Positions 1-64,000 of a stretch of 64,000 nt of DNA are shown one piece after another. A program made the position numbers and the translations under genes. Origin of the DNA: an uncultured bacterium. GTDB taxonomy: Bacteria > Zixibacteria > MSB-5A5 > GN15 > FEB-12. Location: contig CBDVDR010000012.1 in NCBI GenBank assembly GCA_965372795.1, positions 42,446 to 106,445 on the forward strand, written 5' to 3'. Numbering within the stretch: position 1 is the first letter of the stretch; each line of letters starts with the position of its first letter. The notes under the pieces are model-generated. The model had not been told where the DNA came from. It did not search any database and worked only from the letters and a program-made list of their open reading frames with translations.

Positions 1-2063
1 CAAGCTCAACCTGCGCATAGATCAGCGTATCAATACTCATCGTTCCCCGCCCGTCAATATCAGGCAGGATTACAATAGAGATTGAATCTTCAGGAATATT
101 CGCCCGTTCGGTCCCTGCCCCGGGGGTAGCCTCGGGGAATAATTTATCCGTATCAAAATAATTTGATTTTAATTCAAATAGAAACAGCGGTTTCTTCGCT
201 CGGGAACGGTCTATATTTTCAAGCGGAAGCAAATATGGAAACGGGTTGGCAAGTTTCCCTGTAAATGAAATATCACTTGAGGTAAACTTGACGGTCATCT
301 TTTTAACTGTAATCGTATCAGGTGCGATACTAAGTGATGATTCAAAAAGTTCTATCGGTTCCGGAAGAAGGTTATCGTTATACGATCCATTTTTAATTAT
401 TACTTCTCCCTGCGAAATTATCCGTTCCGGCTCTTCCATACTGCCGGCAAGTTTTAACCTGATGGACATCTCCCCCTTGAGTTGCGGGTCACCCTTGGGA
501 GGAAGATATTTCGTCAGATAGGAAAAATCGAGTTCAGAATTAAAATCACCGTCAATTTCAGGATAGATCGGATTTTCTTCAAGGCTGTCAGAAATTAAAT
601 AAGGAATCAATTTGGTGATGCGACCATTAAAATTGAAACTACCTGATGACATTTTTCCGGATAGGTTTTCTATTTTTGCCACTTTCTTATCGATATAGGT
701 ATCAATGGTAAATTCCTCCAACGGCTCTGGCAGCAAACCGGAGGAATAATATCCATCGGTGATTTTTAATTTACCTGAATAATCCATATCTCTCAGCTTT
801 TTGGTCTTACCCGAAATTTTCAAATCAAAATCAGCTATCCCGGAAATATCACCCCGGAAATCATCCGGCAAAAACGGGGTTATAAAAGAAAGATTCAACG
901 AGCCGGCCAGGTTGGCATTTATGGTTGGATTCTTAAAATCATCAATTACCAAATGTCCCCGGAGCGGTTTCCCGTCGAATGTCCCCTTTTCAATATTCAA
1001 CCTCAGGTTGTCCGGTTTAAAATCAATCAAAGCCCGTTCAAATTTTAACACGCCCTCAATATCTTTTTGAGTTAAAATAATATTCCCCAGAATAACCGTC
1101 CCATTGTACGACAAAACCTGTTCGCCATCAGGAACATATTCATAATCAACATCTATCGCCAACCCGCCATCAAATTTATAATCTTTGATGACATCCAATT
1201 TCTTAGCAGGTATAAAATTTAACAAATCATCAATCATCACATTGTCTGATTTCAGATTCCCTTTGACATAAAAATTATTTTTTGCATGTGAAACATTGGC
1301 TTTGATTTTGAGTTTCATACCATTCAAATCAAGGCGCGCCTCACTTAATTCAAGCAAGCCGACATTCATATCATAATTAGCCAAATATTTTAAATCGACC
1401 TTAAATACCGGAAGGTCGGTTTTACTTTTAACAACCAGACTGTCGATAGAAACTTCACCCTTGGATTCAAATATCCCCGGCTTATTATTGGCAAGGCTTG
1501 TGGACAGATTTAATCCCATAATTTGCATCGACAAATCAAGGCTGTCATCCCGATAATTGATAGTGCCATTTTCGATTTCAAAATTATCAAACGACAACGC
1601 TACCGAGGCGGCTTTGGTTTCCGGAGTAAGTTTTTCGGCTATTCCCGGGGGGGCTTTTTCTTCAGCTTTTTTAAAAGTATAGTTATTGAACCCGTTCTTA
1701 TTTTTGTGCATCGAGATAATCGGTTGATTGATTATTAACCGGTCGATTCGGAATTCCCCTGAGAAAAGCGGCAAAATTTGAAGTTTCAGATCAATATTTT
1801 CTGCAGTCAGGAAATTTGTTTCATCAAAATTTTCAGGCGTGCTTATTTGAACCTCGACCAGTTTCAACCCCAATCCGCCCCAGATCGAGAGATCGAGTTT
1901 TTCGATTGAAATTTCCCGTTCGAGTAATTCGCTCCCTTTTTCAATTGCCATTGCCTTAACTTTTTCTGCCGGGAAGAAAAGTTTGAATCCGACAACCACA
2001 ACTAACAAAAGTCCTATAAAAACCCCTGCGGTCCAGAGAGATATTTTCAAAAATTTATTCATA
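1..2063 (-). CDS. AsmA-family outer-membrane biogenesis protein (TamB-like fold). The 3' end is truncated by the window edge. It is absent from the ORF track because no in-window stop occurs on this frame.
   Basis: Reverse-complementing 2063 downward gives ATG then MNKFLKISLWTAGVFIGLLLVVVVGFKLFFPAEK... (N-terminal TM helix), followed by a long open beta-rich frame (…KLDLSIWGGLGLKLVEVQIS…, …GKLKITDGYYSS…) that stays open to position 1. The N-terminal anchor and repetitive beta-strand composition are typical of the AsmA/DUF3971 family. Confidence 0.55.
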
Positions 2064-2130
2064 ATGCTCCACTCCAATTTAACTGTATACAGGCGAGACA
2101 AGTATATCTTCCCAACGCATTAATATCAAT

Positions 2131-2159
2131 AAAAAAGGCAGAGCCAAATTGACTCTGCC
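2131..2159 (-). terminator. Rho-independent terminator downstream of the MBL hydrolase gene
   Basis: Hairpin ggcagagccaaattgactctgcc (2137-2159). On the minus strand it is followed by a T-run (plus-strand aaaaaa at 2131-2136), and it lies 23 nt past the stop at 2182. Confidence 0.6.
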
Positions 2160-2181
2160 TTATATCATAAAATTTTAATAA

Positions 2182-2862
2182 TTAGCCCAAATCGATCATT
2201 TCTCCCGGTTTGAGAATAATTACTTCCGAGCCGGTTACTTTTTCAGCAAATTCTTCCGGTTTTGTTTCAATAATCGGAAACGTATTGTAATGAAACGGCA
2301 CTACTTTTTTCGGTTGAATAAGCTCAACCGCTTTCACAGCATCGTCAATACCCATCGTAAAATTATCACCAATCGGCAAAAAGGCCAGATCAATATCATA
2401 CATAGCGCCGATCAGTTTCATATCGTAAAACAAGCCGGTATCTCCGGGATGATAAATAGTTTTACCGCCCATTGTCACCAGGAACCCAACCGGAGGACCG
2501 GTATATCGGGAAGCATCTTCCCCATAGCCGCCGCCGTGATGCGCGATAGTGAGTTTAACTTTTCCAAAATCGAAATCATGAGCCCCGCCGATATGCATCG
2601 GATGGATTTCAGCGCCTTGACTGGCACACAGATGAGCCAATTCAAAATTCGCTATGATCGTGGCTTTGTTACGTTTGGCAATTTCGACCCCATCCCCCAC
2701 ATGATCGCCATGACCATGAGTAATCAACACATGACTGACTATTACATCTTCAGCTTTGATTGGCGAGAGGGGATTTCCGGTGATGAACGGATCGATTATT
2801 ACGTTATGATTATCATGCTCAAGCATCACACAGGAATGACCTAAGAAAGTAACTTTTGGCAT
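2182..2862 (-). CDS. Metal-dependent hydrolase of the MBL fold (UPF0173/YtkL-like)
   Basis: 226 aa. Carries the THGHGDH metallo-beta-lactamase motif plus the downstream His/Asp ligands (…IAHHGGG…, …YHPGDTG…). Confidence 0.85.
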   Translation of the reverse strand: MPKVTFLGHSCVMLEHDNHNVIIDPFITGNPLSPIKAEDVIVSHVLITHGHGDHVGDGVEIAKRNKATIIANFELAHLCASQGAEIHPMHIGGAHDFDFGKVKLTIAHHGGGYGEDASRYTGPPVGFLVTMGGKTIYHPGDTGLFYDMKLIGAMYDIDLAFLPIGDNFTMGIDDAVKAVELIQPKKVVPFHYNTFPIIETKPEEFAEKVTGSEVIILKPGEMIDLG

Positions 2863-2886
2863 TATAAACTCCTTTGATGTTGCTTT

Positions 2887-2954
2887 TTAAATTCAGTTCG
2901 ATATTAAATTCAGCAACTTTTTAAATTCAGCGACCTTTTAAATTCAGTTCCATT
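2887..2954. repeat. Four tandem copies of a 17-bp unit (ttaaattcagNNNNNtt) in the 5' region of the MBL hydrolase gene
   Basis: The ttaaattcag core starts at 2887, 2904, 2921 and 2938, an exact 17-bp period. The array lies 25-92 bp upstream of the minus-strand start at 2862. Confidence 0.7.
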
Positions 2955-3046
2955 GAATTATCATATATGTAATAAAATATTACAGCCTCAGCCTGATTGT
3001 GTCAATATTTTAAATTTAGGGATATTTTGAATCAACCCTGCCTGAT

Positions 3047-3316
3047 TTGATAATAAACCACCCGAAGGGTGTTCTGTTGGGTCCTGATTTGCCGAAGGGA
3101 AATTGTGACCCTACAGCTTCCAATTGGGGTGGGTTTACTATTCATCCTACAAAGAGAAAATCACCCAAAGGGTGTCATTGCGAGGAGCGAAGCGACGAAG
3201 CAATCTCACACTTCGTGTGTCTATTCGAGGTTTTGCGTGGGCGGCAGACGTCCTCGTCTGCCCCATCCTTCGTTCGATATTTTGGCAGCATCACATTGAT
3301 ATAGCCCTACTTGAAC
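3047..3316. other. GC-rich structured non-coding segment (candidate ncRNA or cassette boundary). It contains caccc-N3/4-gggtg hairpins, a GC hairpin at 3239-3264 and the left inverted repeat at 3172-3219.
   Basis: No credible ORF: three mutually overlapping short ORFs occupy three frames on the same strand. GC is markedly above the window average. Motifs include ccacccgaagggtg, tcacccaaagggtg and gggcggcagacgtcctcgtctgcccc. Confidence 0.35.
3172..3219. repeat. Left terminal inverted repeat (IR-L) of the nuclease/K-channel cassette
   Basis: gtgtcattgcgaggagcgaagcgacgaagcaatctcacacttcgtgtg. Its reverse complement recurs at 5439-5485 (cacaaagtgtgagattgcttcgtcgcttctctcctcgcaaagacaa) with about 42 of 47 positions identical. 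Confidence 0.75.
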
Positions 3317-4141
3317 TTATAAATTTTCATCAGAATCATTCAAACCTGAATTTTCTGAAATTTCTTTGTCATTTATATTAGCATTCTTTATAGTTTTTTT
3401 TCTTTTAATCATAGAGTTGCTTTTCTTAAGTTTCTTTAATACATTTTTTAATTCATCTCCTTCAATCACTTCTCTTTTTAAAACCTCATTTAATAATATT
3501 CGATCTATTTCTTCAGTTGAGACTTTAACACCTGAATAAAACTTTCTTAATTCTCTCTTAATCAAATTTAACACCGGATCGGATTGAATGATTGCGCTTA
3601 TGGTAAAACGATTAACATTCTTAATATGCTCATGAAACGTCTCAATTGCACCTTTATTCAACCCTTCTTTACAGAGCAAGAAAAGGCTTTGATGGTCATC
3701 TTTCCTTTTATTGTTTAATTCGAGAAAATTGAATGAACAAATTAAATCTGAACCAATAGGACGTTCAAATTTAATCTTGTGAATCTCCCAAAATTCTCCA
3801 TTTGTTAAAACAACCCATTGAATTCCCTGATTTGAACCATAATTTAATGCTTGTTGTAAATGATTTTCTTTTAAATTTAAACCTACGGCTTTTACCTCAA
3901 TTATAAATTTAATATTTCCATTCATTTTTATAGCAAGATCACAAAAGGTTCCTTTTATAGCTTGTTCACTAGTAACCTCTACATATTTATCATAGCCAAA
4001 GACCCTTGATAACATATCTGTGATAATTGTTACAGTATCAGATTCGTTCACATCTCTGTCTTTTGCACCTAATATGACTTTTTGAAATCCAGGTATTTCT
4101 TTAGTTAGCCTACTAATAACATTTTTTGGAATATTAATCAT
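3317..4141 (-). CDS. Standalone PD-(D/E)xK nuclease-fold protein resembling the type I restriction enzyme HsdR N-terminal (HSDR_N) domain, with an uncharacterised Lys-rich helical C-terminal half
   Basis: 274 aa. …FCDLAIKMNGNIKFIIEVKAVGLNLKENHLQQALNYG…IQWVVLTNGEFWEI… matches the D…(E/D)xK core followed by the TNG motif of the HSDR_N / Mrr-cat-like family. No ATPase or methylase partner lies nearby. Confidence 0.55.
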   Translation of the reverse strand: MINIPKNVISRLTKEIPGFQKVILGAKDRDVNESDTVTIITDMLSRVFGYDKYVEVTSEQAIKGTFCDLAIKMNGNIKFIIEVKAVGLNLKENHLQQALNYGSNQGIQWVVLTNGEFWEIHKIKFERPIGSDLICSFNFLELNNKRKDDHQSLFLLCKEGLNKGAIETFHEHIKNVNRFTISAIIQSDPVLNLIKRELRKFYSGVKVSTEEIDRILLNEVLKREVIEGDELKNVLKKLKKSNSMIKRKKTIKNANINDKEISENSGLNDSDENL

Positions 4142-4234
4142 ATTACCCTCATAAAATAAATATTATTTTCCCACGTAGAAATAATGCATGAATATTATTA
4201 ATATTATAACTATTATGTATTATTATGTCAATAA

Positions 4235-5032
4235 ATGAAATTTGACATTGAGTTTATAAATCATTATTTTAAATTTATGTTAGACAATATTAAAAACTGG
4301 TTTTTCCAAGCTCTTGATAATTCTGAAGAGCAATCAAAGTGGCAAAAGAGTGTAGGAATATTTATAGTTATCCTCATCACTTTCAATGTTGCAGCAGTTA
4401 TTCTTGAAACTGTAAAAAGTATCAATGCTCAACTTTCTGAATTTTTCTATTATTTTGAAATCTTTTCTGTAGTAATATTTTCATTAGAATATGTCATTCG
4501 TATTTGGAGTTGTACAACTATCCCTAAGTACAAACACCCAATTTATGGACGCATCAAGTACGGATCTACTTTTTTAACTCTGGTTGATCTATTTGCAATA
4601 TTACCTTTCTTTTTGCCAATATTTATTGGGCTTGATTTACGATTTATAAGAATATTAAGAATGTTTAGATTCTTTAGAATTCTAAAATTGGGCAGGTATT
4701 CAAAATCAATGAAAGTTTTGGGAAATGTTTTTAATGCCAAAAAAAGTGAACTCTTTGTAAGTGTTTTTATAGTGATGATTTTATTATTGATCTCTTCAAG
4801 TTTGATGTATTTTGCAGAACATAAATCACAACCCGATATATTCTCAAGTATTCCCGCAACTATGTGGTGGGGTATTGCAACCCTTACTACAGTTGGATAT
4901 GGTGATATGTACCCAATCACTGCTCTTGGAAAATTTCTTGGAGCAATCATTTCATTACTTGGTATAGGAATGGTAGCTCTACCTGCCGGTATTTTAGCCT
5001 CGGGGTTTAGTAACGAATTGAAGGATAATTGA
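4235..5032 (+). CDS. Minimal 6-TM voltage-gated potassium channel (KvAP-like) lacking an RCK or other cytoplasmic domain
   Basis: 265 aa. The S4 voltage sensor has Arg at every third position (RFIRILRMFRFFRILKLGR). A pore helix and the canonical K+ selectivity filter (TLTTVGYGDMYP) are followed by an S6 helix. Confidence 0.85.
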   Translation: MKFDIEFINHYFKFMLDNIKNWFFQALDNSEEQSKWQKSVGIFIVILITFNVAAVILETVKSINAQLSEFFYYFEIFSVVIFSLEYVIRIWSCTTIPKYKHPIYGRIKYGSTFLTLVDLFAILPFFLPIFIGLDLRFIRILRMFRFFRILKLGRYSKSMKVLGNVFNAKKSELFVSVFIVMILLLISSSLMYFAEHKSQPDIFSSIPATMWWGIATLTTVGYGDMYPITALGKFLGAIISLLGIGMVALPAGILASGFSNELKDN

Positions 5033-5140
5033 GTTAGAATTACTCCCCCATTTTCCCCACTAATTCGTTGGTGAATGAGAAACCGTACCCCTATATAAAA
5101 GGAGGAACGGTGAGTTATGTCCAAAATTTATGATTAAAAA

Positions 5141-5600
5141 ATTAAAAATCACCCAAAGTGTACGCCAGAGAAAAACACACAAAGTATGCGAAATACACGA
5201 AGTGTGCAAACGAACCCATTTTCATTGTACAAGGATTCGTCATAATGATTTACAGCAATAAAATGAATATTTTCTGGAGTTTACCAAATGACAGAACTGG
5301 CAGGATCGCAGGGATCACTGCCCTACTTGTTGTCAAAAATGAGGAAACGAACCCAAATAGTTGTAATATTAAATCACAGATGAAGTTACAAGGAAATAAA
5401 AGAAAGAGTTACAAAGATAAACATGATAAATATAAACCACACAAAGTGTGAGATTGCTTCGTCGCTTCTCTCCTCGCAAAGACAAAATTGGCAGGATCAC
5501 AGGGATCACTGCCCTACTTGTTGTCTAAAAGTGAAGAAACGAACCCATTTTCATTGTACAAGGATTCGTCATAATGAGTTACAGCGAAAAAGAAATAATT
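5141..5600. repeat. 480-bp repetitive non-coding region between convergent gene ends. It contains a direct-repeat copy of aaaatcacccaaag, duplicated modules A (5211-5259 / 5537-5585) and B (5299-5355 / 5490-5546), and the right inverted repeat IR-R (5439-5485).
   Basis: Module A is gaaacgaacccattttcattgtacaaggattcgtcataatgaKttacagc. Module B is ggcaggatcRcagggatcactgccctacttgttgtcNaaaa…gaaacgaaccca, whose ends form a ggcag…ctgcc hairpin. Only short overlapping ORFs are present. Confidence 0.7.
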
Positions 5601-5610
5601 TAGCGTGAAA

Positions 5611-6696
5611 TTATGCGATCAAGCCGCCGGCAAGGAGATAATCACCTTCATAAAAGACAACCGATTGACCCGGGGTAATCGCTCGTTGGTGATCCTTAAA
5701 AGTCACCTGCACCCGATCATCCGGCAAACAGACCAACTCCGCCGGCCCGGGGGTGTGAAGATAACGAATTTTCACTTCAGCCGAAAATGCCGAAGCGGTC
5801 GGTTGCATCCCGACCCAGTTAATCTGTTCCGCAATCAATTCAAATCTAAACAGAGAATCGTTTTCGCTGACAACAACCCGATTATTGGCCACATCCAGCT
5901 CTTTAACATAAAGCGGGGTCGGATGAGTTAAGCCCAGACCTTTGCGTTGCCCGATAGTATACAGGGCGGTTCCAAGATGTTGACCGAGGACCTCGCCGTT
6001 TTCGTTAACAATTTCGCCCGGTTCGTAATTTCGGTCCTGTTTATGATGATGCTCGATTAAAAAGCGGCGGTAATTATCATCGGGAATAAAACATATTTCG
6101 CGCGACTCGGCTTTGTCGGCCGTGCGAAGTTTATACTTGCGGGCAATCTCGCGAACTTCGCTTTTGAGCAATCCGCCCAAAGGCATCAGAGTTTTCGAGA
6201 GTGCTTCCTGCGAGACACCCCAGAGAACATACGACTGGTCGCGGGAACCATCGATCCCCTTTTTGATTGTGTATCTTTGATTGGGAAGTTTTTCAATTTT
6301 GGCATAATGACCGGTTGCAATATAATCGCATCCAAGTTCGAGAGCTTTTTTTAAAAAGGTATTCCATTTGACATCGGAGTTACATCGCACACACGGGTTC
6401 GGCGTCCGCCCCTGGTCGTATTCGCTGATAAAATCTTTGATAACAGTATCGCGAAAATGTTCGGACATATTTAAAACATAAAATGGGGCATCAATAGAAT
6501 CACAAACAATCCGGCAATCGGTGATCGAATCAATCGTGCAGCACCGGCCGTCTTTGTAAATATCTGCGCCGACATCAACATAGTCCCACAGTTTCATATG
6601 AGCGCCGACAACTTCGTACCCCTGCTCTTTCAACAGAAAGGCGGCCACAGATGAATCGACACCGCCGGACATAGCTACTAATACTTTTTTACTCAT
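5611..6696 (-). CDS. mnmA: tRNA-specific 2-thiouridylase MnmA
   Basis: 361 aa. N-terminal PP-loop VAMSGGVDSSV, catalytic cysteines, and full-length similarity to MnmA/TrmU. Confidence 0.93.
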   Translation of the reverse strand: MSKKVLVAMSGGVDSSVAAFLLKEQGYEVVGAHMKLWDYVDVGADIYKDGRCCTIDSITDCRIVCDSIDAPFYVLNMSEHFRDTVIKDFISEYDQGRTPNPCVRCNSDVKWNTFLKKALELGCDYIATGHYAKIEKLPNQRYTIKKGIDGSRDQSYVLWGVSQEALSKTLMPLGGLLKSEVREIARKYKLRTADKAESREICFIPDDNYRRFLIEHHHKQDRNYEPGEIVNENGEVLGQHLGTALYTIGQRKGLGLTHPTPLYVKELDVANNRVVVSENDSLFRFELIAEQINWVGMQPTASAFSAEVKIRYLHTPGPAELVCLPDDRVQVTFKDHQRAITPGQSVVFYEGDYLLAGGLIA

Positions 6697-6722
6697 AAGA
6701 TTTCAGATTTTTTGGCAATAGC

Positions 6723-7901
6723 TCAAGTTGCCTGACTTCCTTTTTTATAAACCGGCGATAAATCGCGCAGTCTTTCAATTATCGGTGCCAATTCGGTGAC
6801 TACAAAATCGAGTTGTTCTTTCGTGGTTGATCGTCCCAAAGAAAAACGAATCGCACCCTGGGCTCTAAGCGGTGGAATATTCATCGCCGTTAAAACATGC
6901 GATGGTTCGGTGGCACCCGAAGTACAGGCTGAACCGGATGAGACAGAGATGCCTTTGAGATCAAGCCCGAGAACAATCGACTCACCTTCGGCACCAACGA
7001 ATGACAGATTTACAGTTTGCGGAATCCTATTTGCAGCAGGACTGTTAAGATAAGTATCAGGAATATCGTTTTTGACTTGTTCAATGAAATAATCCGCCAT
7101 TTTTGACAGACGTTCATAATCAGTTTCCCGGCATTTTTCGGCAATCTCCAAAGCTTTGGCAAGTCCAACCGCCCCGGCAACATTTTCAGTCCCCGGTCGG
7201 CGTTTTTTTTCGTGCGACCCGCCATAAATTAACGGTGCGATTTTTACACCGGCACGAATAAACAAAGCACCGGTTCCCTTGGGTCCGTAAATTTTATGAC
7301 CCGTCAACGACATCATATCAACGCCGAGTTCTTTGGCGTCGACCTTGACTTTGCCGATTGACTGGACCGCATCGGTATGAAAAAGGCTTTGCTTCTTTTT
7401 GACAACCTCACAGAGAGCTTTGATATCCTGAATTGCGCCGGTTTCGTTATTGCCGTGCATCACCGAAACAATTGCGGTATTGTCTTTGACTAAACTTTGA
7501 AGTTCATCGACTGATGAAAAACCTTCGCTGTTAACTCCGAGCAGATCCAGCTCGAACTCTTTGTTATGATGCAGGTATTCGGCCGGTTCTAAAATAGCAT
7601 GGTGTTCTGCGGCACCGACGATCAGGTGATTTTTTCTGGCTCCATATTGAAATATGGTGCCGAAGATCGCCATGTTATCCGATTCGGTTCCGCCGGAGGT
7701 GAAGTATAATTCCTGCGGTTCGCAATTTATAATTTCCGCAATAGTTTCTCTTGAGTTTTCCAAAGCAACTTTTGCATCTCTTCCAAAGTTGTGAACCGAG
7801 CTGGCATTGCCGAATTTTTCGGTCAGATAAGGAAGCATCGCTTCGACAACAGCCTCGTCTACGGGAGTAGTAGCATTATGATCAAGATATATTTGTTTCA
7901 T
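6723..7901 (-). CDS. Cysteine desulfurase (class V aminotransferase, IscS/NifS family). It likely supplies sulfur to MnmA.
   Basis: 392 aa. YLDHNATTP N-terminus, PLP-lysine region (SLTGHKIYGPKGTGALF) and the SSGSACTS active-site cysteine loop. Sits immediately upstream of mnmA. Confidence 0.9.
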   Translation of the reverse strand: MKQIYLDHNATTPVDEAVVEAMLPYLTEKFGNASSVHNFGRDAKVALENSRETIAEIINCEPQELYFTSGGTESDNMAIFGTIFQYGARKNHLIVGAAEHHAILEPAEYLHHNKEFELDLLGVNSEGFSSVDELQSLVKDNTAIVSVMHGNNETGAIQDIKALCEVVKKKQSLFHTDAVQSIGKVKVDAKELGVDMMSLTGHKIYGPKGTGALFIRAGVKIAPLIYGGSHEKKRRPGTENVAGAVGLAKALEIAEKCRETDYERLSKMADYFIEQVKNDIPDTYLNSPAANRIPQTVNLSFVGAEGESIVLGLDLKGISVSSGSACTSGATEPSHVLTAMNIPPLRAQGAIRFSLGRSTTKEQLDFVVTELAPIIERLRDLSPVYKKGSQAT

Positions 7902-7967
7902 TTATATTCCTTCTTTATTCCAAACTTATACGCCATCAAGTAATTTTTCTCTAAAGAAAATTGTAAT

Positions 7968-9902
7968 TTAGAAGGCGTACAATATAGTAAAATGCCATCT
8001 ATCCGCAAAGTCAAAATAATCAGTTTTTATCCGGCGAGCATAATCGACTCTGATAGGACCTGCCGGCGAAACTAATTGTAACCCGGTTCCATAACTGAGC
8101 GCAAGATGATTAAAATGAAATCCTCTATGGTCTGAAAATCCGTTACCAACATCAACAAAGACAGACTGCCAGAGGGGAAAAGTTCTAAGAAGATCATTCA
8201 AAACCGGTATGACGCTAAAAAGCTGTAATGTTTTCCAGCGAAATTCCTGATTGAAAACAACCGTAAAATCGGCTCCTAAGGGAAGGTTATCAGACCCAAC
8301 CGGACCAAGGGTGTTTTCTCTGAAAGCTCTTATGCTATTGGCTCCACCCAAATAGAGCCGGTCATTTATTGGAACTACCGAAGAGTTTCCAAAAGCTTCA
8401 ACGGAGCCTAATTTTATTCTTGTAGCCGAGATCCATCCGGGCCAGACAATCATATACCTTGACCAACTAACTTCAAGGTGAGTAAAATTATCATCACCGC
8501 TTAAGATCCCGCCATAATATTCACCAATTATTTCAGTTACGGAACCTCTTCTGGGTAGAAAAATATTGTCCCGGCTATCACGGCGAAAAGTCAGATACAA
8601 CTTTCTACGAACCGAGAGAAGGTTTTCCGCTTTTATAATTTCTTCCAATTCTGCCGAAGCCCCGGAAATTTTAATCGATTCATACTCAAGCCCCACTGTT
8701 GTTCTTATTTTATGTCCGAATCTTTTTTGGGAGGCAACTGATAATGACCACGATCTTATTAAATAGTCCTGTACCGGGTCTTTCAAAGTCGGTTCCCATT
8801 CTCCGGTAATAGCCAGAGGCATTCTTAGACCGATGAACCATGGTTCTGTAAATCGTAAACGATAGCGATGAGTAATTAATTCTACTCCGTCACCTAAAGC
8901 TAAAGAGTAGTCGGCAAGGATATCATATCTTCTGGAACCCAAAAAATTCCGTTTACCAAATCCACTTGAGATGTCCCAGATCAAATCTTTATAGACCGAT
9001 TGACCGGCACCGGTTTGGAGCGTGAAATATTTTGGCTTACGTTCTCGCACTCGAAGGACAAAATCGGGTTGGAGACGGTTAAGGTTTTCTTTTTTATGGT
9101 TTAATTGTAAAGTGCTAAAATACCCGGATTCAAACAACCGTCTTTGTGAATCCAGAATTGTTCTTCGGCGGTAGATGTCGTTATTGTTTATTTTAACTTC
9201 TCGCCGGGCAGTATATTCGGGGTAACGGTCAATCCCTTCAATTTCAACCTTTCCAAAATGAGTCAAAGAATCAGAATCGATATAAAATATTAAGGGAGGC
9301 AAATCATTTATTTTAGCAGTATCAACAATATGACTTATTCGAGCGTAGGGATAGCCTTCGTTGGCAAGAATAGTTTTCATCGCAAAGCCAGCCTGTTGAA
9401 CTTCAAAAAGATTTAATGGTTTTCCTTTTTTCAACCCATCAGCTATTTTATTAAATCCATGTTGAAGCTCTTCGGGATAATTCCCTTTAATCTGCTTATC
9501 GCCATAAAAATATTGTTTCCCTTCGTTGATACCAACTCTGATCAAGGCTGATGAATCTGGTCTCATCTCAAAAAATTCAACAACAGAAATATTAAGAAAT
9601 CCTTTTGAAAGATAAATGAATTTTATCTCAAGCGAATCCCGTTCGGGAGTTTCCCTTTGGATTTTCCTGCGCCGATCTCCTTTGATAACTTTCCAAATGG
9701 AATTTTCCCGGGAGTACATCCTCTTTTTAATATGACTGTCAGTAAAATATTCATTACCTTCAATTACTATAGAATCGATAACAGGTTTGTCTCTCAGCCA
9801 TCTCAAATGGGCTTTATCAACAGCCTGGCTATCTTCTGAAGAAAAGACAGAAAACAAAATCATAAAAAAAAGAACTGATATGAATAAACGAAATCTTATC
9901 AC
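7968..9902 (-). CDS. tamA: Omp85-family outer-membrane protein with POTRA domains (TamA-like)
   Basis: 644 aa. Signal peptide, POTRA-like segments (IDSIVIEGNEYFT…), and a C-terminal beta-barrel ending in an aromatic residue (…FTILYAF). Encoded directly after a TamB-like gene. Confidence 0.7.
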   Translation of the reverse strand: MIRFRLFISVLFFMILFSVFSSEDSQAVDKAHLRWLRDKPVIDSIVIEGNEYFTDSHIKKRMYSRENSIWKVIKGDRRRKIQRETPERDSLEIKFIYLSKGFLNISVVEFFEMRPDSSALIRVGINEGKQYFYGDKQIKGNYPEELQHGFNKIADGLKKGKPLNLFEVQQAGFAMKTILANEGYPYARISHIVDTAKINDLPPLIFYIDSDSLTHFGKVEIEGIDRYPEYTARREVKINNNDIYRRRTILDSQRRLFESGYFSTLQLNHKKENLNRLQPDFVLRVRERKPKYFTLQTGAGQSVYKDLIWDISSGFGKRNFLGSRRYDILADYSLALGDGVELITHRYRLRFTEPWFIGLRMPLAITGEWEPTLKDPVQDYLIRSWSLSVASQKRFGHKIRTTVGLEYESIKISGASAELEEIIKAENLLSVRRKLYLTFRRDSRDNIFLPRRGSVTEIIGEYYGGILSGDDNFTHLEVSWSRYMIVWPGWISATRIKLGSVEAFGNSSVVPINDRLYLGGANSIRAFRENTLGPVGSDNLPLGADFTVVFNQEFRWKTLQLFSVIPVLNDLLRTFPLWQSVFVDVGNGFSDHRGFHFNHLALSYGTGLQLVSPAGPIRVDYARRIKTDYFDFADRWHFTILYAF

Positions 9903-9904
9903 TA

Positions 9905-12900
9905 TTAAAATTCCAAATGCAGTTTTAAGTTCAAGTGATACAATTCTTCTTCATCCCGTCTTCCTTCAACTAAGAAGGCTTTGTTAAAGCGATATTCAAA
10001 GCCAACCTCCTGTCCGCTCTGACCGGATAGCTGGGACTTACCATACACATATAATCCCTGAGTTGTATAAAAACCAACCGTTATTCGAGTACTTAAAGGA
10101 TTTGCCAGAGTTCCCGAGTAAGGTTCGATTTCAAATGTTTCCACTCCCACCCCGAGTTCGTTTAATTGCCGGGCTCCGATTTGCGATACCTGCGATGAAA
10201 GTATTCCGGTAAAGCGTTCTTCAAACTGTCCGGTTGAGGAAGTTGTGTCGCCGCTGTAATAGTTTGCTACAATTAATGGAATGATATCTTCTTTTGAAAA
10301 GGTTGAGCCATCGACAGGATTTATATCCGCAGTATCAAGCGTTCCGGTCACATGTACTCCAAGCTCAATTAAATCTCTGGTTTCATTTTCTTCAAAAGCA
10401 GCTTGTGATAAACCCGGTACTCTGGTGTAGCCGATAAAATCCAGTCGGGGATTAAATCGTTCTTCGCCTTCAAACAACACCAGACCGCCTTGTTCCAGAC
10501 GGAAAGTTTTATCAAACAGATAACCGCGTCCCCGTACAATTTCCATCTCTCCAATAAAACGATACTGACCATCATCACGAAGAAGTTTTACCAGTCCGGA
10601 AAATTCAGCATCAATGTCTTCATTTTTAATCCAGTAATTGGAAAGGATGTCAATATTGATATCAAGGTCCCAAGTATTTTCACCTGATAGTGCCATCATT
10701 ATAGGTGAGCCTTCATCAGGTTCAGCAAAATTCACAAGATACCTCATGGTCAGCAAGGTAATATCACCGGTGACCAAAGGAGGGGTATCGCCTTCTATAT
10801 GCAATTCACCTTCAAGTTTCCCGCGAATATCATCGAGTTCGTAAGCGAAAGGGAAATCCTTTTTAATTTCCACATCAAGATCATAAAAAAGATTATCGAA
10901 AGAGTTTACAACGATATTTCCTTCGAGATTAGCATACCTTTTTTTGCCGCCCCGTTTTTTATTTTCGGTTGAATACATTTCCATATTTTCAATAATGATC
11001 AGATTATCCCTCATTATTGCAGTTGCCGTATCAACAAATATTGGATGTTCCAGATCAAAATATTTTAGGCGGCCGTTTATAATGGTAGCCAGACCTTCAA
11101 GATGCGGTTCTTGAGAAGTACCGCTCAGCCTTATATTAGAATAAAAATCTCCATCAAGCTGTTCTACCGAGGGTAAAATCAGACTGACTAAATCAAAGCG
11201 ATTGTCTTGTGCCGTAACTCGGAAATCCATCGGTTTATCGGGAAGTCTATCAATGTTAGCAGAAGTAAAAGCAAGATCAATCGGGAAATATCCATTACCG
11301 TAATATAGTCCCGGGTCCGAGAAAATCACGACGCTATCGACTGATAGGATATAGTCAGAATAATTTAAGGAGGCTGTCATATTGCCCAGGATGAGATCAC
11401 GATACTCAAGCGAATCAATAGTTCCGTCTACTTTGATTTCGGGTTTAAGGAAGTTTCCTGCGAGTCTACCATCACAAGAAAGTACTCCCCCCAGATCATA
11501 AGAGCCTTCAAATAATTTCACCCATGGTGCAATATCAACCTGTTTTATCAAGATCGCCATATCCATTGATTCATCAAAATTTACTCTGCCCACTGATGAA
11601 AGAAGAGCGTCCTCACTTTTAATGACCGCTTGTAAAAAATCAAAACCAAGAGTATCGACTAAAAATTCAATTTCATATTCATTACTAAAGGTTCGATCAA
11701 AGAGATTTATGTTCAAAGTATCAAGATGTACCTGAAATGGATATTCACCATAATCCAGGTAGCCCTTACTGGTCATTACTGCTAACTCGTTTCTAATATT
11801 CGCAGTATCAATAAATACTAAATTTGAATCAATCGTGATAATTGCTTTAGCGGTATCAAATGGGAGCGACCAGGCTTGACCGGAGAAAAAGTCAACTTCC
11901 ACTTTTCCCTGTTTACCGGTTAAGAACCGATCAATGTCAAAAGTTGAATAAAGGCTGTCGGAATATAATCCATAGATCCAAATCGAATCAGAGATAAAAT
12001 ATCCGCTCAAATCCGGGAAAGCTGTTTTACCGGTCAGGGTTGCTTCGCCATAGCCTCTGCCACCCGGTTGATCGATAAACAATTTCCCGCGATAACGATC
12101 AAGATTGTCGAGGTTCGCAATTATGGCCAGGTCGATATCATTTCTGTATTCTACCTTTCCATTAACAAAAAATCTATTTTCAAAATAGTCGATCCTGAAA
12201 TAATCACTGAACATAATCGAATCAGTTGTGATAGACATCATCCCTTTAGCAGAATGTATCGGATATTTATCAAAAGCTGATTCATACAGATCAGCATCGA
12301 TATCAATTAGCATTCTTTCTTTTTTAAAGGCTCTTCCGCTTAATTCGATATGTCCGGATAAATCAGATTCAAAAGAATTATTGACCATGTTTTTCAAATT
12401 AAAATTTCTTAGATCGGCAGAGACAAGGTATGTTTTTTCAGGTTTCGTAAAATCAATCGCACCCGACCCGTCAACTTTACAATTTCCTAAGAAAGTACCA
12501 TAGATCGTATCAAAGCTTAAATATTTATCGGCATAATTAAAATCTGTGTAAATATTTTGGAAGCTAACCGAAAAGAATTTCCCGCCAATATCTACCGAAC
12601 CATTAAATTTAGCACCCTCAAAAGATATATTACCATTGAGATCAACTTCACCATTTAGTTTGGCGCCTGTAAATTGAGTAACATCGTTTATGTCAATATT
12701 GTCAATTACAAACTCAACATTCCCCTTAAGAATATCCTCAAAGGAAACATTGCCATTAAATTTCATTTTAGTTTTATCAGAGCTTAAAGAGACATCCTGA
12801 AAGACAAGTGTTTTGTTATGATAGGTAAGTTTTCCTTCGGCTGACTCAAGAAAATACTTTTCCTGATTAGACTGGAAAGCTAATGATTTTAACTCAAGAG

Positions 12901-13450
12901 AATAAGTGTTCTCGGTTAATTTTATTCCTGCTCTAAAATTAAAATCATTGACTAAAAGAGTATCTTTGTTATCGATAAATTTAAAATTCAGGTTATTGAT
13001 AATTAACTCATCAACAGCCAGCATTGATAGAATAATTCCGGAACTTTCAGTGTCAGTTTTCTTTGAAAAATCAGGGATCATCATAGCGCCGGTTGAGTCT
13101 TTTTTCAGCATGATTTCGGCTGAGTCAATGGTCAGGTAATCGAAAATATATTTTCTATCCCATAAATTTGAAAAAGAATAGGCTGCCGTAATTTTTGGGA
13201 AATAAATAAGCCGGTAACTGCTGGCTGAATCATCATAGAAGATTGAAAGACTTTTCAGTTCAATACCAGAGAGTATATTCCCATTGATTTCCCCGATAGT
13301 AAATTTAATATCTGATTGTTCTTTAAAGCTTTCGGACAATTGTTTTTGAACAATTTCTTCAAACCCGCCCAGTTCAAATAGAAACAAAAAGGTTCCACTA
13401 ACTAAAAGAACTATTATTATCAGCGATATGTAGATTATTTTTTTTAACAT
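9905..13450 (-). CDS. tamB: Translocation and assembly module TamB-like protein (DUF490 / AsmA-like)
   Basis: 1181 aa. N-terminal TM anchor (IIYISLIIIVLLVSGTFLFLF) and a long beta-rich body. The C-terminal region (…VGFEYRFNKAFLVEGRRDEE…HLEF) is typical of DUF490. Forms a gene pair with tamA. Confidence 0.7.
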   Translation of the reverse strand: MLKKIIYISLIIIVLLVSGTFLFLFELGGFEEIVQKQLSESFKEQSDIKFTIGEINGNILSGIELKSLSIFYDDSASSYRLIYFPKITAAYSFSNLWDRKYIFDYLTIDSAEIMLKKDSTGAMMIPDFSKKTDTESSGIILSMLAVDELIINNLNFKFIDNKDTLLVNDFNFRAGIKLTENTYSLELKSLAFQSNQEKYFLESAEGKLTYHNKTLVFQDVSLSSDKTKMKFNGNVSFEDILKGNVEFVIDNIDINDVTQFTGAKLNGEVDLNGNISFEGAKFNGSVDIGGKFFSVSFQNIYTDFNYADKYLSFDTIYGTFLGNCKVDGSGAIDFTKPEKTYLVSADLRNFNLKNMVNNSFESDLSGHIELSGRAFKKERMLIDIDADLYESAFDKYPIHSAKGMMSITTDSIMFSDYFRIDYFENRFFVNGKVEYRNDIDLAIIANLDNLDRYRGKLFIDQPGGRGYGEATLTGKTAFPDLSGYFISDSIWIYGLYSDSLYSTFDIDRFLTGKQGKVEVDFFSGQAWSLPFDTAKAIITIDSNLVFIDTANIRNELAVMTSKGYLDYGEYPFQVHLDTLNINLFDRTFSNEYEIEFLVDTLGFDFLQAVIKSEDALLSSVGRVNFDESMDMAILIKQVDIAPWVKLFEGSYDLGGVLSCDGRLAGNFLKPEIKVDGTIDSLEYRDLILGNMTASLNYSDYILSVDSVVIFSDPGLYYGNGYFPIDLAFTSANIDRLPDKPMDFRVTAQDNRFDLVSLILPSVEQLDGDFYSNIRLSGTSQEPHLEGLATIINGRLKYFDLEHPIFVDTATAIMRDNLIIIENMEMYSTENKKRGGKKRYANLEGNIVVNSFDNLFYDLDVEIKKDFPFAYELDDIRGKLEGELHIEGDTPPLVTGDITLLTMRYLVNFAEPDEGSPIMMALSGENTWDLDINIDILSNYWIKNEDIDAEFSGLVKLLRDDGQYRFIGEMEIVRGRGYLFDKTFRLEQGGLVLFEGEERFNPRLDFIGYTRVPGLSQAAFEENETRDLIELGVHVTGTLDTADINPVDGSTFSKEDIIPLIVANYYSGDTTSSTGQFEERFTGILSSQVSQIGARQLNELGVGVETFEIEPYSGTLANPLSTRITVGFYTTQGLYVYGKSQLSGQSGQEVGFEYRFNKAFLVEGRRDEEELYHLNLKLHLEF

Positions 13451-13461
13451 AATTCAAACAG

Positions 13462-14124
13462 CTAATTAAGCTCATCTATAATTGAGCAGGCACTTTTATA
13501 TCCATCACCGGCCGAGATACTGATATCTTCAACAACTTGCCGAACCATCGCAAGGGATGCGCCCACATTTAAAGAACCTTTAATGTGTGAATAAAGTTGC
13601 TTATATTTATTCTCCACCGTTAAAATTGCTACAATTGCAAGTTCACGATCAATGATCCCTAATTGGTCTCTTGATAAAACCTTTCCATAACCTTCTACAA
13701 CCATCCAGCGAAAAATCTCCGGTGCTATTTTTTCAACTTTGTTTTTTAAAGAATCAAATTTATCAGTGTAAACCAGATTACATAAATTCATACCTCGTTT
13801 AAACCATGAATTAGCTTCATCCTCGGTAATTGGATTTAGGCTTACCTGTCCGGGATTAACCGGATTGTATTTATCGAGGAATTCCGCAGCGATTAACATC
13901 CGGGGGAATCCAAGAAAGAGATATGATTGCAGCATGATTTCATATAAATACTCTGATGGAACCAATAGTTGTTTAGATTTTCCCAATATAATTTTAGATG
14001 ATGATTCATCAGCGAAGGCAATTGCAGCAGCATACATTGACAGGGTACGGCTGAGGATATTTTCATCCGGTGAAAAGTTGTCAAGCCTTCGATGGAATTC
14101 GCCAATGTCTGCTGTTAAATTCAT
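13462..14124 (-). CDS. Carboxymuconolactone-decarboxylase-like (AhpD-fold) protein with non-canonical active-site residues
   Basis: 220 aa. RELAIVAILTVENKYKQLYSHIKGSLNVGAS resembles the CMD helix-turn motif but lacks the usual Cys. The assignment is tentative. Confidence 0.3.
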   Translation of the reverse strand: MNLTADIGEFHRRLDNFSPDENILSRTLSMYAAAIAFADESSSKIILGKSKQLLVPSEYLYEIMLQSYLFLGFPRMLIAAEFLDKYNPVNPGQVSLNPITEDEANSWFKRGMNLCNLVYTDKFDSLKNKVEKIAPEIFRWMVVEGYGKVLSRDQLGIIDRELAIVAILTVENKYKQLYSHIKGSLNVGASLAMVRQVVEDISISAGDGYKSACSIIDELN

Positions 14125-14169
14125 ACTGTAAAGAAAGATAATATTATAAAAGATAGCAATGTCAAATTA

Positions 14170-15354
14170 CTATTTTAAGCGGATCAATTTTTTTTCAAGT
14201 TTATACAATGCCGATTTAAGTGAATTTATTTCATTTAGGAGGGATTCTCTAGAAGATTTTGATAAAATTCTATTAGCCTGATTATTAACTGATGGCCTTT
14301 CGATATTCAAACTTCCACTGCCGATAGTCATTTTTACAAAAAACGGTATATTTTTACGAATTAACCCGATCTCAACAATCGTTCCCGGAGTCGTGCGAAT
14401 AATCTCTTTTTTTAGCCCGGCAGCGGAACTTATGTTTACACCATTATATTTAAATAACAGGTCACGTTTCATCAGACCTGCTTTTTTAGCCGGTGAATTT
14501 GGATCAATGTCGGTAATCAGAAGTCCTCGACTAATCATCAGACCGCTTCTGTTACTGACGTTAATTATCTCACCGGGAAGATTTATGACGATTCCGGGTG
14601 AAATTTCAATCTCTGAGGTTGTTATTCCGATAAAACCTGCTAATCGGCTTCCATACCTTAAAATATGCTGAACAACAGCCGGAATCAGATGTGCCGGAAT
14701 AGCAAGTCCTGCACCCGGGCTGTCGGGAGAATTTATACTACCGGATATAATACCAACAAGATTACCTGTAAGGTCGAATAAACCTCCACCAATAGTTCCA
14801 GATGTTAAAGCACCGGAATATTGGATTAAACCTTCCGGGCGAACTCCAGCGCAAAAGCCTAAGGTTGGACTTGAGCGAAGCCCATAGGCATTGCCCAAAG
14901 CTATAATCAGTTGTCCCCCGCATAAATATTGTTTTGAAATTTGGGCTGGTTGTCCGATACGTTTATCAATTTCAAGTAGTGCCAAACCGGTTTGGTAATC
15001 AATTCCAAGCAATTTTGCCGGAAGGGTATGCTGATTAAAATGAACCGCTATTTTATCTGAACCGGCGACACTCTTGGCTGAAGTGATAATATGGCCGAGG
15101 CTGTCATAGATAATGCCCGAAGAAATCATGCTATGAACCAGCTCTTCCCCGCTTCCAAAATAATTTGTATATGAAACAGGTTTGATTACTTCAACAGTGA
15201 CAACCGAACCAGACAGATTGTAGATTAGATCGTTTATTTCTGATTCAATAGAATAAAGCGTACTGTCTGACGAGTATGTGGAAGTTGTAAAAAAGACCGT
15301 TAGAATAACGCCTGACAGACAAGCTCTAACGGTCCTGTAAAAATTCGTTAGCAT
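14170..15354 (-). CDS. HtrA/DegP-fold protein with a C-terminal PDZ domain. It is predicted catalytically inactive because all three triad positions appear substituted.
   Basis: 394 aa. A by-eye alignment to E. coli DegP gives TSAKSV versus TNNHVV (His to Lys), TGLALLEI versus SDIALIQI (Asp to Gly) and GTIGGGL versus GNSGGAL (Ser to Ile). The GLAIPA segment and the PDZ region (ITDIDPNSPAKKAGL) are conserved. Confidence 0.6.
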   Translation of the reverse strand: MLTNFYRTVRACLSGVILTVFFTTSTYSSDSTLYSIESEINDLIYNLSGSVVTVEVIKPVSYTNYFGSGEELVHSMISSGIIYDSLGHIITSAKSVAGSDKIAVHFNQHTLPAKLLGIDYQTGLALLEIDKRIGQPAQISKQYLCGGQLIIALGNAYGLRSSPTLGFCAGVRPEGLIQYSGALTSGTIGGGLFDLTGNLVGIISGSINSPDSPGAGLAIPAHLIPAVVQHILRYGSRLAGFIGITTSEIEISPGIVINLPGEIINVSNRSGLMISRGLLITDIDPNSPAKKAGLMKRDLLFKYNGVNISSAAGLKKEIIRTTPGTIVEIGLIRKNIPFFVKMTIGSGSLNIERPSVNNQANRILSKSSRESLLNEINSLKSALYKLEKKLIRLK

Positions 15355-15355
15355 T

Positions 15356-16066
15356 TTAGTATCCTTGCGGTGCCTCCTTGTTATTCAATGATTTTGGAGA
15401 CACATAGACTTTGATAATCGGTCTAATTTTAAAATATCCTTTTAGATATGGTAACGGAATCTGTTGGAATTCAATCGAACTATGCCGATGAGTGCTTGAT
15501 CTGTGGAAACCATCATTAGTACTGGAACTGGTAAGAGTATTAGAAAGTCTCATCATTCGCTCATTTTTAGCCATCTGCTGGTTGAAAGACCAGTTTTTAT
15601 CAACATTGGCGACACGAGTAGCATAATTAGGATTGTTAGTCGGCATCGCGGTGAGATATGAATCATCAAGATGAGTATGTTCGGCAGCAAGTTGAGTCGG
15701 GTTAGAATCCAGATCAATGTTACTAACAGTTAAGTAAGTTGCAACAAAGAGAATACAAACGGTTGCAACCGCTGATACAAGTTTGGGCCATGACAACAAT
15801 GGTGGATTTTTTGGAAGATAAGCTTTGCTTCTTGTTTCAGCAAAGCGTTCATGAGCAATTCGATCCATCAATTTGTTATTAAAATCCGAAGATACTTTAA
15901 ATTTAGGTATCTCTCGGCTGTTGTCCAGCATGGAACGGTAGACCGCTTCCTCCTTGCGACAGTCAGCACACTCGGTTAGGTGCGCACTGATTTCTTCTGC
16001 CTTGCGAGGATTCAGCTCATCGCTACAAAAAGCTGACAGGAAGAAGCGTGTTTTTCGACAACGCAT
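15356..16066 (-). CDS. Zinc-finger anti-sigma factor (RseA/ChrR-like) with a single TM helix and a Ser/Thr/Asn-rich periplasmic tail
   Basis: 236 aa. HLTECADCRKEE is an HxxxCxxC zinc motif. TM helix LVSAVATVCILFVATYLTV. The start overlaps the sigma gene stop by 44 nt and has a GGAGGAA RBS. Confidence 0.7.
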   Translation of the reverse strand: MRCRKTRFFLSAFCSDELNPRKAEEISAHLTECADCRKEEAVYRSMLDNSREIPKFKVSSDFNNKLMDRIAHERFAETRSKAYLPKNPPLLSWPKLVSAVATVCILFVATYLTVSNIDLDSNPTQLAAEHTHLDDSYLTAMPTNNPNYATRVANVDKNWSFNQQMAKNERMMRLSNTLTSSSTNDGFHRSSTHRHSSIEFQQIPLPYLKGYFKIRPIIKVYVSPKSLNNKEAPQGY

Positions 16067-16625
16067 TATATTCCTCCACTCTGGGTTTTAATTTATCTCG
16101 CAACATCAACCTTGCCCGATTAACTCTTGATTTTACAGTTCCAAGAGGCACATCCAGCACTTTTGCTACTTCGTCGTATGCCATCTCCTGGACATCACGT
16201 AACATAAAGGCGGTACGGTATTTTTCGGGTAAGCTTGATATTGCTTCATTAAGGACTTCCGGGAGTCTTGTCGGGATTTTCATCTCAACGGCAAACTCCT
16301 TTTCGTTCCCTTTCATTTCAGTAATATCGTAATGTTTAAATTTCTTTCTTTTTCGCAATTCATTGCGACCTAAATTTAACCCGATAGTGTAAATCCAGGT
16401 TGACAGACAATGCTGGAAATTGAATGATTGACGATGTTGATAAACACGGATAAATGTTTCCTGAACAATATCCTCGGCTTCTTCGGTCGAATTGACCATC
16501 CGCCCAATAACATTCATAAGTCGGTCTTTGTATCGGTCGACCAATTCGTTGAAGGCAACCATATCGCCGTTTTGCACGGCTTTCATCAACCTAAAATCAA
16601 TATCTTTTTCAGATTCTTTCGCCAT
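16023..16625 (-). CDS. ECF (group IV) sigma-70 factor, RpoE-like
   Basis: 200 aa. Region 2 (…ETFIRVYQHRQSFN…) and region 4 HTH (…YDEVAKVLDVPLGTVKSRVNRARLMLRDKL). Confidence 0.9.
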   Translation of the reverse strand: MAKESEKDIDFRLMKAVQNGDMVAFNELVDRYKDRLMNVIGRMVNSTEEAEDIVQETFIRVYQHRQSFNFQHCLSTWIYTIGLNLGRNELRKRKKFKHYDITEMKGNEKEFAVEMKIPTRLPEVLNEAISSLPEKYRTAFMLRDVQEMAYDEVAKVLDVPLGTVKSRVNRARLMLRDKLKPRVEEYNALSKNTLLPVSFL

Positions 16626-16866
16626 AAATACCTTTCAGTCTGCTTAAATATAATACCCACAGACGAATTTAAAGTTCCAAAAATAGCCGTGAAAGATAAA
16701 AATTTTATCTGGCTGTATTACAGCCACTTACGAGGGCTATTTGGGCCGGTTTTTGGGTCTTATGCGCCAATTTCTGGAATTAATACAAATTGGAGGTAGA
16801 TTTCTTCCCAAAAAGTGGGGAAAAGTTGAAGGAGGGACGGATCCGCCGAAGAGGATTGCCATAGAA

Positions 16867-16904
16867 CAAAGACTGGATCCCCGCGTTCGCGAGGATGACA
16901 ATAG
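16867..16904. repeat. Copy 1 of a 36-38-nt palindromic repeat (caaagactggatccccgcgttcgcgaggatgacaatag). A degenerate partial copy lies just upstream at 16835-16864.
   Basis: Identical 38-mer at 17350-17387 and a 33/36 match at 17441-17473. The core atccccgcg-ttc-gcgaggat forms an imperfect hairpin. Confidence 0.8.
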
Positions 16905-17062
16905 GGTCGCAGGTTTTAAACAAATGAATGGTTTATTTAATTGCGAAATTCTTAGAAACGGCTAATTACAAATTTTTAATTTACAAAATGATTTAATACT
17001 ATTATTTAAATAACAATTCTCAGATAATGTCATTCCTGTGAAAACAGGAATCCAGTGTTAAT

Positions 17063-17347
17063 TTACAGACTATTATATAAGTCTTCCCAATTCGGATTAT
17101 CTTTTTCAATCAATTCTAATTTCCAAATTCTTTTCCAATTCTTCAATTGTTTCTCTCTGATGATAGCTTGAGTTATATCTTCATGAATTTCATAATAAAC
17201 TAATTTATGTACATTATATTTTGCTGTGAACCCCTTAACCAAATTATTTTTATGCTCGTAAATTCTTTTTATCAGATCATTTGTTACCCCAACATAAAGA
17301 GTACCATTTTTTCTACTGGCTAATATGTAGACAAAATACTGTTTCAT
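17063..17347 (-). CDS. Small GIY-YIG nuclease superfamily protein (UPF0213/YhbQ-like)
   Basis: 94 aa. YFVYILASRKNGTLYVGVTNDLIKRIYEHK is a canonical GIY-YIG motif. Repeat copy 2 begins 3 nt upstream of its start codon. Confidence 0.8.
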   Translation of the reverse strand: MKQYFVYILASRKNGTLYVGVTNDLIKRIYEHKNNLVKGFTAKYNVHKLVYYEIHEDITQAIIREKQLKNWKRIWKLELIEKDNPNWEDLYNSL

Positions 17348-17349
17348 AA

Positions 17350-17387
17350 CAAAGACTGGATCCCCGCGTTCGCGAGGATGACAATAG
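17350..17387. repeat. Copy 2 of the 36-38-nt palindromic repeat
   Basis: Exact match to copy 1, 483 bp away. Confidence 0.8.
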
Positions 17388-17440
17388 AGAGTCTTCCTTT
17401 TAAGATTTTATTAACTAAACTCCTCGTTATTATATATAAG

Positions 17441-17473
17441 CAAGACTGGATCCCCGCGTTCGCGAGGATGACA
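17441..17473. repeat. Copy 3 of the palindromic repeat. Its 3' end is divergent.
   Basis: caagactggatccccgcgttcgcgaggatgaca, 90 bp from copy 2, ending 19 bp before the stop of the downstream permease gene. Confidence 0.75.
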
Positions 17474-17491
17474 CCAGCATAGCTGGTCTTA

Positions 17492-18748
17492 CTACCCGGC
17501 GAACAAATCGCCCCAGCCGATAAGATATAGAATTATGCCGGCAGTCATTAACAAAAGTACAAGAGGAATTAGTCGTTTGTAAACTTTCATTAAGTCACTT
17601 CCAAAGTATTCGTTAGTCAGTATCAAACAGAGATGGCTTGGAGAAAGCATCACCCCAACAAAACCTGACAAGTAAGCAATCATCATTAGACCGGGATTTA
17701 AACCGTTTTGATATAAAAATCCGGCTAAAATTGTATAGCCCAAGCCGACATAAGCCGAGACCATGCCGGTCAAAATACCAATGGTAAACGGGACCAGAAA
17801 AACAACAAACTCTTTGGGGAAATTGTAGGTGGTGGCTAATTCCGGAATAAAATCAACAGCATGAGCTAATTCAATGACCATTTGGAATGAAAGGACCCCA
17901 CAAACAAGAAAAATAAGATTAGGTGCAAAGGCGCGTTTTAAAGATTTTTTGATAATTTCTGTACTTGGGCGAGTTATAACCATTAGTAAAATTGATGAGA
18001 TTAAAACCGACAAGGAGAGGTCGACCTTCAGGACTCCATAGAGAAAGATTGATAATAAAATCGACCAGAGGGGTGTTAGTACCCGATACAAAGAGACAAA
18101 CAATGATCCGTTTTTTTGCGAGTTGTTTTGAATTTTGCGAATATAAATAAAATAACCAATGGTTGCCATCCCAATTGATAATGGAAATTGCATCATTGAA
18201 ACCTGCAACATCGGTAGCCCGGTAATAGCTTCAGATAGAATCACTCCGGCATACAGGGGCCAGAAAAATTCAGCCAGATGTCGGAACCAGTAATTCACAA
18301 CGAGTTTGAATTCAGGCGAATGGTTTTTATTTTTAAGAACATTATCAACTAAAGGAGCCGACATTAATGATCCGCCCGGCATAGGCATCATCCCAATCAA
18401 AGGAGGTAAGGCTGCCACGGCAGTTTTACTTCCGCCCGGTAGACCCTGAACCGCGACTGACAACCGCTCAAGAAAGCCGAGTTCTTTTAGTAACGAGCCA
18501 AGATAGGTAATGAAAATCACAACCAGCGTCAGCATTATAAACGTTTGTGATTTAACGAGATCCAAATAGCCTTGAGTTAAATCTGTAAAGGGGACATCAA
18601 AAAGAAGAGCCATCAGCAGCCCGGCAAAAAACAGAGAAATTCCGACCGAGACATTTTTTTTCAGCGCAATAACTATGACAGCAAATATTAAGAGCAGTTT
18701 TAACGTTTCCATAGGTGTGTAATAACGATGAAAGTTTATAAAAGTCAA
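17492..18748 (-). CDS. Polytopic integral membrane permease, about 12 TM (DUF401-like). The start is possibly at the internal Met (METLK).
   Basis: 418 aa, highly hydrophobic, with a Gly/Pro-rich re-entrant-like segment GLPGGSKTAVAALPPLIGMMPMPGGSLMSAPLV. Confidence 0.45.
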   Translation of the reverse strand: MTFINFHRYYTPMETLKLLLIFAVIVIALKKNVSVGISLFFAGLLMALLFDVPFTDLTQGYLDLVKSQTFIMLTLVVIFITYLGSLLKELGFLERLSVAVQGLPGGSKTAVAALPPLIGMMPMPGGSLMSAPLVDNVLKNKNHSPEFKLVVNYWFRHLAEFFWPLYAGVILSEAITGLPMLQVSMMQFPLSIGMATIGYFIYIRKIQNNSQKNGSLFVSLYRVLTPLWSILLSIFLYGVLKVDLSLSVLISSILLMVITRPSTEIIKKSLKRAFAPNLIFLVCGVLSFQMVIELAHAVDFIPELATTYNFPKEFVVFLVPFTIGILTGMVSAYVGLGYTILAGFLYQNGLNPGLMMIAYLSGFVGVMLSPSHLCLILTNEYFGSDLMKVYKRLIPLVLLLMTAGIILYLIGWGDLFAG

Positions 18749-18802
18749 ACTGTCTAAAAGGAATTACTTGACTTAGAGCCTAACAAATATAGCTTTTCTA
18801 AA

Positions 18803-20143
18803 GTGATGAGTAAAATTGCTGAAATAAATAAAAAGATTAACCAAATTAACCTGCTGGCATCTTTTAAAAAGATAGCCAAAGATTATGGTTCTGTCTGGTT
18901 GGATTCTTCTTTGAGTTTTGAGGATCGGGGTCGGTTTTCTATAATTGCCCGTGACCCTATCGGGTCGGTATCCCTTTGCAATAATGAAATTGTTTTGAAG
19001 CAATTTAATCAGCAACTTGTAATCAAAGCACCCGGTCAGATTTTTGAATATTTGGAACAATACTGGAAGGACCCCCAGTATATTTCAATCGGGTACTTCT
19101 CCTATGAATCATCGCTTAACTTTTTAAAACTTGGACATCTGGCAGCAACAGAGAATTTAGTTCCTGAAATTAATTTTTTGATTTATGACTCGGCTTTAAT
19201 ATATGACCATTTACTGGACGAAATAAACGCGACTAATCCTGATCTGGATGATTATTCGGATATGCTAACAACTGATATATCTGTTATACATAAGCCAAAA
19301 AGTGATACAGCAACAGTATTAGCATCACTAACAAAAGCTGAGTACCTTGAGAAAATTAAAAAAATCAAGGGTCATATTAAAGAAGGCGACATTTATCAGG
19401 CAAATTTCACAACCCGTTTTGAAGTAGAATCAGCGACCGATCCATTTGAAGTTTATAAAAAACTTCGTGAGTTAAATCCGGCGCCATATTCAGCTTATAT
19501 GAATTTGGGTGACTATAATATTTTGTCGTCATCGCCGGAACGGATGTTTAAAAAGGATGGTGATTCAATTACAACTGGTCCAATCAAGGGGACGGTTGAA
19601 CTTGGAAACAGTGAAAAAGAGATAATGGGAAACAAGCAACGCCTGCTTGATTCTGATAAAGATAAAGCCGAGCTTTTGATGATTGTTGATCTGGAACGTA
19701 ACGATTTAGGGAAAATTGCAAAGACCGGATCGGTTGAAGTTGAGACTTTGTTTAAGCCTGAGATTTATTCTTCTTTAATCCATTTAGTCAGCGATATTAA
19801 GGCAAAACTCCCTGATGATATTGAATATACTGATATAATTCAAGCGATGCTTCCCGGAGGATCCATAACAGGGGCTCCCAAAAAAAGAGCGGTTGAAATC
19901 ATTCAATCACTTGAGACGGTTCCCCGTTCAATTTACACCGGATCTATCGGATATATCTGGGATAATAAAGCTGATTTTAATATAGCGATTAGAACGATCT
20001 TGCATAAAGACAAAAAATATTATATACATGCCGGCGGCGGAATTGTTGCTGACAGTCAGGCTGAGGCAGAGTATAATGAGATGCTGCTGAAGGCAAAAAA
20101 TCTTTTTAAAGCGGTAGGTGTAGTTAATAAATGCAACTGGTAA
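18803..20143 (+). CDS. pabB: Aminodeoxychorismate synthase component I (chorismate-binding enzyme, PabB-like)
   Basis: 446 aa. Chorismate-binding C-terminal domain (…LPGGSITGAPKKRAVEII…SIYTGSIGYI…). The next gene is a class IV aminotransferase-fold protein consistent with PabC. Confidence 0.75.
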   Translation: MMSKIAEINKKINQINLLASFKKIAKDYGSVWLDSSLSFEDRGRFSIIARDPIGSVSLCNNEIVLKQFNQQLVIKAPGQIFEYLEQYWKDPQYISIGYFSYESSLNFLKLGHLAATENLVPEINFLIYDSALIYDHLLDEINATNPDLDDYSDMLTTDISVIHKPKSDTATVLASLTKAEYLEKIKKIKGHIKEGDIYQANFTTRFEVESATDPFEVYKKLRELNPAPYSAYMNLGDYNILSSSPERMFKKDGDSITTGPIKGTVELGNSEKEIMGNKQRLLDSDKDKAELLMIVDLERNDLGKIAKTGSVEVETLFKPEIYSSLIHLVSDIKAKLPDDIEYTDIIQAMLPGGSITGAPKKRAVEIIQSLETVPRSIYTGSIGYIWDNKADFNIAIRTILHKDKKYYIHAGGGIVADSQAEAEYNEMLLKAKNLFKAVGVVNKCNW

Positions 20144-20970
20144 CTTCGATAAACGGTAAAATTGTTAAACGCGGACAGGATAAAATTTCTGTTTTTGATA
20201 ATTCGTTGTTATATGCTGATGGTTTATTTGAAACCTGTCTGGCGATTGACAATGAGATAATTTTCCTCAAAGAACATATTGATCGTTTATTTAGAGGTGC
20301 AAAAGTAACCGGATCAAAAATCCCGATTGATAAAGAAACCTTGAAAAGCTGGATTCAATCTATATCAAAAAAACATCCTTCTAAGATCCAAAAGATACGC
20401 TTAACAGTAACTGCCGGAGAAGCTGCTCGATGGCTTGGGGAACAGGGGCAACCACAAGTTATCATTTCGGCGGCACCTCATGTGATGCCGACCAAGCCTT
20501 TTAAGCTTCATTTGTCTGATTTCAGAGTGGATCAGGATTCAGTTTTCAGACGGATTAAAACCCTTTCTTATGCAATTCATGCGGCAGCCTTACGTCAGGC
20601 GTTTTTGAAAAAATGTGATGATTCATTGCTTTTAAATGAGATTGATAATATTGCTGAAGTGACTTCTGCGAATATATTCTGGGTTAAGAAAAATAAAATC
20701 TACACTCCCCCGCTTACCTCAGGTTGTCTTGAAGGGATAACTCGCAAAATTGTCATGCATGAAGCTCGTAAGTTAGGACATGAAATTATTGAACGAGATA
20801 CTAATTTAGTTAAACTTTCAAACGCAGATGAGATTTTTATTTCCAGTTCATTAAAGCTGATAGTCGGCGTCTCTTTGATTAAAGCTAATCGCATAAATTT
20901 AAAATTCTCTGATGGTCCGTTTACAAAATTGTTTCAAAAACATTTTTATTCTTTAATCAATCTATCATAA
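20131..20970 (+). CDS. pabC: Aminotransferase class IV-fold protein, probable 4-amino-4-deoxychorismate lyase PabC
   Basis: 279 aa. N-terminal …SVFDNSLLYADGLFETC… and the conserved …EVTSANIFWVKKNKIYTPP… fold-IV PLP motifs. Overlaps pabB by 13 nt. Confidence 0.65.
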   Translation: MQLVTSINGKIVKRGQDKISVFDNSLLYADGLFETCLAIDNEIIFLKEHIDRLFRGAKVTGSKIPIDKETLKSWIQSISKKHPSKIQKIRLTVTAGEAARWLGEQGQPQVIISAAPHVMPTKPFKLHLSDFRVDQDSVFRRIKTLSYAIHAAALRQAFLKKCDDSLLLNEIDNIAEVTSANIFWVKKNKIYTPPLTSGCLEGITRKIVMHEARKLGHEIIERDTNLVKLSNADEIFISSSLKLIVGVSLIKANRINLKFSDGPFTKLFQKHFYSLINLS

Positions 20971-21061
20971 TCAAACATAACTACTTTCTGAGATCATGTT
21001 TTAATTGACTTGAAAAATTCAATTCATGACATTTGTGATAACATTATAAAGAGGATTAAAA

Positions 21062-21850
21062 ATGAAAAAGATAATATTATCATTGATGATGATTGCTATA
21101 TTTGCAAGGGTTGGCTTTGGTCAGGATTATATGCTTGATGAGTCAAGCACAACCTTTGAACTCCCTCCCCGTCAATTAGTTGACATGCCTACTGCCGGAA
21201 CGCTGCCAAGAGCACATTATCAAATCGGTTTCAGATTTTATCCTTCGGGTGGTGCCATTGGGTTCACAGATATTGCATTGTCGGACCGGTTTATGCTCGG
21301 TATCTCTTATGGTGCTGATAATGTTATCAGTAATAAAAGTCCTCACTGGAATCCACGAATAGAGTTTAATATTAAATTTCGTTTGATTGATGAAGTGGAT
21401 TATTTCCCAGCCTTAGCAGTCGGTTTTACTTCTCAAGGATTTGGGGAATGGAATATTGATAATGATCGTTATGCTTTTAAATCACGCGGCTTTTATGGTG
21501 TAATAAGCCGAAGCTTCTATTTATATAACATGGTGGCTGGCTGGCATGGCGGAATAAATTACTCGCTTGAGAACGATATTGATGAAGATAAGGCGGTAAA
21601 TTTGTTTGTCGGTTTTGATATGACTTTCAAATACAATCTTGCTCTGCTATTTGAATACGATGCGGCTTTAAACGATGACAAATCGCTTGAGTACTCCGGT
21701 AAAGGTCGCGGTTATTTGAATATGTCGGTAAAATGGATATTCACTGAAAAACTTGAACTTGAAGCCCTGTTGAAAGATTTTCTTCTCAACCGAAGAGAAT
21801 CAACAACATTCACCCGAGAGATTAGATTGGCTTATATAAATAAGTTTTAG
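21062..21850 (+). CDS. Predicted outer-membrane beta-barrel protein (hypothetical)
   Basis: 262 aa. Signal peptide, alternating hydrophobic beta-strand pattern, C-terminal Phe. Confidence 0.45.
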   Translation: MKKIILSLMMIAIFARVGFGQDYMLDESSTTFELPPRQLVDMPTAGTLPRAHYQIGFRFYPSGGAIGFTDIALSDRFMLGISYGADNVISNKSPHWNPRIEFNIKFRLIDEVDYFPALAVGFTSQGFGEWNIDNDRYAFKSRGFYGVISRSFYLYNMVAGWHGGINYSLENDIDEDKAVNLFVGFDMTFKYNLALLFEYDAALNDDKSLEYSGKGRGYLNMSVKWIFTEKLELEALLKDFLLNRRESTTFTREIRLAYINKF

Positions 21851-21866
21851 GGAAATAGACTAAGTC

Positions 21867-22601
21867 TTATAGCCCGAATTTTTTCCAACGGCTAAGTATC
21901 ATTTCGGTAAAATCGCCAACTTCATTGATGACTTTTCCACGATATTCTTTGGCCTGTTTTTCATCAAAATTCGGATAACCTTCACCTTCATTATATAGAA
22001 GAATTGAGCCCGGAACCGGGTAGATATCTCCACCGGGGCGATAATAATAAGCCAGATCGGGGTCATAAGAACTTTTATCAACAAATTCCGGATCAATCGC
22101 CTGAACCATGGCTGTTTCATCGGTGCCGGCATGCCCGCCCGAGTGTCCAAAAAACTCTTTGGTCATCTTACCGCAGAGTTCCCACCAGTGAATAACCGCT
22201 ACGTTGGTTAATCTTTCGCGATGAAAATCTGAGGCAACTTCTTTTAAAGAAGAGTTGTTGCCGCCATGTCCGTTCATGATAATAATATTATTAAAACCAC
22301 TATCATTTAAAGAGTCCAGAATTTCCCGAACAATTAACTTATAACTATTAGGATTGAGAGTAATGCCGCCGTTGTAACGATAAAGTGATTTTGTTATCCC
22401 ATAGTTTAATATTGGAGCAACCAGAGCATTTAAACGGTCAGCCAAATTTAGCGAGATATCTTCTGGAATATAATTATCGGTTCCGATACAGGCAGAGCCA
22501 TGACCTTCAATAGTTCCAACCGGAAGAATGACAGTATCAATTTTTTCGGGGACAAGTTCTTGAACTTTTAACCAACTTAGTTTTTGCAATTCACGCTGCA
22601 T
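21867..22601 (-). CDS. Creatininase-family amidohydrolase
   Basis: 244 aa. …ILPVGTIEGHG… and …IIMNGHGGN… metal-binding motifs of the creatinine amidohydrolase family. Confidence 0.8.
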   Translation of the reverse strand: MQRELQKLSWLKVQELVPEKIDTVILPVGTIEGHGSACIGTDNYIPEDISLNLADRLNALVAPILNYGITKSLYRYNGGITLNPNSYKLIVREILDSLNDSGFNNIIIMNGHGGNNSSLKEVASDFHRERLTNVAVIHWWELCGKMTKEFFGHSGGHAGTDETAMVQAIDPEFVDKSSYDPDLAYYYRPGGDIYPVPGSILLYNEGEGYPNFDEKQAKEYRGKVINEVGDFTEMILSRWKKFGL

Positions 22602-23387
22602 CTATGATTCCAGTCTTGAGAGAATTCTTTCCAGTACCAATTCAGTTTCATGCGAGGTCGCTTCATCACCTTCAAAACGGAACTGGTTGATATCACGAGC
22701 CATCATCTCAAGGTCGTCCGATGTTTCAACGGCGTACCAGATTTCAAGTTCCGCCCAAGCGAGCTCTTTAGAAGTAAAAGCCTGGGAAACTTCCAGATAA
22801 ATCATCGGAGATTTCCAGTCGAAATCAGAAAGTTTGATATGATCATCACCCGACATTCCGATTAAATAATATCTTCCCTCAGGAGTCGGTCCGAAGATAG
22901 CATCAGACTCGTTTAAAGCTTTTAAAGCGGTAGAGATTTTTTTTGAAGAAACGGTAGGAGTTCTACTTCCGATTAAAAGTACGTTCTGATAATTATTATC
23001 AAAGCAGTCTCTGTAAATTTTTTCAATTCTAATGCCCCAGCGTTCTTTTTCTAACGGTACGGCTTCGAAATTATTTTTCAATCGTTCAGCTTTTACTCCG
23101 GTCAATTTCTTTGTCAAATACTCAGTTACAATTTTAACCAGCTTATTCCGTTCAGCAGAGTCGATGTAGTATAAACGAAAATCTGTGTCATCAACTCCTA
23201 AGGCATGACTTATCGTATCAGTTATAAAAGCCTGGTGTAAAAAGCGTACATCATCACCTTTGATAACACCAAAGTCCATAGTTGAACCGTCTTCGTAAGG
23301 TTCTTGTATACAAATTGCAATGACATCTTTTTTATTCTTAGGCGACATATATCCCCACAGGTATAATAGTTTTGAAACAATATACAC
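22602..23387 (-). CDS. DUF2064-like (GT-A-like) transferase family protein
   Basis: 261 aa. …VLLIGSRTPTVS…DAIFGPTPEGRYYLIGMS… resembles the TIGR04282/DUF2064 signature. The start may be at an internal Met. Confidence 0.45.
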   Translation of the reverse strand: MYIVSKLLYLWGYMSPKNKKDVIAICIQEPYEDGSTMDFGVIKGDDVRFLHQAFITDTISHALGVDDTDFRLYYIDSAERNKLVKIVTEYLTKKLTGVKAERLKNNFEAVPLEKERWGIRIEKIYRDCFDNNYQNVLLIGSRTPTVSSKKISTALKALNESDAIFGPTPEGRYYLIGMSGDDHIKLSDFDWKSPMIYLEVSQAFTSKELAWAELEIWYAVETSDDLEMMARDINQFRFEGDEATSHETELVLERILSRLES

Positions 23388-23462
23388 GGGTCAAATTTGG
23401 TAGTCAAGTATGGGAACTGAAAATATTTAATAAATTTCAAGAAAATTAATTCAAAAATAATT

Positions 23463-25361
23463 CTATGTTACTTTGTTCAATTCCTGAATAAAATCATCCG
23501 GCCCAATCACACCCTGAATCGTTTTTCTAACATTACCCTGAGAATCTAATATCAATATCGTAGGCAGTGAATAATGTTTCATATTAAATTTTTTCATAAA
23601 TATTTTTGTTTGAGGAGAATCCGCGGTTTCGAGTTGAGCTTTGATAGCCACGAATCTTTTTGATTCCTGAATAACAGCCAGGTTGCTAAAGGTTTTCTTA
23701 TCCAACACTTTACAATTTGCACACCAGGTTGCCCAGGTATCTATAATGACCGGCTTGTTTGTTTTTTTTGCCAGAGCTAAACCGGAATTAAGATCCTTTT
23801 CCCATTGAATTTTTTCTTTTTCTACCGCAGTTGTAGTTCCGGCAGGAAGGATTTCAGAAACAGGCGGAAGGATTAATCCTTCGGTTAAGATAACTCCCGC
23901 AATCAGATAAATACCAATCAATAAGGCTAATAGACCTATGAATTTTTTGAGTCTTAAAAAGAAACCTGCCTCCGGTGTTAAGCGATCAAGCCCACCTCCA
24001 AAGACACCAAACGCCAAGAGTAATAATCCGGTCAGTATGGCAACCAAAGTTACTGATATAATTGTGCTTAGGAAATAAATAGCCATCAAGAGAAGAATAA
24101 ATCCGAAGAATTTTTTAACCGTTTCCATCCAACCTCCGGAACCAGGCAATTGGTTCAAGGTCGAAGAGAATGTACCAATAATGATATATAAAGTACCTAG
24201 TCCCATCGCAAAGACAAAGAGTACAATAAATCCTATAAAAGGTGATCCACTGGTTGCAACATAAAGCAGAATACCGGCAACAAAAGGACCGACACATGGT
24301 GAAACAACTAAGGCTGCTATGACACCGAGGATAATTGATCCAAGAATACCTCCATCACCTTTGGCTGCTGTGCCAAGTTTCTGCCTAAGTGACATGGGTA
24401 CATTTAACTCATACACTCCGAACATCGAAAGCGAGAAGATAACAAAAACTATGGCAATACCAATTACAACGGGCGGGCTTGCCAGCCAGGCTCCGAAGAC
24501 ACCACCTACCAATGCGACAACTAATCCCATTAGACCATAAACTGTTGCCATTGAACCAACATAGAATAGCGACAGGAAAAAACCTCGGCCAACCGAACGA
24601 TTTTGACCTGCAAAGATACTAACTGTTATGGGAATCATTGGGTAGGTGCAGGGTGAAAAAGATAATACTAATCCGGTTACAAAGGCCAGTCCCAAGGCAA
24701 TAAAATAGCCCCATATTCCATGTTTATCAATCAGTTGCTGAATTTCGTTATCGGCTACTGTAGTTGAGGCTACCTGAACCGGTTGATTCTCTTCTGTATT
24801 TAAAGAAGCAAATATTTCGGTGTGGGTCGGTACACCTTCCGGGCCGACAATTATTGCCAAAGAAGCTGTCAGAGATTCAGGGGCACGGCATTCTCTGTCA
24901 TTACAAGGCTGGAAAGTCAATGTTACCGGAAGTTTATATTCGCCCGGGGTCAGATTATTATCGATTGTAACATTAAAACTGAAAACTGCTTCACCGCTAT
25001 ATAATGAAAACTTGTCTTCTCCGACAAAACCATCCTCACCTTTTGGGTATTTCACTGAATTGACTTTAATTCCTGAAATAGTAGCAAAATCTAATTTAGC
25101 GGCAATTAACCAATCTTCATAAGGAGCAGCAGAATTTATATGCCAGCCTTTAGAAATGTCAGCAATCAGGACAGCCTTATAATTCCCACCCGGAGCAGCT
25201 TGAGATATTGAGAATAAAGATTTAACCTGAACCAGTTCTTCCTCATTTAAAAATGAAGAGCCACCAAATTCAAGATCTTGAGATAAGAGGGGTATTGAAA
25301 TTAAAGAGAATATTAAACTGAATGTAATAGCAATACTGAATATTTTGAAACTTCTGGTCAT
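23463..25361 (-). CDS. dsbD: Thiol:disulfide interchange protein DsbD
   Basis: 632 aa. N-terminal periplasmic domain, a central TM domain with the Cys pair (…LSFSPCTYPMIP…) and a C-terminal thioredoxin domain (WATWCANCK). Confidence 0.9.
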   Translation of the reverse strand: MTRSFKIFSIAITFSLIFSLISIPLLSQDLEFGGSSFLNEEELVQVKSLFSISQAAPGGNYKAVLIADISKGWHINSAAPYEDWLIAAKLDFATISGIKVNSVKYPKGEDGFVGEDKFSLYSGEAVFSFNVTIDNNLTPGEYKLPVTLTFQPCNDRECRAPESLTASLAIIVGPEGVPTHTEIFASLNTEENQPVQVASTTVADNEIQQLIDKHGIWGYFIALGLAFVTGLVLSFSPCTYPMIPITVSIFAGQNRSVGRGFFLSLFYVGSMATVYGLMGLVVALVGGVFGAWLASPPVVIGIAIVFVIFSLSMFGVYELNVPMSLRQKLGTAAKGDGGILGSIILGVIAALVVSPCVGPFVAGILLYVATSGSPFIGFIVLFVFAMGLGTLYIIIGTFSSTLNQLPGSGGWMETVKKFFGFILLLMAIYFLSTIISVTLVAILTGLLLLAFGVFGGGLDRLTPEAGFFLRLKKFIGLLALLIGIYLIAGVILTEGLILPPVSEILPAGTTTAVEKEKIQWEKDLNSGLALAKKTNKPVIIDTWATWCANCKVLDKKTFSNLAVIQESKRFVAIKAQLETADSPQTKIFMKKFNMKHYSLPTILILDSQGNVRKTIQGVIGPDDFIQELNKVT

Positions 25362-25420
25362 AGCTTTTCCTTATAAGGATTTATTATCTCTTAAACAAAG
25401 GATAAGTAAATTTGTTACAA

Positions 25421-26638
25421 TTAAAAATTATTTTTTTGAGATTGAGCGATAATTTCCCGTTTTAATAAAACGAGTAATTTTTCGGTATCAATTTTTGCAG
25501 TAATTTTTTCCGCAATTTTTTCAGCTAAGTCTTTGGTGAATTGGCGTGTAAAAATGCCCAGCTGGTCAGCAGTCATTTGTTCTAATTTTTCTTCCCAAGC
25601 CATTGACTTGTCTTCAACTGAAGGAGTTGTGTCAGTTTCTTTTAATAATATACTTTCCGGGGACTCAGTATGTATTTTTTCAACTTCCTTTTTAAACTCT
25701 TCAATAAAATGTTCGACACCCTCGTGTTTTTGATCTATCTGGGGTTGTTTGATCGGCGAGTCAGGTGCCGGGGTAACCGGGTCAATAATTTCTGAGTTGG
25801 CAGCAATATTCAGTTTTACTGATTTATTGCTAATATTTGAATTATCAGGCGCAGGATCATTATTATCACTCTGCATAGAATTTATAAACCATTGATAATC
25901 ATGATCAGCATCGGCGTCAGCATCATCTAAAGAATTGGATTCTACTAATCCGTATTGATCAGAAAGAATATCGAGTTTTCCGGTTATATTTTTTGGATCG
26001 ATATTCGATTGTTTTGTTCGCTGGACAATATCGGTACTATCTGCAGTGATAACTACTGATTCAACTTTACCGCTATCTGAGGAATCGGTGTCTTCTTTTA
26101 AAATATGTGACATTCCAACCATTTTGTCGGCTGATTGTCTTTTCTCTAAATTAGGAAGAACGGTTTTATCCATAACTTCTGAATCGGTTACTTCAATTTG
26201 ATCCAAACCTAAGGCAGCATCAAGGAATTCATCCTCCAGATCTGCCTCGGATAAAGGATTATTTTTAGCACTCTTCACTATTTCCTGTTGTGAAGTAATC
26301 TGAGTAACAGTTTCTATAAATCTTTTTGGATCCAATGGCAGCTCAATCTCGATTTCCTTTGGATAGTTAAAGGATATTTCATTTTGAGAGCTGAAAAGTA
26401 ATTTTGGGATTGAACCGGTTTTAGCTTCCTTACAGAATCTTTCATAAAGGTACTGATTTCCGCCGGATTTTATTTCAGAGCCAACAATAATCAAATCAGG
26501 ATTAGTAAATTCAATGACTTCAAGGGCTTTTTCAGAGGTAGAAACCGAAATCACTTCATAACCATTTTGTCTTAAAACTGTTTCGGCAACACCACGGGTT
26601 GCATCGGATTCTTCAACTAATAAAACTCTTTTATGCAT
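25421..26638 (-). CDS. Receiver-like (CheY-fold) domain protein lacking the canonical phospho-acceptor Asp, followed by a long acidic low-complexity region
   Basis: 405 aa. The N-terminus KRVLLVEESDATR…PDLIIVGSEIK aligns to receiver domains, with LLVEE replacing LLVDD and Gly at the D57-equivalent position. The remainder is D/E/S-rich and probably disordered. Confidence 0.5.
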   Translation of the reverse strand: MHKRVLLVEESDATRGVAETVLRQNGYEVISVSTSEKALEVIEFTNPDLIIVGSEIKSGGNQYLYERFCKEAKTGSIPKLLFSSQNEISFNYPKEIEIELPLDPKRFIETVTQITSQQEIVKSAKNNPLSEADLEDEFLDAALGLDQIEVTDSEVMDKTVLPNLEKRQSADKMVGMSHILKEDTDSSDSGKVESVVITADSTDIVQRTKQSNIDPKNITGKLDILSDQYGLVESNSLDDADADADHDYQWFINSMQSDNNDPAPDNSNISNKSVKLNIAANSEIIDPVTPAPDSPIKQPQIDQKHEGVEHFIEEFKKEVEKIHTESPESILLKETDTTPSVEDKSMAWEEKLEQMTADQLGIFTRQFTKDLAEKIAEKITAKIDTEKLLVLLKREIIAQSQKNNF

Positions 26639-26640
26639 TG

Positions 26641-27459
26641 CTATTTATCTTTTTTTGAAAGTTCAGAAGATGCTTCTTCAAGTATTTTCCGTTCTGCTTT
26701 AGTCAATTTCTCAATACCATCTCTATTTATCTTATCGAGAATAGAATCAACTTTCTTCATCATATCTTCAGCATTTTGCCGGTTTTTTTCAAATTTTTTC
26801 TGTTGTTTCTTAAACTTCATACTTTTTAATTTTGAAGACAGAACTCCAAACCTTAGATCCGCTTTCAAATATAACAAAGCAAATAGAATTCCGCCTAAAT
26901 GAGCCATATGGGCAATATTTGCTCCTGAGAATAAAAATCCAAGCAGCATCATACCGGGGACTGCCCATTTTACTTTGACTGGAAAAACAAAGTAAATATA
27001 AAGCATCCGATTAGGAAACATCATCCAATATGCGGTTAGGACGCCATAAATAGCAGCTGAGGCTCCAATTGTAGGGACATTTTGGTTCGTATGGACGATT
27101 AATGTAAGAATTGCTCCGGCTAAACCGGCTATAAAATAAAATCGACTAAAAGACTTACTTCCCCAGGTATGCTCAATTTCAGTTCCAAACATCCATAGAG
27201 CAAACATATTAAAGAATATATGTCCAAATCCGCCATGGAGAAACATGTAGGTGAATGGTTGATATAAGAGGTTTGGGAAATCCGAAAAAAACAGAGCCGG
27301 CACTAAGCCAAGTTGTCTTGATAATCCGCTTATAAAAAACTGTATAACAAAAACCGCCACGTTTACAATAATCATTGCCTTAATAAATGGCGGTAAGTTT
27401 CCGGGTCCAAAACTTGGCCGGCGACTTCCAGAAAAGTTGTTAAAATTATTTTGTCTCAT
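26641..27459 (-). CDS. Rhomboid-family intramembrane serine protease with a C-terminal Lys-rich coiled-coil tail
   Basis: 272 aa. Catalytic GxSxxxxG (GASAAIYGVL) and downstream His (AHLGGILFALL) in TM helices. Confidence 0.85.
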   Translation of the reverse strand: MRQNNFNNFSGSRRPSFGPGNLPPFIKAMIIVNVAVFVIQFFISGLSRQLGLVPALFFSDFPNLLYQPFTYMFLHGGFGHIFFNMFALWMFGTEIEHTWGSKSFSRFYFIAGLAGAILTLIVHTNQNVPTIGASAAIYGVLTAYWMMFPNRMLYIYFVFPVKVKWAVPGMMLLGFLFSGANIAHMAHLGGILFALLYLKADLRFGVLSSKLKSMKFKKQQKKFEKNRQNAEDMMKKVDSILDKINRDGIEKLTKAERKILEEASSELSKKDK

Positions 27460-27780
27460 TTAGTTTTACTATCGGCTAAATAAGCTTTCAATTAAAATAA
27501 ATCTACTCTTTGTCACTATTATCGTCATTTTTTTTATCTTCAGACTGAAGATGGTTGGGCGGAAGCGCTCAGCCACCGACTCCAAATTTTGGTAGAACCT
27601 TTTTTACCAAAAAGATCCAGACGACTATAAAGACTACTAAAAATATGATATCAATAAAATCCATAAATCTTCCTTAAGTTAATCATTATTTTCTTATAAT
27701 TCTACAAAAATACACTCATCAATAAAATAATTATTGGGAAGCAAATGTTCCAAAAATATTGATAATTTCAATAAAAGCAC

Positions 27781-27809
27781 AAAAAAACCGGCTCAAATAA
27801 TTGAGCCGG
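27781..27809 (-). terminator. Rho-independent terminator of trxA
   Basis: ccggctcaaataattgagccgg hairpin followed on the minus strand by TTTTTTT, about 20 nt past the trxA stop. Confidence 0.75.
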
Positions 27810-27830
27810 CTAAATTCAATTACTTCTTAT

Positions 27831-28154
27831 TTAAAGAATACCATCAATTTTTTGAGTTAATTGAGCTTTTGGAATAGCTCCCACTACCTGCTCCACCACT
27901 TCACCGTTCTTAAAGAAAAGCAGCGAAGGGATTGACATAATGTTGTACTTCCCAGCAGTTGCATTATTCGAGTCAACATCAAGTTTGGTAACTTTCACTT
28001 TATCACCATATTCTGAAGCAATTTCTTCAAGAATTGGGGCAATCATTTTACAGGGTCCACACCATGTAGCCCAGAAATCAACAATAACCGGTTTTTCAGA
28101 TTGAAGAACTTCCTTTTCAAACGTGTCATCTGTTATGTTAATAGGTTGGCTCAT
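27831..28154 (-). CDS. trxA: Thioredoxin
   Basis: 107 aa. WATWCGPCK active site. Confidence 0.95.
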   Translation of the reverse strand: MSQPINITDDTFEKEVLQSEKPVIVDFWATWCGPCKMIAPILEEIASEYGDKVKVTKLDVDSNNATAGKYNIMSIPSLLFFKNGEVVEQVVGAIPKAQLTQKIDGIL

Positions 28155-28382
28155 ATTTCCTCCAATTTATAAAAATATTTTTCATTTCGAATATTAATAA
28201 CAATTCAGGGTGAAAACTGTTCCCAATTAGATAGAGAAATCACCACAACAATTGAATTATAAAATTTAACAAACAGAAATCAACACATTTCCTCAACTAT
28301 TTAACAGCTTTGCATATTTTTTTTCAATTCCTTGTCTTTTAAAAAGCAGCCTATATATTATGCAGTTTAAAAGGATAAACAG

Positions 28383-28826
28383 ATGCGTATTCTATTACAG
28401 AGAGTTAAAAATTGTGAGGTTTGGATAGATGATAAGTTGTTTAGCCAAACCGAGTTTGGTTTGCTTCTTTTCCACGGCACCCATACTGAAGACAAAGAAG
28501 AATCCTGTGGAATATTGGCAGATAAAGCCGTAAATTTACGAATATTTGAGGATTCAGATGAAAAGATGAACCTTTCGGCACTTGATATTGGAGCTGAAAT
28601 AATGATTGTATCTCAGTTTACTCTTTATGCGGATACACAGAAAGGCCGTCGTCCTTCTTTTGGAGATGCAATGCATCCGGAGAAGGCTGAAAAATTGTAT
28701 CACCGTTTTATAGAGCTCGTTAAAGCATCGGAACTTAAGGTTTCGACAGGATCTTTTGGAGCAAAGATGGATATAAAATTGATAAACCACGGACCAGTGA
28801 CCATACTGCTTGAACATGGCATTTGA
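28383..28826 (+). CDS. dtd: D-aminoacyl-tRNA deacylase
   Basis: 147 aa. SQFTLYADT and NHGPVT motifs. Full-length match to Dtd. Confidence 0.9.
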   Translation: MRILLQRVKNCEVWIDDKLFSQTEFGLLLFHGTHTEDKEESCGILADKAVNLRIFEDSDEKMNLSALDIGAEIMIVSQFTLYADTQKGRRPSFGDAMHPEKAEKLYHRFIELVKASELKVSTGSFGAKMDIKLINHGPVTILLEHGI

Positions 28827-29427
28827 AGACTTAAAGGCATTAGCCTCCAAGCATAAGATAGTCCTCGGTTCAGGTTCTCCTCGACGAGTTAAGTTATTAA
28901 ACGAGATTGAGATCGAATTTACTCAGATCAAGCCTGAAATTGAAGAAAATCAAAATAAAAACGAATTACCTTACGATTTTGCAGAAAGGCTGGCTTGTGA
29001 AAAAGCGATTGCTGTTTCTAATTTTCTCTCTGATTCAGAGATAGTTATTGGTTGTGACACAATTGTAGTGCTTGAAAATCAGGTTTTGGGCAAACCAATT
29101 GATGAACAGGAAGCTTTTAAAATTTTGTCGCTTCTTTCCGGGAAAATGCATACGGTTTGCACCGCAGTCGCTTTGGCGAAAAACGGTAATATTTTAAAAA
29201 GCGGTTTTGAGTTAACCGATGTTTATTTTAACCGTGTTTCTGAAAAAGAAATAAAAAAATATATAGCTTCCGGAGAGCCGTCAGATAAGGCCGGAGCCTA
29301 CGGAATACAGGGAATGGGCGCCTTTTTAGTTGACAGAATCGATGGTAATTTAGATAATGTGATTGGATTACCGCGCATGATTTTGTCGCGGATTGCCTCA
29401 GAAATTATAAAAAATTTAAACGAATAG
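28810..29427 (+). CDS. maf: Maf-like nucleoside triphosphate pyrophosphatase
   Basis: 205 aa. LGSGSPRR N-terminal motif and conserved Maf core. Confidence 0.9.
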   Translation: MNMAFEDLKALASKHKIVLGSGSPRRVKLLNEIEIEFTQIKPEIEENQNKNELPYDFAERLACEKAIAVSNFLSDSEIVIGCDTIVVLENQVLGKPIDEQEAFKILSLLSGKMHTVCTAVALAKNGNILKSGFELTDVYFNRVSEKEIKKYIASGEPSDKAGAYGIQGMGAFLVDRIDGNLDNVIGLPRMILSRIASEIIKNLNE

Positions 29428-29434
29428 CAGGTAC

Positions 29435-30370
29435 ATGAGCGAAACACAAATCAAACTTGGTGAGTTAATTCGACTGGAACGGGAACGTCAGGGAATTTCA
29501 ATAGAGGATTTTTCAACCCAGTTAAAAATAAGCATGAGTAATCTGGAATGTATTGAATCCGGACGATCTGACACCCTGCCCTCAGAATTATACTTTAATC
29601 TTTTTTCAAAATCATGCTGTGAAGCCCTTGGAATTGATTATTCCCGTACTGTAGATGCAATTAAATCTGAAATAGAAGAGACAGAGCTGACAAATAATGA
29701 CGCTCAGTCCTCAAAATCCAATAATAAAAAAAATAAATCAAAAAAATCAGATGATGACAACGGAACTGACTCAAAACTATTAAAGAAATTGATATATCTT
29801 TTTGCCGGTATAATTGTAGTATTTGCCATTTACCTGACAACGGTTAAGTTATTTTTTGATAGCGGCACACCAATAACTGATTCTGAGGGAGGCATTTCTT
29901 CTGAAAATTCCTCTGATCTTTCAAGTGAAAGCAGCAAAACCGCTAAATATGGTAATTATGATTGGAATGTTCCTGAGTATTCTCCACCCGGACCTCTCAA
30001 ATTAAGATTAGTTGCCCGTGAAGCAAGTTGGGCAACAATAATGGCAGATGGTGACACAGCGATATTTCGCAGTCTAAAACCGGGCAGAATATATGATGTG
30101 GAAGCGAAGCATAGACTTCGGATCTCGGTAGGTATCCCCCGAGTGGTTGACATTCAGCTAAATGGAAAGTATGTTGATCTGGTCAACCCGGAAACGAAAA
30201 GAATATCGAGAGTGAAAATTAACCAGATGAATCTAAAATCTTTTCTTGTAGATAAACAGGAATCTGCTTCAACTATAACCAAAACTATTGAACAATCTCA
30301 AACCGAACCTGAGAGAATTGCCAACCCTGATAGTACAAATGAAAGCGATGAAGTTGTTCAGGGAGAATAG
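29435..30370 (+). CDS. rodZ: RodZ-like cytoskeleton protein (HTH-XRE N-terminus, single TM, C-terminal DUF4115)
   Basis: 311 aa. HTH (LGELIRLERERQGISIEDFSTQLKIS…), TM LIYLFAGIIVVFAIYLTTV, and a C-terminal beta domain (…LRLVAREASWATIMADGDT…). Confidence 0.65.
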   Translation: MSETQIKLGELIRLERERQGISIEDFSTQLKISMSNLECIESGRSDTLPSELYFNLFSKSCCEALGIDYSRTVDAIKSEIEETELTNNDAQSSKSNNKKNKSKKSDDDNGTDSKLLKKLIYLFAGIIVVFAIYLTTVKLFFDSGTPITDSEGGISSENSSDLSSESSKTAKYGNYDWNVPEYSPPGPLKLRLVAREASWATIMADGDTAIFRSLKPGRIYDVEAKHRLRISVGIPRVVDIQLNGKYVDLVNPETKRISRVKINQMNLKSFLVDKQESASTITKTIEQSQTEPERIANPDSTNESDEVVQGE

Positions 30371-30922
30371 ATGAAGATAAAAAGTTTAGTTGCAGGGATC
30401 AAATTGTCCCGGATGAAGAAACGGATTGATCCGGTTTTATTTGATTTTCCAAAAGCACTTAATAAACCGAATAATATTCTGGTCTGCCTGCCAAAGGGAT
30501 TAAGGGAATTAACCGTTGTAAAACAGTTTCTCCCTACTATTACCGAAATGTTCAAGAATGCCAAGGTCACTTTAATATCGACCCCGGGAATTAAGGTCAC
30601 AGATATTTATCCCCGGAAAGGATTTAATATCCTCTCCCCTACTTCGGATCAGCTAACCTGGTCAGGACTTCCCAAAAAAAGTTATATAAGTAATTTGCAG
30701 GATAATAAATTTGATATGGTTATAGATTTAAACTTTGAGGAATCATCATTCGTCTCCGGCATTCTGCTTGGTTTTCCCAAAGCCTTAAGAGTCGGCAAAG
30801 GCAATCACCTTGGCGAACCATATTATAATTTGGAAATAAAGACAAAGTTTTTACGAGATGAACGTAATATTTATCGTTCGTTATTTGAAACTTTGGGGGC
30901 TTTGAAGAATAAAAATAATTGA
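30371..30922 (+). CDS. Hypothetical protein
   Basis: 183 aa. No recognisable motif. Its start abuts the rodZ stop (TAGATG). Confidence 0.4.
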   Translation: MKIKSLVAGIKLSRMKKRIDPVLFDFPKALNKPNNILVCLPKGLRELTVVKQFLPTITEMFKNAKVTLISTPGIKVTDIYPRKGFNILSPTSDQLTWSGLPKKSYISNLQDNKFDMVIDLNFEESSFVSGILLGFPKALRVGKGNHLGEPYYNLEIKTKFLRDERNIYRSLFETLGALKNKNN

Positions 30923-30963
30923 TACAGTAGTATGCTGACATCTGGGACTAATTTGGAGGAAAA

Positions 30964-33900
30964 GTGTATTTAAAACGACTTGAGATATTAGGGTTCAAAT
31001 CCTTTGCAAATAAAACAACCGTTAAATTTTCCAATGGCATAACGGCGATTGTTGGACCAAACGGCTGCGGAAAGACAAATATTCTTGATGCGCTTCGCTG
31101 GGTTTTAGGCGAACAAAAGGTTTCTCTTTTACGCGGCAGTAAGATGGAAGAAATCATTTTTAATGGCACTCGTGACTTAAAACCGCTGGGAATGTCAGAA
31201 GTTACTCTTTCTTTGGTTAATGATCGGGGAGTTTTACCAACTGAATATACTGAAGTACAAATAACCCGTCGCCTTTTCCGCAGTGGTGAATCTGAATACC
31301 TACTGAACAAAATCCCCTGCCGACTTAAAGATATTACCGAACTGTTTTTTGATACCGGATTAGGACCACATTCTTATTCAGTCATCCAGCAGGATATGAT
31401 TGATGCGGTCATATCTGACAAAGCTGAAGAACGAAGATTCCTTTTTGAAGAAGCAGCCGGAATCACCAAATATAAACAGCGCAAAAAAGCAGCGATGCGA
31501 AAACTTGAAGCAACCGAACAGGATCTATTGCGCCTTCGGGATATTCATTCGGAAGTTAAGACTCGGGTCAACTCATTAAACAGGCAATACAAAAAGGCTG
31601 AGCGTTATCAGTTAATTAAAGAAGATATAAAAAACTGGGAGATTTATCTCTCCGGGAAACAAATTCGAACTATCGAACAGGAACGGCGTGAAATTCGTTC
31701 TAAGATTGATGAGTTATCTAATATTATCGTTGATCGTGATACCGGCATCAACAGACTATCGGCAGAACTTGAGGCAGAACGAAAAAGTCAAATAGATTTA
31801 GAACACGAACTTAATGAGATCAGCTCAACGGTTTATTCAATAACTGAACAAGCCCATGACATTGAAAAACAAATTTCAATTAATCAGGAAAAATCAGCCA
31901 ACTCAAAATCACTTATTGAGCGGGACACCAATGATATCGAAGCATTGGTAAATCGTTCCAAAATTTTGAAAGAGCAAATTACCGAATCTCATACTGAGAA
32001 TGAAAAGAACCAGCAGGAGTATTCTGGAATAATTACTCAGCTTCGTGATGCTGAACTTAAGCAGGATGAAGCTGACAAAAAATTATTGCTTAGTCGAAAT
32101 CAAAAAGATACAGAAAACCAAAAACTGATTGAACTTGAAGGTAAAATTTCTTCCGGTATAACTGAAGATGATGGTCTAAAGAAACAAGAAGATGAGTTTA
32201 ATACTCAAATTGAAAGTCTTAACGTTCAATTAAGTGAAAACACGACTTCCCAATTAGATTTGAGAAGTAAGCAGGATGAATCGAAACAAAGCCTTAGCAA
32301 GAAAAATGCTGTTAAATATAAAGCCGAAGAAACTCGTCAGACTTTAACAGTAGAGCTTGAATCCTTAGTTGAGCAAAATGAAGAGCTTAATGAAGAAATT
32401 TCAAGTTTGAGTGCATCTATTGAAGCTTGTCAGGCTCGTAAAGATCTTCTTGAAGAGATGATACTTCAATTTGAAGGATACGAATCAGGGCTTGTGGCGG
32501 CGATGGAAGTCAAAGAACGCTGGCCCGGTATTGCCGGAACTGTTGCCGATAATTTTGTGCCGGTTGAAGGTATGGAAGTCGCTTTGGAAGCTGCTCTGGG
32601 AGAGATATCCGGCTTTATGATCTGCAAAGAGCGTACAACCGCTGAACAGATAGTCAGCTATTTAAAAGCCGAGAAAAAAGGCAAGATTGGAATCTTAGTT
32701 GAAGATTCAGGAACCCTTAATCCACTGGTAAAACGTCCGGAACTTGATATGCCGGAATTTATAGGCTGGCTGGATAACTTTGTCTCGACCGAAGAAAATT
32801 TAAAACATATGAAGCAGGCTGTCCTTTCCCATATCGCTGTTTTTAAAGAAGGACACTCACCGCAGGAAATTTTAACCCATCTCCCCTATGGATTTAAAGC
32901 TGTCTCAACATGTGGCGATGTATACAGCCGGAATGTGATTACCGGCGGCTCAGATGATAGTCTTCCATTATTTAGAAGAAAAGAAAAAGTTGCTGATGAA
33001 CAGCAGATGATTGAAGATATCACAGTCAAACTTGAACATTCACGGGAAGAGAAGAATCGAGTTAATGCCCGGATTGCCGAAGCACGAGCCGAGTCAGCTG
33101 AAGTGGTTCAGAGAATAGAATCTATAACTGAAGAAATCAATGCAAATCAAAAAGAACATGACAATATAAGCTACAATTTGCGTACGGCAGAAACTGAATC
33201 ACAACGTATTCAGAAAGAAATTCAATTCCAAAAAGGGCGTGTTGAAAAAATAAAATCACGCCAGTATTCACTGGGGCTTGATTTTGATCAGTTGAAAGAT
33301 TTAAAAGAAAATCTTCTGAATAACATGACTCAAGCTGGTGAACAGTTAGACAGCCTTGAAAACAATGCTCATAATTCTTCATCGCTGGTCTCCTCTCTCC
33401 AGATTAAAATTGTTGAGACTCAGAGCAAAATTGATCAGATCGAGAATAAGATAACTCATCAACAGGAACTTCAAGCTGACATAGCAAACACGATTAGGAC
33501 AAAACAGGAAGAAATAGAACGGGCTCACACTGAGGCTCGTAGTGCAGTAGAAAAAAACCATACTCTTGAAATTGAGCTTAAATCGGTTTTCGAAAAGCGA
33601 GAAGTATTAACAAACGGCCAGACAGAATTGAAAACCAAACAGTCGGATATTCAACAACATGCTTCTGCCAAAGAAGACACATTGAAGCGACTGCGTTCAG
33701 AAAAAGATGAATCAAGCAATAAACACCATGAGTTTGACATTCGCTTAAATACAATTGAATCTGAAGTAAATGTAACTGCGGAGAAGATACAGGAAGAATA
33801 TGAACTCGATATTCGATCTCTTGAAACAGCCTGCCCAAATGAAGAGATGTCCGATGTGGAAGCCCGTACTCATCTGAATGATCAAAAAGAAAAGCTTAGA

Positions 33901-34674
33901 AAATTCGGAGCTGTTAATCTGCTTGCCCTGGAAGAATACGATGAAGCCGCCGAACGTGAGAAATTCCTTGATGAACATCTGACCGATTTAACGACCGCAA
34001 AGAATGATCTTGAAACAACAATCGGTAAAATCAATATAACTGCCCGTCAATTATTCATTGAAACATTTGCCAAAGTACAAGAGAACTTTAAAAAGCTTTT
34101 CATTGAGCTATTTAGCGGCGGTGAGGCAAGCTTGAAGCTTGAAGACCCCAATAACCCGCTGGAATCAAATATTGAAATCATCGCCCGTCCCCGCGGAAAA
34201 AAACTATTGTCAATTACTATGCTTTCCGGCGGAGAAAGAGCGTTGACAGCAATTTCATTGTTATTCTCTCTATATCTTGTAAAACCTTCGCCATATTGTA
34301 TTCTTGATGAAATAGATGCTCCGCTTGATGATGCTAACTGTCACAGATTCCTGAAAATGATTGCTTCATTCTCGGGGCAGACACAGTTTATCACGATTAC
34401 CCATAACAAGATCACGATGGAAGCTGCCAACAATCTTTACGGTGTCACAATGGAACAGCCAGGGATATCTAAACTTGTAGGAGTGAAATTTAACGAAGCT
34501 CCTGCTGATCAGGATTCAGTAGAAATTGTAATAACTTCTGATAGATCAGATGATGAGAACGAGTCAATGAAAATCAGTTCAACTCCCGATGAAATCGAAC
34601 TTCCGGATGCTGTTGTCAGCAGAATTTCTTCCAACATCAATACCGGCGATGATGAACTTCCAGAGCAGAACTGA
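30964..34674 (+). CDS. smc: Chromosome segregation protein SMC
   Basis: 1236 aa. Walker A GPNGCGKTN, long coiled coils, hinge, and a C-terminal signature/Walker B (LSGGERALTAISL…ILDEIDAPLD). Confidence 0.95.
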   Translation: MYLKRLEILGFKSFANKTTVKFSNGITAIVGPNGCGKTNILDALRWVLGEQKVSLLRGSKMEEIIFNGTRDLKPLGMSEVTLSLVNDRGVLPTEYTEVQITRRLFRSGESEYLLNKIPCRLKDITELFFDTGLGPHSYSVIQQDMIDAVISDKAEERRFLFEEAAGITKYKQRKKAAMRKLEATEQDLLRLRDIHSEVKTRVNSLNRQYKKAERYQLIKEDIKNWEIYLSGKQIRTIEQERREIRSKIDELSNIIVDRDTGINRLSAELEAERKSQIDLEHELNEISSTVYSITEQAHDIEKQISINQEKSANSKSLIERDTNDIEALVNRSKILKEQITESHTENEKNQQEYSGIITQLRDAELKQDEADKKLLLSRNQKDTENQKLIELEGKISSGITEDDGLKKQEDEFNTQIESLNVQLSENTTSQLDLRSKQDESKQSLSKKNAVKYKAEETRQTLTVELESLVEQNEELNEEISSLSASIEACQARKDLLEEMILQFEGYESGLVAAMEVKERWPGIAGTVADNFVPVEGMEVALEAALGEISGFMICKERTTAEQIVSYLKAEKKGKIGILVEDSGTLNPLVKRPELDMPEFIGWLDNFVSTEENLKHMKQAVLSHIAVFKEGHSPQEILTHLPYGFKAVSTCGDVYSRNVITGGSDDSLPLFRRKEKVADEQQMIEDITVKLEHSREEKNRVNARIAEARAESAEVVQRIESITEEINANQKEHDNISYNLRTAETESQRIQKEIQFQKGRVEKIKSRQYSLGLDFDQLKDLKENLLNNMTQAGEQLDSLENNAHNSSSLVSSLQIKIVETQSKIDQIENKITHQQELQADIANTIRTKQEEIERAHTEARSAVEKNHTLEIELKSVFEKREVLTNGQTELKTKQSDIQQHASAKEDTLKRLRSEKDESSNKHHEFDIRLNTIESEVNVTAEKIQEEYELDIRSLETACPNEEMSDVEARTHLNDQKEKLRKFGAVNLLALEEYDEAAEREKFLDEHLTDLTTAKNDLETTIGKINITARQLFIETFAKVQENFKKLFIELFSGGEASLKLEDPNNPLESNIEIIARPRGKKLLSITMLSGGERALTAISLLFSLYLVKPSPYCILDEIDAPLDDANCHRFLKMIASFSGQTQFITITHNKITMEAANNLYGVTMEQPGISKLVGVKFNEAPADQDSVEIVITSDRSDDENESMKISSTPDEIELPDAVVSRISSNINTGDDELPEQN

Positions 34675-34679
34675 CGCTG

Positions 34680-35591
34680 ATGTTTGGAGCATTTGAAAAA
34701 CTTAAGAATTCTCTTTCAAAAACTAAAGAGAATATACTCGGCAAAGTCAGCAAATTAGTTTTACGCCGTAAGCTTGATGACGACCTTCTTGAAGAAATAG
34801 AAGAAATTCTGATTGAAGCTGATATCGGTGTAAAAGCAACAATGCGAATCATTGAAAGTCTTTCCATAAGAGCTCGTGAAGAAAAAAAGACCGAAGGCGA
34901 AGAAGTTCTTGTGCTATTAAAAGATGAAATTTCTAAAATTCTAATTAATAAAGAAGTCAAGCATCACGAGAACGAAAACAACAAACCGGAAATTTGGCTA
35001 ATTGTCGGTGTTAATGGAGTTGGTAAGACAACAACCATTGGCAAACTTGCCATGCACCTTTCAGCTCAAGGTAAAAAAGTTGTTATCGCCGCTTGTGATA
35101 CGTTTCGTGCGGCTGCAATTGATCAGATTTCGATTTGGGCTGAGCGAAGTAATGTTGATATAATTAAATCACAGGAGGGTTCTGACCCCTCGGCAGTTGC
35201 CTTTGATGCTTCCAAGGCGGCGGTTGCTCGCGGCATTGATATTTTGCTGATTGACACAGCCGGCCGATTGCATACAAAATCTAATTTGATGGAAGAATTA
35301 AAAAAAATTAAGCGGGTTGTTCAAAAAGCCGCCCCTGACTCCCCGGTTTACAGCAAATTGATTATAGACGGCTCTACCGGACAAAATGCTCTTAATCAGG
35401 TTAAAGTATTTACAGATGCGGTTGGATGCGAAGGTTTGATTATCACCAAGTTGGATGGTACAGCCAAAGGCGGAGTTCTACTGGCTATCTCTGAAGAACT
35501 TGATGTGCCGGTTGATTTTATTGGCATCGGAGAAGGTGTCAACGATTTACAAAAATTTGATCCAAAACAGTTTGCGGATGCTTTATTTTAG
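34680..35591 (+). CDS. ftsY: Signal recognition particle receptor FtsY
   Basis: 303 aa. NG domain with GVNGVGKTTTIGKLA, DTAGR and TKLDGTAKGG motifs. Confidence 0.93.
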   Translation: MFGAFEKLKNSLSKTKENILGKVSKLVLRRKLDDDLLEEIEEILIEADIGVKATMRIIESLSIRAREEKKTEGEEVLVLLKDEISKILINKEVKHHENENNKPEIWLIVGVNGVGKTTTIGKLAMHLSAQGKKVVIAACDTFRAAAIDQISIWAERSNVDIIKSQEGSDPSAVAFDASKAAVARGIDILLIDTAGRLHTKSNLMEELKKIKRVVQKAAPDSPVYSKLIIDGSTGQNALNQVKVFTDAVGCEGLIITKLDGTAKGGVLLAISEELDVPVDFIGIGEGVNDLQKFDPKQFADALF

Positions 35592-35594
35592 AAA

Positions 35595-35993
35595 ATGAAT
35601 ACAATTGAAGTTGCAACTCACAAACGTGAAGAACTGATTGACATAACGTCCCGAATCCAAAATATTATAAGTAAAAGCAATTGTGATTCCGGGCAGGTGT
35701 TCTGTTTTGTCCCTCATACCACGGCAGCAATAACAATCAATGAAAACGCCGACCCTGATGTTCAGCGTGATATTATTTATAAACTGAATAAAGAGATTCC
35801 TCAAAGCGATGGCTACCATCATGGTGAAGGTAATTCCGATGCCCATATCAAAGCATCATTATTCGGTTTTTCAGAACAAATTTTATTTGAAAATAAAAGG
35901 CTCATTTTAGGTACTTGGCAGGGAATTTATTTTTGTGAGTTTGACGGACCTAGAAATAGAAAATTGATCGTAAAGGTTATCCCTTTTGCTTAA
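35595..35993 (+). CDS. yjbQ: YjbQ/UPF0047 family protein (secondary thiamine-phosphate synthase-like)
   Basis: 132 aa. …VPHTTAAITINENADPDV… and …HIKASLFG… signature. Confidence 0.8.
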   Translation: MNTIEVATHKREELIDITSRIQNIISKSNCDSGQVFCFVPHTTAAITINENADPDVQRDIIYKLNKEIPQSDGYHHGEGNSDAHIKASLFGFSEQILFENKRLILGTWQGIYFCEFDGPRNRKLIVKVIPFA

Positions 35994-36456
35994 GATTCAA
36001 ATAATATCAATCGGGAAACACAAGGATCAATGGGTTAAAGACAGTTGTGATCATTTTATAAAGCTTTTAAAAAAATATTCTCAAGTAGAACTAACTACTA
36101 TAAATGCAAATAACATTGCCGCTACCCTTTCTGTATCGGAAAAAAAGGTACGCGAGAAGCATTTACTTAATAAAGAAATTAAATCCGGGTTATTGGTAGC
36201 TCTTACCGATAGAGGGCAACAATATGACAGCATTTCATTTTCCAAACAGTTAGAAAAATGGCAATCAATCAGTCATGGAAAAATTAATTTCATCATTGGG
36301 GGACCGTATGGACTTGCTGATGAGCTTTTAAAAACTTCCGATTTTCAATTATCGTTATCGCCCCTTACTTTCTCCCACCAACTGATCAGACCGGTCTTAT
36401 TAGAACAGTTGTTTCGCGCTTTTTCAATTATTCAGGGAACTGATTACCACAAATAA
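35986..36456 (+). CDS. rlmH: 23S rRNA (pseudouridine1915-N3)-methyltransferase RlmH (SPOUT)
   Basis: 156 aa. …LVALTDRGQQYDSISFSKQL…INFIIGGPYGL… matches RlmH. Confidence 0.85.
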   Translation: MLKIQIISIGKHKDQWVKDSCDHFIKLLKKYSQVELTTINANNIAATLSVSEKKVREKHLLNKEIKSGLLVALTDRGQQYDSISFSKQLEKWQSISHGKINFIIGGPYGLADELLKTSDFQLSLSPLTFSHQLIRPVLLEQLFRAFSIIQGTDYHK

Positions 36457-36516
36457 CGAAGCGTCTCATATAATTAATAGGAAACGCTTCAGAGGATAGA
36501 TAAGGGAGGGATCTTT

Positions 36517-39500
36517 TTATTTAAGTAATAGCATCTTCTTGGTTTTACTAAAGTTGTCTGTTTTCAAACGATAGAGATAGACACCGGAAGCAACCTGTGA
36601 GCCGGTACTGTTGGTACCATCCCACTGGATCGAGACGACACCGGCATCAGCAGACCCATCAAATTTTCTTACCAAGGCACCATTGATATTGTAAACTGTA
36701 ATTGACCAGTCAGATGGTTTTGGAAGAGCAAAATCAATATTAGTAATCGGATTAAACGGGTTAGGGTAGTTCTGATGCAATTCAAAAGCCGTCGGCAATG
36801 AGGTTCCTTTGAATACGGCATCAAATGGACGACCCTGATAATCAACGATTTCGACTTCTACAAATTCTATTGAGCCTGATCCATTGAACGGAATTTCAAA
36901 AATGTCATTTTTACCGGCATCAATCCGGTTATTACCAATATCAAATAAAATCACCAGTAACTGATCATCTACCACATTATGCAACAACTGCATCCCTTCG
37001 GCACCTTCGGCAACCCGTGGCTGTTGAATATCTACATCGCCAATCAGGTCAAACTTAAAGAGAGCACCGCCAATACTTGAAGCAGCATCAGTCGTAACTG
37101 TTTTAACACCTTTTTCAACAACATCTGTTATAGCCAGATTCTCTTCATTCGGAATAACTTTAGGAATCGGAAGAGCATCACCGACGATGATTCTAATAAG
37201 TAGAACCAGATCAGCAATTGTCAGAGTCAATCCATCAGCGTTTACATCTGTAGCAGCGACCTGCCCAACCGGATCAACTACAAAGACAGCCAGACCTCGA
37301 ATAAAGTAGTTTGAAAATACAACAGCATCAGCAATTTCGTATGGAACTCTATTTAAGTTTACATCTCCCCTTGAGCTATACTCTTCAAGAGGTAAAATAC
37401 AGATACCGCCATTATAATATTCTATACACCGTTCAGGGTTAGGTAGAGTTGAATTATTCAAACAACCATTTGAACCACCCATACCAAAAGGACGACTCAA
37501 TTCAGGGAAGTTTATGTCATCTTCCTCATCCCAAATCAAAATTCCTTCGGCATTATAAATCTTATTATTAAAATATGTCACATCACCATTAAGGGATGTA
37601 AAGGTATTATTATTACAAGCATACGTGAAGAATTTGATTGGTAGGAATTGGTTGCTTAGATTTTGATCATTGGCTATTCTAAATGAAATATCAATCAATA
37701 CATCTTGAGGTTTCAGAGATACATTTGGCGGGATAATTTCTCCGTCACCAAGACCAGCTATTCCTAAAAACTGAACTAAGCCAGACGGGCAAGCATTTCC
37801 ACAACTTTCTTCGCCAAGTCGGAAAGAGAAATATTCCCATCCAGCGATATCACTATTTGTAGTATCCGCTGACTGGAAAGACATGACTGTTTTATCATAT
37901 TCAATCATTATATTAAAACTGGTTATATAGTCGTTGGATTCAATCTTTAAAGATACATTATGAGCAACACCGACCCCATCGCACTCTCCGCCATCAATGG
38001 TCAAGCGGACACAAACATCACAGTCGCCTTTATCAACAACATTGACAAAGAAAGATTTGGATATTGTTTTACAACCATCGGTTGATTCAAAACAGAACTC
38101 ATAGTTACCAACTGTGTCCGGGCGGAAACAGACCTGACCAGTATCAGCATCTGTTAACTCCAGAGTCCCATCTCCGCAAGTCATTGTAATAAATGATTGT
38201 GATCTTGTATCAGTACTGAAAATGCCGTCAAAACATTTAAGAGTGGTATCCTGAGGACACCAGATAATGGTTGTATCGGCAGGCAGAGAAAGAATCGGGG
38301 CTTGATCATCAATAACATTCACGACCACATAACAGGTATCAGCACCGCATTGATTATCAGCGATAATTTGAATTTCATAGAATCCGGCGGTGTCGACCGG
38401 GAAACAAATTTCATTGCCGTTATATACACCAAGGGGGCTAATTGAAATATCTAAATCGGTTCCGGTGATAGTAATCGGTACGCAAATGGTTCCCAAAGTA
38501 TCAATACAAACTAATGTATCAATCGGCGGGGCACATACAACCAGAGGTTTCACGGGAATATGAATATCAAGATCAAAGCTGCAGGTGTCCGTCTGACATT
38601 GTGTCAGAGCAACAACCTCAACCGAACGTAAGCCTTCTTCTATAATATAAAGTGCTAAAGTCTGACTGGCAGCGTCGTAAACACCATTATCAACCGTTAC
38701 AATAGCATAATCAGGTTCTACAACAAAATTTTCAATATAGACAGTATCCGGTCCGCAGATGGTATCATAAACAATAGTTTGCGGGCAATTTATTGCGGCA
38801 AACCCACCAAGTTTATAATCTATTATAAGAGTATCAGAATATATTTCATTACAGGCATCAGTGACTGTTAGAATAATCGTATGCAGACCATAATCGTCCG
38901 GGGTAAAGAAATATTGGGTGCCTACTATAGAATCAACATTGGGCGAGGCAACTACCGAAGTAATATTATTATCATTGTCATAAAGATTAAATGAGAATGA
39001 TTTCTGAATCAAACCACATTCAGAGATAGAAATATCATCTCCCATAGATATGAATGGCGATGAATTAAAATCAGTCATAATATTGAATGAACATTGTTCA
39101 ATTCCACAAACACTATAAGCAGTCATGGAAATTTCCATGCTTCCTTGTGCCAGAACGGGTACGTAAACTTTGCCATCCATCAGATAAGCAGGTTCGGTAA
39201 CTTTGACCGAATCAACCAGCATTGAAGTTTGATAGTCAAAAGCTAAAGTATCAGGACCGCATAAGAACAACGGACCAACATCTCCGGGACAAACAATTCT
39301 ATCATCAATTGTTACAACAACAGTTGCATTAACGGTGACAGAATTACATTCGGCATTAGCTGTTATTTCAATATTATAAGTACCGGCGGTATCAGCATCA
39401 AAGCAGACTTCCCCGTTACTATATGTACCATAGTTTATAATCAACTCATCGTAAATACCGGTAAGATTTAGCGGAAGACAGATAATATCCGGCTGGCATA

Positions 39501-41667
39501 AATTCACTACCGAATCAGAAACTTGGGCAGTAATAGAATTACCTTCAGTAACAGTTACAAAAACCGTGTCACGGTCAACTTCCATACAAGCATCATAGAC
39601 CGAAACAATTATCTCATGAATACCATAACTATCAGGTGTAAAGCAGATCACGTCATTATTTATAAGACCATGAGTTGAAACTATCGAGTCGATATTGTTA
39701 TCCGGGTCACTATAAGAAATCGGATCCAGACATATTTCTGCAAGATCACATTGGCGAACTTCAAAATCAGCACCGGCTGTAATTATCGGGGAGCTGTTAA
39801 ATTCAGTACTGACATCAAAAGAACAAACGTCCTCTCCACAGACAGAAAAGGCTGTCATTGTAATAGTTTGAACACCGGGAGATAAAACAGGCACCATTAC
39901 CTGATTACCTACAAGATATGCCGGAGAAGAAACTTTGACCGAATCAACTAACGGCGAGATTTGATAATCAAAGACTAAGGTGTCAGCCTCGCATAATAAT
40001 AGTAAATCAGTGCTTGGCGGACAGGTAATCCGATCATCCATATGGACATCAACGGTGGCAGTGCTTACCGAAGTATTACATTCTGCTACAGCTGTAATTT
40101 CGATTGTGTATAGACCGGCAGTATCAGCCGGGAAACAAATAAATCCGTTGTCGTAGGTTCCAAAATTTGTATTTATGGTCTGATAGATTCCTGTAATAGA
40201 AACCGGCAGACATATATTATCAGGACCACAAAGATGAGCAAGAGAATCAGAAACATTTACAGTAACATAATCACCTTGTTCAACAGTTAACTCAATCAAC
40301 ACCTGATCGGTTTCGCCACACTCATCTTCGGCAACGACAATGATTGAATAATCACCAGCGGTATCAGGTGTAAAACAGTATTGACCGGAGACATAATTGT
40401 AATAACCAACGGTTCCGGTAACAGAAACAAGATTATTATCAATGTCGCTAACATCAACCGGCAAACAGATTTCTTCAAACACACACTGGCGGAAATAAGT
40501 TGTCGAAGGAGTATAGCTAAGAACCGGCGCCGTATTAGCAAAGATTGTTACATCAACAAAATCAGTGCTGATTTCGCCACACTCATCTATTACAGAAACC
40601 TGTACGGTATAAGTACCGAGAGTGTCAACGGTGAAACATATATAGTTAAATTTTGGATTATAAACAAATCCGTTGGCTAAATCCGTTTGGACATCAACAA
40701 TATTGTTATCATAATCAGAGATGCCAACCGGAACACAAACCTGTCCACCAATACAGGCGGCTAATGAATAATTTGCCGGGAGCGCAACCAGTGGAGGCTG
40801 GTTACAAAGGATTGTAACCGTAAAATTTTTCTCGTAAGTACCACAGGGTGTTGCGACAGTGATAGAGATCGGATTGGTAATACCACAGGATGAAGAGAAT
40901 GCAATCGCCTTAAGATCTGGATCATACCAGGTATTGATACCGGTAATAGTTGTATCAGAACCGGGAGGAACATTTTCAAGAGTAATCGGGAAATAATAGG
41001 TTCCGGTTTCACAAACAAAAACAGTAGTATCGTTCGGAACCTCAAAATCGATCTGGAAATCGGTTTGGATATAAATATTAGCCGTATCAGCTGAAACTTC
41101 ACCACATTCATCAGTGGCAGTAATTATAACTTCATAATAACCGGTGTCATAAGAAACAAACTGTAAAGTACTGGTCGTTAAATTCAGATAACCAAGATTG
41201 TTGGTAATACCTACAATGTTAGAATCGGGATCTGAAATAGTTACCGGTACATAGATCCAACCCGGGGCACATTGATAGTAGAGACTATCATTCATGCCGC
41301 TTACTACCGGCGGACGATTATCAGAAAGCTGATCAGTCATGTATGCCTGAACTAAGTTAGTGCCATCGGAAACCGAGACATGGAATAAATAAGTTCCGGC
41401 AGAACCGGGCGTGTAAGTAATTAATCCGGTAGAAGAATTGATACTTCCCGGACCAGATATTAATTCATATGTTAATGGATCATTTTCAGGATCAGTTGCA
41501 ACAACTTGAATTGTTCTATCCTGAACATTCCCGCAATAGCCGCCGAAGAAACCCTGGTCCTGAAATACAGGAGAGGCTCCTATTACATTACCGGCAGTAA
41601 ACCCGGAAATTATTAATAATAGAAAAAGTATTCTAGATTTTGAATAGTTTCTAAAAATCCCTATCAA
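36517..41667 (-). CDS. Giant secreted cell-surface protein. It has a signal peptide, multiple Cys-containing Ig-like/HYR-like repeats, a dockerin-like double Ca-binding module, and a C-terminal type IX secretion sorting domain.
   Basis: 1716 aa. Recurrent …CFTPDTAG.Y…V…DECGE… units. Dockerin-like segments DVNLNRVPYEIADAVVFSNYFI and DVNADGLTLTIADLVLLIRIIVG. The terminal ~80 aa (…NGALVRKF…SGVYLYRLKTDNFSKTKKMLLLK) match the T9SS CTD pattern. Confidence 0.8.
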   Translation of the reverse strand: MIGIFRNYSKSRILFLLLIISGFTAGNVIGASPVFQDQGFFGGYCGNVQDRTIQVVATDPENDPLTYELISGPGSINSSTGLITYTPGSAGTYLFHVSVSDGTNLVQAYMTDQLSDNRPPVVSGMNDSLYYQCAPGWIYVPVTISDPDSNIVGITNNLGYLNLTTSTLQFVSYDTGYYEVIITATDECGEVSADTANIYIQTDFQIDFEVPNDTTVFVCETGTYYFPITLENVPPGSDTTITGINTWYDPDLKAIAFSSSCGITNPISITVATPCGTYEKNFTVTILCNQPPLVALPANYSLAACIGGQVCVPVGISDYDNNIVDVQTDLANGFVYNPKFNYICFTVDTLGTYTVQVSVIDECGEISTDFVDVTIFANTAPVLSYTPSTTYFRQCVFEEICLPVDVSDIDNNLVSVTGTVGYYNYVSGQYCFTPDTAGDYSIIVVAEDECGETDQVLIELTVEQGDYVTVNVSDSLAHLCGPDNICLPVSITGIYQTINTNFGTYDNGFICFPADTAGLYTIEITAVAECNTSVSTATVDVHMDDRITCPPSTDLLLLCEADTLVFDYQISPLVDSVKVSSPAYLVGNQVMVPVLSPGVQTITMTAFSVCGEDVCSFDVSTEFNSSPIITAGADFEVRQCDLAEICLDPISYSDPDNNIDSIVSTHGLINNDVICFTPDSYGIHEIIVSVYDACMEVDRDTVFVTVTEGNSITAQVSDSVVNLCQPDIICLPLNLTGIYDELIINYGTYSNGEVCFDADTAGTYNIEITANAECNSVTVNATVVVTIDDRIVCPGDVGPLFLCGPDTLAFDYQTSMLVDSVKVTEPAYLMDGKVYVPVLAQGSMEISMTAYSVCGIEQCSFNIMTDFNSSPFISMGDDISISECGLIQKSFSFNLYDNDNNITSVVASPNVDSIVGTQYFFTPDDYGLHTIILTVTDACNEIYSDTLIIDYKLGGFAAINCPQTIVYDTICGPDTVYIENFVVEPDYAIVTVDNGVYDAASQTLALYIIEEGLRSVEVVALTQCQTDTCSFDLDIHIPVKPLVVCAPPIDTLVCIDTLGTICVPITITGTDLDISISPLGVYNGNEICFPVDTAGFYEIQIIADNQCGADTCYVVVNVIDDQAPILSLPADTTIIWCPQDTTLKCFDGIFSTDTRSQSFITMTCGDGTLELTDADTGQVCFRPDTVGNYEFCFESTDGCKTISKSFFVNVVDKGDCDVCVRLTIDGGECDGVGVAHNVSLKIESNDYITSFNIMIEYDKTVMSFQSADTTNSDIAGWEYFSFRLGEESCGNACPSGLVQFLGIAGLGDGEIIPPNVSLKPQDVLIDISFRIANDQNLSNQFLPIKFFTYACNNNTFTSLNGDVTYFNNKIYNAEGILIWDEEDDINFPELSRPFGMGGSNGCLNNSTLPNPERCIEYYNGGICILPLEEYSSRGDVNLNRVPYEIADAVVFSNYFIRGLAVFVVDPVGQVAATDVNADGLTLTIADLVLLIRIIVGDALPIPKVIPNEENLAITDVVEKGVKTVTTDAASSIGGALFKFDLIGDVDIQQPRVAEGAEGMQLLHNVVDDQLLVILFDIGNNRIDAGKNDIFEIPFNGSGSIEFVEVEIVDYQGRPFDAVFKGTSLPTAFELHQNYPNPFNPITNIDFALPKPSDWSITVYNINGALVRKFDGSADAGVVSIQWDGTNSTGSQVASGVYLYRLKTDNFSKTKKMLLLK
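38814..40278. repeat. Internal tandem duplication (2 x ~732 nt, 244 aa each) inside the giant T9SS protein gene
   Basis: Protein residues ~464-707 (GDYVTVNVSDSLAHLCGPDNICLPV…TVFVTVTE) and ~708-951 (GNSITAQVSDSVVNLCQPDIICLPL…) align colinearly with high identity. The unit junction at nt 39546 was confirmed (DRDTVFVTVTEG). Confidence 0.7.
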
Positions 41668-42257
41668 CGTTATCTTCCTCCAAAGAGCTATAAGCCCTTG
41701 TTCACAAACTAAGAATATATTGGTATCCCAATAACCAATTCCTCAGCGACGTACCTATCCTCTTCAGTCAAATACTGGCAATTCCCTCTATAACATTTCA
41801 TCTTCCAATTAAAGGCTACCCTGTAGAAATTAAAACGGTAGTAAAATACGGTAAGTATGTTAATTTTGTCAGCGTCCACAATATACCTTTATTGCCTGAA
41901 AAGTCAAGACATTATGACTTCTGAGAGCTGTAATGCAAGAATCCTGCCAAGTTTCTAAGTTGTTAAAATCGTTCATGTTAATGACTTTAGAATGGTTTCT
42001 GAAAAGGTCCATTCGCTAATTGTGAAAGCTGTTGCAGATTATTTGCGCAAAATAATACATTATTGAAATAGGCAGCAGGTACAGCAATTTTCTGAATAAT
42101 GAGCAAAACAAAAAGGTGCCTTTTAACGCAAACACTGCGCTGTTCAGGACGTTATAAATTGATAACTCTGAAAATAAATCTAAATGGCTCAAATTCGTAA
42201 AATTGCTGGTTGACTTAAAGGACTATTTTAGTAGATATTATATTATTATCAAAATAA

Positions 42258-44234
42258 TTGGGAGTAACTATGGCAAAAAAAATATCCTCCAAAAAAACAA
42301 CTGTCCAAACAATTGACACTTTGTTAACTGAAAAACGGAAATTTAAACCATCAGCGTCTTTTGTAAAACAATCGAATATATCTAAAAAGACAATTTATGC
42401 TCAGGCAAAGGCTAATCCGGTTAAATTTTGGGAAAAAATGGCTTCCGAATTAGTCTGGAAAAAGAAGTGGACTAAAGGATTATCATGGAATCCACCGGAT
42501 GCAAAATGGTTTGTAGGCGGCAAGCTTAATATCACCGAGTCCTGCCTTGATCAGCATATTCATAATGGACGTCGCAATAAAGCAGCTCTGATTTGGGAAG
42601 GTGAGCCGGGAGATAAACAGACCTATACTTATTTTGATTTATACCGTCAGGTTAATAAATTTGCTAATGTTTTAAAAAATCTCGGAATAAAAAAGGGCGA
42701 CAGGGTAGCTATCTATTTGCCTATGATCCCAGAACTGGCCGTGGCTATGCTTGGATGCGCAAGAATAGGTGCAATTCATTCGGTTGTTTTTGGAGGCTTC
42801 TCCCCCGAATCTCTCCGTGACAGGATTCAGGATTTAGAGGCTAAACTATTGATAACCGCCGATGGCGGATACCGACGCGGACAGATTATACCTTTGAAAC
42901 ATGATGCCGATGTTGCCATTGCAGACTGTCCTTCTATAGAGCATGTCATAATTGTCAAACGTGGAGATTTCCTTCTTCGAATTAAAGAAGGTCGGGATCA
43001 CTGGTATCATCGACAGATGCAGGAAGCTGATAATTATTGCCCGCCGGTATATGTTGATGCTGAACACCCTCTCTTTATCTTATATACCTCAGGTACCACC
43101 GGAAAACCAAAAGGGATAATGCACACCTGCGGGGGTTACTTAACCGGAGTTTATGCAACTACCAAATTTGTGTTTGATGTTAAAGATGATGATGTTTACT
43201 GGTGTACGGCAGATATCGGATGGATTACCGGACATTCATATATAGTCTATGGACCAATGGCAAATGGTGTTACTCAAGTTATGTATGAAGGGGCTCCTAA
43301 CTGGCCTGATCAAGATCGGTTCTGGCAAATTGTCGAGGATTACGGGGTGACAATATTTTATACCGCTCCAACGGCAATCAGATCATTTATGAACTGGGGT
43401 CGAAAATGGCCGGACAATCATGATTTGAGTTCGTTACGCCTTTTGGGTACGGTTGGTGAACCGATAAATCCGGAAGCCTGGATGTGGTATCATGAGGTAA
43501 TCGGTCATAAAAAATGCCCGATTGTTGATACCTGGTGGCAAACTGAAACCGGCCATATAATGATAACTCCTCTTCCGGGTATTACAACCACCAAACCCGG
43601 ATCAGCGACTCATACATTCCCCGGAATTTCGGCTGTCATTCTTGATGAAGATGGCAAAGAAGTTAAAAAAGGTGGCGGATATTTGGCGATCAATAAACCA
43701 TGGCCCGGGATGCTTCGCGGTATTTGGGGTGACCGTGAAAGATTCGTTGAAACATACTGGACAAAATGGAAAGATATTTATTTCCCCGGCGATGGAGCCA
43801 AAATCGATGAAGAAAAATATTTATGGATTCTTGGACGAGTTGATGATGTTATCAATATCTCCGGACACAGACTTTCAACTATGGAGGTTGAGTCAGCCCT
43901 GGTTGAACATCAAAATGTAACAGAAGCTGCCGTGGTTGGGATACCCCATAAGATAAAAGGTGAATGTCTGGTGGCATTTGTTACTCTTGAACAAGGGCTT
44001 GAATTTACCGAAAGGCAAAACGCTCAACTAAGAGATTTTGTAGCCCGAAAAATCGGTGCCATTGCTAAACCAGAAAAAATAATATTTACATCCGATTTGC
44101 CCAAAACCAGATCAGGGAAAATTATGCGGCGGCTCCTAAGGGATATTGCAACCGGTAAAATTATGGGTGACACGACAACTTTGGCCGATCCTGATGTTCT
44201 GAATAAAATTAAAGCGAGATATGAAGAAGATTAA
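42258..44234 (+). CDS. acs: Acetyl-CoA synthetase (acetate--CoA ligase). The start may be at 42270 (MAKK).
   Basis: 658 aa. AMP-binding [11 protein letters not shown], the conserved …WWQTETG… and C-terminal …GKIMRR… lysine motif. Confidence 0.95.
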
Positions 44235-44295
44235 AAAATAGCTGATGAAATCAGCTTTATATTGACCGGAACGTAATTCTACAGTAATCTTTAGA

Positions 44296-45000
44296 ATGAT
44301 TTATAAAACCGGCCTGGAAATTATTGAACCTGATAACTGGGTAAACTTCGTTTTTGATCTTCCGGGCTGCTTTTCTCAAGCCCGTACAAAAAAAGATGCT
44401 ATTGATAACAGTACCGAATCCATCAAAGAATATCTAAACTGGCGTGAAGGGTATAATTACTCAGAATCAAATCAAACGGAACCGATTCAATTTGAAATTG
44501 TAGAAAAATTTGATAAACTAATTTATGAAGGTAATTATATAATCAATGCTTTTTTTGAAGCTGACAAACAAATTTTCTTACCTGAAGAAATTTATCAAAT
44601 AGAATGGTTATTGGATTGCAGCAGAAATGACCTTGCTAATATCCTCAAAACTTTAACAACGGATCAACTTGACCAAACTATTAAAGGAGAAGTACAGAAA
44701 AATATCAGAGGCGTTCTAAGACATATCGCAACAGCAGAAGTCTGGTTATTAGAAAGTATTAATCTTGCTTTTGACCGTTCAGAGATTCCTGTTGAAACAT
44801 TTGAAGCTCTTAGTAAAACAAGAAATTATACTGTCAGTATTTTAGAAAAATTTATTAACAATGATACAATTGCGATTCGAAAATCCGAGCAGTGGTCACC
44901 CCGAAAAGTTATAAGGCGGATGCTCTGGCACGAACGCATTCATACTCAGCAAATTAGAAAATATTTAAAATTATTAAATTCGGGTATTGTCAATGAATAG
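44296..45000 (+). CDS. DinB/YfiT-like (DinB_2) domain protein with a HicB/UPF0150-like N-terminal segment
   Basis: 234 aa. The N-terminus (…IIEPDNWVNFVFDLPGCFSQARTKKDAI…) is HicB-like. The C-terminal half has His-containing helices (…VLRHIATAEVW…MLWHERIHTQQI…) typical of DinB_2. Confidence 0.4.
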   Translation: MIYKTGLEIIEPDNWVNFVFDLPGCFSQARTKKDAIDNSTESIKEYLNWREGYNYSESNQTEPIQFEIVEKFDKLIYEGNYIINAFFEADKQIFLPEEIYQIEWLLDCSRNDLANILKTLTTDQLDQTIKGEVQKNIRGVLRHIATAEVWLLESINLAFDRSEIPVETFEALSKTRNYTVSILEKFINNDTIAIRKSEQWSPRKVIRRMLWHERIHTQQIRKYLKLLNSGIVNE

Positions 45001-46159
45001 AAAAATTATCATCCCTCTCATGCTAATAATGTTGGTAGTTAGCATAAATATTAATGCTGAAATTGTTGATTCGTTTCAACAGGCAAAAACAGCCGCCTCC
45101 AATTCTGGGAATGTTATCCTGGTTGAATTGTATGATACACAATGTAAGAGTTGCAGAGTAATTGAAGATGCTAAAGATTCAGATAAGTCAATTAGCGTAT
45201 TATTTTCAAAATTCATCCTTTTTTCTGCAAATGTAACTGAGAAAGAGGGAAAATCTCTTGCAAGACAATATAAAGCCGGTCAAAATTTTCCGGTTTTTTT
45301 ATTACTGGATAAAGAAGGCAAAGTTTTAAACAAATGGATTAGCTACCGGAGTATTACTTTTTTTCTCAGAACTTTAAGAAAAAATCTAATTGGAACAATG
45401 ACTGTTGATGAAAAAGTATCATTTTACCATGAAAGCCCTACCGACGAACTCGCCTTTCTTCTGGCCAAAGATTTTGCCAGTCATAATAAATATTCTGAAG
45501 CGATAAAATATTTTAAAGAAGCAAGAAAATTAAAAGGAAATAATAAAAAAGATTTCAGCTATGCTATTTTCAATAATAGCGCCAAGGCTGTCTTAAACAA
45601 CGACATACCATTTGAGCAACTTCTTCTGGCTGCAGATGAAATGGTTGAGTTCACTACCAACAAAAAAAATATTATTAAATCTATCATTACCCTTACCGGA
45701 GTTGCTAAAGAAAAAAACAAGACCAGTATGCTTGGCAAGTATTTAGAAGCGGGTATAAATGCTTCAAACAACAGTCAAACACCCAAGGATAAAGGATTTG
45801 CTGCTGATTTTGAAGCTGACTTAGCCCTCTATATTGATTTAGATATTGAAAAAGCAATAGCGATCAAGAAAAAATATATGGGACTCGGATGGCGGATGGA
45901 TCCAAAATTATATTTCCCTTTTGCAAATTGGTGCCTGGATCGAAAGATAAATCTTAAAGCAGCAGAGAAATATGCACGAGAGGCATCAGTAGATGCTACC
46001 GGAGGTCAATTCAGAGGATTCGTTTTTAATGTGATTGCTGAATTATGTTATGAGCAAGGGAAAATTGACGAAGCAACTGCAAATATCAGAAAAGCTTTAA
46101 ATGAGGACCCTAATAATAAAGATTTTAAGGCGAATCTAAAAAAATATACCAAGAGATAG
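44987..46159 (+). CDS. Secreted thioredoxin-like fold protein fused to TPR repeats (hypothetical)
   Basis: 390 aa. Signal peptide, CKSC CxxC motif in a thioredoxin-like N-terminal domain, and TPR-like helical repeats at the C-terminus. Confidence 0.45.
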   Translation: MSMNRKIIIPLMLIMLVVSININAEIVDSFQQAKTAASNSGNVILVELYDTQCKSCRVIEDAKDSDKSISVLFSKFILFSANVTEKEGKSLARQYKAGQNFPVFLLLDKEGKVLNKWISYRSITFFLRTLRKNLIGTMTVDEKVSFYHESPTDELAFLLAKDFASHNKYSEAIKYFKEARKLKGNNKKDFSYAIFNNSAKAVLNNDIPFEQLLLAADEMVEFTTNKKNIIKSIITLTGVAKEKNKTSMLGKYLEAGINASNNSQTPKDKGFAADFEADLALYIDLDIEKAIAIKKKYMGLGWRMDPKLYFPFANWCLDRKINLKAAEKYAREASVDATGGQFRGFVFNVIAELCYEQGKIDEATANIRKALNEDPNNKDFKANLKKYTKR

Positions 46160-46201
46160 AATAAAATGTCAGTTAATGTGCTTAAATAGCATAAAATAAA
46201 A

Positions 46202-46237
46202 GGCTGGTTTCTGTAAAAGAGACCAGCCTGTTTTTTT
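46202..46237. terminator. Bidirectional rho-independent terminator between convergent genes
   Basis: ggctggtttc-tgtaaaa-gagaccagcc hairpin with T-runs on both strands (tgttttttt on plus, ttttattt on minus). Confidence 0.7.
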
Positions 46238-46260
46238 AATTTCTTTTGTGACTATGTCAC

Positions 46261-47073
46261 TTACTTGCCAGTATCACCGCTAAGAATAATTGGTAAAGAA
46301 CCGGCGTCATTACCGATAACAATGATCTTGGAATTAGGAGATTCAGCAATTTTCAAAGTAGCTTCAATACCTTTCCATTTCAACAGTGAGTTAGTAATTC
46401 CCGCACTCACGATTTTTTGGAAGTCAGCAATACCTTGAGCTTCAATTCTTTTTCTATCAGCTTCAAGTCTCTCTTTTTCAATGGTAAAGACCATCTTCTG
46501 AGATTCTTGTTCAGCGGTAAGTTTAAAATTAATAGCTTCAGAAATTTTTTGTGGAATTTGTACATCACGGATGATTACATTTTCGATCTCTACATATTTG
46601 TCAGCAATTACTGATTTTAGATCGGCTCTGATTTTATTTGTAACTTCTTCCCTTTTTGTTGAGTAAATCTCTTCCGGAGTAAAGTTACCGGCAACCGAAC
46701 GGGCAATACCCCGAACCTGCGGAGCAACCGCTACCTGATAATAATTTTGTCCGATTTGTACTTGCAATGAATCAAGTTTAGTCATAATCGGACGAAACAT
46801 AATTGACATTTCCATTCTAATCGTAGCACCATCTGATGATAATACTGTTACAACTTCTTTGCTTTCCTGAAGCTGAACTTTGTAGACAAAAATATTATTC
46901 CAAGGCAAATGCCAGGAGAAACCTTCAGTGTAGATTTTTCCAAATTCTGTACCAGCACCGAATTTTGCATAAAAAACGCCTTTGTGTCCGGATGGAATCT
47001 GGGTGCCACAGCCGATTGCGCCTAATGCTAAAATTACAATCATTAGCATTGGTAGTAATTTTAATCGCTTCAT
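46261..47073 (-). CDS. SPFH/band-7 (prohibitin/HflC-like) family lipoprotein
   Basis: 270 aa. Lipobox (LGAIGCG), SPFH core and a C-terminal coiled-coil. Confidence 0.8.
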   Translation of the reverse strand: MKRLKLLPMLMIVILALGAIGCGTQIPSGHKGVFYAKFGAGTEFGKIYTEGFSWHLPWNNIFVYKVQLQESKEVVTVLSSDGATIRMEMSIMFRPIMTKLDSLQVQIGQNYYQVAVAPQVRGIARSVAGNFTPEEIYSTKREEVTNKIRADLKSVIADKYVEIENVIIRDVQIPQKISEAINFKLTAEQESQKMVFTIEKERLEADRKRIEAQGIADFQKIVSAGITNSLLKWKGIEATLKIAESPNSKIIVIGNDAGSLPIILSGDTGK

Positions 47074-47262
47074 AAACTTATTACCTCCGTGTTATTTGTT
47101 TCGATTTTATACTGAGTTGACTAATCTAAATGATATACTGTCAATATAAAAGCATATTCACAAGTAAAGCCTATTTTAATATTAAAATAATAGGAATATT
47201 CAAAAAGGGACAAAAATAAGCAGGTTTATTCATTATTTTAATTTGAAATCAAAATATATAAG

Positions 47263-48126
47263 CTATTGCAAGTTAACCCTATATGGAATACACCAGGTCC
47301 GGATATGCTGACCTGCGGGCAAAGTTCCGTCAAATGATTGAATCGTAATAATATTCCAAAGCCGGTTATTATTTGAAGGAGTTGAGACAGTATCAATTGA
47401 GTTTGTACCATTAATATATTTCATAGGGTATGTTAGAAATCCTTTATCTGATTCTGCAGAAATAATATGATATTCAGCAGTAGGAGCAGTTCTTTCGGCT
47501 TTAATTTCAAGTTTCATTCCCTTTTCAATTAAAGGAAAATCCTCGAGTTTAATATATGGGAGATTAAAGCCTACGGTCCGGTTGCGATATGAGCGAGAAT
47601 CCCCATCAAATTGGACAGAGTTATCTGTAGATTTACCTTCGATAGTAACCGGAGCCGGGATCAAACCGAGGCTGTTGAAACCATACATTTTCCATCCCAG
47701 AAAAGCTCGGCTGTCATCGCCAAGTTTTAAAAAATAAGCATACCGAATTATTGAACGAGTTGATTCGCCGGAAGTAGTATCATTACCGGTGTACCTGAAT
47801 GTTTTGACAGTATAAAAATCTTCAACAATGGCTATTGCTTCTCTTACAAATCCGATATTCTCAATCTCAGAGACATCTCCAATAGTAATATTTACATTTC
47901 TTCTGTTAGACTGGAACACGTCCTTGTAAAGGGCATTATCAAACGGCACACTATACAAGGTTTCATCAAATAATGAATCAATCCGAAACAGCTCGACACC
48001 TTCTTCGGTATTTTCAAGATAACTTAATAACTGATCTTCGTCTGAAATGACAGGAATTTCGATTTCTTCACATCCAATAATGAATAGTAAAGCAATTGCT
48101 GAGAAAATAAGAATCTTCTTTGTCAT
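47263..48126 (-). CDS. Hypothetical lipoprotein
   Basis: 287 aa. Signal peptide with lipobox (FIIGCEE). No recognisable domain. Confidence 0.45.
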   Translation of the reverse strand: MTKKILIFSAIALLFIIGCEEIEIPVISDEDQLLSYLENTEEGVELFRIDSLFDETLYSVPFDNALYKDVFQSNRRNVNITIGDVSEIENIGFVREAIAIVEDFYTVKTFRYTGNDTTSGESTRSIIRYAYFLKLGDDSRAFLGWKMYGFNSLGLIPAPVTIEGKSTDNSVQFDGDSRSYRNRTVGFNLPYIKLEDFPLIEKGMKLEIKAERTAPTAEYHIISAESDKGFLTYPMKYINGTNSIDTVSTPSNNNRLWNIITIQSFDGTLPAGQHIRTWCIPYRVNLQ

Positions 48127-48184
48127 AATACTTTCTGCTAAAATTTAATTAACTTTATAACGAATTTATACTCGTATAACGAAT

Positions 48185-50221
48185 TTATACCCGTTTTGTT
48201 TTTTTCTTTTTCATTTTATTTTTCAATTCATCAATCTCATCCCGAATAAGGGTAGCTGTTTCAAAATCAAGATTTTCCGCTGCTTTTTTCATTGTTTTCA
48301 TCAAAAACTGAACCTGATCTTCACGCCCCATGGCTTCAAATCCGGTTGGTTTTACAAATTTGGCTTCTTCTTCGGTTTTACTGTCAGCGAAGCTTGTTGA
48401 ACGAAGAATTTCTTCACGGGTTTTGAAAACTGTTTCGGGATTGATATTATTTTCTAAGTTATAAGCTGCCTGTTTATCCCTACGCCGGTTGGTTTCATCA
48501 AGTGCTATTTGCATAGAATTAGTAATTTTATCCGCATAAAATATAACTTCACCATCTTTATTCCGCGCGGCTCGTCCGGCAGTTTGAATAAGCGCCCTCG
48601 CTGATCTCAAGAAGCCTTCTTTGTCAGCATCCAAAATGGCAATTAGAGAAACTTCGGGCAGATCAAGTCCTTCTCTTAGGAGATTAACGCCCACTAAAAC
48701 ATCAAATTCAGCCAGCCTTAGATCACGAATAATCCCGGTGCGTTCAATAGCTGCAATTTCACTATGTACATATCTGGCACGAATTCCATTTTTATTTAAA
48801 TAATCGGTAAGGTCTTCAGACATTCTTTTTGTTAAGGTAGTGACTAAAACCCGATCTCCTTTTTCTTTCCTGATTCGGGTTTGTTCAAGGAGGTCGTCAA
48901 CCTGGGTAGCCAATGGTTTAACTATAATTTTTGGGTCAAGCAGACCGGTTGGTCGGATAATCTGGTCGACAATCACCCCTTCGCTTTTTTCAAGCTCATA
49001 ATCAGCCGGGGTCGCCGAGACATAGATTACTTTATTCATCATATTTTCAAATTCCTCAAAAAACAGAGGTCTGTTGTCCAATGCTGAGGGAAGTCTGAAA
49101 CCATGTTCGACAAGGGTGGTTTTCCGGCTGCGATCACCGGCAAACATCCCTCGAACCTGTGGAATAGATTGATGGGATTCATCAATAATTGTAATAAAAT
49201 CGTCCGGGAAAAAATCTATTAAAGTAAATGGACGTTCACCTTCTTTTCTTCCGGATAGATGGCGGGAATAATTCTCAACTCCCGAACAATAACCAATCTC
49301 TTTCAGCATTTCCAGATCGTACTTGGTTCGGCTATCAAGACGTTGAGCCTCAAGGAGTTTGTCTTGTGATCTGAAAAATTCTAACCTTTGGGCAAGCTCG
49401 CTTTCAATTAATTTGATGGCACCTTTTAACTGTTCGGGTGAGGTTATAAAATGTTTAGCAGGATAGATAGACACTCGTTCCCGTTCTGAAATAACTTCCC
49501 CCGTGAGTGGATTAATTTCAGAAATTCGCTCTATTTCATCACCATAAAACTCAATTCTAAATGCATGTTCATGGTAAGCCGGAATCAGTTCAATGGTATC
49601 ACCCCTAACCCGAAACTTTCCCCGTGAAAAATCTATTTCATTTCGAACATAGTGGATTTTTATCAAATCCCGGATCATTTCATCGCGGTCAATGATACTG
49701 TTTTTGTTTATCACCAAAAGTTGATTTTTATATTCTTCAGGAGAACCAAGTCCATAAATACAAGAGACCGAGGCGACAATGATGACATCACTCCGGTCCA
49801 GAAGTGATGCGGTGGCACGCAATCTTAACCGGTCAATATCCTCATTTATGGCTGTGTCTTTCTCGATATAAACATCTGTGGTCGGCACATAAGCTTCCGG
49901 CTGGTAATAGTCATAATAGCTTATGAAGAATTCAACCGCATTATTTGGGAAAAAAGCCTTTAGTTCTCCATAAAGCTGAGCTGCAAGAGTTTTATTATGA
50001 GACATAACGAGAGCCGGTTTGCCATATTGGGCGATAGTATTAGCAATTGTAAAAGTTTTACCGGATCCGGTTACTCCTAAAAGAGTTTGATGCTTTAAGT
50101 TAGAGTTCAGCCCGTCTAATAATTCTTTAATCGCCTGTGGCTGGTCCCCTTTTGGAGTAAAATTTGACTTCAATTCGAAATCAATTTTTTCAGGCATTAT
50201 GTATATTTTATCATTTTTCAT
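48185..50221 (-). CDS. uvrB: Excinuclease ABC subunit B
   Basis: 678 aa. Helicase motifs ([12 protein letters not shown]), beta-hairpin region, and the C-terminal UVR coiled-coil (…[19 protein letters not shown]). Confidence 0.95.
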
Positions 50222-50456
50222 AATTTAGCAAATTTCAGTTTAATTTGTAGTATAGCTTAAGTTGTCTGATTGGACAATCACAAATCAGATGTTAAATTGG
50301 AACTTCTTGTAATCAATATAGTTTAAAATTCAGATTTAAGATGCTTTAACAAGCTTAAAGAGTATATTTTTGCCTTGACTTATGTGTGTAAATTGTTAGT
50401 TTTGTAGGCTTAACTCATTATAAGTTAGTAAATTCTATTTTGGAGGTTGATATATA

Positions 50457-50777
50457 ATGTATGCAGTTTTTGAAGTTTCCGGTTTCCAATTCAATGTTGA
50501 AGAAGGCGCTGTCTTAAGAGTTCCTCTTCAGGATGCTGAAAAAGGCAGTAAAATTGATCTTGATCAGATATTGATGATTAAAAATAATGATAATGTTCTG
50601 GTTGGCACTCCTCTGGTTGAAGGTGCTAAAATTGAGGCAGAAGTTCTTAGTCACGGTAAAGATGATAAAGTACTGATATATAAGTACAAACGTCGTACCA
50701 AATATCGCAGAACTCAAGGGCATCGCCAGGGTTTCAGCGAAATTAAGATCAATAAGATAATTGCACCGGCAAATTAA
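50457..50777 (+). CDS. rplU: 50S ribosomal protein L21
   Basis: 106 aa. MYAVFEVSGFQF… N-terminus and a basic C-terminus typical of bL21. Confidence 0.93.
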   Translation: MYAVFEVSGFQFNVEEGAVLRVPLQDAEKGSKIDLDQILMIKNNDNVLVGTPLVEGAKIEAEVLSHGKDDKVLIYKYKRRTKYRRTQGHRQGFSEIKINKIIAPAN

Positions 50778-50785
50778 ACAGTAAA

Positions 50786-53290
50786 GTGATGAGTCTACGT
50801 AGAGCATGGATAGCTCTCATATTTATATTCAGCATTAGTCTGTTTGCCGGGTCGCTATCCGCCCAAGGAAATTATACTATTGTCGGTATTGAAGTAGAAG
50901 GCAATAGAAAAGCCAGTCGTTCTTTAATCTTAGGTGTATCCTCATTAGATATCGGATCGGCTATCTCCCCTACAGATATCACTGCTACTATCCAGCGTTT
51001 ATATGGTCTTGGTATTTTTTCAGATGTTATTATCGAAGCCGAAGAAGTCCCCGGCGGATTAAAAGTTTACATCGTTTTAAAGGAATTGCCTAAACTTATC
51101 GGATTAAATTTTGAAGGTAATGACAAAATAAAAGATAAAGATCTGAAGGATAAACTTGGACTTGGCGTTGGGGGGTATATTTCTCCGCATTTAATAAGTG
51201 AAAAAAAGAATAAGATTAAATCTATCTATGCTGATAAAGGATATTTCCAGGCTGAGATAACCTCCGAATTAATACATAATACTGATTCAACCGAAGCATC
51301 TTTATTATTTAACATTAAAGAACATGACAAGATTAAAGTTAAAGAAGTAATTGTAACTGGTAACAGCCGTGTTTCTACATCAAGTCTTATCAAAAAAATG
51401 CGCAACCGCAAACGCGGATTTCTGAAAAGCTCTGACTTCGCTCAGGAAAAGTACGTTGAAGATTTACAGAAGGTCATTGAGACTTATCATAACAAAGGTT
51501 TTATCGATGCCTTTATGATTTCAGATTCAATTCGTATTGATAGCCTCGATAATAAAATGATTGTCTATCTTGAAGTTTTTGAAGGTCCCATGTATTACTT
51601 TGGTAATACCGAGTTTGTTGACAATAAAAAACTAAATACTCACTACCTGACCAGAAAACTGAAGCATAAAGAAGGTCAACCGTTTAAGCAGGAAAATTAT
51701 GACGAGTCGATCTATGAACTTTATTCAGCCTATCAGGATATTGGCCATCTTCATGTTCAGATAACAGATGATCGGGTAACCAGATCTGATTCTATTATAG
51801 ATATTTCTTATAGCTTTTCCGAAAATCTCCCCTCAAAAATAAATGAAGTTCGGATTCTTGGTAATACTAAGACAAAAGATTATGTTATCAGACGTGAGAT
51901 TTCGACCCTTCCGGGGCAAACATTTAACCGCTCCCTTCTTATTCGTTCAGTTCGTGATGCGATGGCTTTGAACTATTTTACCAATGTTATGCCGATCCCT
52001 ATAAATCTTCCAAATGGCGATGTTGATGTTGAGTTTCAGGTTGAAGAAAAACAGACCGGACAAATTTCTGCCGGTGCCGGATATAATAGTCAGGATAAAC
52101 TGGTCGGTACTCTGGGAATGGCAATTCCAAATTTCAGAGGCAATGGGCAGAATGTTTCATTCAATGTTGATTTTGGCAGTCGAAGAAACTCATTTATGCT
52201 TTCTTTTACTGAACCATGGTTAATGGGCAGACCTACTTTGTTAGGATCGGATGCTTACACTACTAACCGTCGATGGTTTGATGATTATATTGAAGGCCGT
52301 CAGGGTGGCTCAATAAAACTTGGACGTCGTTTACGCTGGCCCGATAATTATTTCAGAGTGTTTACTTCTTATCGTTTAGAAAGAAATAGATTTTATGATT
52401 TTGATGATGCTTATTTATTAGAGAATTCTCAGAAGCATTATAATCAATATACTTTTGATAGAGTAATTATTGATGACGAGACAGGTCTTGAGGAAACAAT
52501 TACCGTTGACACAACTATCATAGTTGCAAGAGATCCTTTCCCCGGATCGATTATTGAATATAAAGAAGAATGGCTGACCTCTTCCCGGTTTTCTATATCT
52601 CTGACCCGAGATTCTCGTAATTTACCTGAATTTGCAACCAGTGGCTCACTGTTTCAATATACTTTTGAAAATACCGGTGGAATCTTAAGTGGATTTTGGG
52701 AATATCAAAAACACTCAATCTCTTTTGCGAAGTTTTTCCCGATTTACAAAAATATTGCATTTGCGGCCAAGGCTCAATATACTTTCACAACTTCCCCAAA
52801 GGGTGATGATCGCGTGTTGATTTCTGATCGATTTACTCCCGGTGGCACAGCTTATGACGGAATTGTTCGCGGTTATGAAGATGGTTCATTAACACCTGAC
52901 TCAGTAATTTCTTTTGCTGACACTTCTAATTTCTATACTGGTGAGCCTGGTGGAAGTGTAACTTTAGATAGCACTCTTGAACGAAGCTCAAGCTCATTTA
53001 CAACTCGAGTTCGCGGTAAATATATGTTAATTACAAACCTCGAACTTCAAGTTCCAATTGTACAAAATCAAATATATGGTTTAGCTTTTTTTGATGCTGG
53101 AGATACCTGGTTGATGAAAGAAGATATCAAACCATTTTATATGCATCGTTCTTTAGGTTTTGGGTTCCGAGTAGTCGTTCCGGGAATTGGAACGATTGGT
53201 TTTGACTTTGCCAAACGACTCGACAGTTCAACATCGGGCGAAAAAGGCGGTTGGAAACCACATTTCCAAATGGGTACCACATTTAGGTAA
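50786..53290 (+). CDS. bamA: Outer membrane protein assembly factor BamA
   Basis: 834 aa. Five POTRA-like repeats and a C-terminal Omp85 barrel. Followed by skp and lpxD, the canonical neighbourhood. Confidence 0.88.
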   Translation: MMSLRRAWIALIFIFSISLFAGSLSAQGNYTIVGIEVEGNRKASRSLILGVSSLDIGSAISPTDITATIQRLYGLGIFSDVIIEAEEVPGGLKVYIVLKELPKLIGLNFEGNDKIKDKDLKDKLGLGVGGYISPHLISEKKNKIKSIYADKGYFQAEITSELIHNTDSTEASLLFNIKEHDKIKVKEVIVTGNSRVSTSSLIKKMRNRKRGFLKSSDFAQEKYVEDLQKVIETYHNKGFIDAFMISDSIRIDSLDNKMIVYLEVFEGPMYYFGNTEFVDNKKLNTHYLTRKLKHKEGQPFKQENYDESIYELYSAYQDIGHLHVQITDDRVTRSDSIIDISYSFSENLPSKINEVRILGNTKTKDYVIRREISTLPGQTFNRSLLIRSVRDAMALNYFTNVMPIPINLPNGDVDVEFQVEEKQTGQISAGAGYNSQDKLVGTLGMAIPNFRGNGQNVSFNVDFGSRRNSFMLSFTEPWLMGRPTLLGSDAYTTNRRWFDDYIEGRQGGSIKLGRRLRWPDNYFRVFTSYRLERNRFYDFDDAYLLENSQKHYNQYTFDRVIIDDETGLEETITVDTTIIVARDPFPGSIIEYKEEWLTSSRFSISLTRDSRNLPEFATSGSLFQYTFENTGGILSGFWEYQKHSISFAKFFPIYKNIAFAAKAQYTFTTSPKGDDRVLISDRFTPGGTAYDGIVRGYEDGSLTPDSVISFADTSNFYTGEPGGSVTLDSTLERSSSSFTTRVRGKYMLITNLELQVPIVQNQIYGLAFFDAGDTWLMKEDIKPFYMHRSLGFGFRVVVPGIGTIGFDFAKRLDSSTSGEKGGWKPHFQMGTTFR

Positions 53291-53322
53291 AAATAATTTT
53301 CATATGATAGGGAGTTTTATTA

Positions 53323-53859
53323 ATGCGTCTTTTTAAAAACTATTTAATTGCCACTCTAATTTTAACCGTCGTCTGTTTTTCTGCAATAGGATCAGTTTCA
53401 GCACAAGGTTTGAAAATGGGTTTCGTAAATGACGAACGGATTAAAGTAGAGTATAAAGCCTGGCAAAAGGCTCAGGATGATTGGGAATTAGAAGCCAAAG
53501 CCTGGGAAGATGAAGCTGTTCAGATGCAGCAGGATCTACAGGATTTAGTTGATGAATTTGAAAAACAAAAGCTGATTCTTTCTGAAGAAAAGAAAAAAGA
53601 GAAAGAAGCTGCTATTAATGTCAAGACAGACGCCCTTGATAACTACACTCGTCGAATATTCGGTCCAAATGGGGAAGCTGAACGCAAACAGGCGCAATTG
53701 CTTCAGCCATTACTTGAAAAAGTAACTCAGTCAATTGAGGCGGTTGCTATTGAACAAAATTATGATGTAATTTTCACCCTTCAAAGCGGTTTGGGATATA
53801 TCAAGGAAAGTTACGACCTGACAGACAAAGTCCTTGAGTATCTTGACAATCTGGAATAA
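53323..53859 (+). CDS. skp: OmpH/Skp periplasmic chaperone
   Basis: 178 aa. Signal peptide and a long coiled-coil Skp-like body. Confidence 0.8.
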   Translation: MRLFKNYLIATLILTVVCFSAIGSVSAQGLKMGFVNDERIKVEYKAWQKAQDDWELEAKAWEDEAVQMQQDLQDLVDEFEKQKLILSEEKKKEKEAAINVKTDALDNYTRRIFGPNGEAERKQAQLLQPLLEKVTQSIEAVAIEQNYDVIFTLQSGLGYIKESYDLTDKVLEYLDNLE

Positions 53860-53865
53860 AATATT

Positions 53866-54873
53866 ATGCAGTTAACCCTCAAAGAAATTGCCGAACGCAT
53901 CGAGGGAACTGTACAAGGTAACGGCGACGCTATTATAAATGGTGTCGCCCCTATCTCTACAGCCAACAACAACGAAATCACCTTCATTGCGAATAAAGAA
54001 TATCTTAAATACTTAAGCGATACAAATGCCGGTGCGGTAGTGCTTGACCCGGATGCACCCGAAACTTCCATTCCTTCAATTCGTATTAAAAATCCATACC
54101 TGGCCTTTTCATATATAATTGATATTTTTAATCCTATCAAACCAAGAGTTGCTTCCGGAATTCATCCAACTGCGATAATCGGAGACAATGCAAAGATTGA
54201 CGACTCTGCAGGAATCGGAGCTTTTTGTCATTTTGAAAAAAACAGCAAAATTGGAAAGAACTGTCAATTTGTATCCTCTGTTTATATTGGAAAAAACGCA
54301 ACCATCGGTGATAATTGTCTGATTTACCCCGGGGTGAAAATAATGGATGACACCAAAATTGGTGATAATGTTATTATCCACGCTGGGACTGTGATTGGAT
54401 CGGATGGATTTGGATATGCCGAGAGCCCGATGGGTCTTAAAAAAATCCAACAAATTGGCTGGGTTGAAATTGGCAACAATGTCGAAATCGGCTCAAATGT
54501 GTCAATTGATCGGGGAGCATTGGGTCCGACAAAAATAGGTGACCGGACCAAAATTGATAATTTGGTGCAAATCGCTCATAATGTCGAAACGGGAACGGAC
54601 TGCATTATTATCAGTCAGGTTGGCATTGCCGGATCAACTAAACTTGGGAATAGAGTTATCCTTGCCGGTCAAGTTGGCTTAGTCGGACATATTACAATTG
54701 GTGATGATACAAAGGTTGGGGCTCAGTCCGGAGTCAAAAAGAATCTCGAAGCCGGTAAGACATATTTCGGTTCCCCTGCTCGTGAATTTATAGAAACATC
54801 TCGGATTGAGGCTTCTCTCAAACGACTTCCTGAATTATTAAAGAGAGTTAAAAAACTCGAAAAAGATCAGTAA
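53866..54873 (+). CDS. lpxD: UDP-3-O-acylglucosamine N-acyltransferase
   Basis: 335 aa. Left-handed beta-helix hexapeptide repeats. The lpxD-specific N-terminus and the catalytic His region are present. Confidence 0.93.
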   Translation: MQLTLKEIAERIEGTVQGNGDAIINGVAPISTANNNEITFIANKEYLKYLSDTNAGAVVLDPDAPETSIPSIRIKNPYLAFSYIIDIFNPIKPRVASGIHPTAIIGDNAKIDDSAGIGAFCHFEKNSKIGKNCQFVSSVYIGKNATIGDNCLIYPGVKIMDDTKIGDNVIIHAGTVIGSDGFGYAESPMGLKKIQQIGWVEIGNNVEIGSNVSIDRGALGPTKIGDRTKIDNLVQIAHNVETGTDCIIISQVGIAGSTKLGNRVILAGQVGLVGHITIGDDTKVGAQSGVKKNLEAGKTYFGSPAREFIETSRIEASLKRLPELLKRVKKLEKDQ

Positions 54874-54891
54874 TTAAAAAGACTATTCTAT

Positions 54892-54918
54892 AAAAAAAGC
54901 CGCTTTGAGCGGCTTTTT
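54892..54918. terminator. Bidirectional rho-independent terminator (lpxD / ssb)
   Basis: aaaaaaa-gccgctttgagcggc-ttttt. A perfect hairpin flanked by A- and T-runs. Confidence 0.8.
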
Positions 54919-54939
54919 ATTTATCTAAACTAAAATTCT

Positions 54940-55371
54940 TTAGAAAGGAAGGTCATCATCTTCCCCGGTATTTCCCGGAGGAGCAGCTGGTGGTGTTTGA
55001 CTGTCAGAACTCTGTGATTGTGCAGGAGCACCGCCGGTGTCTCCCCGACCACCAATAAATTGGAAATTCTGTACAACGACTTCTGAGATATACTTTTTAT
55101 TACCCTCTTTATCATCATAGCTGCGATTAGCAATACGGCCTTCCAGGTAGATTTCACGACCTTTAGCCATATATTCTTTAATGATTTCAGCCGGTTTACC
55201 CCAGACAACAATATTGTGCCAGGTAGTACTCTCATTTTTCTGACCGTCTTGACCAGTCCATCTCTCACTGGTGGCTAATGAAAAAGTTGTGACCGCTTTA
55301 CCGCTGGGGGTATATCTTAATTCAGGATCCTTCCCCAATCTGCCAATCAGAATCGCTTTGTTTACACTCAT
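54940..55371 (-). CDS. ssb: Single-stranded DNA-binding protein
   Basis: 143 aa. OB-fold N-terminus (AILIGRLGKDPELRYTPSG) and an acidic tail ending DDDLPF. Confidence 0.95.
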   Translation of the reverse strand: MSVNKAILIGRLGKDPELRYTPSGKAVTTFSLATSERWTGQDGQKNESTTWHNIVVWGKPAEIIKEYMAKGREIYLEGRIANRSYDDKEGNKKYISEVVVQNFQFIGGRGDTGGAPAQSQSSDSQTPPAAPPGNTGEDDDLPF

Positions 55372-55505
55372 CGTTTCCCCTTGTTATTTTAATTTAGAAG
55401 AATATTACAATAGATTTATCTGGCTGTCAAGTGTTGGAATATTTTCCTTGAATAAGAATGTGAAATCTTTTATCGTATATAATTGATAATGATATAAGGG
55501 GAAAT

Positions 55506-56315
55506 ATGAAGAATTATTTGAATTTAGATAATGCGACAAAAACCAGCAAACGATTTATTACCGGCAAACTTAACCAATCCGGATTAGAGGGCTATGTAAT
55601 TGGGCTTTCCGGCGGTATCGATTCGGCAGTCTCGGCTACTCTGGCGGTTGAAGCGATTGGAAAAGAGAAGGTATATGGGCTTTTGATGCCCTATAGCACA
55701 TCATCTGAATCATCAGTGACTGATGCAATGGTATTGGTTGAAAAACTTGGTATTGATTATCAAAAATATGATATATCGCCGATGATTGATGCTTATTTTG
55801 AAGATATTTCCAAAGTTAATCGACTTCGAGCCGGAAATAAAATGGCACGTGAAAGAATGTCAATTCTATTTGATATTGCTTATGGTAAAAACTACCTCGT
55901 CCTTGGAACCGGTAACCGAACTGAAATATGCCTCGGATATACGACCTGGTATGGCGACGCCGCCTGTTCAATTGACCCGATAGGAGAATTTTATAAAACC
56001 GAAGTTAAAATGATTGCGAAAAAATTGGACATCCCGGAATCTATAATCTCAAAACCGCCGTCGGCTGATCTTTGGGAAGGTCAAACTGATGAGGACGAGA
56101 TCGGTGTTACTTATGACCAGATTGATAAACTTCTTGAATCAATCATTGATAACGGAATAATTTCAATGAAAGAATTAGTTTCCCAAGGCTTCAATCAAAT
56201 CGACATAAGCCGGGTGATTTCTCTTTTGAACAGATTTAGTTTCAAACGGAGGATGCCCGATGTTGCTCCTCTTGGTCGCATTGCTATTCCTGAATATATA
56301 AAGATTGAAGAATAA
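55506..56315 (+). CDS. nadE: NH3-dependent NAD+ synthetase
   Basis: 269 aa. PP-loop GLSGGIDSAV and the NadE core. Confidence 0.9.
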   Translation: MKNYLNLDNATKTSKRFITGKLNQSGLEGYVIGLSGGIDSAVSATLAVEAIGKEKVYGLLMPYSTSSESSVTDAMVLVEKLGIDYQKYDISPMIDAYFEDISKVNRLRAGNKMARERMSILFDIAYGKNYLVLGTGNRTEICLGYTTWYGDAACSIDPIGEFYKTEVKMIAKKLDIPESIISKPPSADLWEGQTDEDEIGVTYDQIDKLLESIIDNGIISMKELVSQGFNQIDISRVISLLNRFSFKRRMPDVAPLGRIAIPEYIKIEE

Positions 56316-57033
56316 CTTACGAATGACTAACAAAGGCAAATTATACCTCATCCCCACTCCGATAGGAAATTTGGGTGATATCACCCGTAGAGCCCTTGAG
56401 ATTCTTGAGGAGGTCGATCTGATCGCCTGTGAAGATACAAGGCACAGCGGGTCGTTACTAAAAAAACTTGGAATAAGTAAAAAGTTAATCAGCTATCATG
56501 ATTTCAATGAATCTCAGCGAGCCGGGCAACTATTGGAAAATTTAAATTCCGGTCAGTCTATTGGTGTCATAACCGATGCCGGTTCACCGGGAATTTCTGA
56601 CCCTGCTTATAGGATAGTCAGAATTGCCGTTGATAACGGGATCGAAATAATTCCACTTCCCGGAGCCTCGGCAATAATCCCTGCCCTGACTGGTTCCGGT
56701 TTGCCAACCGACCGATTTTATTTTGAAGGATTTCTGCCCCATAAAGGTGCTGCCAGAAAAAAAAGACTGGGCGCATTGGAAAATATGGAATGTACGCTTC
56801 TTTTTTATGAATCACCTCATCGGGTTTTAAAATCATTAATCGACATCAAAGAAGTTTTAGGCAATCGACAGGCGTGTCTGGCGCGAGAAATTAGTAAGAT
56901 TTATGAAGAGTTCATCCGCGGGACAGTCGAAGAAATCATAGAAATAATATCTAATCGAACTATTAAAGGTGAAATCGTTTTGATTGTTGCCGGATTCGAG
57001 GCTAAAAAAGAACGCAAATCTAAATATGAATAA
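56305..57033 (+). CDS. rsmI: 16S rRNA (cytidine1402-2'-O)-methyltransferase RsmI
   Basis: 242 aa. GKLYLIPTPIGNLGDIT…IACEDTRHSG tetrapyrrole-methylase-like motifs. Confidence 0.9.
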   Translation: MKNNLRMTNKGKLYLIPTPIGNLGDITRRALEILEEVDLIACEDTRHSGSLLKKLGISKKLISYHDFNESQRAGQLLENLNSGQSIGVITDAGSPGISDPAYRIVRIAVDNGIEIIPLPGASAIIPALTGSGLPTDRFYFEGFLPHKGAARKKRLGALENMECTLLFYESPHRVLKSLIDIKEVLGNRQACLAREISKIYEEFIRGTVEEIIEIISNRTIKGEIVLIVAGFEAKKERKSKYE

Positions 57034-57913
57034 AAAACAACTGAAGCTTCTTCCTTTTGACTGGCTATTAATCGGCTATTCAACTTTAATGATTTCACTA
57101 ATTATTGTTTTTGCAAGACCATTTACTGAATACGTTGATGATATCCTATTTTATGCCTCAATGATTCTGACGGTTTATGTTATTGTAAAGTTTGCCAACG
57201 AACGCGAAATCCGCTGGAAATATTTTATAAGATTATTATATCCGGTATTTCTGTTTACTTTTTTATATAACCGAACCGGTGAATTCATGTTTTTGCTGTT
57301 TGATCATTTTCTGGATGCTCAATTGGTAGCTTTTGAAAAATCTATCTTCGGTTTTAATCCAACCTTGTATATTGATGCAAATTTACTTTCTGTGATTCCG
57401 AACGAAATTTTATCATTCTGTTATTTCTGTTACTATTTTATGATTCCCGTCTTTTTTATTAGTCTGTTTTTGAAAAAGGAATACTTAATTACCAAGCAGG
57501 CTATGACGGCAGTTTGTTTGACATTTTTCCTTTCGTATTTACTATTCTTTTTATATCCAATTCAGGGACCAAGATATCATTATGCCGGACAGTATATAAA
57601 TAATATTGAGGGTCCGGTTTTTCGTCAGATAGTTGAATATATTATTCATAACGGCGCTGTCCGGGGCGGTTGCATGCCATCAACCCATTTTGCCGTTGCC
57701 CTTGTAATTAATTTGTTCTGTTTCAAACATTTTAAAACATTTGGCTGGATTCTATTGTTTATTAATATCGGGATGGCGATTGGAACTTTCTGGGGAAGGT
57801 TTCATTATGTTTACGATGTATTTATTGGCGGGCTTATCGGATTGGGAGCAACTTTTTTAGTTTGGAATCAGTACAACAAATGGACATCTTGTGAAGAGAA
57901 TTTAAATGAATAA
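57026..57913 (+). CDS. PAP2-superfamily membrane protein (phosphatase or lipid-phosphate transferase-like)
   Basis: About 296 aa from the Met overlapping the rsmI stop (ATGAATAA). Multiple TM helices and a PSTH…R motif (CMPSTHFAVAL) resembling PAP2 motif C2. Confidence 0.6.
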   Translation: MNKKQLKLLPFDWLLIGYSTLMISLIIVFARPFTEYVDDILFYASMILTVYVIVKFANEREIRWKYFIRLLYPVFLFTFLYNRTGEFMFLLFDHFLDAQLVAFEKSIFGFNPTLYIDANLLSVIPNEILSFCYFCYYFMIPVFFISLFLKKEYLITKQAMTAVCLTFFLSYLLFFLYPIQGPRYHYAGQYINNIEGPVFRQIVEYIIHNGAVRGGCMPSTHFAVALVINLFCFKHFKTFGWILLFINIGMAIGTFWGRFHYVYDVFIGGLIGLGATFLVWNQYNKWTSCEENLNE

Positions 57914-57928
57914 GGATTATATTTAAGA

Positions 57929-58729
57929 ATGTACCCTGAGCTGTTTCATATTGGACCTATTCCAATTCGTGGTTACGGAGTAATGCTGGCTGCTTCATTT
58001 TTCCTTGGAGTATTATATATAAAATGGATTGCCAAACGCGATGACAAACCATTCGAGGAGTATCTTGCAATCGCCTATATCATGATTTTCGGCGGAGTGA
58101 TTGGGGGACGGTTATCATATGTTCTATTTCATCTTGATGATTTTGCAAATGACTGGACTTCTACTTTTAATCCCTTCAGTTCCGGTCAATTTGGCATTGC
58201 CGGTTTAAATTTATATGGTGGAGTATTACTGGCTCTTTTGGGCACTTTTATTTATTGCCGTATAAAAAAAATATCTGTTCTTGATACCTTCGATTATTTC
58301 TCACCCACAATGGGAATCGGCTTAGCTCTTGGACGCGTTGGATGTTTATTAAACGGATGTTGTTTTGGAACGCCTACGGAACTTCCCTGGGGAATCAATT
58401 ATTCTTTGGGTTCAATACCATATATGATCTATGGTGATATTTCTTTGCACCCATCACAAATTTATAGTTCTCTATATGGATTGGGTTTATTTGTTCTTCT
58501 TAATGCATTGTTGAAAAAAAGAAAGTTTATTGGACAACCAATTGGTATCTACTTAATGATTGAAGCCCTATTTAGAATCGGGATTGAATACGTTCGGTAT
58601 TATGAGGATGCTATGTATTTTGCCTTTGGAAGTGTTCAAATTACATATAATTATTTGATAGCTCTATTCCTGTTCTCGCTTGGATTAGTTATCTATATTA
58701 CTCAAAAGAAAAACATTATAATAAAGTAA
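57929..58729 (+). CDS. lgt: Prolipoprotein diacylglyceryl transferase
   Basis: 266 aa. N-terminal …IGPIPIRGYGVMLA… and the Lgt signature region (…GRVGCLLNGCCFG…). Confidence 0.9.
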   Translation: MYPELFHIGPIPIRGYGVMLAASFFLGVLYIKWIAKRDDKPFEEYLAIAYIMIFGGVIGGRLSYVLFHLDDFANDWTSTFNPFSSGQFGIAGLNLYGGVLLALLGTFIYCRIKKISVLDTFDYFSPTMGIGLALGRVGCLLNGCCFGTPTELPWGINYSLGSIPYMIYGDISLHPSQIYSSLYGLGLFVLLNALLKKRKFIGQPIGIYLMIEALFRIGIEYVRYYEDAMYFAFGSVQITYNYLIALFLFSLGLVIYITQKKNIIIK

Positions 58730-58909
58730 TCATTTTACTTTTCAATGACTTCTATTTGCAAATGATTTCTATTTGCAAATAGAATTAAATTTCATTCAAA
58801 ATAAAACTTTATTTGTGAATAATTTATCTTTATTTACATAAAGATATTGACAAAAGAGTACCTTTTTGGTTTCATTTGTAAATGAAAATATATTTAACGG
58901 AGGTATAGA

Positions 58910-59653
58910 TTGAAACAACCTCGTATTCCTCAACAAGTCATTCCATTGGTAATCATATTTATAATTTTGATTGCTACCTTCATTTCAGTACGAACGGTTT
59001 TTGAACCGGAGTCCTTTGGTGAACTGGGACATTACCGTGCTGATGCCATTGGTGAGAATATGGACTTGGAACTAGTTTATGCCGGTTACGAAGCATGTTA
59101 TGACTGTCATGATGACATTTATGAAGAGAAACAGGATGCAAACCATCGATCAGTTTCGTGTGAAGTTTGTCATGGTCCAGCAGCAAAGCATGTTGAAGAA
59201 CCGGAAGAATTCACACCAACGGCACCCAGGGAAAGAGGTCAGTGTCCCCTTTGCCATGGATACAATGCCGCCCGTCCTTCAGGATTTCCTCAAATTTTAC
59301 CTGAACAGCATAACCTTGGAAAACCTTGTATGTCTTGCCATAACCCCCACAGCCCTACGACACCTAGTGCAATAGAAGATTGTAATGCTTGTCATAGAAA
59401 AATTTCACGGGTTATGAATGTCTCGCATCATACAACATTATCCTGTGAACAGTGTCATGTCGTACCTAAAGAACATTTCACTAATCCAAGATCAGTAGAC
59501 GCACAAAAACCAGTTTCTCGGAAATTATGTGGTTCTTGTCATGATAAGCAATCAAAAATAGCTGCAGGAATTCCCAAAATTAACATGATGACACATAATG
59601 AACGATACATGTGCTGGGATTGCCATTACGCACATTCTCCGGAGGCAAATTGA
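58910..59653 (+). CDS. Membrane-anchored octaheme c-type cytochrome
   Basis: 247 aa. N-terminal TM helix and eight CxxCH motifs (CYDCH, CEVCH, CPLCH, CMSCH, CNACH, CEQCH, CGSCH, CWDCH). Confidence 0.85.
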   Translation: MKQPRIPQQVIPLVIIFIILIATFISVRTVFEPESFGELGHYRADAIGENMDLELVYAGYEACYDCHDDIYEEKQDANHRSVSCEVCHGPAAKHVEEPEEFTPTAPRERGQCPLCHGYNAARPSGFPQILPEQHNLGKPCMSCHNPHSPTTPSAIEDCNACHRKISRVMNVSHHTTLSCEQCHVVPKEHFTNPRSVDAQKPVSRKLCGSCHDKQSKIAAGIPKINMMTHNERYMCWDCHYAHSPEAN

Positions 59654-60423
59654 TGAAATTTACCATACCAAAATTTCCACGTCGTGACTTTTTGAAAACA
59701 ATTTTCAAAAAAGCACCTACGATGGCAATTTTATTTTCAGGTATAGGCGCAACCAAATTATTTGGTCAGGACAATAGTGATTATGTTGCAGAAGATCATG
59801 ACTATGCAATGGGTATTGATATTCATAAATGTATCGGTTGTGGTCGATGCGCTGACGCCTGCAAAAATGAAAACAAAGTACCGCGGGAAAAACATTTTTT
59901 CAGAACCTGGGTTGAGAGATATATTATCCCGACTAAAGGAGAAACTATCGTTGAAAGCCCTAACGGTGGAATTGATGGTTTTCCGAAAGTAGATGAAAAA
60001 ATTGACGCCCTTAGAATGTTTTTTGTACCAAAGCTTTGCAATCATTGTAAAAATGCACCTTGTGTTCAGGTCTGTCCGGTAGGTGCAACATTTACTACAC
60101 CTGACGGAGTAGTTCTTGTCGACGAAAGTTATTGTGTAGGGTGTCGCTATTGTATTCAGGCTTGTCCATATGGCGCTCGTTATCTGCACCCTGAAAAAAT
60201 GACAGCTGACAAATGTACTTTCTGTTATCATAGAATTAGACAAGGTAAAGTACCGGCTTGTGTTGAAGTTTGTCCGACCAAAGCCAGGGTCTTTGGTGAA
60301 GTTGGTGAACATAGCAGCCCATTAAGACGGTTTATGCGTTTTAATGATGTAGTCGTATTAAAACCAGGATTGAATACCGAACCCAAAGTATTTTATTCCG
60401 GAGCAAACGGGGAGGTAAGATAG
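59653..60423 (+). CDS. Tat-exported 4x[4Fe-4S] ferredoxin-type subunit (NrfC/PsrB-like). The start was re-assigned to 59653.
   Basis: Twin-arginine signal MKFTIPKFPRRDFLKT preceded by GGAGG. Four Cys clusters (CIGCGRCADAC, CNHCKNAPCVQVCP, CVGCRYCIQACP, CTFCYHRI…CVEVCP). Its ATG overlaps the upstream TGA by 1 nt (TGATG). Confidence 0.85.
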   Translation: MKFTIPKFPRRDFLKTIFKKAPTMAILFSGIGATKLFGQDNSDYVAEDHDYAMGIDIHKCIGCGRCADACKNENKVPREKHFFRTWVERYIIPTKGETIVESPNGGIDGFPKVDEKIDALRMFFVPKLCNHCKNAPCVQVCPVGATFTTPDGVVLVDESYCVGCRYCIQACPYGARYLHPEKMTADKCTFCYHRIRQGKVPACVEVCPTKARVFGEVGEHSSPLRRFMRFNDVVVLKPGLNTEPKVFYSGANGEVR

Positions 60424-60424
60424 T

Positions 60425-61651
60425 ATGGATCCTGCCGCATTAGCAACAACAATGAATGAACTATCCGGAATCACCGGTTATATGTATCCAAATGAATATG
60501 AACTTCACTGGGGCATCCTGGTTGTTGTTTACCCTTATTTAACCGGATTGGTTGCCGGTGCCTTCATATTAGCTTCACTTGAAAGAGTTTTCAATGTTGA
60601 AGCTTTGAAACCGGTTTATCGTTTATCCTTGTTAACAGCCCTGTCATTTATGCTGATTGCCCCGCTTCCTCTTCTGGCTCATTTGGGTCATCCTGAAAGA
60701 TCTCTTGAAATGTTTTTAACACCTCACAGTAAATCCGCGATGGCAATGTTTGGTTTTGTATATGTCTGGTATTTGATGGTCGTACTCCTTCTCGAGATTT
60801 GGTTCGACTATCGAAAAGATATTATTGACATGGGTAACAGAAATACTGGAATCAAAAAATGGTTCTACAAACTTCTTGCTCTGGGTACAACTGATATTTC
60901 CCCTAAAGCACTTGCGATAGATGATAAGATTGGTAAAACAATTACGATTATCGGTATTCCCTCAGCCTTTTTACTTCATGGCTATGTTGGATTTATTTTT
61001 GGATCAATTAAAGCAAACCCGTGGTGGAGTTCAGTTTTGATGCCGATTGTATTTCTTTTCTCCGCGATTGTTTCTGGAATTGCGTTGATGCTTCTCATCT
61101 ATATGATTACCACAATGTTTAGGTGGAAGCAGATAAACATGAAATGTCTGAATAAGCTGGCTGAATTTTTATTATATGCAATTTTGATTGATTTCTCATT
61201 AGAATTACTCGATTTCATCCATCGCCTTTATGAATCTGAGGAATCAATTCATATTTTAACTCAACTGATTTCCAACAGGCTATTTATTAGTTTGATAATA
61301 GCTCAAATTCTCCTGGGGACAATAGTACCGATTATCGGTCTTGCAACCGCCAGATTCGGAAAATTCCCGCCTGAGATGAGAAGAATGATCTACTTTATCG
61401 CTGCCTTACTGGTTCAGGTAGGAATCTTCAGCACTCGCTGGAATGTAGTTATCGGTGGACAATTATTCTCAAAAAGTCTTCGAGGTTTAACCGTCTATAA
61501 AATGGAATTGTTCGGTATTGAGGGACTACTGGTTTCAGTGACGTTGATGATTATTCCGTTAATAATCCTTTATGTCCTGGTAAAGATTTTTCCTCCATGG
61601 GTACATGAAGAAAAAGAAAAACCCTCCGAACGGAAACTTGCAGAAATTTAA
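60425..61651 (+). CDS. NrfD/PsrC-family polytopic membrane quinol-interacting subunit
   Basis: 408 aa, about 8-10 TM helices. N-terminal …ELHWGILVVVYPYLTGLVAGAFILASL… typical of the NrfD family. Its start is 1 nt after the FeS gene stop. Confidence 0.85.
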   Translation: MDPAALATTMNELSGITGYMYPNEYELHWGILVVVYPYLTGLVAGAFILASLERVFNVEALKPVYRLSLLTALSFMLIAPLPLLAHLGHPERSLEMFLTPHSKSAMAMFGFVYVWYLMVVLLLEIWFDYRKDIIDMGNRNTGIKKWFYKLLALGTTDISPKALAIDDKIGKTITIIGIPSAFLLHGYVGFIFGSIKANPWWSSVLMPIVFLFSAIVSGIALMLLIYMITTMFRWKQINMKCLNKLAEFLLYAILIDFSLELLDFIHRLYESEESIHILTQLISNRLFISLIIAQILLGTIVPIIGLATARFGKFPPEMRRMIYFIAALLVQVGIFSTRWNVVIGGQLFSKSLRGLTVYKMELFGIEGLLVSVTLMIIPLIILYVLVKIFPPWVHEEKEKPSERKLAEI

Positions 61652-61681
61652 AATTAGTTATTCAATGATAGATATAATAAA

Positions 61682-61713
61682 AGCCAATCACTTTAAAGTG
61701 ATTGGCTTTTTTC
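61682..61713. terminator. Bidirectional rho-independent terminator between the convergent cytochrome operons
   Basis: aaaagccaatcactttaaagtgattggctttttt. A 10-bp stem with A- and T-runs on either side. Confidence 0.75.
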
Positions 61714-61740
61714 AAAGCTGTCAATCAAAGAAAGAATTTA

Positions 61741-63732
61741 TTAAGAACCTGACTCAAGGTTCTTATATTTCTGAATCATCTCATCCATGATCCGAATATA
61801 TTCTTCGTTATTATGAATCCCGTAAGATTTATCCTTTTTGATTTTCTTAAAGGATTTTAAATCCTTATTAAAATTGTTGGATTGAAGTTTGTTCAATGGA
61901 AGCTCTTTAGCAAGCTCAATAACGATTTCCAACTCATCAATTTTATCTTTAACTTCTGCCTGCCAATTATCACCAATGTCGACATATTCGCTTTCATGGC
62001 AGTTTTCACAAGATTGCATATGAGGACGCACTATTTTTTCGTCTTCCGAAGTGTGGCATTCTTCACAGCTAATTTCAGCTTCAGCCATCACGCTTGTTTC
62101 AAAAACAAAGCCATTAAACTTGCCGCCATTATATGCTTTAGCCTGAAGTTCATGACATCTGTTACAGTCGCCGGCTGTTGCTTTTTGATGGTGACAACTC
62201 TGACAATCTTTTACGAATTTAAAGGTTTGACCGTGCCTTCTCTGGTGAGTATGACAATCGGCACATTCTTTACCGGCTTTCAAATGAAGACCGTGTTCAA
62301 AGCTCCTATTGGGAAGTTCAACAGTAATATTATCAATAGTAGCATGACAGTTTTTACAGTCACTCGGCACCATCTGTTTTTGTGAGAATAAAGTAGTCGG
62401 ATCGACAAATATTTCCAGCTTTTTACCGGCTTTACTAAGATCATCAAAAGATGAGAATAACAGTTCGTTAGAATAGACAATATTATGAACCGGTTTTCCA
62501 TAGCGAACTATATCAAGATTTGTTCTGGCATTTTTAATCAGTGGAATTACTTCACTAAAGTTAGATTTACTGGACTTATCATAACTGTTTTCAACTTTGT
62601 TCATTAGTTTGCTGAGATACTGAACTTTATTCTTAATTGTTTTATTCCACTGAACTAAAAGGCGATCATACCCTTTACCATGACATGGTTCACAGGAATT
62701 TTCACCGGCAATAAAGGTCGTTCCGCCATTAGGCATAGTTTCGGTAGCATGTTGCACATGACATCCCTGGCAGGACATCGAAATATTATACATCGGATTA
62801 GGATGATTTTTGACACCAATACCACCCTCGCCACTAAATAATTTTAACTGATTTTGATGCATTCCCTGATGACAGCCACCACAATGTTCGGCAGCATTTT
62901 CAGGAGTTGTCCATTTATGCTCCATCGGGCTATGACATTGTTCACACTCAATTTTATTTTCTGTAATATGTTTGCGGTGCATTAGCTCAGAATCATTAAA
63001 CTTACTTAACCGGTCTTGATCCCAGTGACAGAAATAGCATCCTTTATCATTTACAGCACCGTCACCTACAAGCATATTTCCGTGACAGCGACGACAGTCG
63101 AGTGAATCAGCTAAAATCTTGGTATGATCATATCCCTGTTCTGTAATACTTTTCGGTTCAACCGAAGGATCATGGCATAGGCGACAATCATCAGTATCCA
63201 TTTCGCCTTCATGTTTTTCTGTTTCTTTGAAGTGACACAATACGCATGTAGAAGCGGTTACAGTCATGTGTTCACCCTGTACAATCTGAGAGTGACAGGA
63301 GGTACAACGAAGTTTTCTTCCTCGTCTTAGTTCTGACAAATGGGGACCATGATCAAACTTTACATTGCCAAACATGACTTCACCTTGAAGAAGTCGAGTA
63401 TCGTGGCATCCTTCTCTTAAGCAGGAAGCATCATCAATTTCAGCCCAGGGTTTACTTTTACGATAGGCGTTTGTAGCATATTTTACCAGCTGATTGATAT
63501 CATGGATTTTACCCATGATCATATTTTCATATCCGGGAGTGTAATGGCATAAATCGCACGAAACATCTTTGTGGCTGGATTCTTTCCAGGCATCGTAATA
63601 AGGTTCCATATAATGGCATGACCGACAGAAATCCGGTCGATTTGTGAATTCTATCATTCCAACGGTTCCACCAACAATAAGAAGGATGAAACCCCCGAAG
63701 TAGATTAGAATTTTTTTAACTTTTTTATGCAT
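61741..63732 (-). CDS. Large membrane-anchored multiheme c-type cytochrome (about 17 CxxCH plus one CX4CH) with a NapC/NirT/NrfH-type N-terminal module
   Basis: 663 aa. N-terminal TM helix, then …FTNRPDFCRSCHYMEPYYDAWKESSHKDVSCDLCHY… (NapC/NrfH-like). Further motifs: CTSCH, CVLCH, CRLCH, CRRCH, CYFCH, CEQCH, CGGCH, CQGCH, CEPCH, CKNCH, CADCH, CQSCH, CNRCH, CEECH, CENCH, and an atypical CLREGCH. Confidence 0.85.
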   Translation of the reverse strand: MHKKVKKILIYFGGFILLIVGGTVGMIEFTNRPDFCRSCHYMEPYYDAWKESSHKDVSCDLCHYTPGYENMIMGKIHDINQLVKYATNAYRKSKPWAEIDDASCLREGCHDTRLLQGEVMFGNVKFDHGPHLSELRRGRKLRCTSCHSQIVQGEHMTVTASTCVLCHFKETEKHEGEMDTDDCRLCHDPSVEPKSITEQGYDHTKILADSLDCRRCHGNMLVGDGAVNDKGCYFCHWDQDRLSKFNDSELMHRKHITENKIECEQCHSPMEHKWTTPENAAEHCGGCHQGMHQNQLKLFSGEGGIGVKNHPNPMYNISMSCQGCHVQHATETMPNGGTTFIAGENSCEPCHGKGYDRLLVQWNKTIKNKVQYLSKLMNKVENSYDKSSKSNFSEVIPLIKNARTNLDIVRYGKPVHNIVYSNELLFSSFDDLSKAGKKLEIFVDPTTLFSQKQMVPSDCKNCHATIDNITVELPNRSFEHGLHLKAGKECADCHTHQRRHGQTFKFVKDCQSCHHQKATAGDCNRCHELQAKAYNGGKFNGFVFETSVMAEAEISCEECHTSEDEKIVRPHMQSCENCHESEYVDIGDNWQAEVKDKIDELEIVIELAKELPLNKLQSNNFNKDLKSFKKIKKDKSYGIHNNEEYIRIMDEMIQKYKNLESGS

Positions 63733-64000
63733 CGATATTTCCTCTATTTGACCTACTCATCTCTTTCGAGGAGAAAACATAACAAATATCATTTAGATGT
63801 CAATACAAATAATACAAATTTAGTGTTATTTTTCACAAACTTATTTATTTCAACCTTTATTTTCAAGGCTTTACAGTAATTTATATTTCAATGATCTCTA
63901 ATCAATGAGAATTATATCATTATAAGACAAAATATATCCTGATATTTTATGAAAAAATAATACCGTATCATCACTTATTCCATAGACTTAGAAATTAATA

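Follow-up and report, generated by a model that had tools for sequence, protein, structure and literature searches.

The stretch of DNA analyzed here (hereafter the window; 64,000 nucleotides) derives from a Zixibacteria-like metagenome-assembled genome and contains three tightly coupled genes, at positions 58910-61651 of the plus strand, which in order code for an octaheme cytochrome c, an NrfC-like iron-sulfur (FeS) subunit and an NrfD-like membrane protein (Table 1). The coupling reported in the initial annotation is borne out by the sequence: the TGA stop codon of the first gene (59651-59653) shares a base with the start codon of the second in a TGATG overlap, and the second and third genes are set apart by a single-nucleotide gap. 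The list of open reading frames offered a GTG at 59611 as the start of the FeS gene; this was rejected in favor of the ATG in Table 1, and the ENA call likewise gives a protein of 256 residues. Hairpins are found on both sides of the three genes. The upstream inverted repeat is probably a terminator of lgt or an operator, while the downstream hairpin is probably a bidirectional terminator, and the two mark the upstream and downstream edges of the operon. The trio is a real three-gene operon, and the sequence-level statements of the initial annotation are all confirmed.

Table 1. Coordinates of the features at the locus (positions in the window; RBS, ribosome-binding site)
Feature	Position	Strand	Details
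Inverted repeat	58750..58784	.	Perfect 14-nt repeat TTCTATTTGCAAAT / ATTTGCAAATAGAA with a 7-nt loop; 21 nt past the lgt stop
RBS of octaheme cytochrome gene	58899..58903	+	GGAGG, 6 nt 5' of the TTG start; read from the sequence
Octaheme cytochrome c gene	58910..59653	+	TTG start; 247 aa
RBS of FeS gene	59641..59645	+	GGAGG, inside the 3' end of the cytochrome gene
NrfC/CbcT-like FeS gene	59653..60423	+	ATG start, TAG stop at 60421-60423; 256 aa
RBS of NrfD-like gene	60411..60415	+	GGAGG
NrfD/CbcU-like gene	60425..61651	+	ATG 1 nt after the TAG of the FeS gene; 408 aa
Hairpin	61679..61710	.	AAAAGCCAATCACT-TTAA-AGTGATTGGCTTTT, 14-bp stem; lies where the nrfD-like and 17-heme genes converge
Convergent membrane-anchored multiheme cytochrome gene	61741..63732	-	663 aa; 17 CXXCH and one CX4CH

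Comparison with 80 related loci revealed that the gene order of the trio is kept for the NrfC-like gene in 79 and for the NrfD-like gene in 73 of them; the exceptions, as far as checked, lie at contig ends (loci L019, L046, L066, L073, L079 and L080). The arrangement is far beyond chance. Median identity across these loci rises from 54% for the cytochrome through 66% for the FeS subunit to 73% for the membrane subunit. Relatives of the cytochrome are present in 456 species genomes, which span about ten phyla, and the exact trio recurs in a Melioribacteraceae genome (L077) at 48%, 57% and 66% identity.

Analysis of the cytochrome recovered exactly eight CXXCH motifs, at residues 63, 84, 112, 140, 158, 179, 207 and 235, in keeping with the heme count proposed at the outset. 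An alignment of 25 homologues showed that these eight motifs are invariant, along with eight further histidines, from which all eight hemes are predicted to have bis-His ligation with the invariant histidines in the distal position. A single hydrophobic helix is found at the N-terminus (residues 9-27). The possibility that it represents a cleavable signal peptide was considered and rejected, given the length of the hydrophobic stretch, the lack of an Ala-x-Ala site, the confident modeling of the helix and the description of CbcS (see below) as an anchored protein. The anchor (approximately 9-27) leads via a linker (28-57) into two tetraheme units (58-150 and 153-245), and the spacing of the heme motifs is identical in the two halves. 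The protein is a tetraheme unit of roughly 93 residues duplicated in tandem. Single-unit tetraheme relatives of about 155 residues precede the same NrfC/NrfD pair, whose members show 52% and 62% identity to those of the window; one 12-heme relative apparently comprises three tetraheme units, going by its sequence alone. The window cytochrome has about 31 residues per heme and canonical CXXCH motifs only. Its AlphaFold model, from which the hemes are absent, is poor (pLDDT 66) and gave no significant Foldseek match.

The FeS protein opens with MKFTIPKFPRRDFLK, a twin-arginine (Tat) motif (RRDFLK), and contains exactly 16 cysteines, arranged as four ferredoxin-type groups that would suffice for four [4Fe-4S] clusters; the Tat signal, the four motifs and the GGAGG ribosome-binding site noted earlier are thus all present. 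It matches the Pfam Fer4_11 domain (1.3e-27), and its closest solved relative is Thermus PsrB (1.4e-48). The best NCBIfam matches, to TtrB (198.7 bits, cutoff 416), DsrO (179.2 bits, cutoff 200) and NrfC (162.0 bits, cutoff 377.6), all remain below the family cutoffs, and against the HmcB model the protein reaches 108.9 bits (cutoff 420). The third gene product matches the Pfam NrfD domain (E-value 5.9e-40) and scores 48 bits against the NCBIfam NrfD model (cutoff 347.6) and 45 against DsrP (cutoff 350). The membrane subunit spans the membrane with about 10 helices and lacks cofactor motifs; the quinol/quinone site is presumed to lie on it. Sequence searches of the PDB with this protein as a single query or with a 21-sequence profile recovered no match even at E <= 1, and hence the fold was compared by means of an AlphaFold model (pTM 0.81). 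Its best match was ActC of the alternative complex III (TM-score 0.60-0.67), followed by ActF and PsrC.

We then asked what the module might be coupled to. No molybdopterin enzyme was detected among the nine window ORFs scanned, namely the large unclear ones and three mid-sized ones, and across the whole window CXXCH motifs are confined to two ORFs. Clustering of all ORFs at the 80 related loci uncovered no conserved catalytic neighbor, nor one of the size of a Mo-pterin protein: the recurrent neighbors are only cytochromes, a Rieske protein and cytochrome b, and in all 80 loci the cytochrome occupies the position expected of a catalytic gene. The initial annotation had described the module as lacking a catalytic partner in the window, and this holds across the related loci. 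A 555-residue polytopic membrane protein follows the tetraheme version in Bryobacteraceae and is found in only two of the 80 octaheme loci. Searches for specific partners were likewise negative: the window encodes neither NrfA nor NrfB, no DsrMK genes were seen (the DsrO score falls just under its cutoff), the 247-residue cytochrome has no match to MccA, no hydrogenase or formate dehydrogenase lies near the locus, and no periplasmic reductase gene was seen in the 74 kb available.

The convergent 17-heme cytochrome next door has a NapC/NirT/NrfH-like N-terminus, and its homologues adjoin the trio in 11 of the 80 related loci; it is likely to be a redox partner of the trio. Just past the end of the window lie genes for an MtrA-like decaheme cytochrome (6r2q_A at 5e-21; DmsE family at 7.8e-42), a putative porin and, following it, a lipoprotein hexaheme cytochrome with an MtrC-like domain. 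For the 522-residue putative porin, comparison with Pfam, NCBIfam and the PDB gave no sequence match, and only its placement between the MtrA-like and the lipoprotein cytochrome suggests its role. A full set of this Mtr-like type is seen near the trio at a single other locus of the 80 (L028) and does not occur in the part of a syntenic relative (L016) that is visible; the link of the trio to the Mtr-like set is weak. The neighboring genes fit extracellular electron transfer. The earlier suggestion of electron output to periplasmic or extracellular acceptors hence accords with the 17-heme cytochrome and the MtrA-like/putative porin/lipoprotein set, but the octaheme count from which it was drawn is itself no pointer to such an output, because the octaheme form is a duplicated tetraheme and the four-heme form precedes the same NrfC/NrfD pair.

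We propose that the three proteins probably form a heterotrimer in the inner membrane, a quinol:cytochrome c oxidoreductase of the Cbc4 (CbcSTU) or 'orphan NrfCD' type that would feed an extracellular route. In such a complex menaquinol would be bound near the periplasmic face by the cofactor-free NrfD-like subunit with its about 10 transmembrane helices, and electrons would reach the Tat-exported subunit, with its four [4Fe-4S] clusters, and thence the membrane-anchored cytochrome, in whose two CbcS-like tetraheme copies eight bis-His hemes would form a chain. The assembled complex, with or without proton translocation, would have no substrate-reducing site and would pass electrons on to other periplasmic multiheme cytochromes. 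The most likely recipients here would be the 17-heme NrfH-like cytochrome and then the MtrA-like decaheme, the putative porin and the lipoprotein hexaheme, and the resulting route might serve extracellular electron transfer to acceptors such as Fe(III) or Mn(IV). The domain assignments, the hairpins and the published Cbc4 and Melioribacter parallels all agree with the periplasm-facing cytochrome/NrfC-like/NrfD-like module originally envisaged, with quinol oxidation as the presumed direction of flow.

An alternative with which this proposal overlaps heavily, the difference being only in the breadth of partners, is that the trio acts as a general periplasmic electron hub like complex III, working alongside a Rieske/cytochrome b-nonaheme complex to supply nitrite, N2O and other cytochrome-dependent reductases without being dedicated to extracellular electron transfer. 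The commonest neighbors of the trio across phyla are indeed not porins but a nonaheme cytochrome (32/80), cytochrome b (23/80) and a Rieske protein (21/80), and 37 of the 80 loci lack a further multiheme gene within 10 kb. Likewise, the operon sits in this lineage among the housekeeping genes lgt, lpxD and bamA, the trio occurs in Bdellovibrionota and Gemmatimonadota, which are not known for metal respiration, and SirCD of Shewanella can replace CymA for several acceptors. However, the nearest redox genes in this window are the 17-heme cytochrome and the Mtr-like set, and the stretch of 74 kb offers no periplasmic reductase to be supplied, and on balance we regard such a general role as unlikely for this locus.

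It is still less probable that the same complex runs in the opposite direction and, in the manner of Qrc or Nhc, serves as a cytochrome c:quinone reductase that feeds the menaquinone pool with electrons taken up from outside, for instance by Fe(II) oxidation via the MtrA-like/porin conduit, or obtained by periplasmic oxidation of H2 or formate. NrfD-type modules run in either direction, with those of Qrc and Nhc reducing quinone, and bidirectional operation is known from Mtr and CymA-type systems. Moreover, the Mtr-like cluster found in Zixibacteria RBG-1 has been read as more likely to function in Fe(II) oxidation. What led the RBG-1 authors to favor oxidation, though, was the absence of a lipoprotein cytochrome with an MtrC-like domain, and the present locus does encode one after the putative porin. 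The eight predicted bis-His hemes, of a type that in CbcS titrates around -140 mV, would also render electron transfer from Fe(II) to quinone uphill, and the enzymes for H2 or formate oxidation are missing from the vicinity.

That the trio is instead the anchor and FeS pair of a molybdoenzyme (Psr/Ttr/Arr-like) or of the Nrf nitrite reductase, with its catalytic subunit encoded elsewhere, is very improbable and largely refuted by the conserved gene order, in which the cytochrome always takes the catalytic position with no Mo-pterin-sized neighbor: the TtrB, DsrO and NrfC models that head the FeS matches, and PsrB as its closest solved structure, speak for this reading, but the scores are subthreshold and the NrfD-like subunit falls far short of its family cutoff and has no sequence relative in the PDB.

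More speculatively, the trio could be the core of a widespread respiratory supercluster, whose other members would be its recurrent neighbors, a Rieske/cytochrome b-nonaheme complex and the NrfH-like cytochrome with 17 hemes. This supercluster would be the main quinol gateway to extracellular or periplasmic electron transfer outside the proteobacterial and Desulfuromonadia models, with 4, 8 or 12 hemes setting how far the wire reaches into the periplasm. We offer this tentatively, as a doubtful but conceivable extension; if true, it would serve Zixibacteria, Ignavibacteria, Acidobacteriota, Gemmatimonadota, Omnitrophota, Bdellovibrionota and others. Outside Shewanella and Geobacter, few steps of extracellular transfer are as poorly resolved as the exit of electrons from the quinone pool, and the trio is a strong candidate for it on account of its strict synteny, the unusual conservation of its membrane subunit (approximately 73% median identity across phyla) and its occurrence in hundreds of uncultured lineages from sediment and groundwater. 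Viewing the cytochrome as a repeatable CbcS-like tetraheme cassette ties the trio to the one biochemically studied relative and gives a concrete handle for annotation and expression tests.

Comparison with known systems helps to place the trio. It has no Mo-bisPGD catalytic subunit of the kind that defines Psr, Ttr, Arr and Dms, and differs from DsrMKJOP in having no DsrMK and in the subthreshold scores of its DsrO- and DsrP-like proteins. With SirCD of Shewanella, MccCD of Wolinella and NrfBCD of E. coli it shares an NrfC/NrfD-type quinol dehydrogenase pair serving c-type cytochromes. NrfB, however, is a soluble pentaheme protein and NrfA is catalytic, and the octaheme partner in the Sir and Mcc systems is a sulfite reductase, SirA/MccA, with a special heme motif. 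The MccA chain in the PDB has 732 residues against 247 here, and a cytochrome of the latter length would have no room for an active site. The 'octaheme' of the Caldithrix genome paper was also considered as a counterpart and set aside as an unrelated enzyme of the epsilon-Hao/Otr type.

The alternative complex III is closest to the membrane subunit in modeled structure, and its ActA, a multiheme cytochrome with an N-terminal anchor, takes up electrons from an FeS subunit in the structures of the complex. Unlike it, the trio operon has no ActD, ActE or ActF, its FeS protein (256 residues versus 933-1039 in ActB) has no molybdopterin-like ActB1 domain, and its membrane subunit does not match ActC at the sequence level. 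NhcABCD and HmcABC of sulfate reducers similarly combine a multiheme cytochrome, a periplasmic 4x[4Fe-4S] protein and a 10-helix NrfD-like protein in the absence of a catalytic subunit. NhcA of Desulfovibrio, a soluble c3-type protein, is set apart by its nine hemes from the anchored tetraheme tandem seen here, and the trio operon has no NhcD-like fourth gene. Nhc is thought to reduce quinone.

Closer parallels are provided by the NrfCD cluster of Melioribacter roseus (Mros1572/Mros1571), proposed to be a quinol:acceptor reductase for multiheme cytochromes in Fe(III) reduction, and by similar modules of the MBNT15 bacterium SHF-111, for which the same proposal was made. Both have NrfC-like and NrfD-like genes with no molybdopterin subunit, but the descriptions, which derive from genome annotation alone, omit an octaheme partner and a duplicated structure; the Melioribacter multi-omics paper makes no mention of the NrfCD cluster or its genes. 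The Cbc-type complexes, already named among the analogues in the initial annotation, furnish another match, namely Cbc4 of Geobacter sulfurreducens (CbcS GSU0068, CbcT GSU0069, CbcU GSU0070). CbcS is a 160-residue membrane-anchored protein with four bis-His hemes (anchor 1-29, linker 30-58), and its companions are a 4x[4Fe-4S] protein and an integral membrane protein. In vitro, reduced CbcS transfers electrons to PpcA, and Fe(III) and Mn(IV) reduction persists in a cbcS mutant. The trio has all three kinds of subunit and likewise no catalytic one, the likeness being to the published description and the eight hemes being predicted. The tetraheme domain of CbcS starts at about residue 59, a layout shared with the single-unit relatives and with the first half of the present protein (first cysteine at 63). 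The primer-derived CbcS fragments DFGVHE (30-35) and RTKAYC (59-64), only two stretches of six residues, fit the linker motif of the family and the position of its first heme. A scan of metagenome contigs with a 19-nt cbcS primer-derived sequence gave 31 matches, all of them chance, with no second primer site and no nearby CXXCH. Cbc4 differs in having one tetraheme unit rather than two and in its Desulfuromonadia, as opposed to Zixibacteria-like, host. Nothing is overturned by these comparisons, as an NrfCD module with a cytochrome replacing the catalytic subunit is already in the literature; the trio is a well-conserved, doubled-cytochrome version of the type of complex described in Geobacter and Melioribacter.

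The three ORFs at 58910-61651 on the forward strand are part of a 337-kb metagenome scaffold, with the best homologues of the window coming from Zixibacteria. As proposed in the initial annotation, they are coupled through their stop and start codons: the final A of the gene 1 TGA (59651-59653) is also the A of the gene 2 ATG, and a single base precedes the gene 3 start at 60425. Since this ATG shares a base with the TGA and follows a GGAGG, we set the start of gene 2 at 59653, the upstream GTG of the ORF list being a wrong start; the resulting protein has 256 residues, as it also has in the public annotation of the source contig. With an inverted repeat on the upstream side and a hairpin on the downstream side, the operon comprises just these three genes. 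The upstream repeat, between lgt and the operon, has the palindrome ATTTGCAAAT present twice and may serve as a terminator or bind a regulator.

Features of the operon and its redox neighbours (positions in the window unless stated otherwise)
Feature	Position	Strand	Description
Perfect 14-nt inverted repeat	58750-58784		3' of the upstream lgt gene
Gene 1, octaheme cytochrome	58910-59653	+	247 aa; TTG start; GGAGG 6 bases upstream
Gene 2 ribosome-binding GGAGG	59641-59645	+	read from the sequence
Gene 2, Tat-exported FeS subunit	59653-60423	+	stop TAG 60421-60423
Gene 3, NrfD-like membrane subunit	starts at ATG 60425	+	408 aa; start 1 base after the gene 2 stop; GGAGG before the start
Hairpin	61679-61710		14-bp stem; between gene 3 and the convergent gene
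Convergent multiheme cytochrome	61741-63732	-	663 aa; membrane-anchored; 17 CXXCH and one CX4CH
Divergent gene set past the window end	3693-9644 of L001 (locus numbering of the source contig), beyond window position 64000		on the source contig

The respiratory operon is embedded in a housekeeping and envelope-biogenesis neighbourhood, which is common to its closest syntenic relative (L016) and partly to another locus (L007). This includes genes for AsmA-like, TamA/Omp85-like and TamB proteins of outer-membrane biogenesis (2-2101 and 7968-13450, reverse strand) and for BamA, Skp and LpxD (50786-54873). A DsbD-type thiol:disulfide transporter with DsbD_TM and thioredoxin domains (23463-25361, reverse strand) is of relevance to cytochrome c maturation in a multiheme-rich organism. 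Another protein, of 1716 aa, combines PKD/Ig domains with a type IX secretion sorting domain at its C-terminus (Por_Secre_tail; 36517-41667, reverse strand), which fits an FCB-group host.

The gene 1 protein has a single N-terminal hydrophobic helix (residues 9-27) and exactly eight CXXCH motifs, at residues 63, 84, 112, 140, 158, 179, 207 and 235. All of them are invariant in an alignment of 25 homologues, whose identity to the window protein is 52-60%, and so are eight additional histidines (H79, H94, H134, H147, H174, H189, H229 and H242), which provide one candidate distal ligand per heme, so that all eight hemes are predicted to be bis-His. The two halves of the protein are homologous: residues 58-150 can be aligned with 153-245 gap-free, with about 31% identity (29/93; BLAST E 2e-15), and they share the spacing from one CXXCH to the next (21, 28, 28) and from a motif histidine to the invariant histidine that follows it (12, 6, 18, 3). 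Outside the cysteines and histidines there are 13 identities between the halves. Shuffles that leave Cys and His in place give 4.7 ± 2.1, and 6 of 20,000 reach 13. A library-wide search recovered many shorter relatives (about 155 aa) whose match is confined to residues 5-150, i.e. the anchor, linker and one tetraheme unit of about 93 residues, and a 362-aa relative (P0243) with 12 CXXCH motifs, apparently three such units in tandem. The internal homology, together with these single-unit and 12-heme relatives, identifies the octaheme cytochrome as a tetraheme cassette duplicated in tandem. The cassette count differs among members of the family, and in one further octaheme relative (P0241, 317 aa) an insertion of about 70 residues separates the two units.

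The gene 2 protein combines a twin-arginine export motif at its N-terminus (MKFTIPKFPRRDFLK) with exactly 16 cysteines forming four ferredoxin-type groups. Its nearest solved relative is Thermus PsrB (2vpw_B, 1.4e-48), followed by the beta subunits of arsenate respiratory reductase, ethylbenzene dehydrogenase and nitrate reductase and by ActB of alternative complex III (ACIII). None of its top NCBIfam scores, for TtrB (198.7), DsrO (179.2) and NrfC (162), reaches the respective curated cutoff (416, 200 and 377.6). The gene 3 protein matches the Pfam NrfD family (5.9e-40) and scores only 48 bits against the NCBIfam NrfD model (cutoff 347.6) and 45 bits against DsrP. Neither single-sequence nor profile searches detected a relative of it in the PDB. 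Its AlphaFold model (pLDDT 77.5, pTM 0.81) is all-helical with about 10 transmembrane helices, and best matches ActC in three ACIII structures (TM-score 0.60-0.67), then ActF and PsrC. It belongs to the cofactor-free 10-helix NrfD class, which also includes ActC/F, QrcD, DsrP, NhcC and HybB.

Only two ORFs in the 64-kb window bear CXXCH motifs. We scanned nine window ORFs, namely the large ones of unclear identity and three mid-sized ones, including AsmA/TamB/Omp85, DsbD, acetyl-CoA synthetase and the T9SS-sorted protein, and none of these is a molybdopterin enzyme. Clustering of all neighbouring ORFs of the 80 best loci with octaheme relatives likewise yielded no recurrent catalytic-type gene. 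When one genome per species was scanned, 456 genomes proved to encode a relative of the cytochrome, with carriers in Zixibacteria, Ignavibacteria/Melioribacteraceae, Eisenbacteria, Omnitrophota, Bdellovibrionota, Acidobacteriota, Gemmatimonadota, Latescibacterota, Calditrichota and Myxococcota. Of the 80 best loci, 79 have the NrfC-like gene and 73 the NrfD-like gene after the cytochrome, the incomplete ones being, as far as checked, truncated where the contig stops. The median identity to the corresponding window protein rises from 54% (cytochrome) through 66% (FeS subunit) to 73% (membrane subunit), the last being strikingly strongly kept across phyla. After the single-unit tetrahemes of Bryobacteraceae, too, come an NrfC-like and an NrfD-like gene, whose products have 52% and 62% identity to the window proteins; occurrence of the same pair after tetraheme and octaheme indicates one orthologous NrfC/NrfD family with a cytochrome partner of variable length.

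In two Bryobacteraceae loci (L082 9631-11734 and L084 9401-11528) the tetraheme module is followed by a polytopic membrane protein of about 555 aa with no Pfam match, homologues of which occur in only 2/80 octaheme loci, and by a CarboxypepD_reg-domain protein of about 140 aa. In addition, a second, divergent module, consisting of a different tetraheme of about 180 aa with NrfC-like (31-45% identity) and NrfD-like (22-24% identity) proteins, is found near the trio in Bdellovibrionota and one Ignavibacteria-labelled genome. It is directly upstream in L036 (7024-9889), L065 (7458-9860) and L068, upstream with two genes between in L051, and several genes downstream in L053.

Of the 80 loci, 43 have one or more further multiheme genes within 10 kb and the other 37 have none. 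The N-terminus of the convergent 17-heme protein in the window matches NapC/NirT/NrfH (Pfam 3.8e-8; TIGR NrfH 5.4e-11; PDB NrfH 2j7a_C 1.8e-6), and its homologues (33-46% identity) adjoin the trio in 11/80 loci. A nonaheme cytochrome is encoded near the trio in 32 of the 80 loci; by Pfam assignment, 23 loci have a cytochrome b and 21 have a Rieske protein. None of these three genes occurs in this window. In L006, L017, L022 (5070-7903), L077 and others, the Rieske protein, cytochrome b and a nonaheme of about 430 aa recur beside the trio, making two different quinol-interacting modules adjacent.

Past the window end, the divergent gene set encodes a 308-aa signal-peptide decaheme related to MtrA/DmsE (TIGR03508 7.8e-42; 6r2q_A 5e-21), a putative porin (522 aa, secreted, matching no family), a 354-aa lipoprotein hexaheme matching MtrC domain II/IV, a 41-aa ORF, a 204-aa protein and a BamD-like TPR protein of 487 aa. 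The set resembles an Mtr/porin-cytochrome conduit for extracellular electron transfer; clusters of this kind have been noted earlier in Zixibacteria. One other locus, L028, has the whole set together with the trio, in the order lipoprotein cytochrome, putative porin, MtrA-like, Rieske, cytochrome b, nonaheme, trio and 20-heme cytochrome, and the visible flank of L016 has no Mtr-like genes; thus, the adjacency is suggestive but not conserved.

The genes, motifs, export signals, fold class, conserved gene order and neighbourhood are best accounted for by a heterotrimeric quinol:cytochrome c oxidoreductase, into which the three proteins would presumably assemble. Menaquinol, the likely substrate, would be oxidised on the periplasmic side of the NrfD-like subunit, and the electrons would then pass through the four [4Fe-4S] clusters of the Tat-exported subunit and the anchored cytochrome with its eight low-potential bis-His hemes. 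Other multiheme cytochromes of the periplasm would be the probable partners that receive them, with the Mtr-like conduit as the putative final destination in the source genome; any proton translocation would be equally presumptive. It is conceivable that the complex acts as a hub supplying several periplasmic reductases, and both the frequent pairing with Rieske/cytochrome b-nonaheme modules and the many loci without nearby cytochromes favour this over strictly dedicated extracellular transfer. Operation in reverse, with the complex reducing quinone as in Qrc or Nhc, is also conceivable. A quinol-oxidising role is still the best-supported reading, and the initial annotation, which had described an octaheme cytochrome, a Tat-exported four-cluster FeS subunit with a GGAGG, kinship to NrfC and NrfD and the lack of a catalytic partner, was right in each of its statements on the sequence and essentially right in its interpretation, the direction of electron flow being inferred; the 17-heme gene and the Mtr-like set fit its suggestion of electron output to periplasmic or extracellular acceptors.

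Nhc/Hmc, ACIII, Nrf, Psr/Ttr, Dsr, Qrc and Mcc/Sir each have parts of their design in common with the trio, which lacks at least one defining feature of each. The Melioribacter roseus genome paper described an 'NrfCD cluster' without a molybdopterin subunit, proposed to be a quinol:acceptor reductase supplying multiheme cytochromes and Fe(III) reduction, an idea repeated in the MBNT15 genome paper; a Melioribacteraceae genome (L077) has the exact octaheme-NrfC-NrfD trio. The closest described system is Cbc4 of Geobacter sulfurreducens, whose published architecture is that of the trio apart from the doubled heme cassette: CbcS is a 160-aa inner-membrane-anchored tetraheme (anchor 1-29, linker 30-58, four bis-His hemes; apparent midpoint potential about -139 mV at pH 7), CbcT has four [4Fe-4S] clusters and CbcU is the integral membrane subunit. 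Of two primer-derived CbcS fragments that we compared, DFGVHE (30-35) fits the linker motif of the cytochrome family and RTKAYC (59-64) its first heme cysteine position. Reduced CbcS passes electrons to PpcA in vitro; a Geobacter cbcS mutant retains Fe(III) and Mn(IV) reduction, and no physiological role has been established for Cbc4. The trio would not surprise a specialist. Being both widespread and highly conserved, it is reasonable to study further. By its architecture it is an 'orphan' NrfCD-type quinol:cytochrome module of the Cbc4 type, an already recognised kind, distinguished from Cbc4 by the doubled heme cassette of its octaheme partner.
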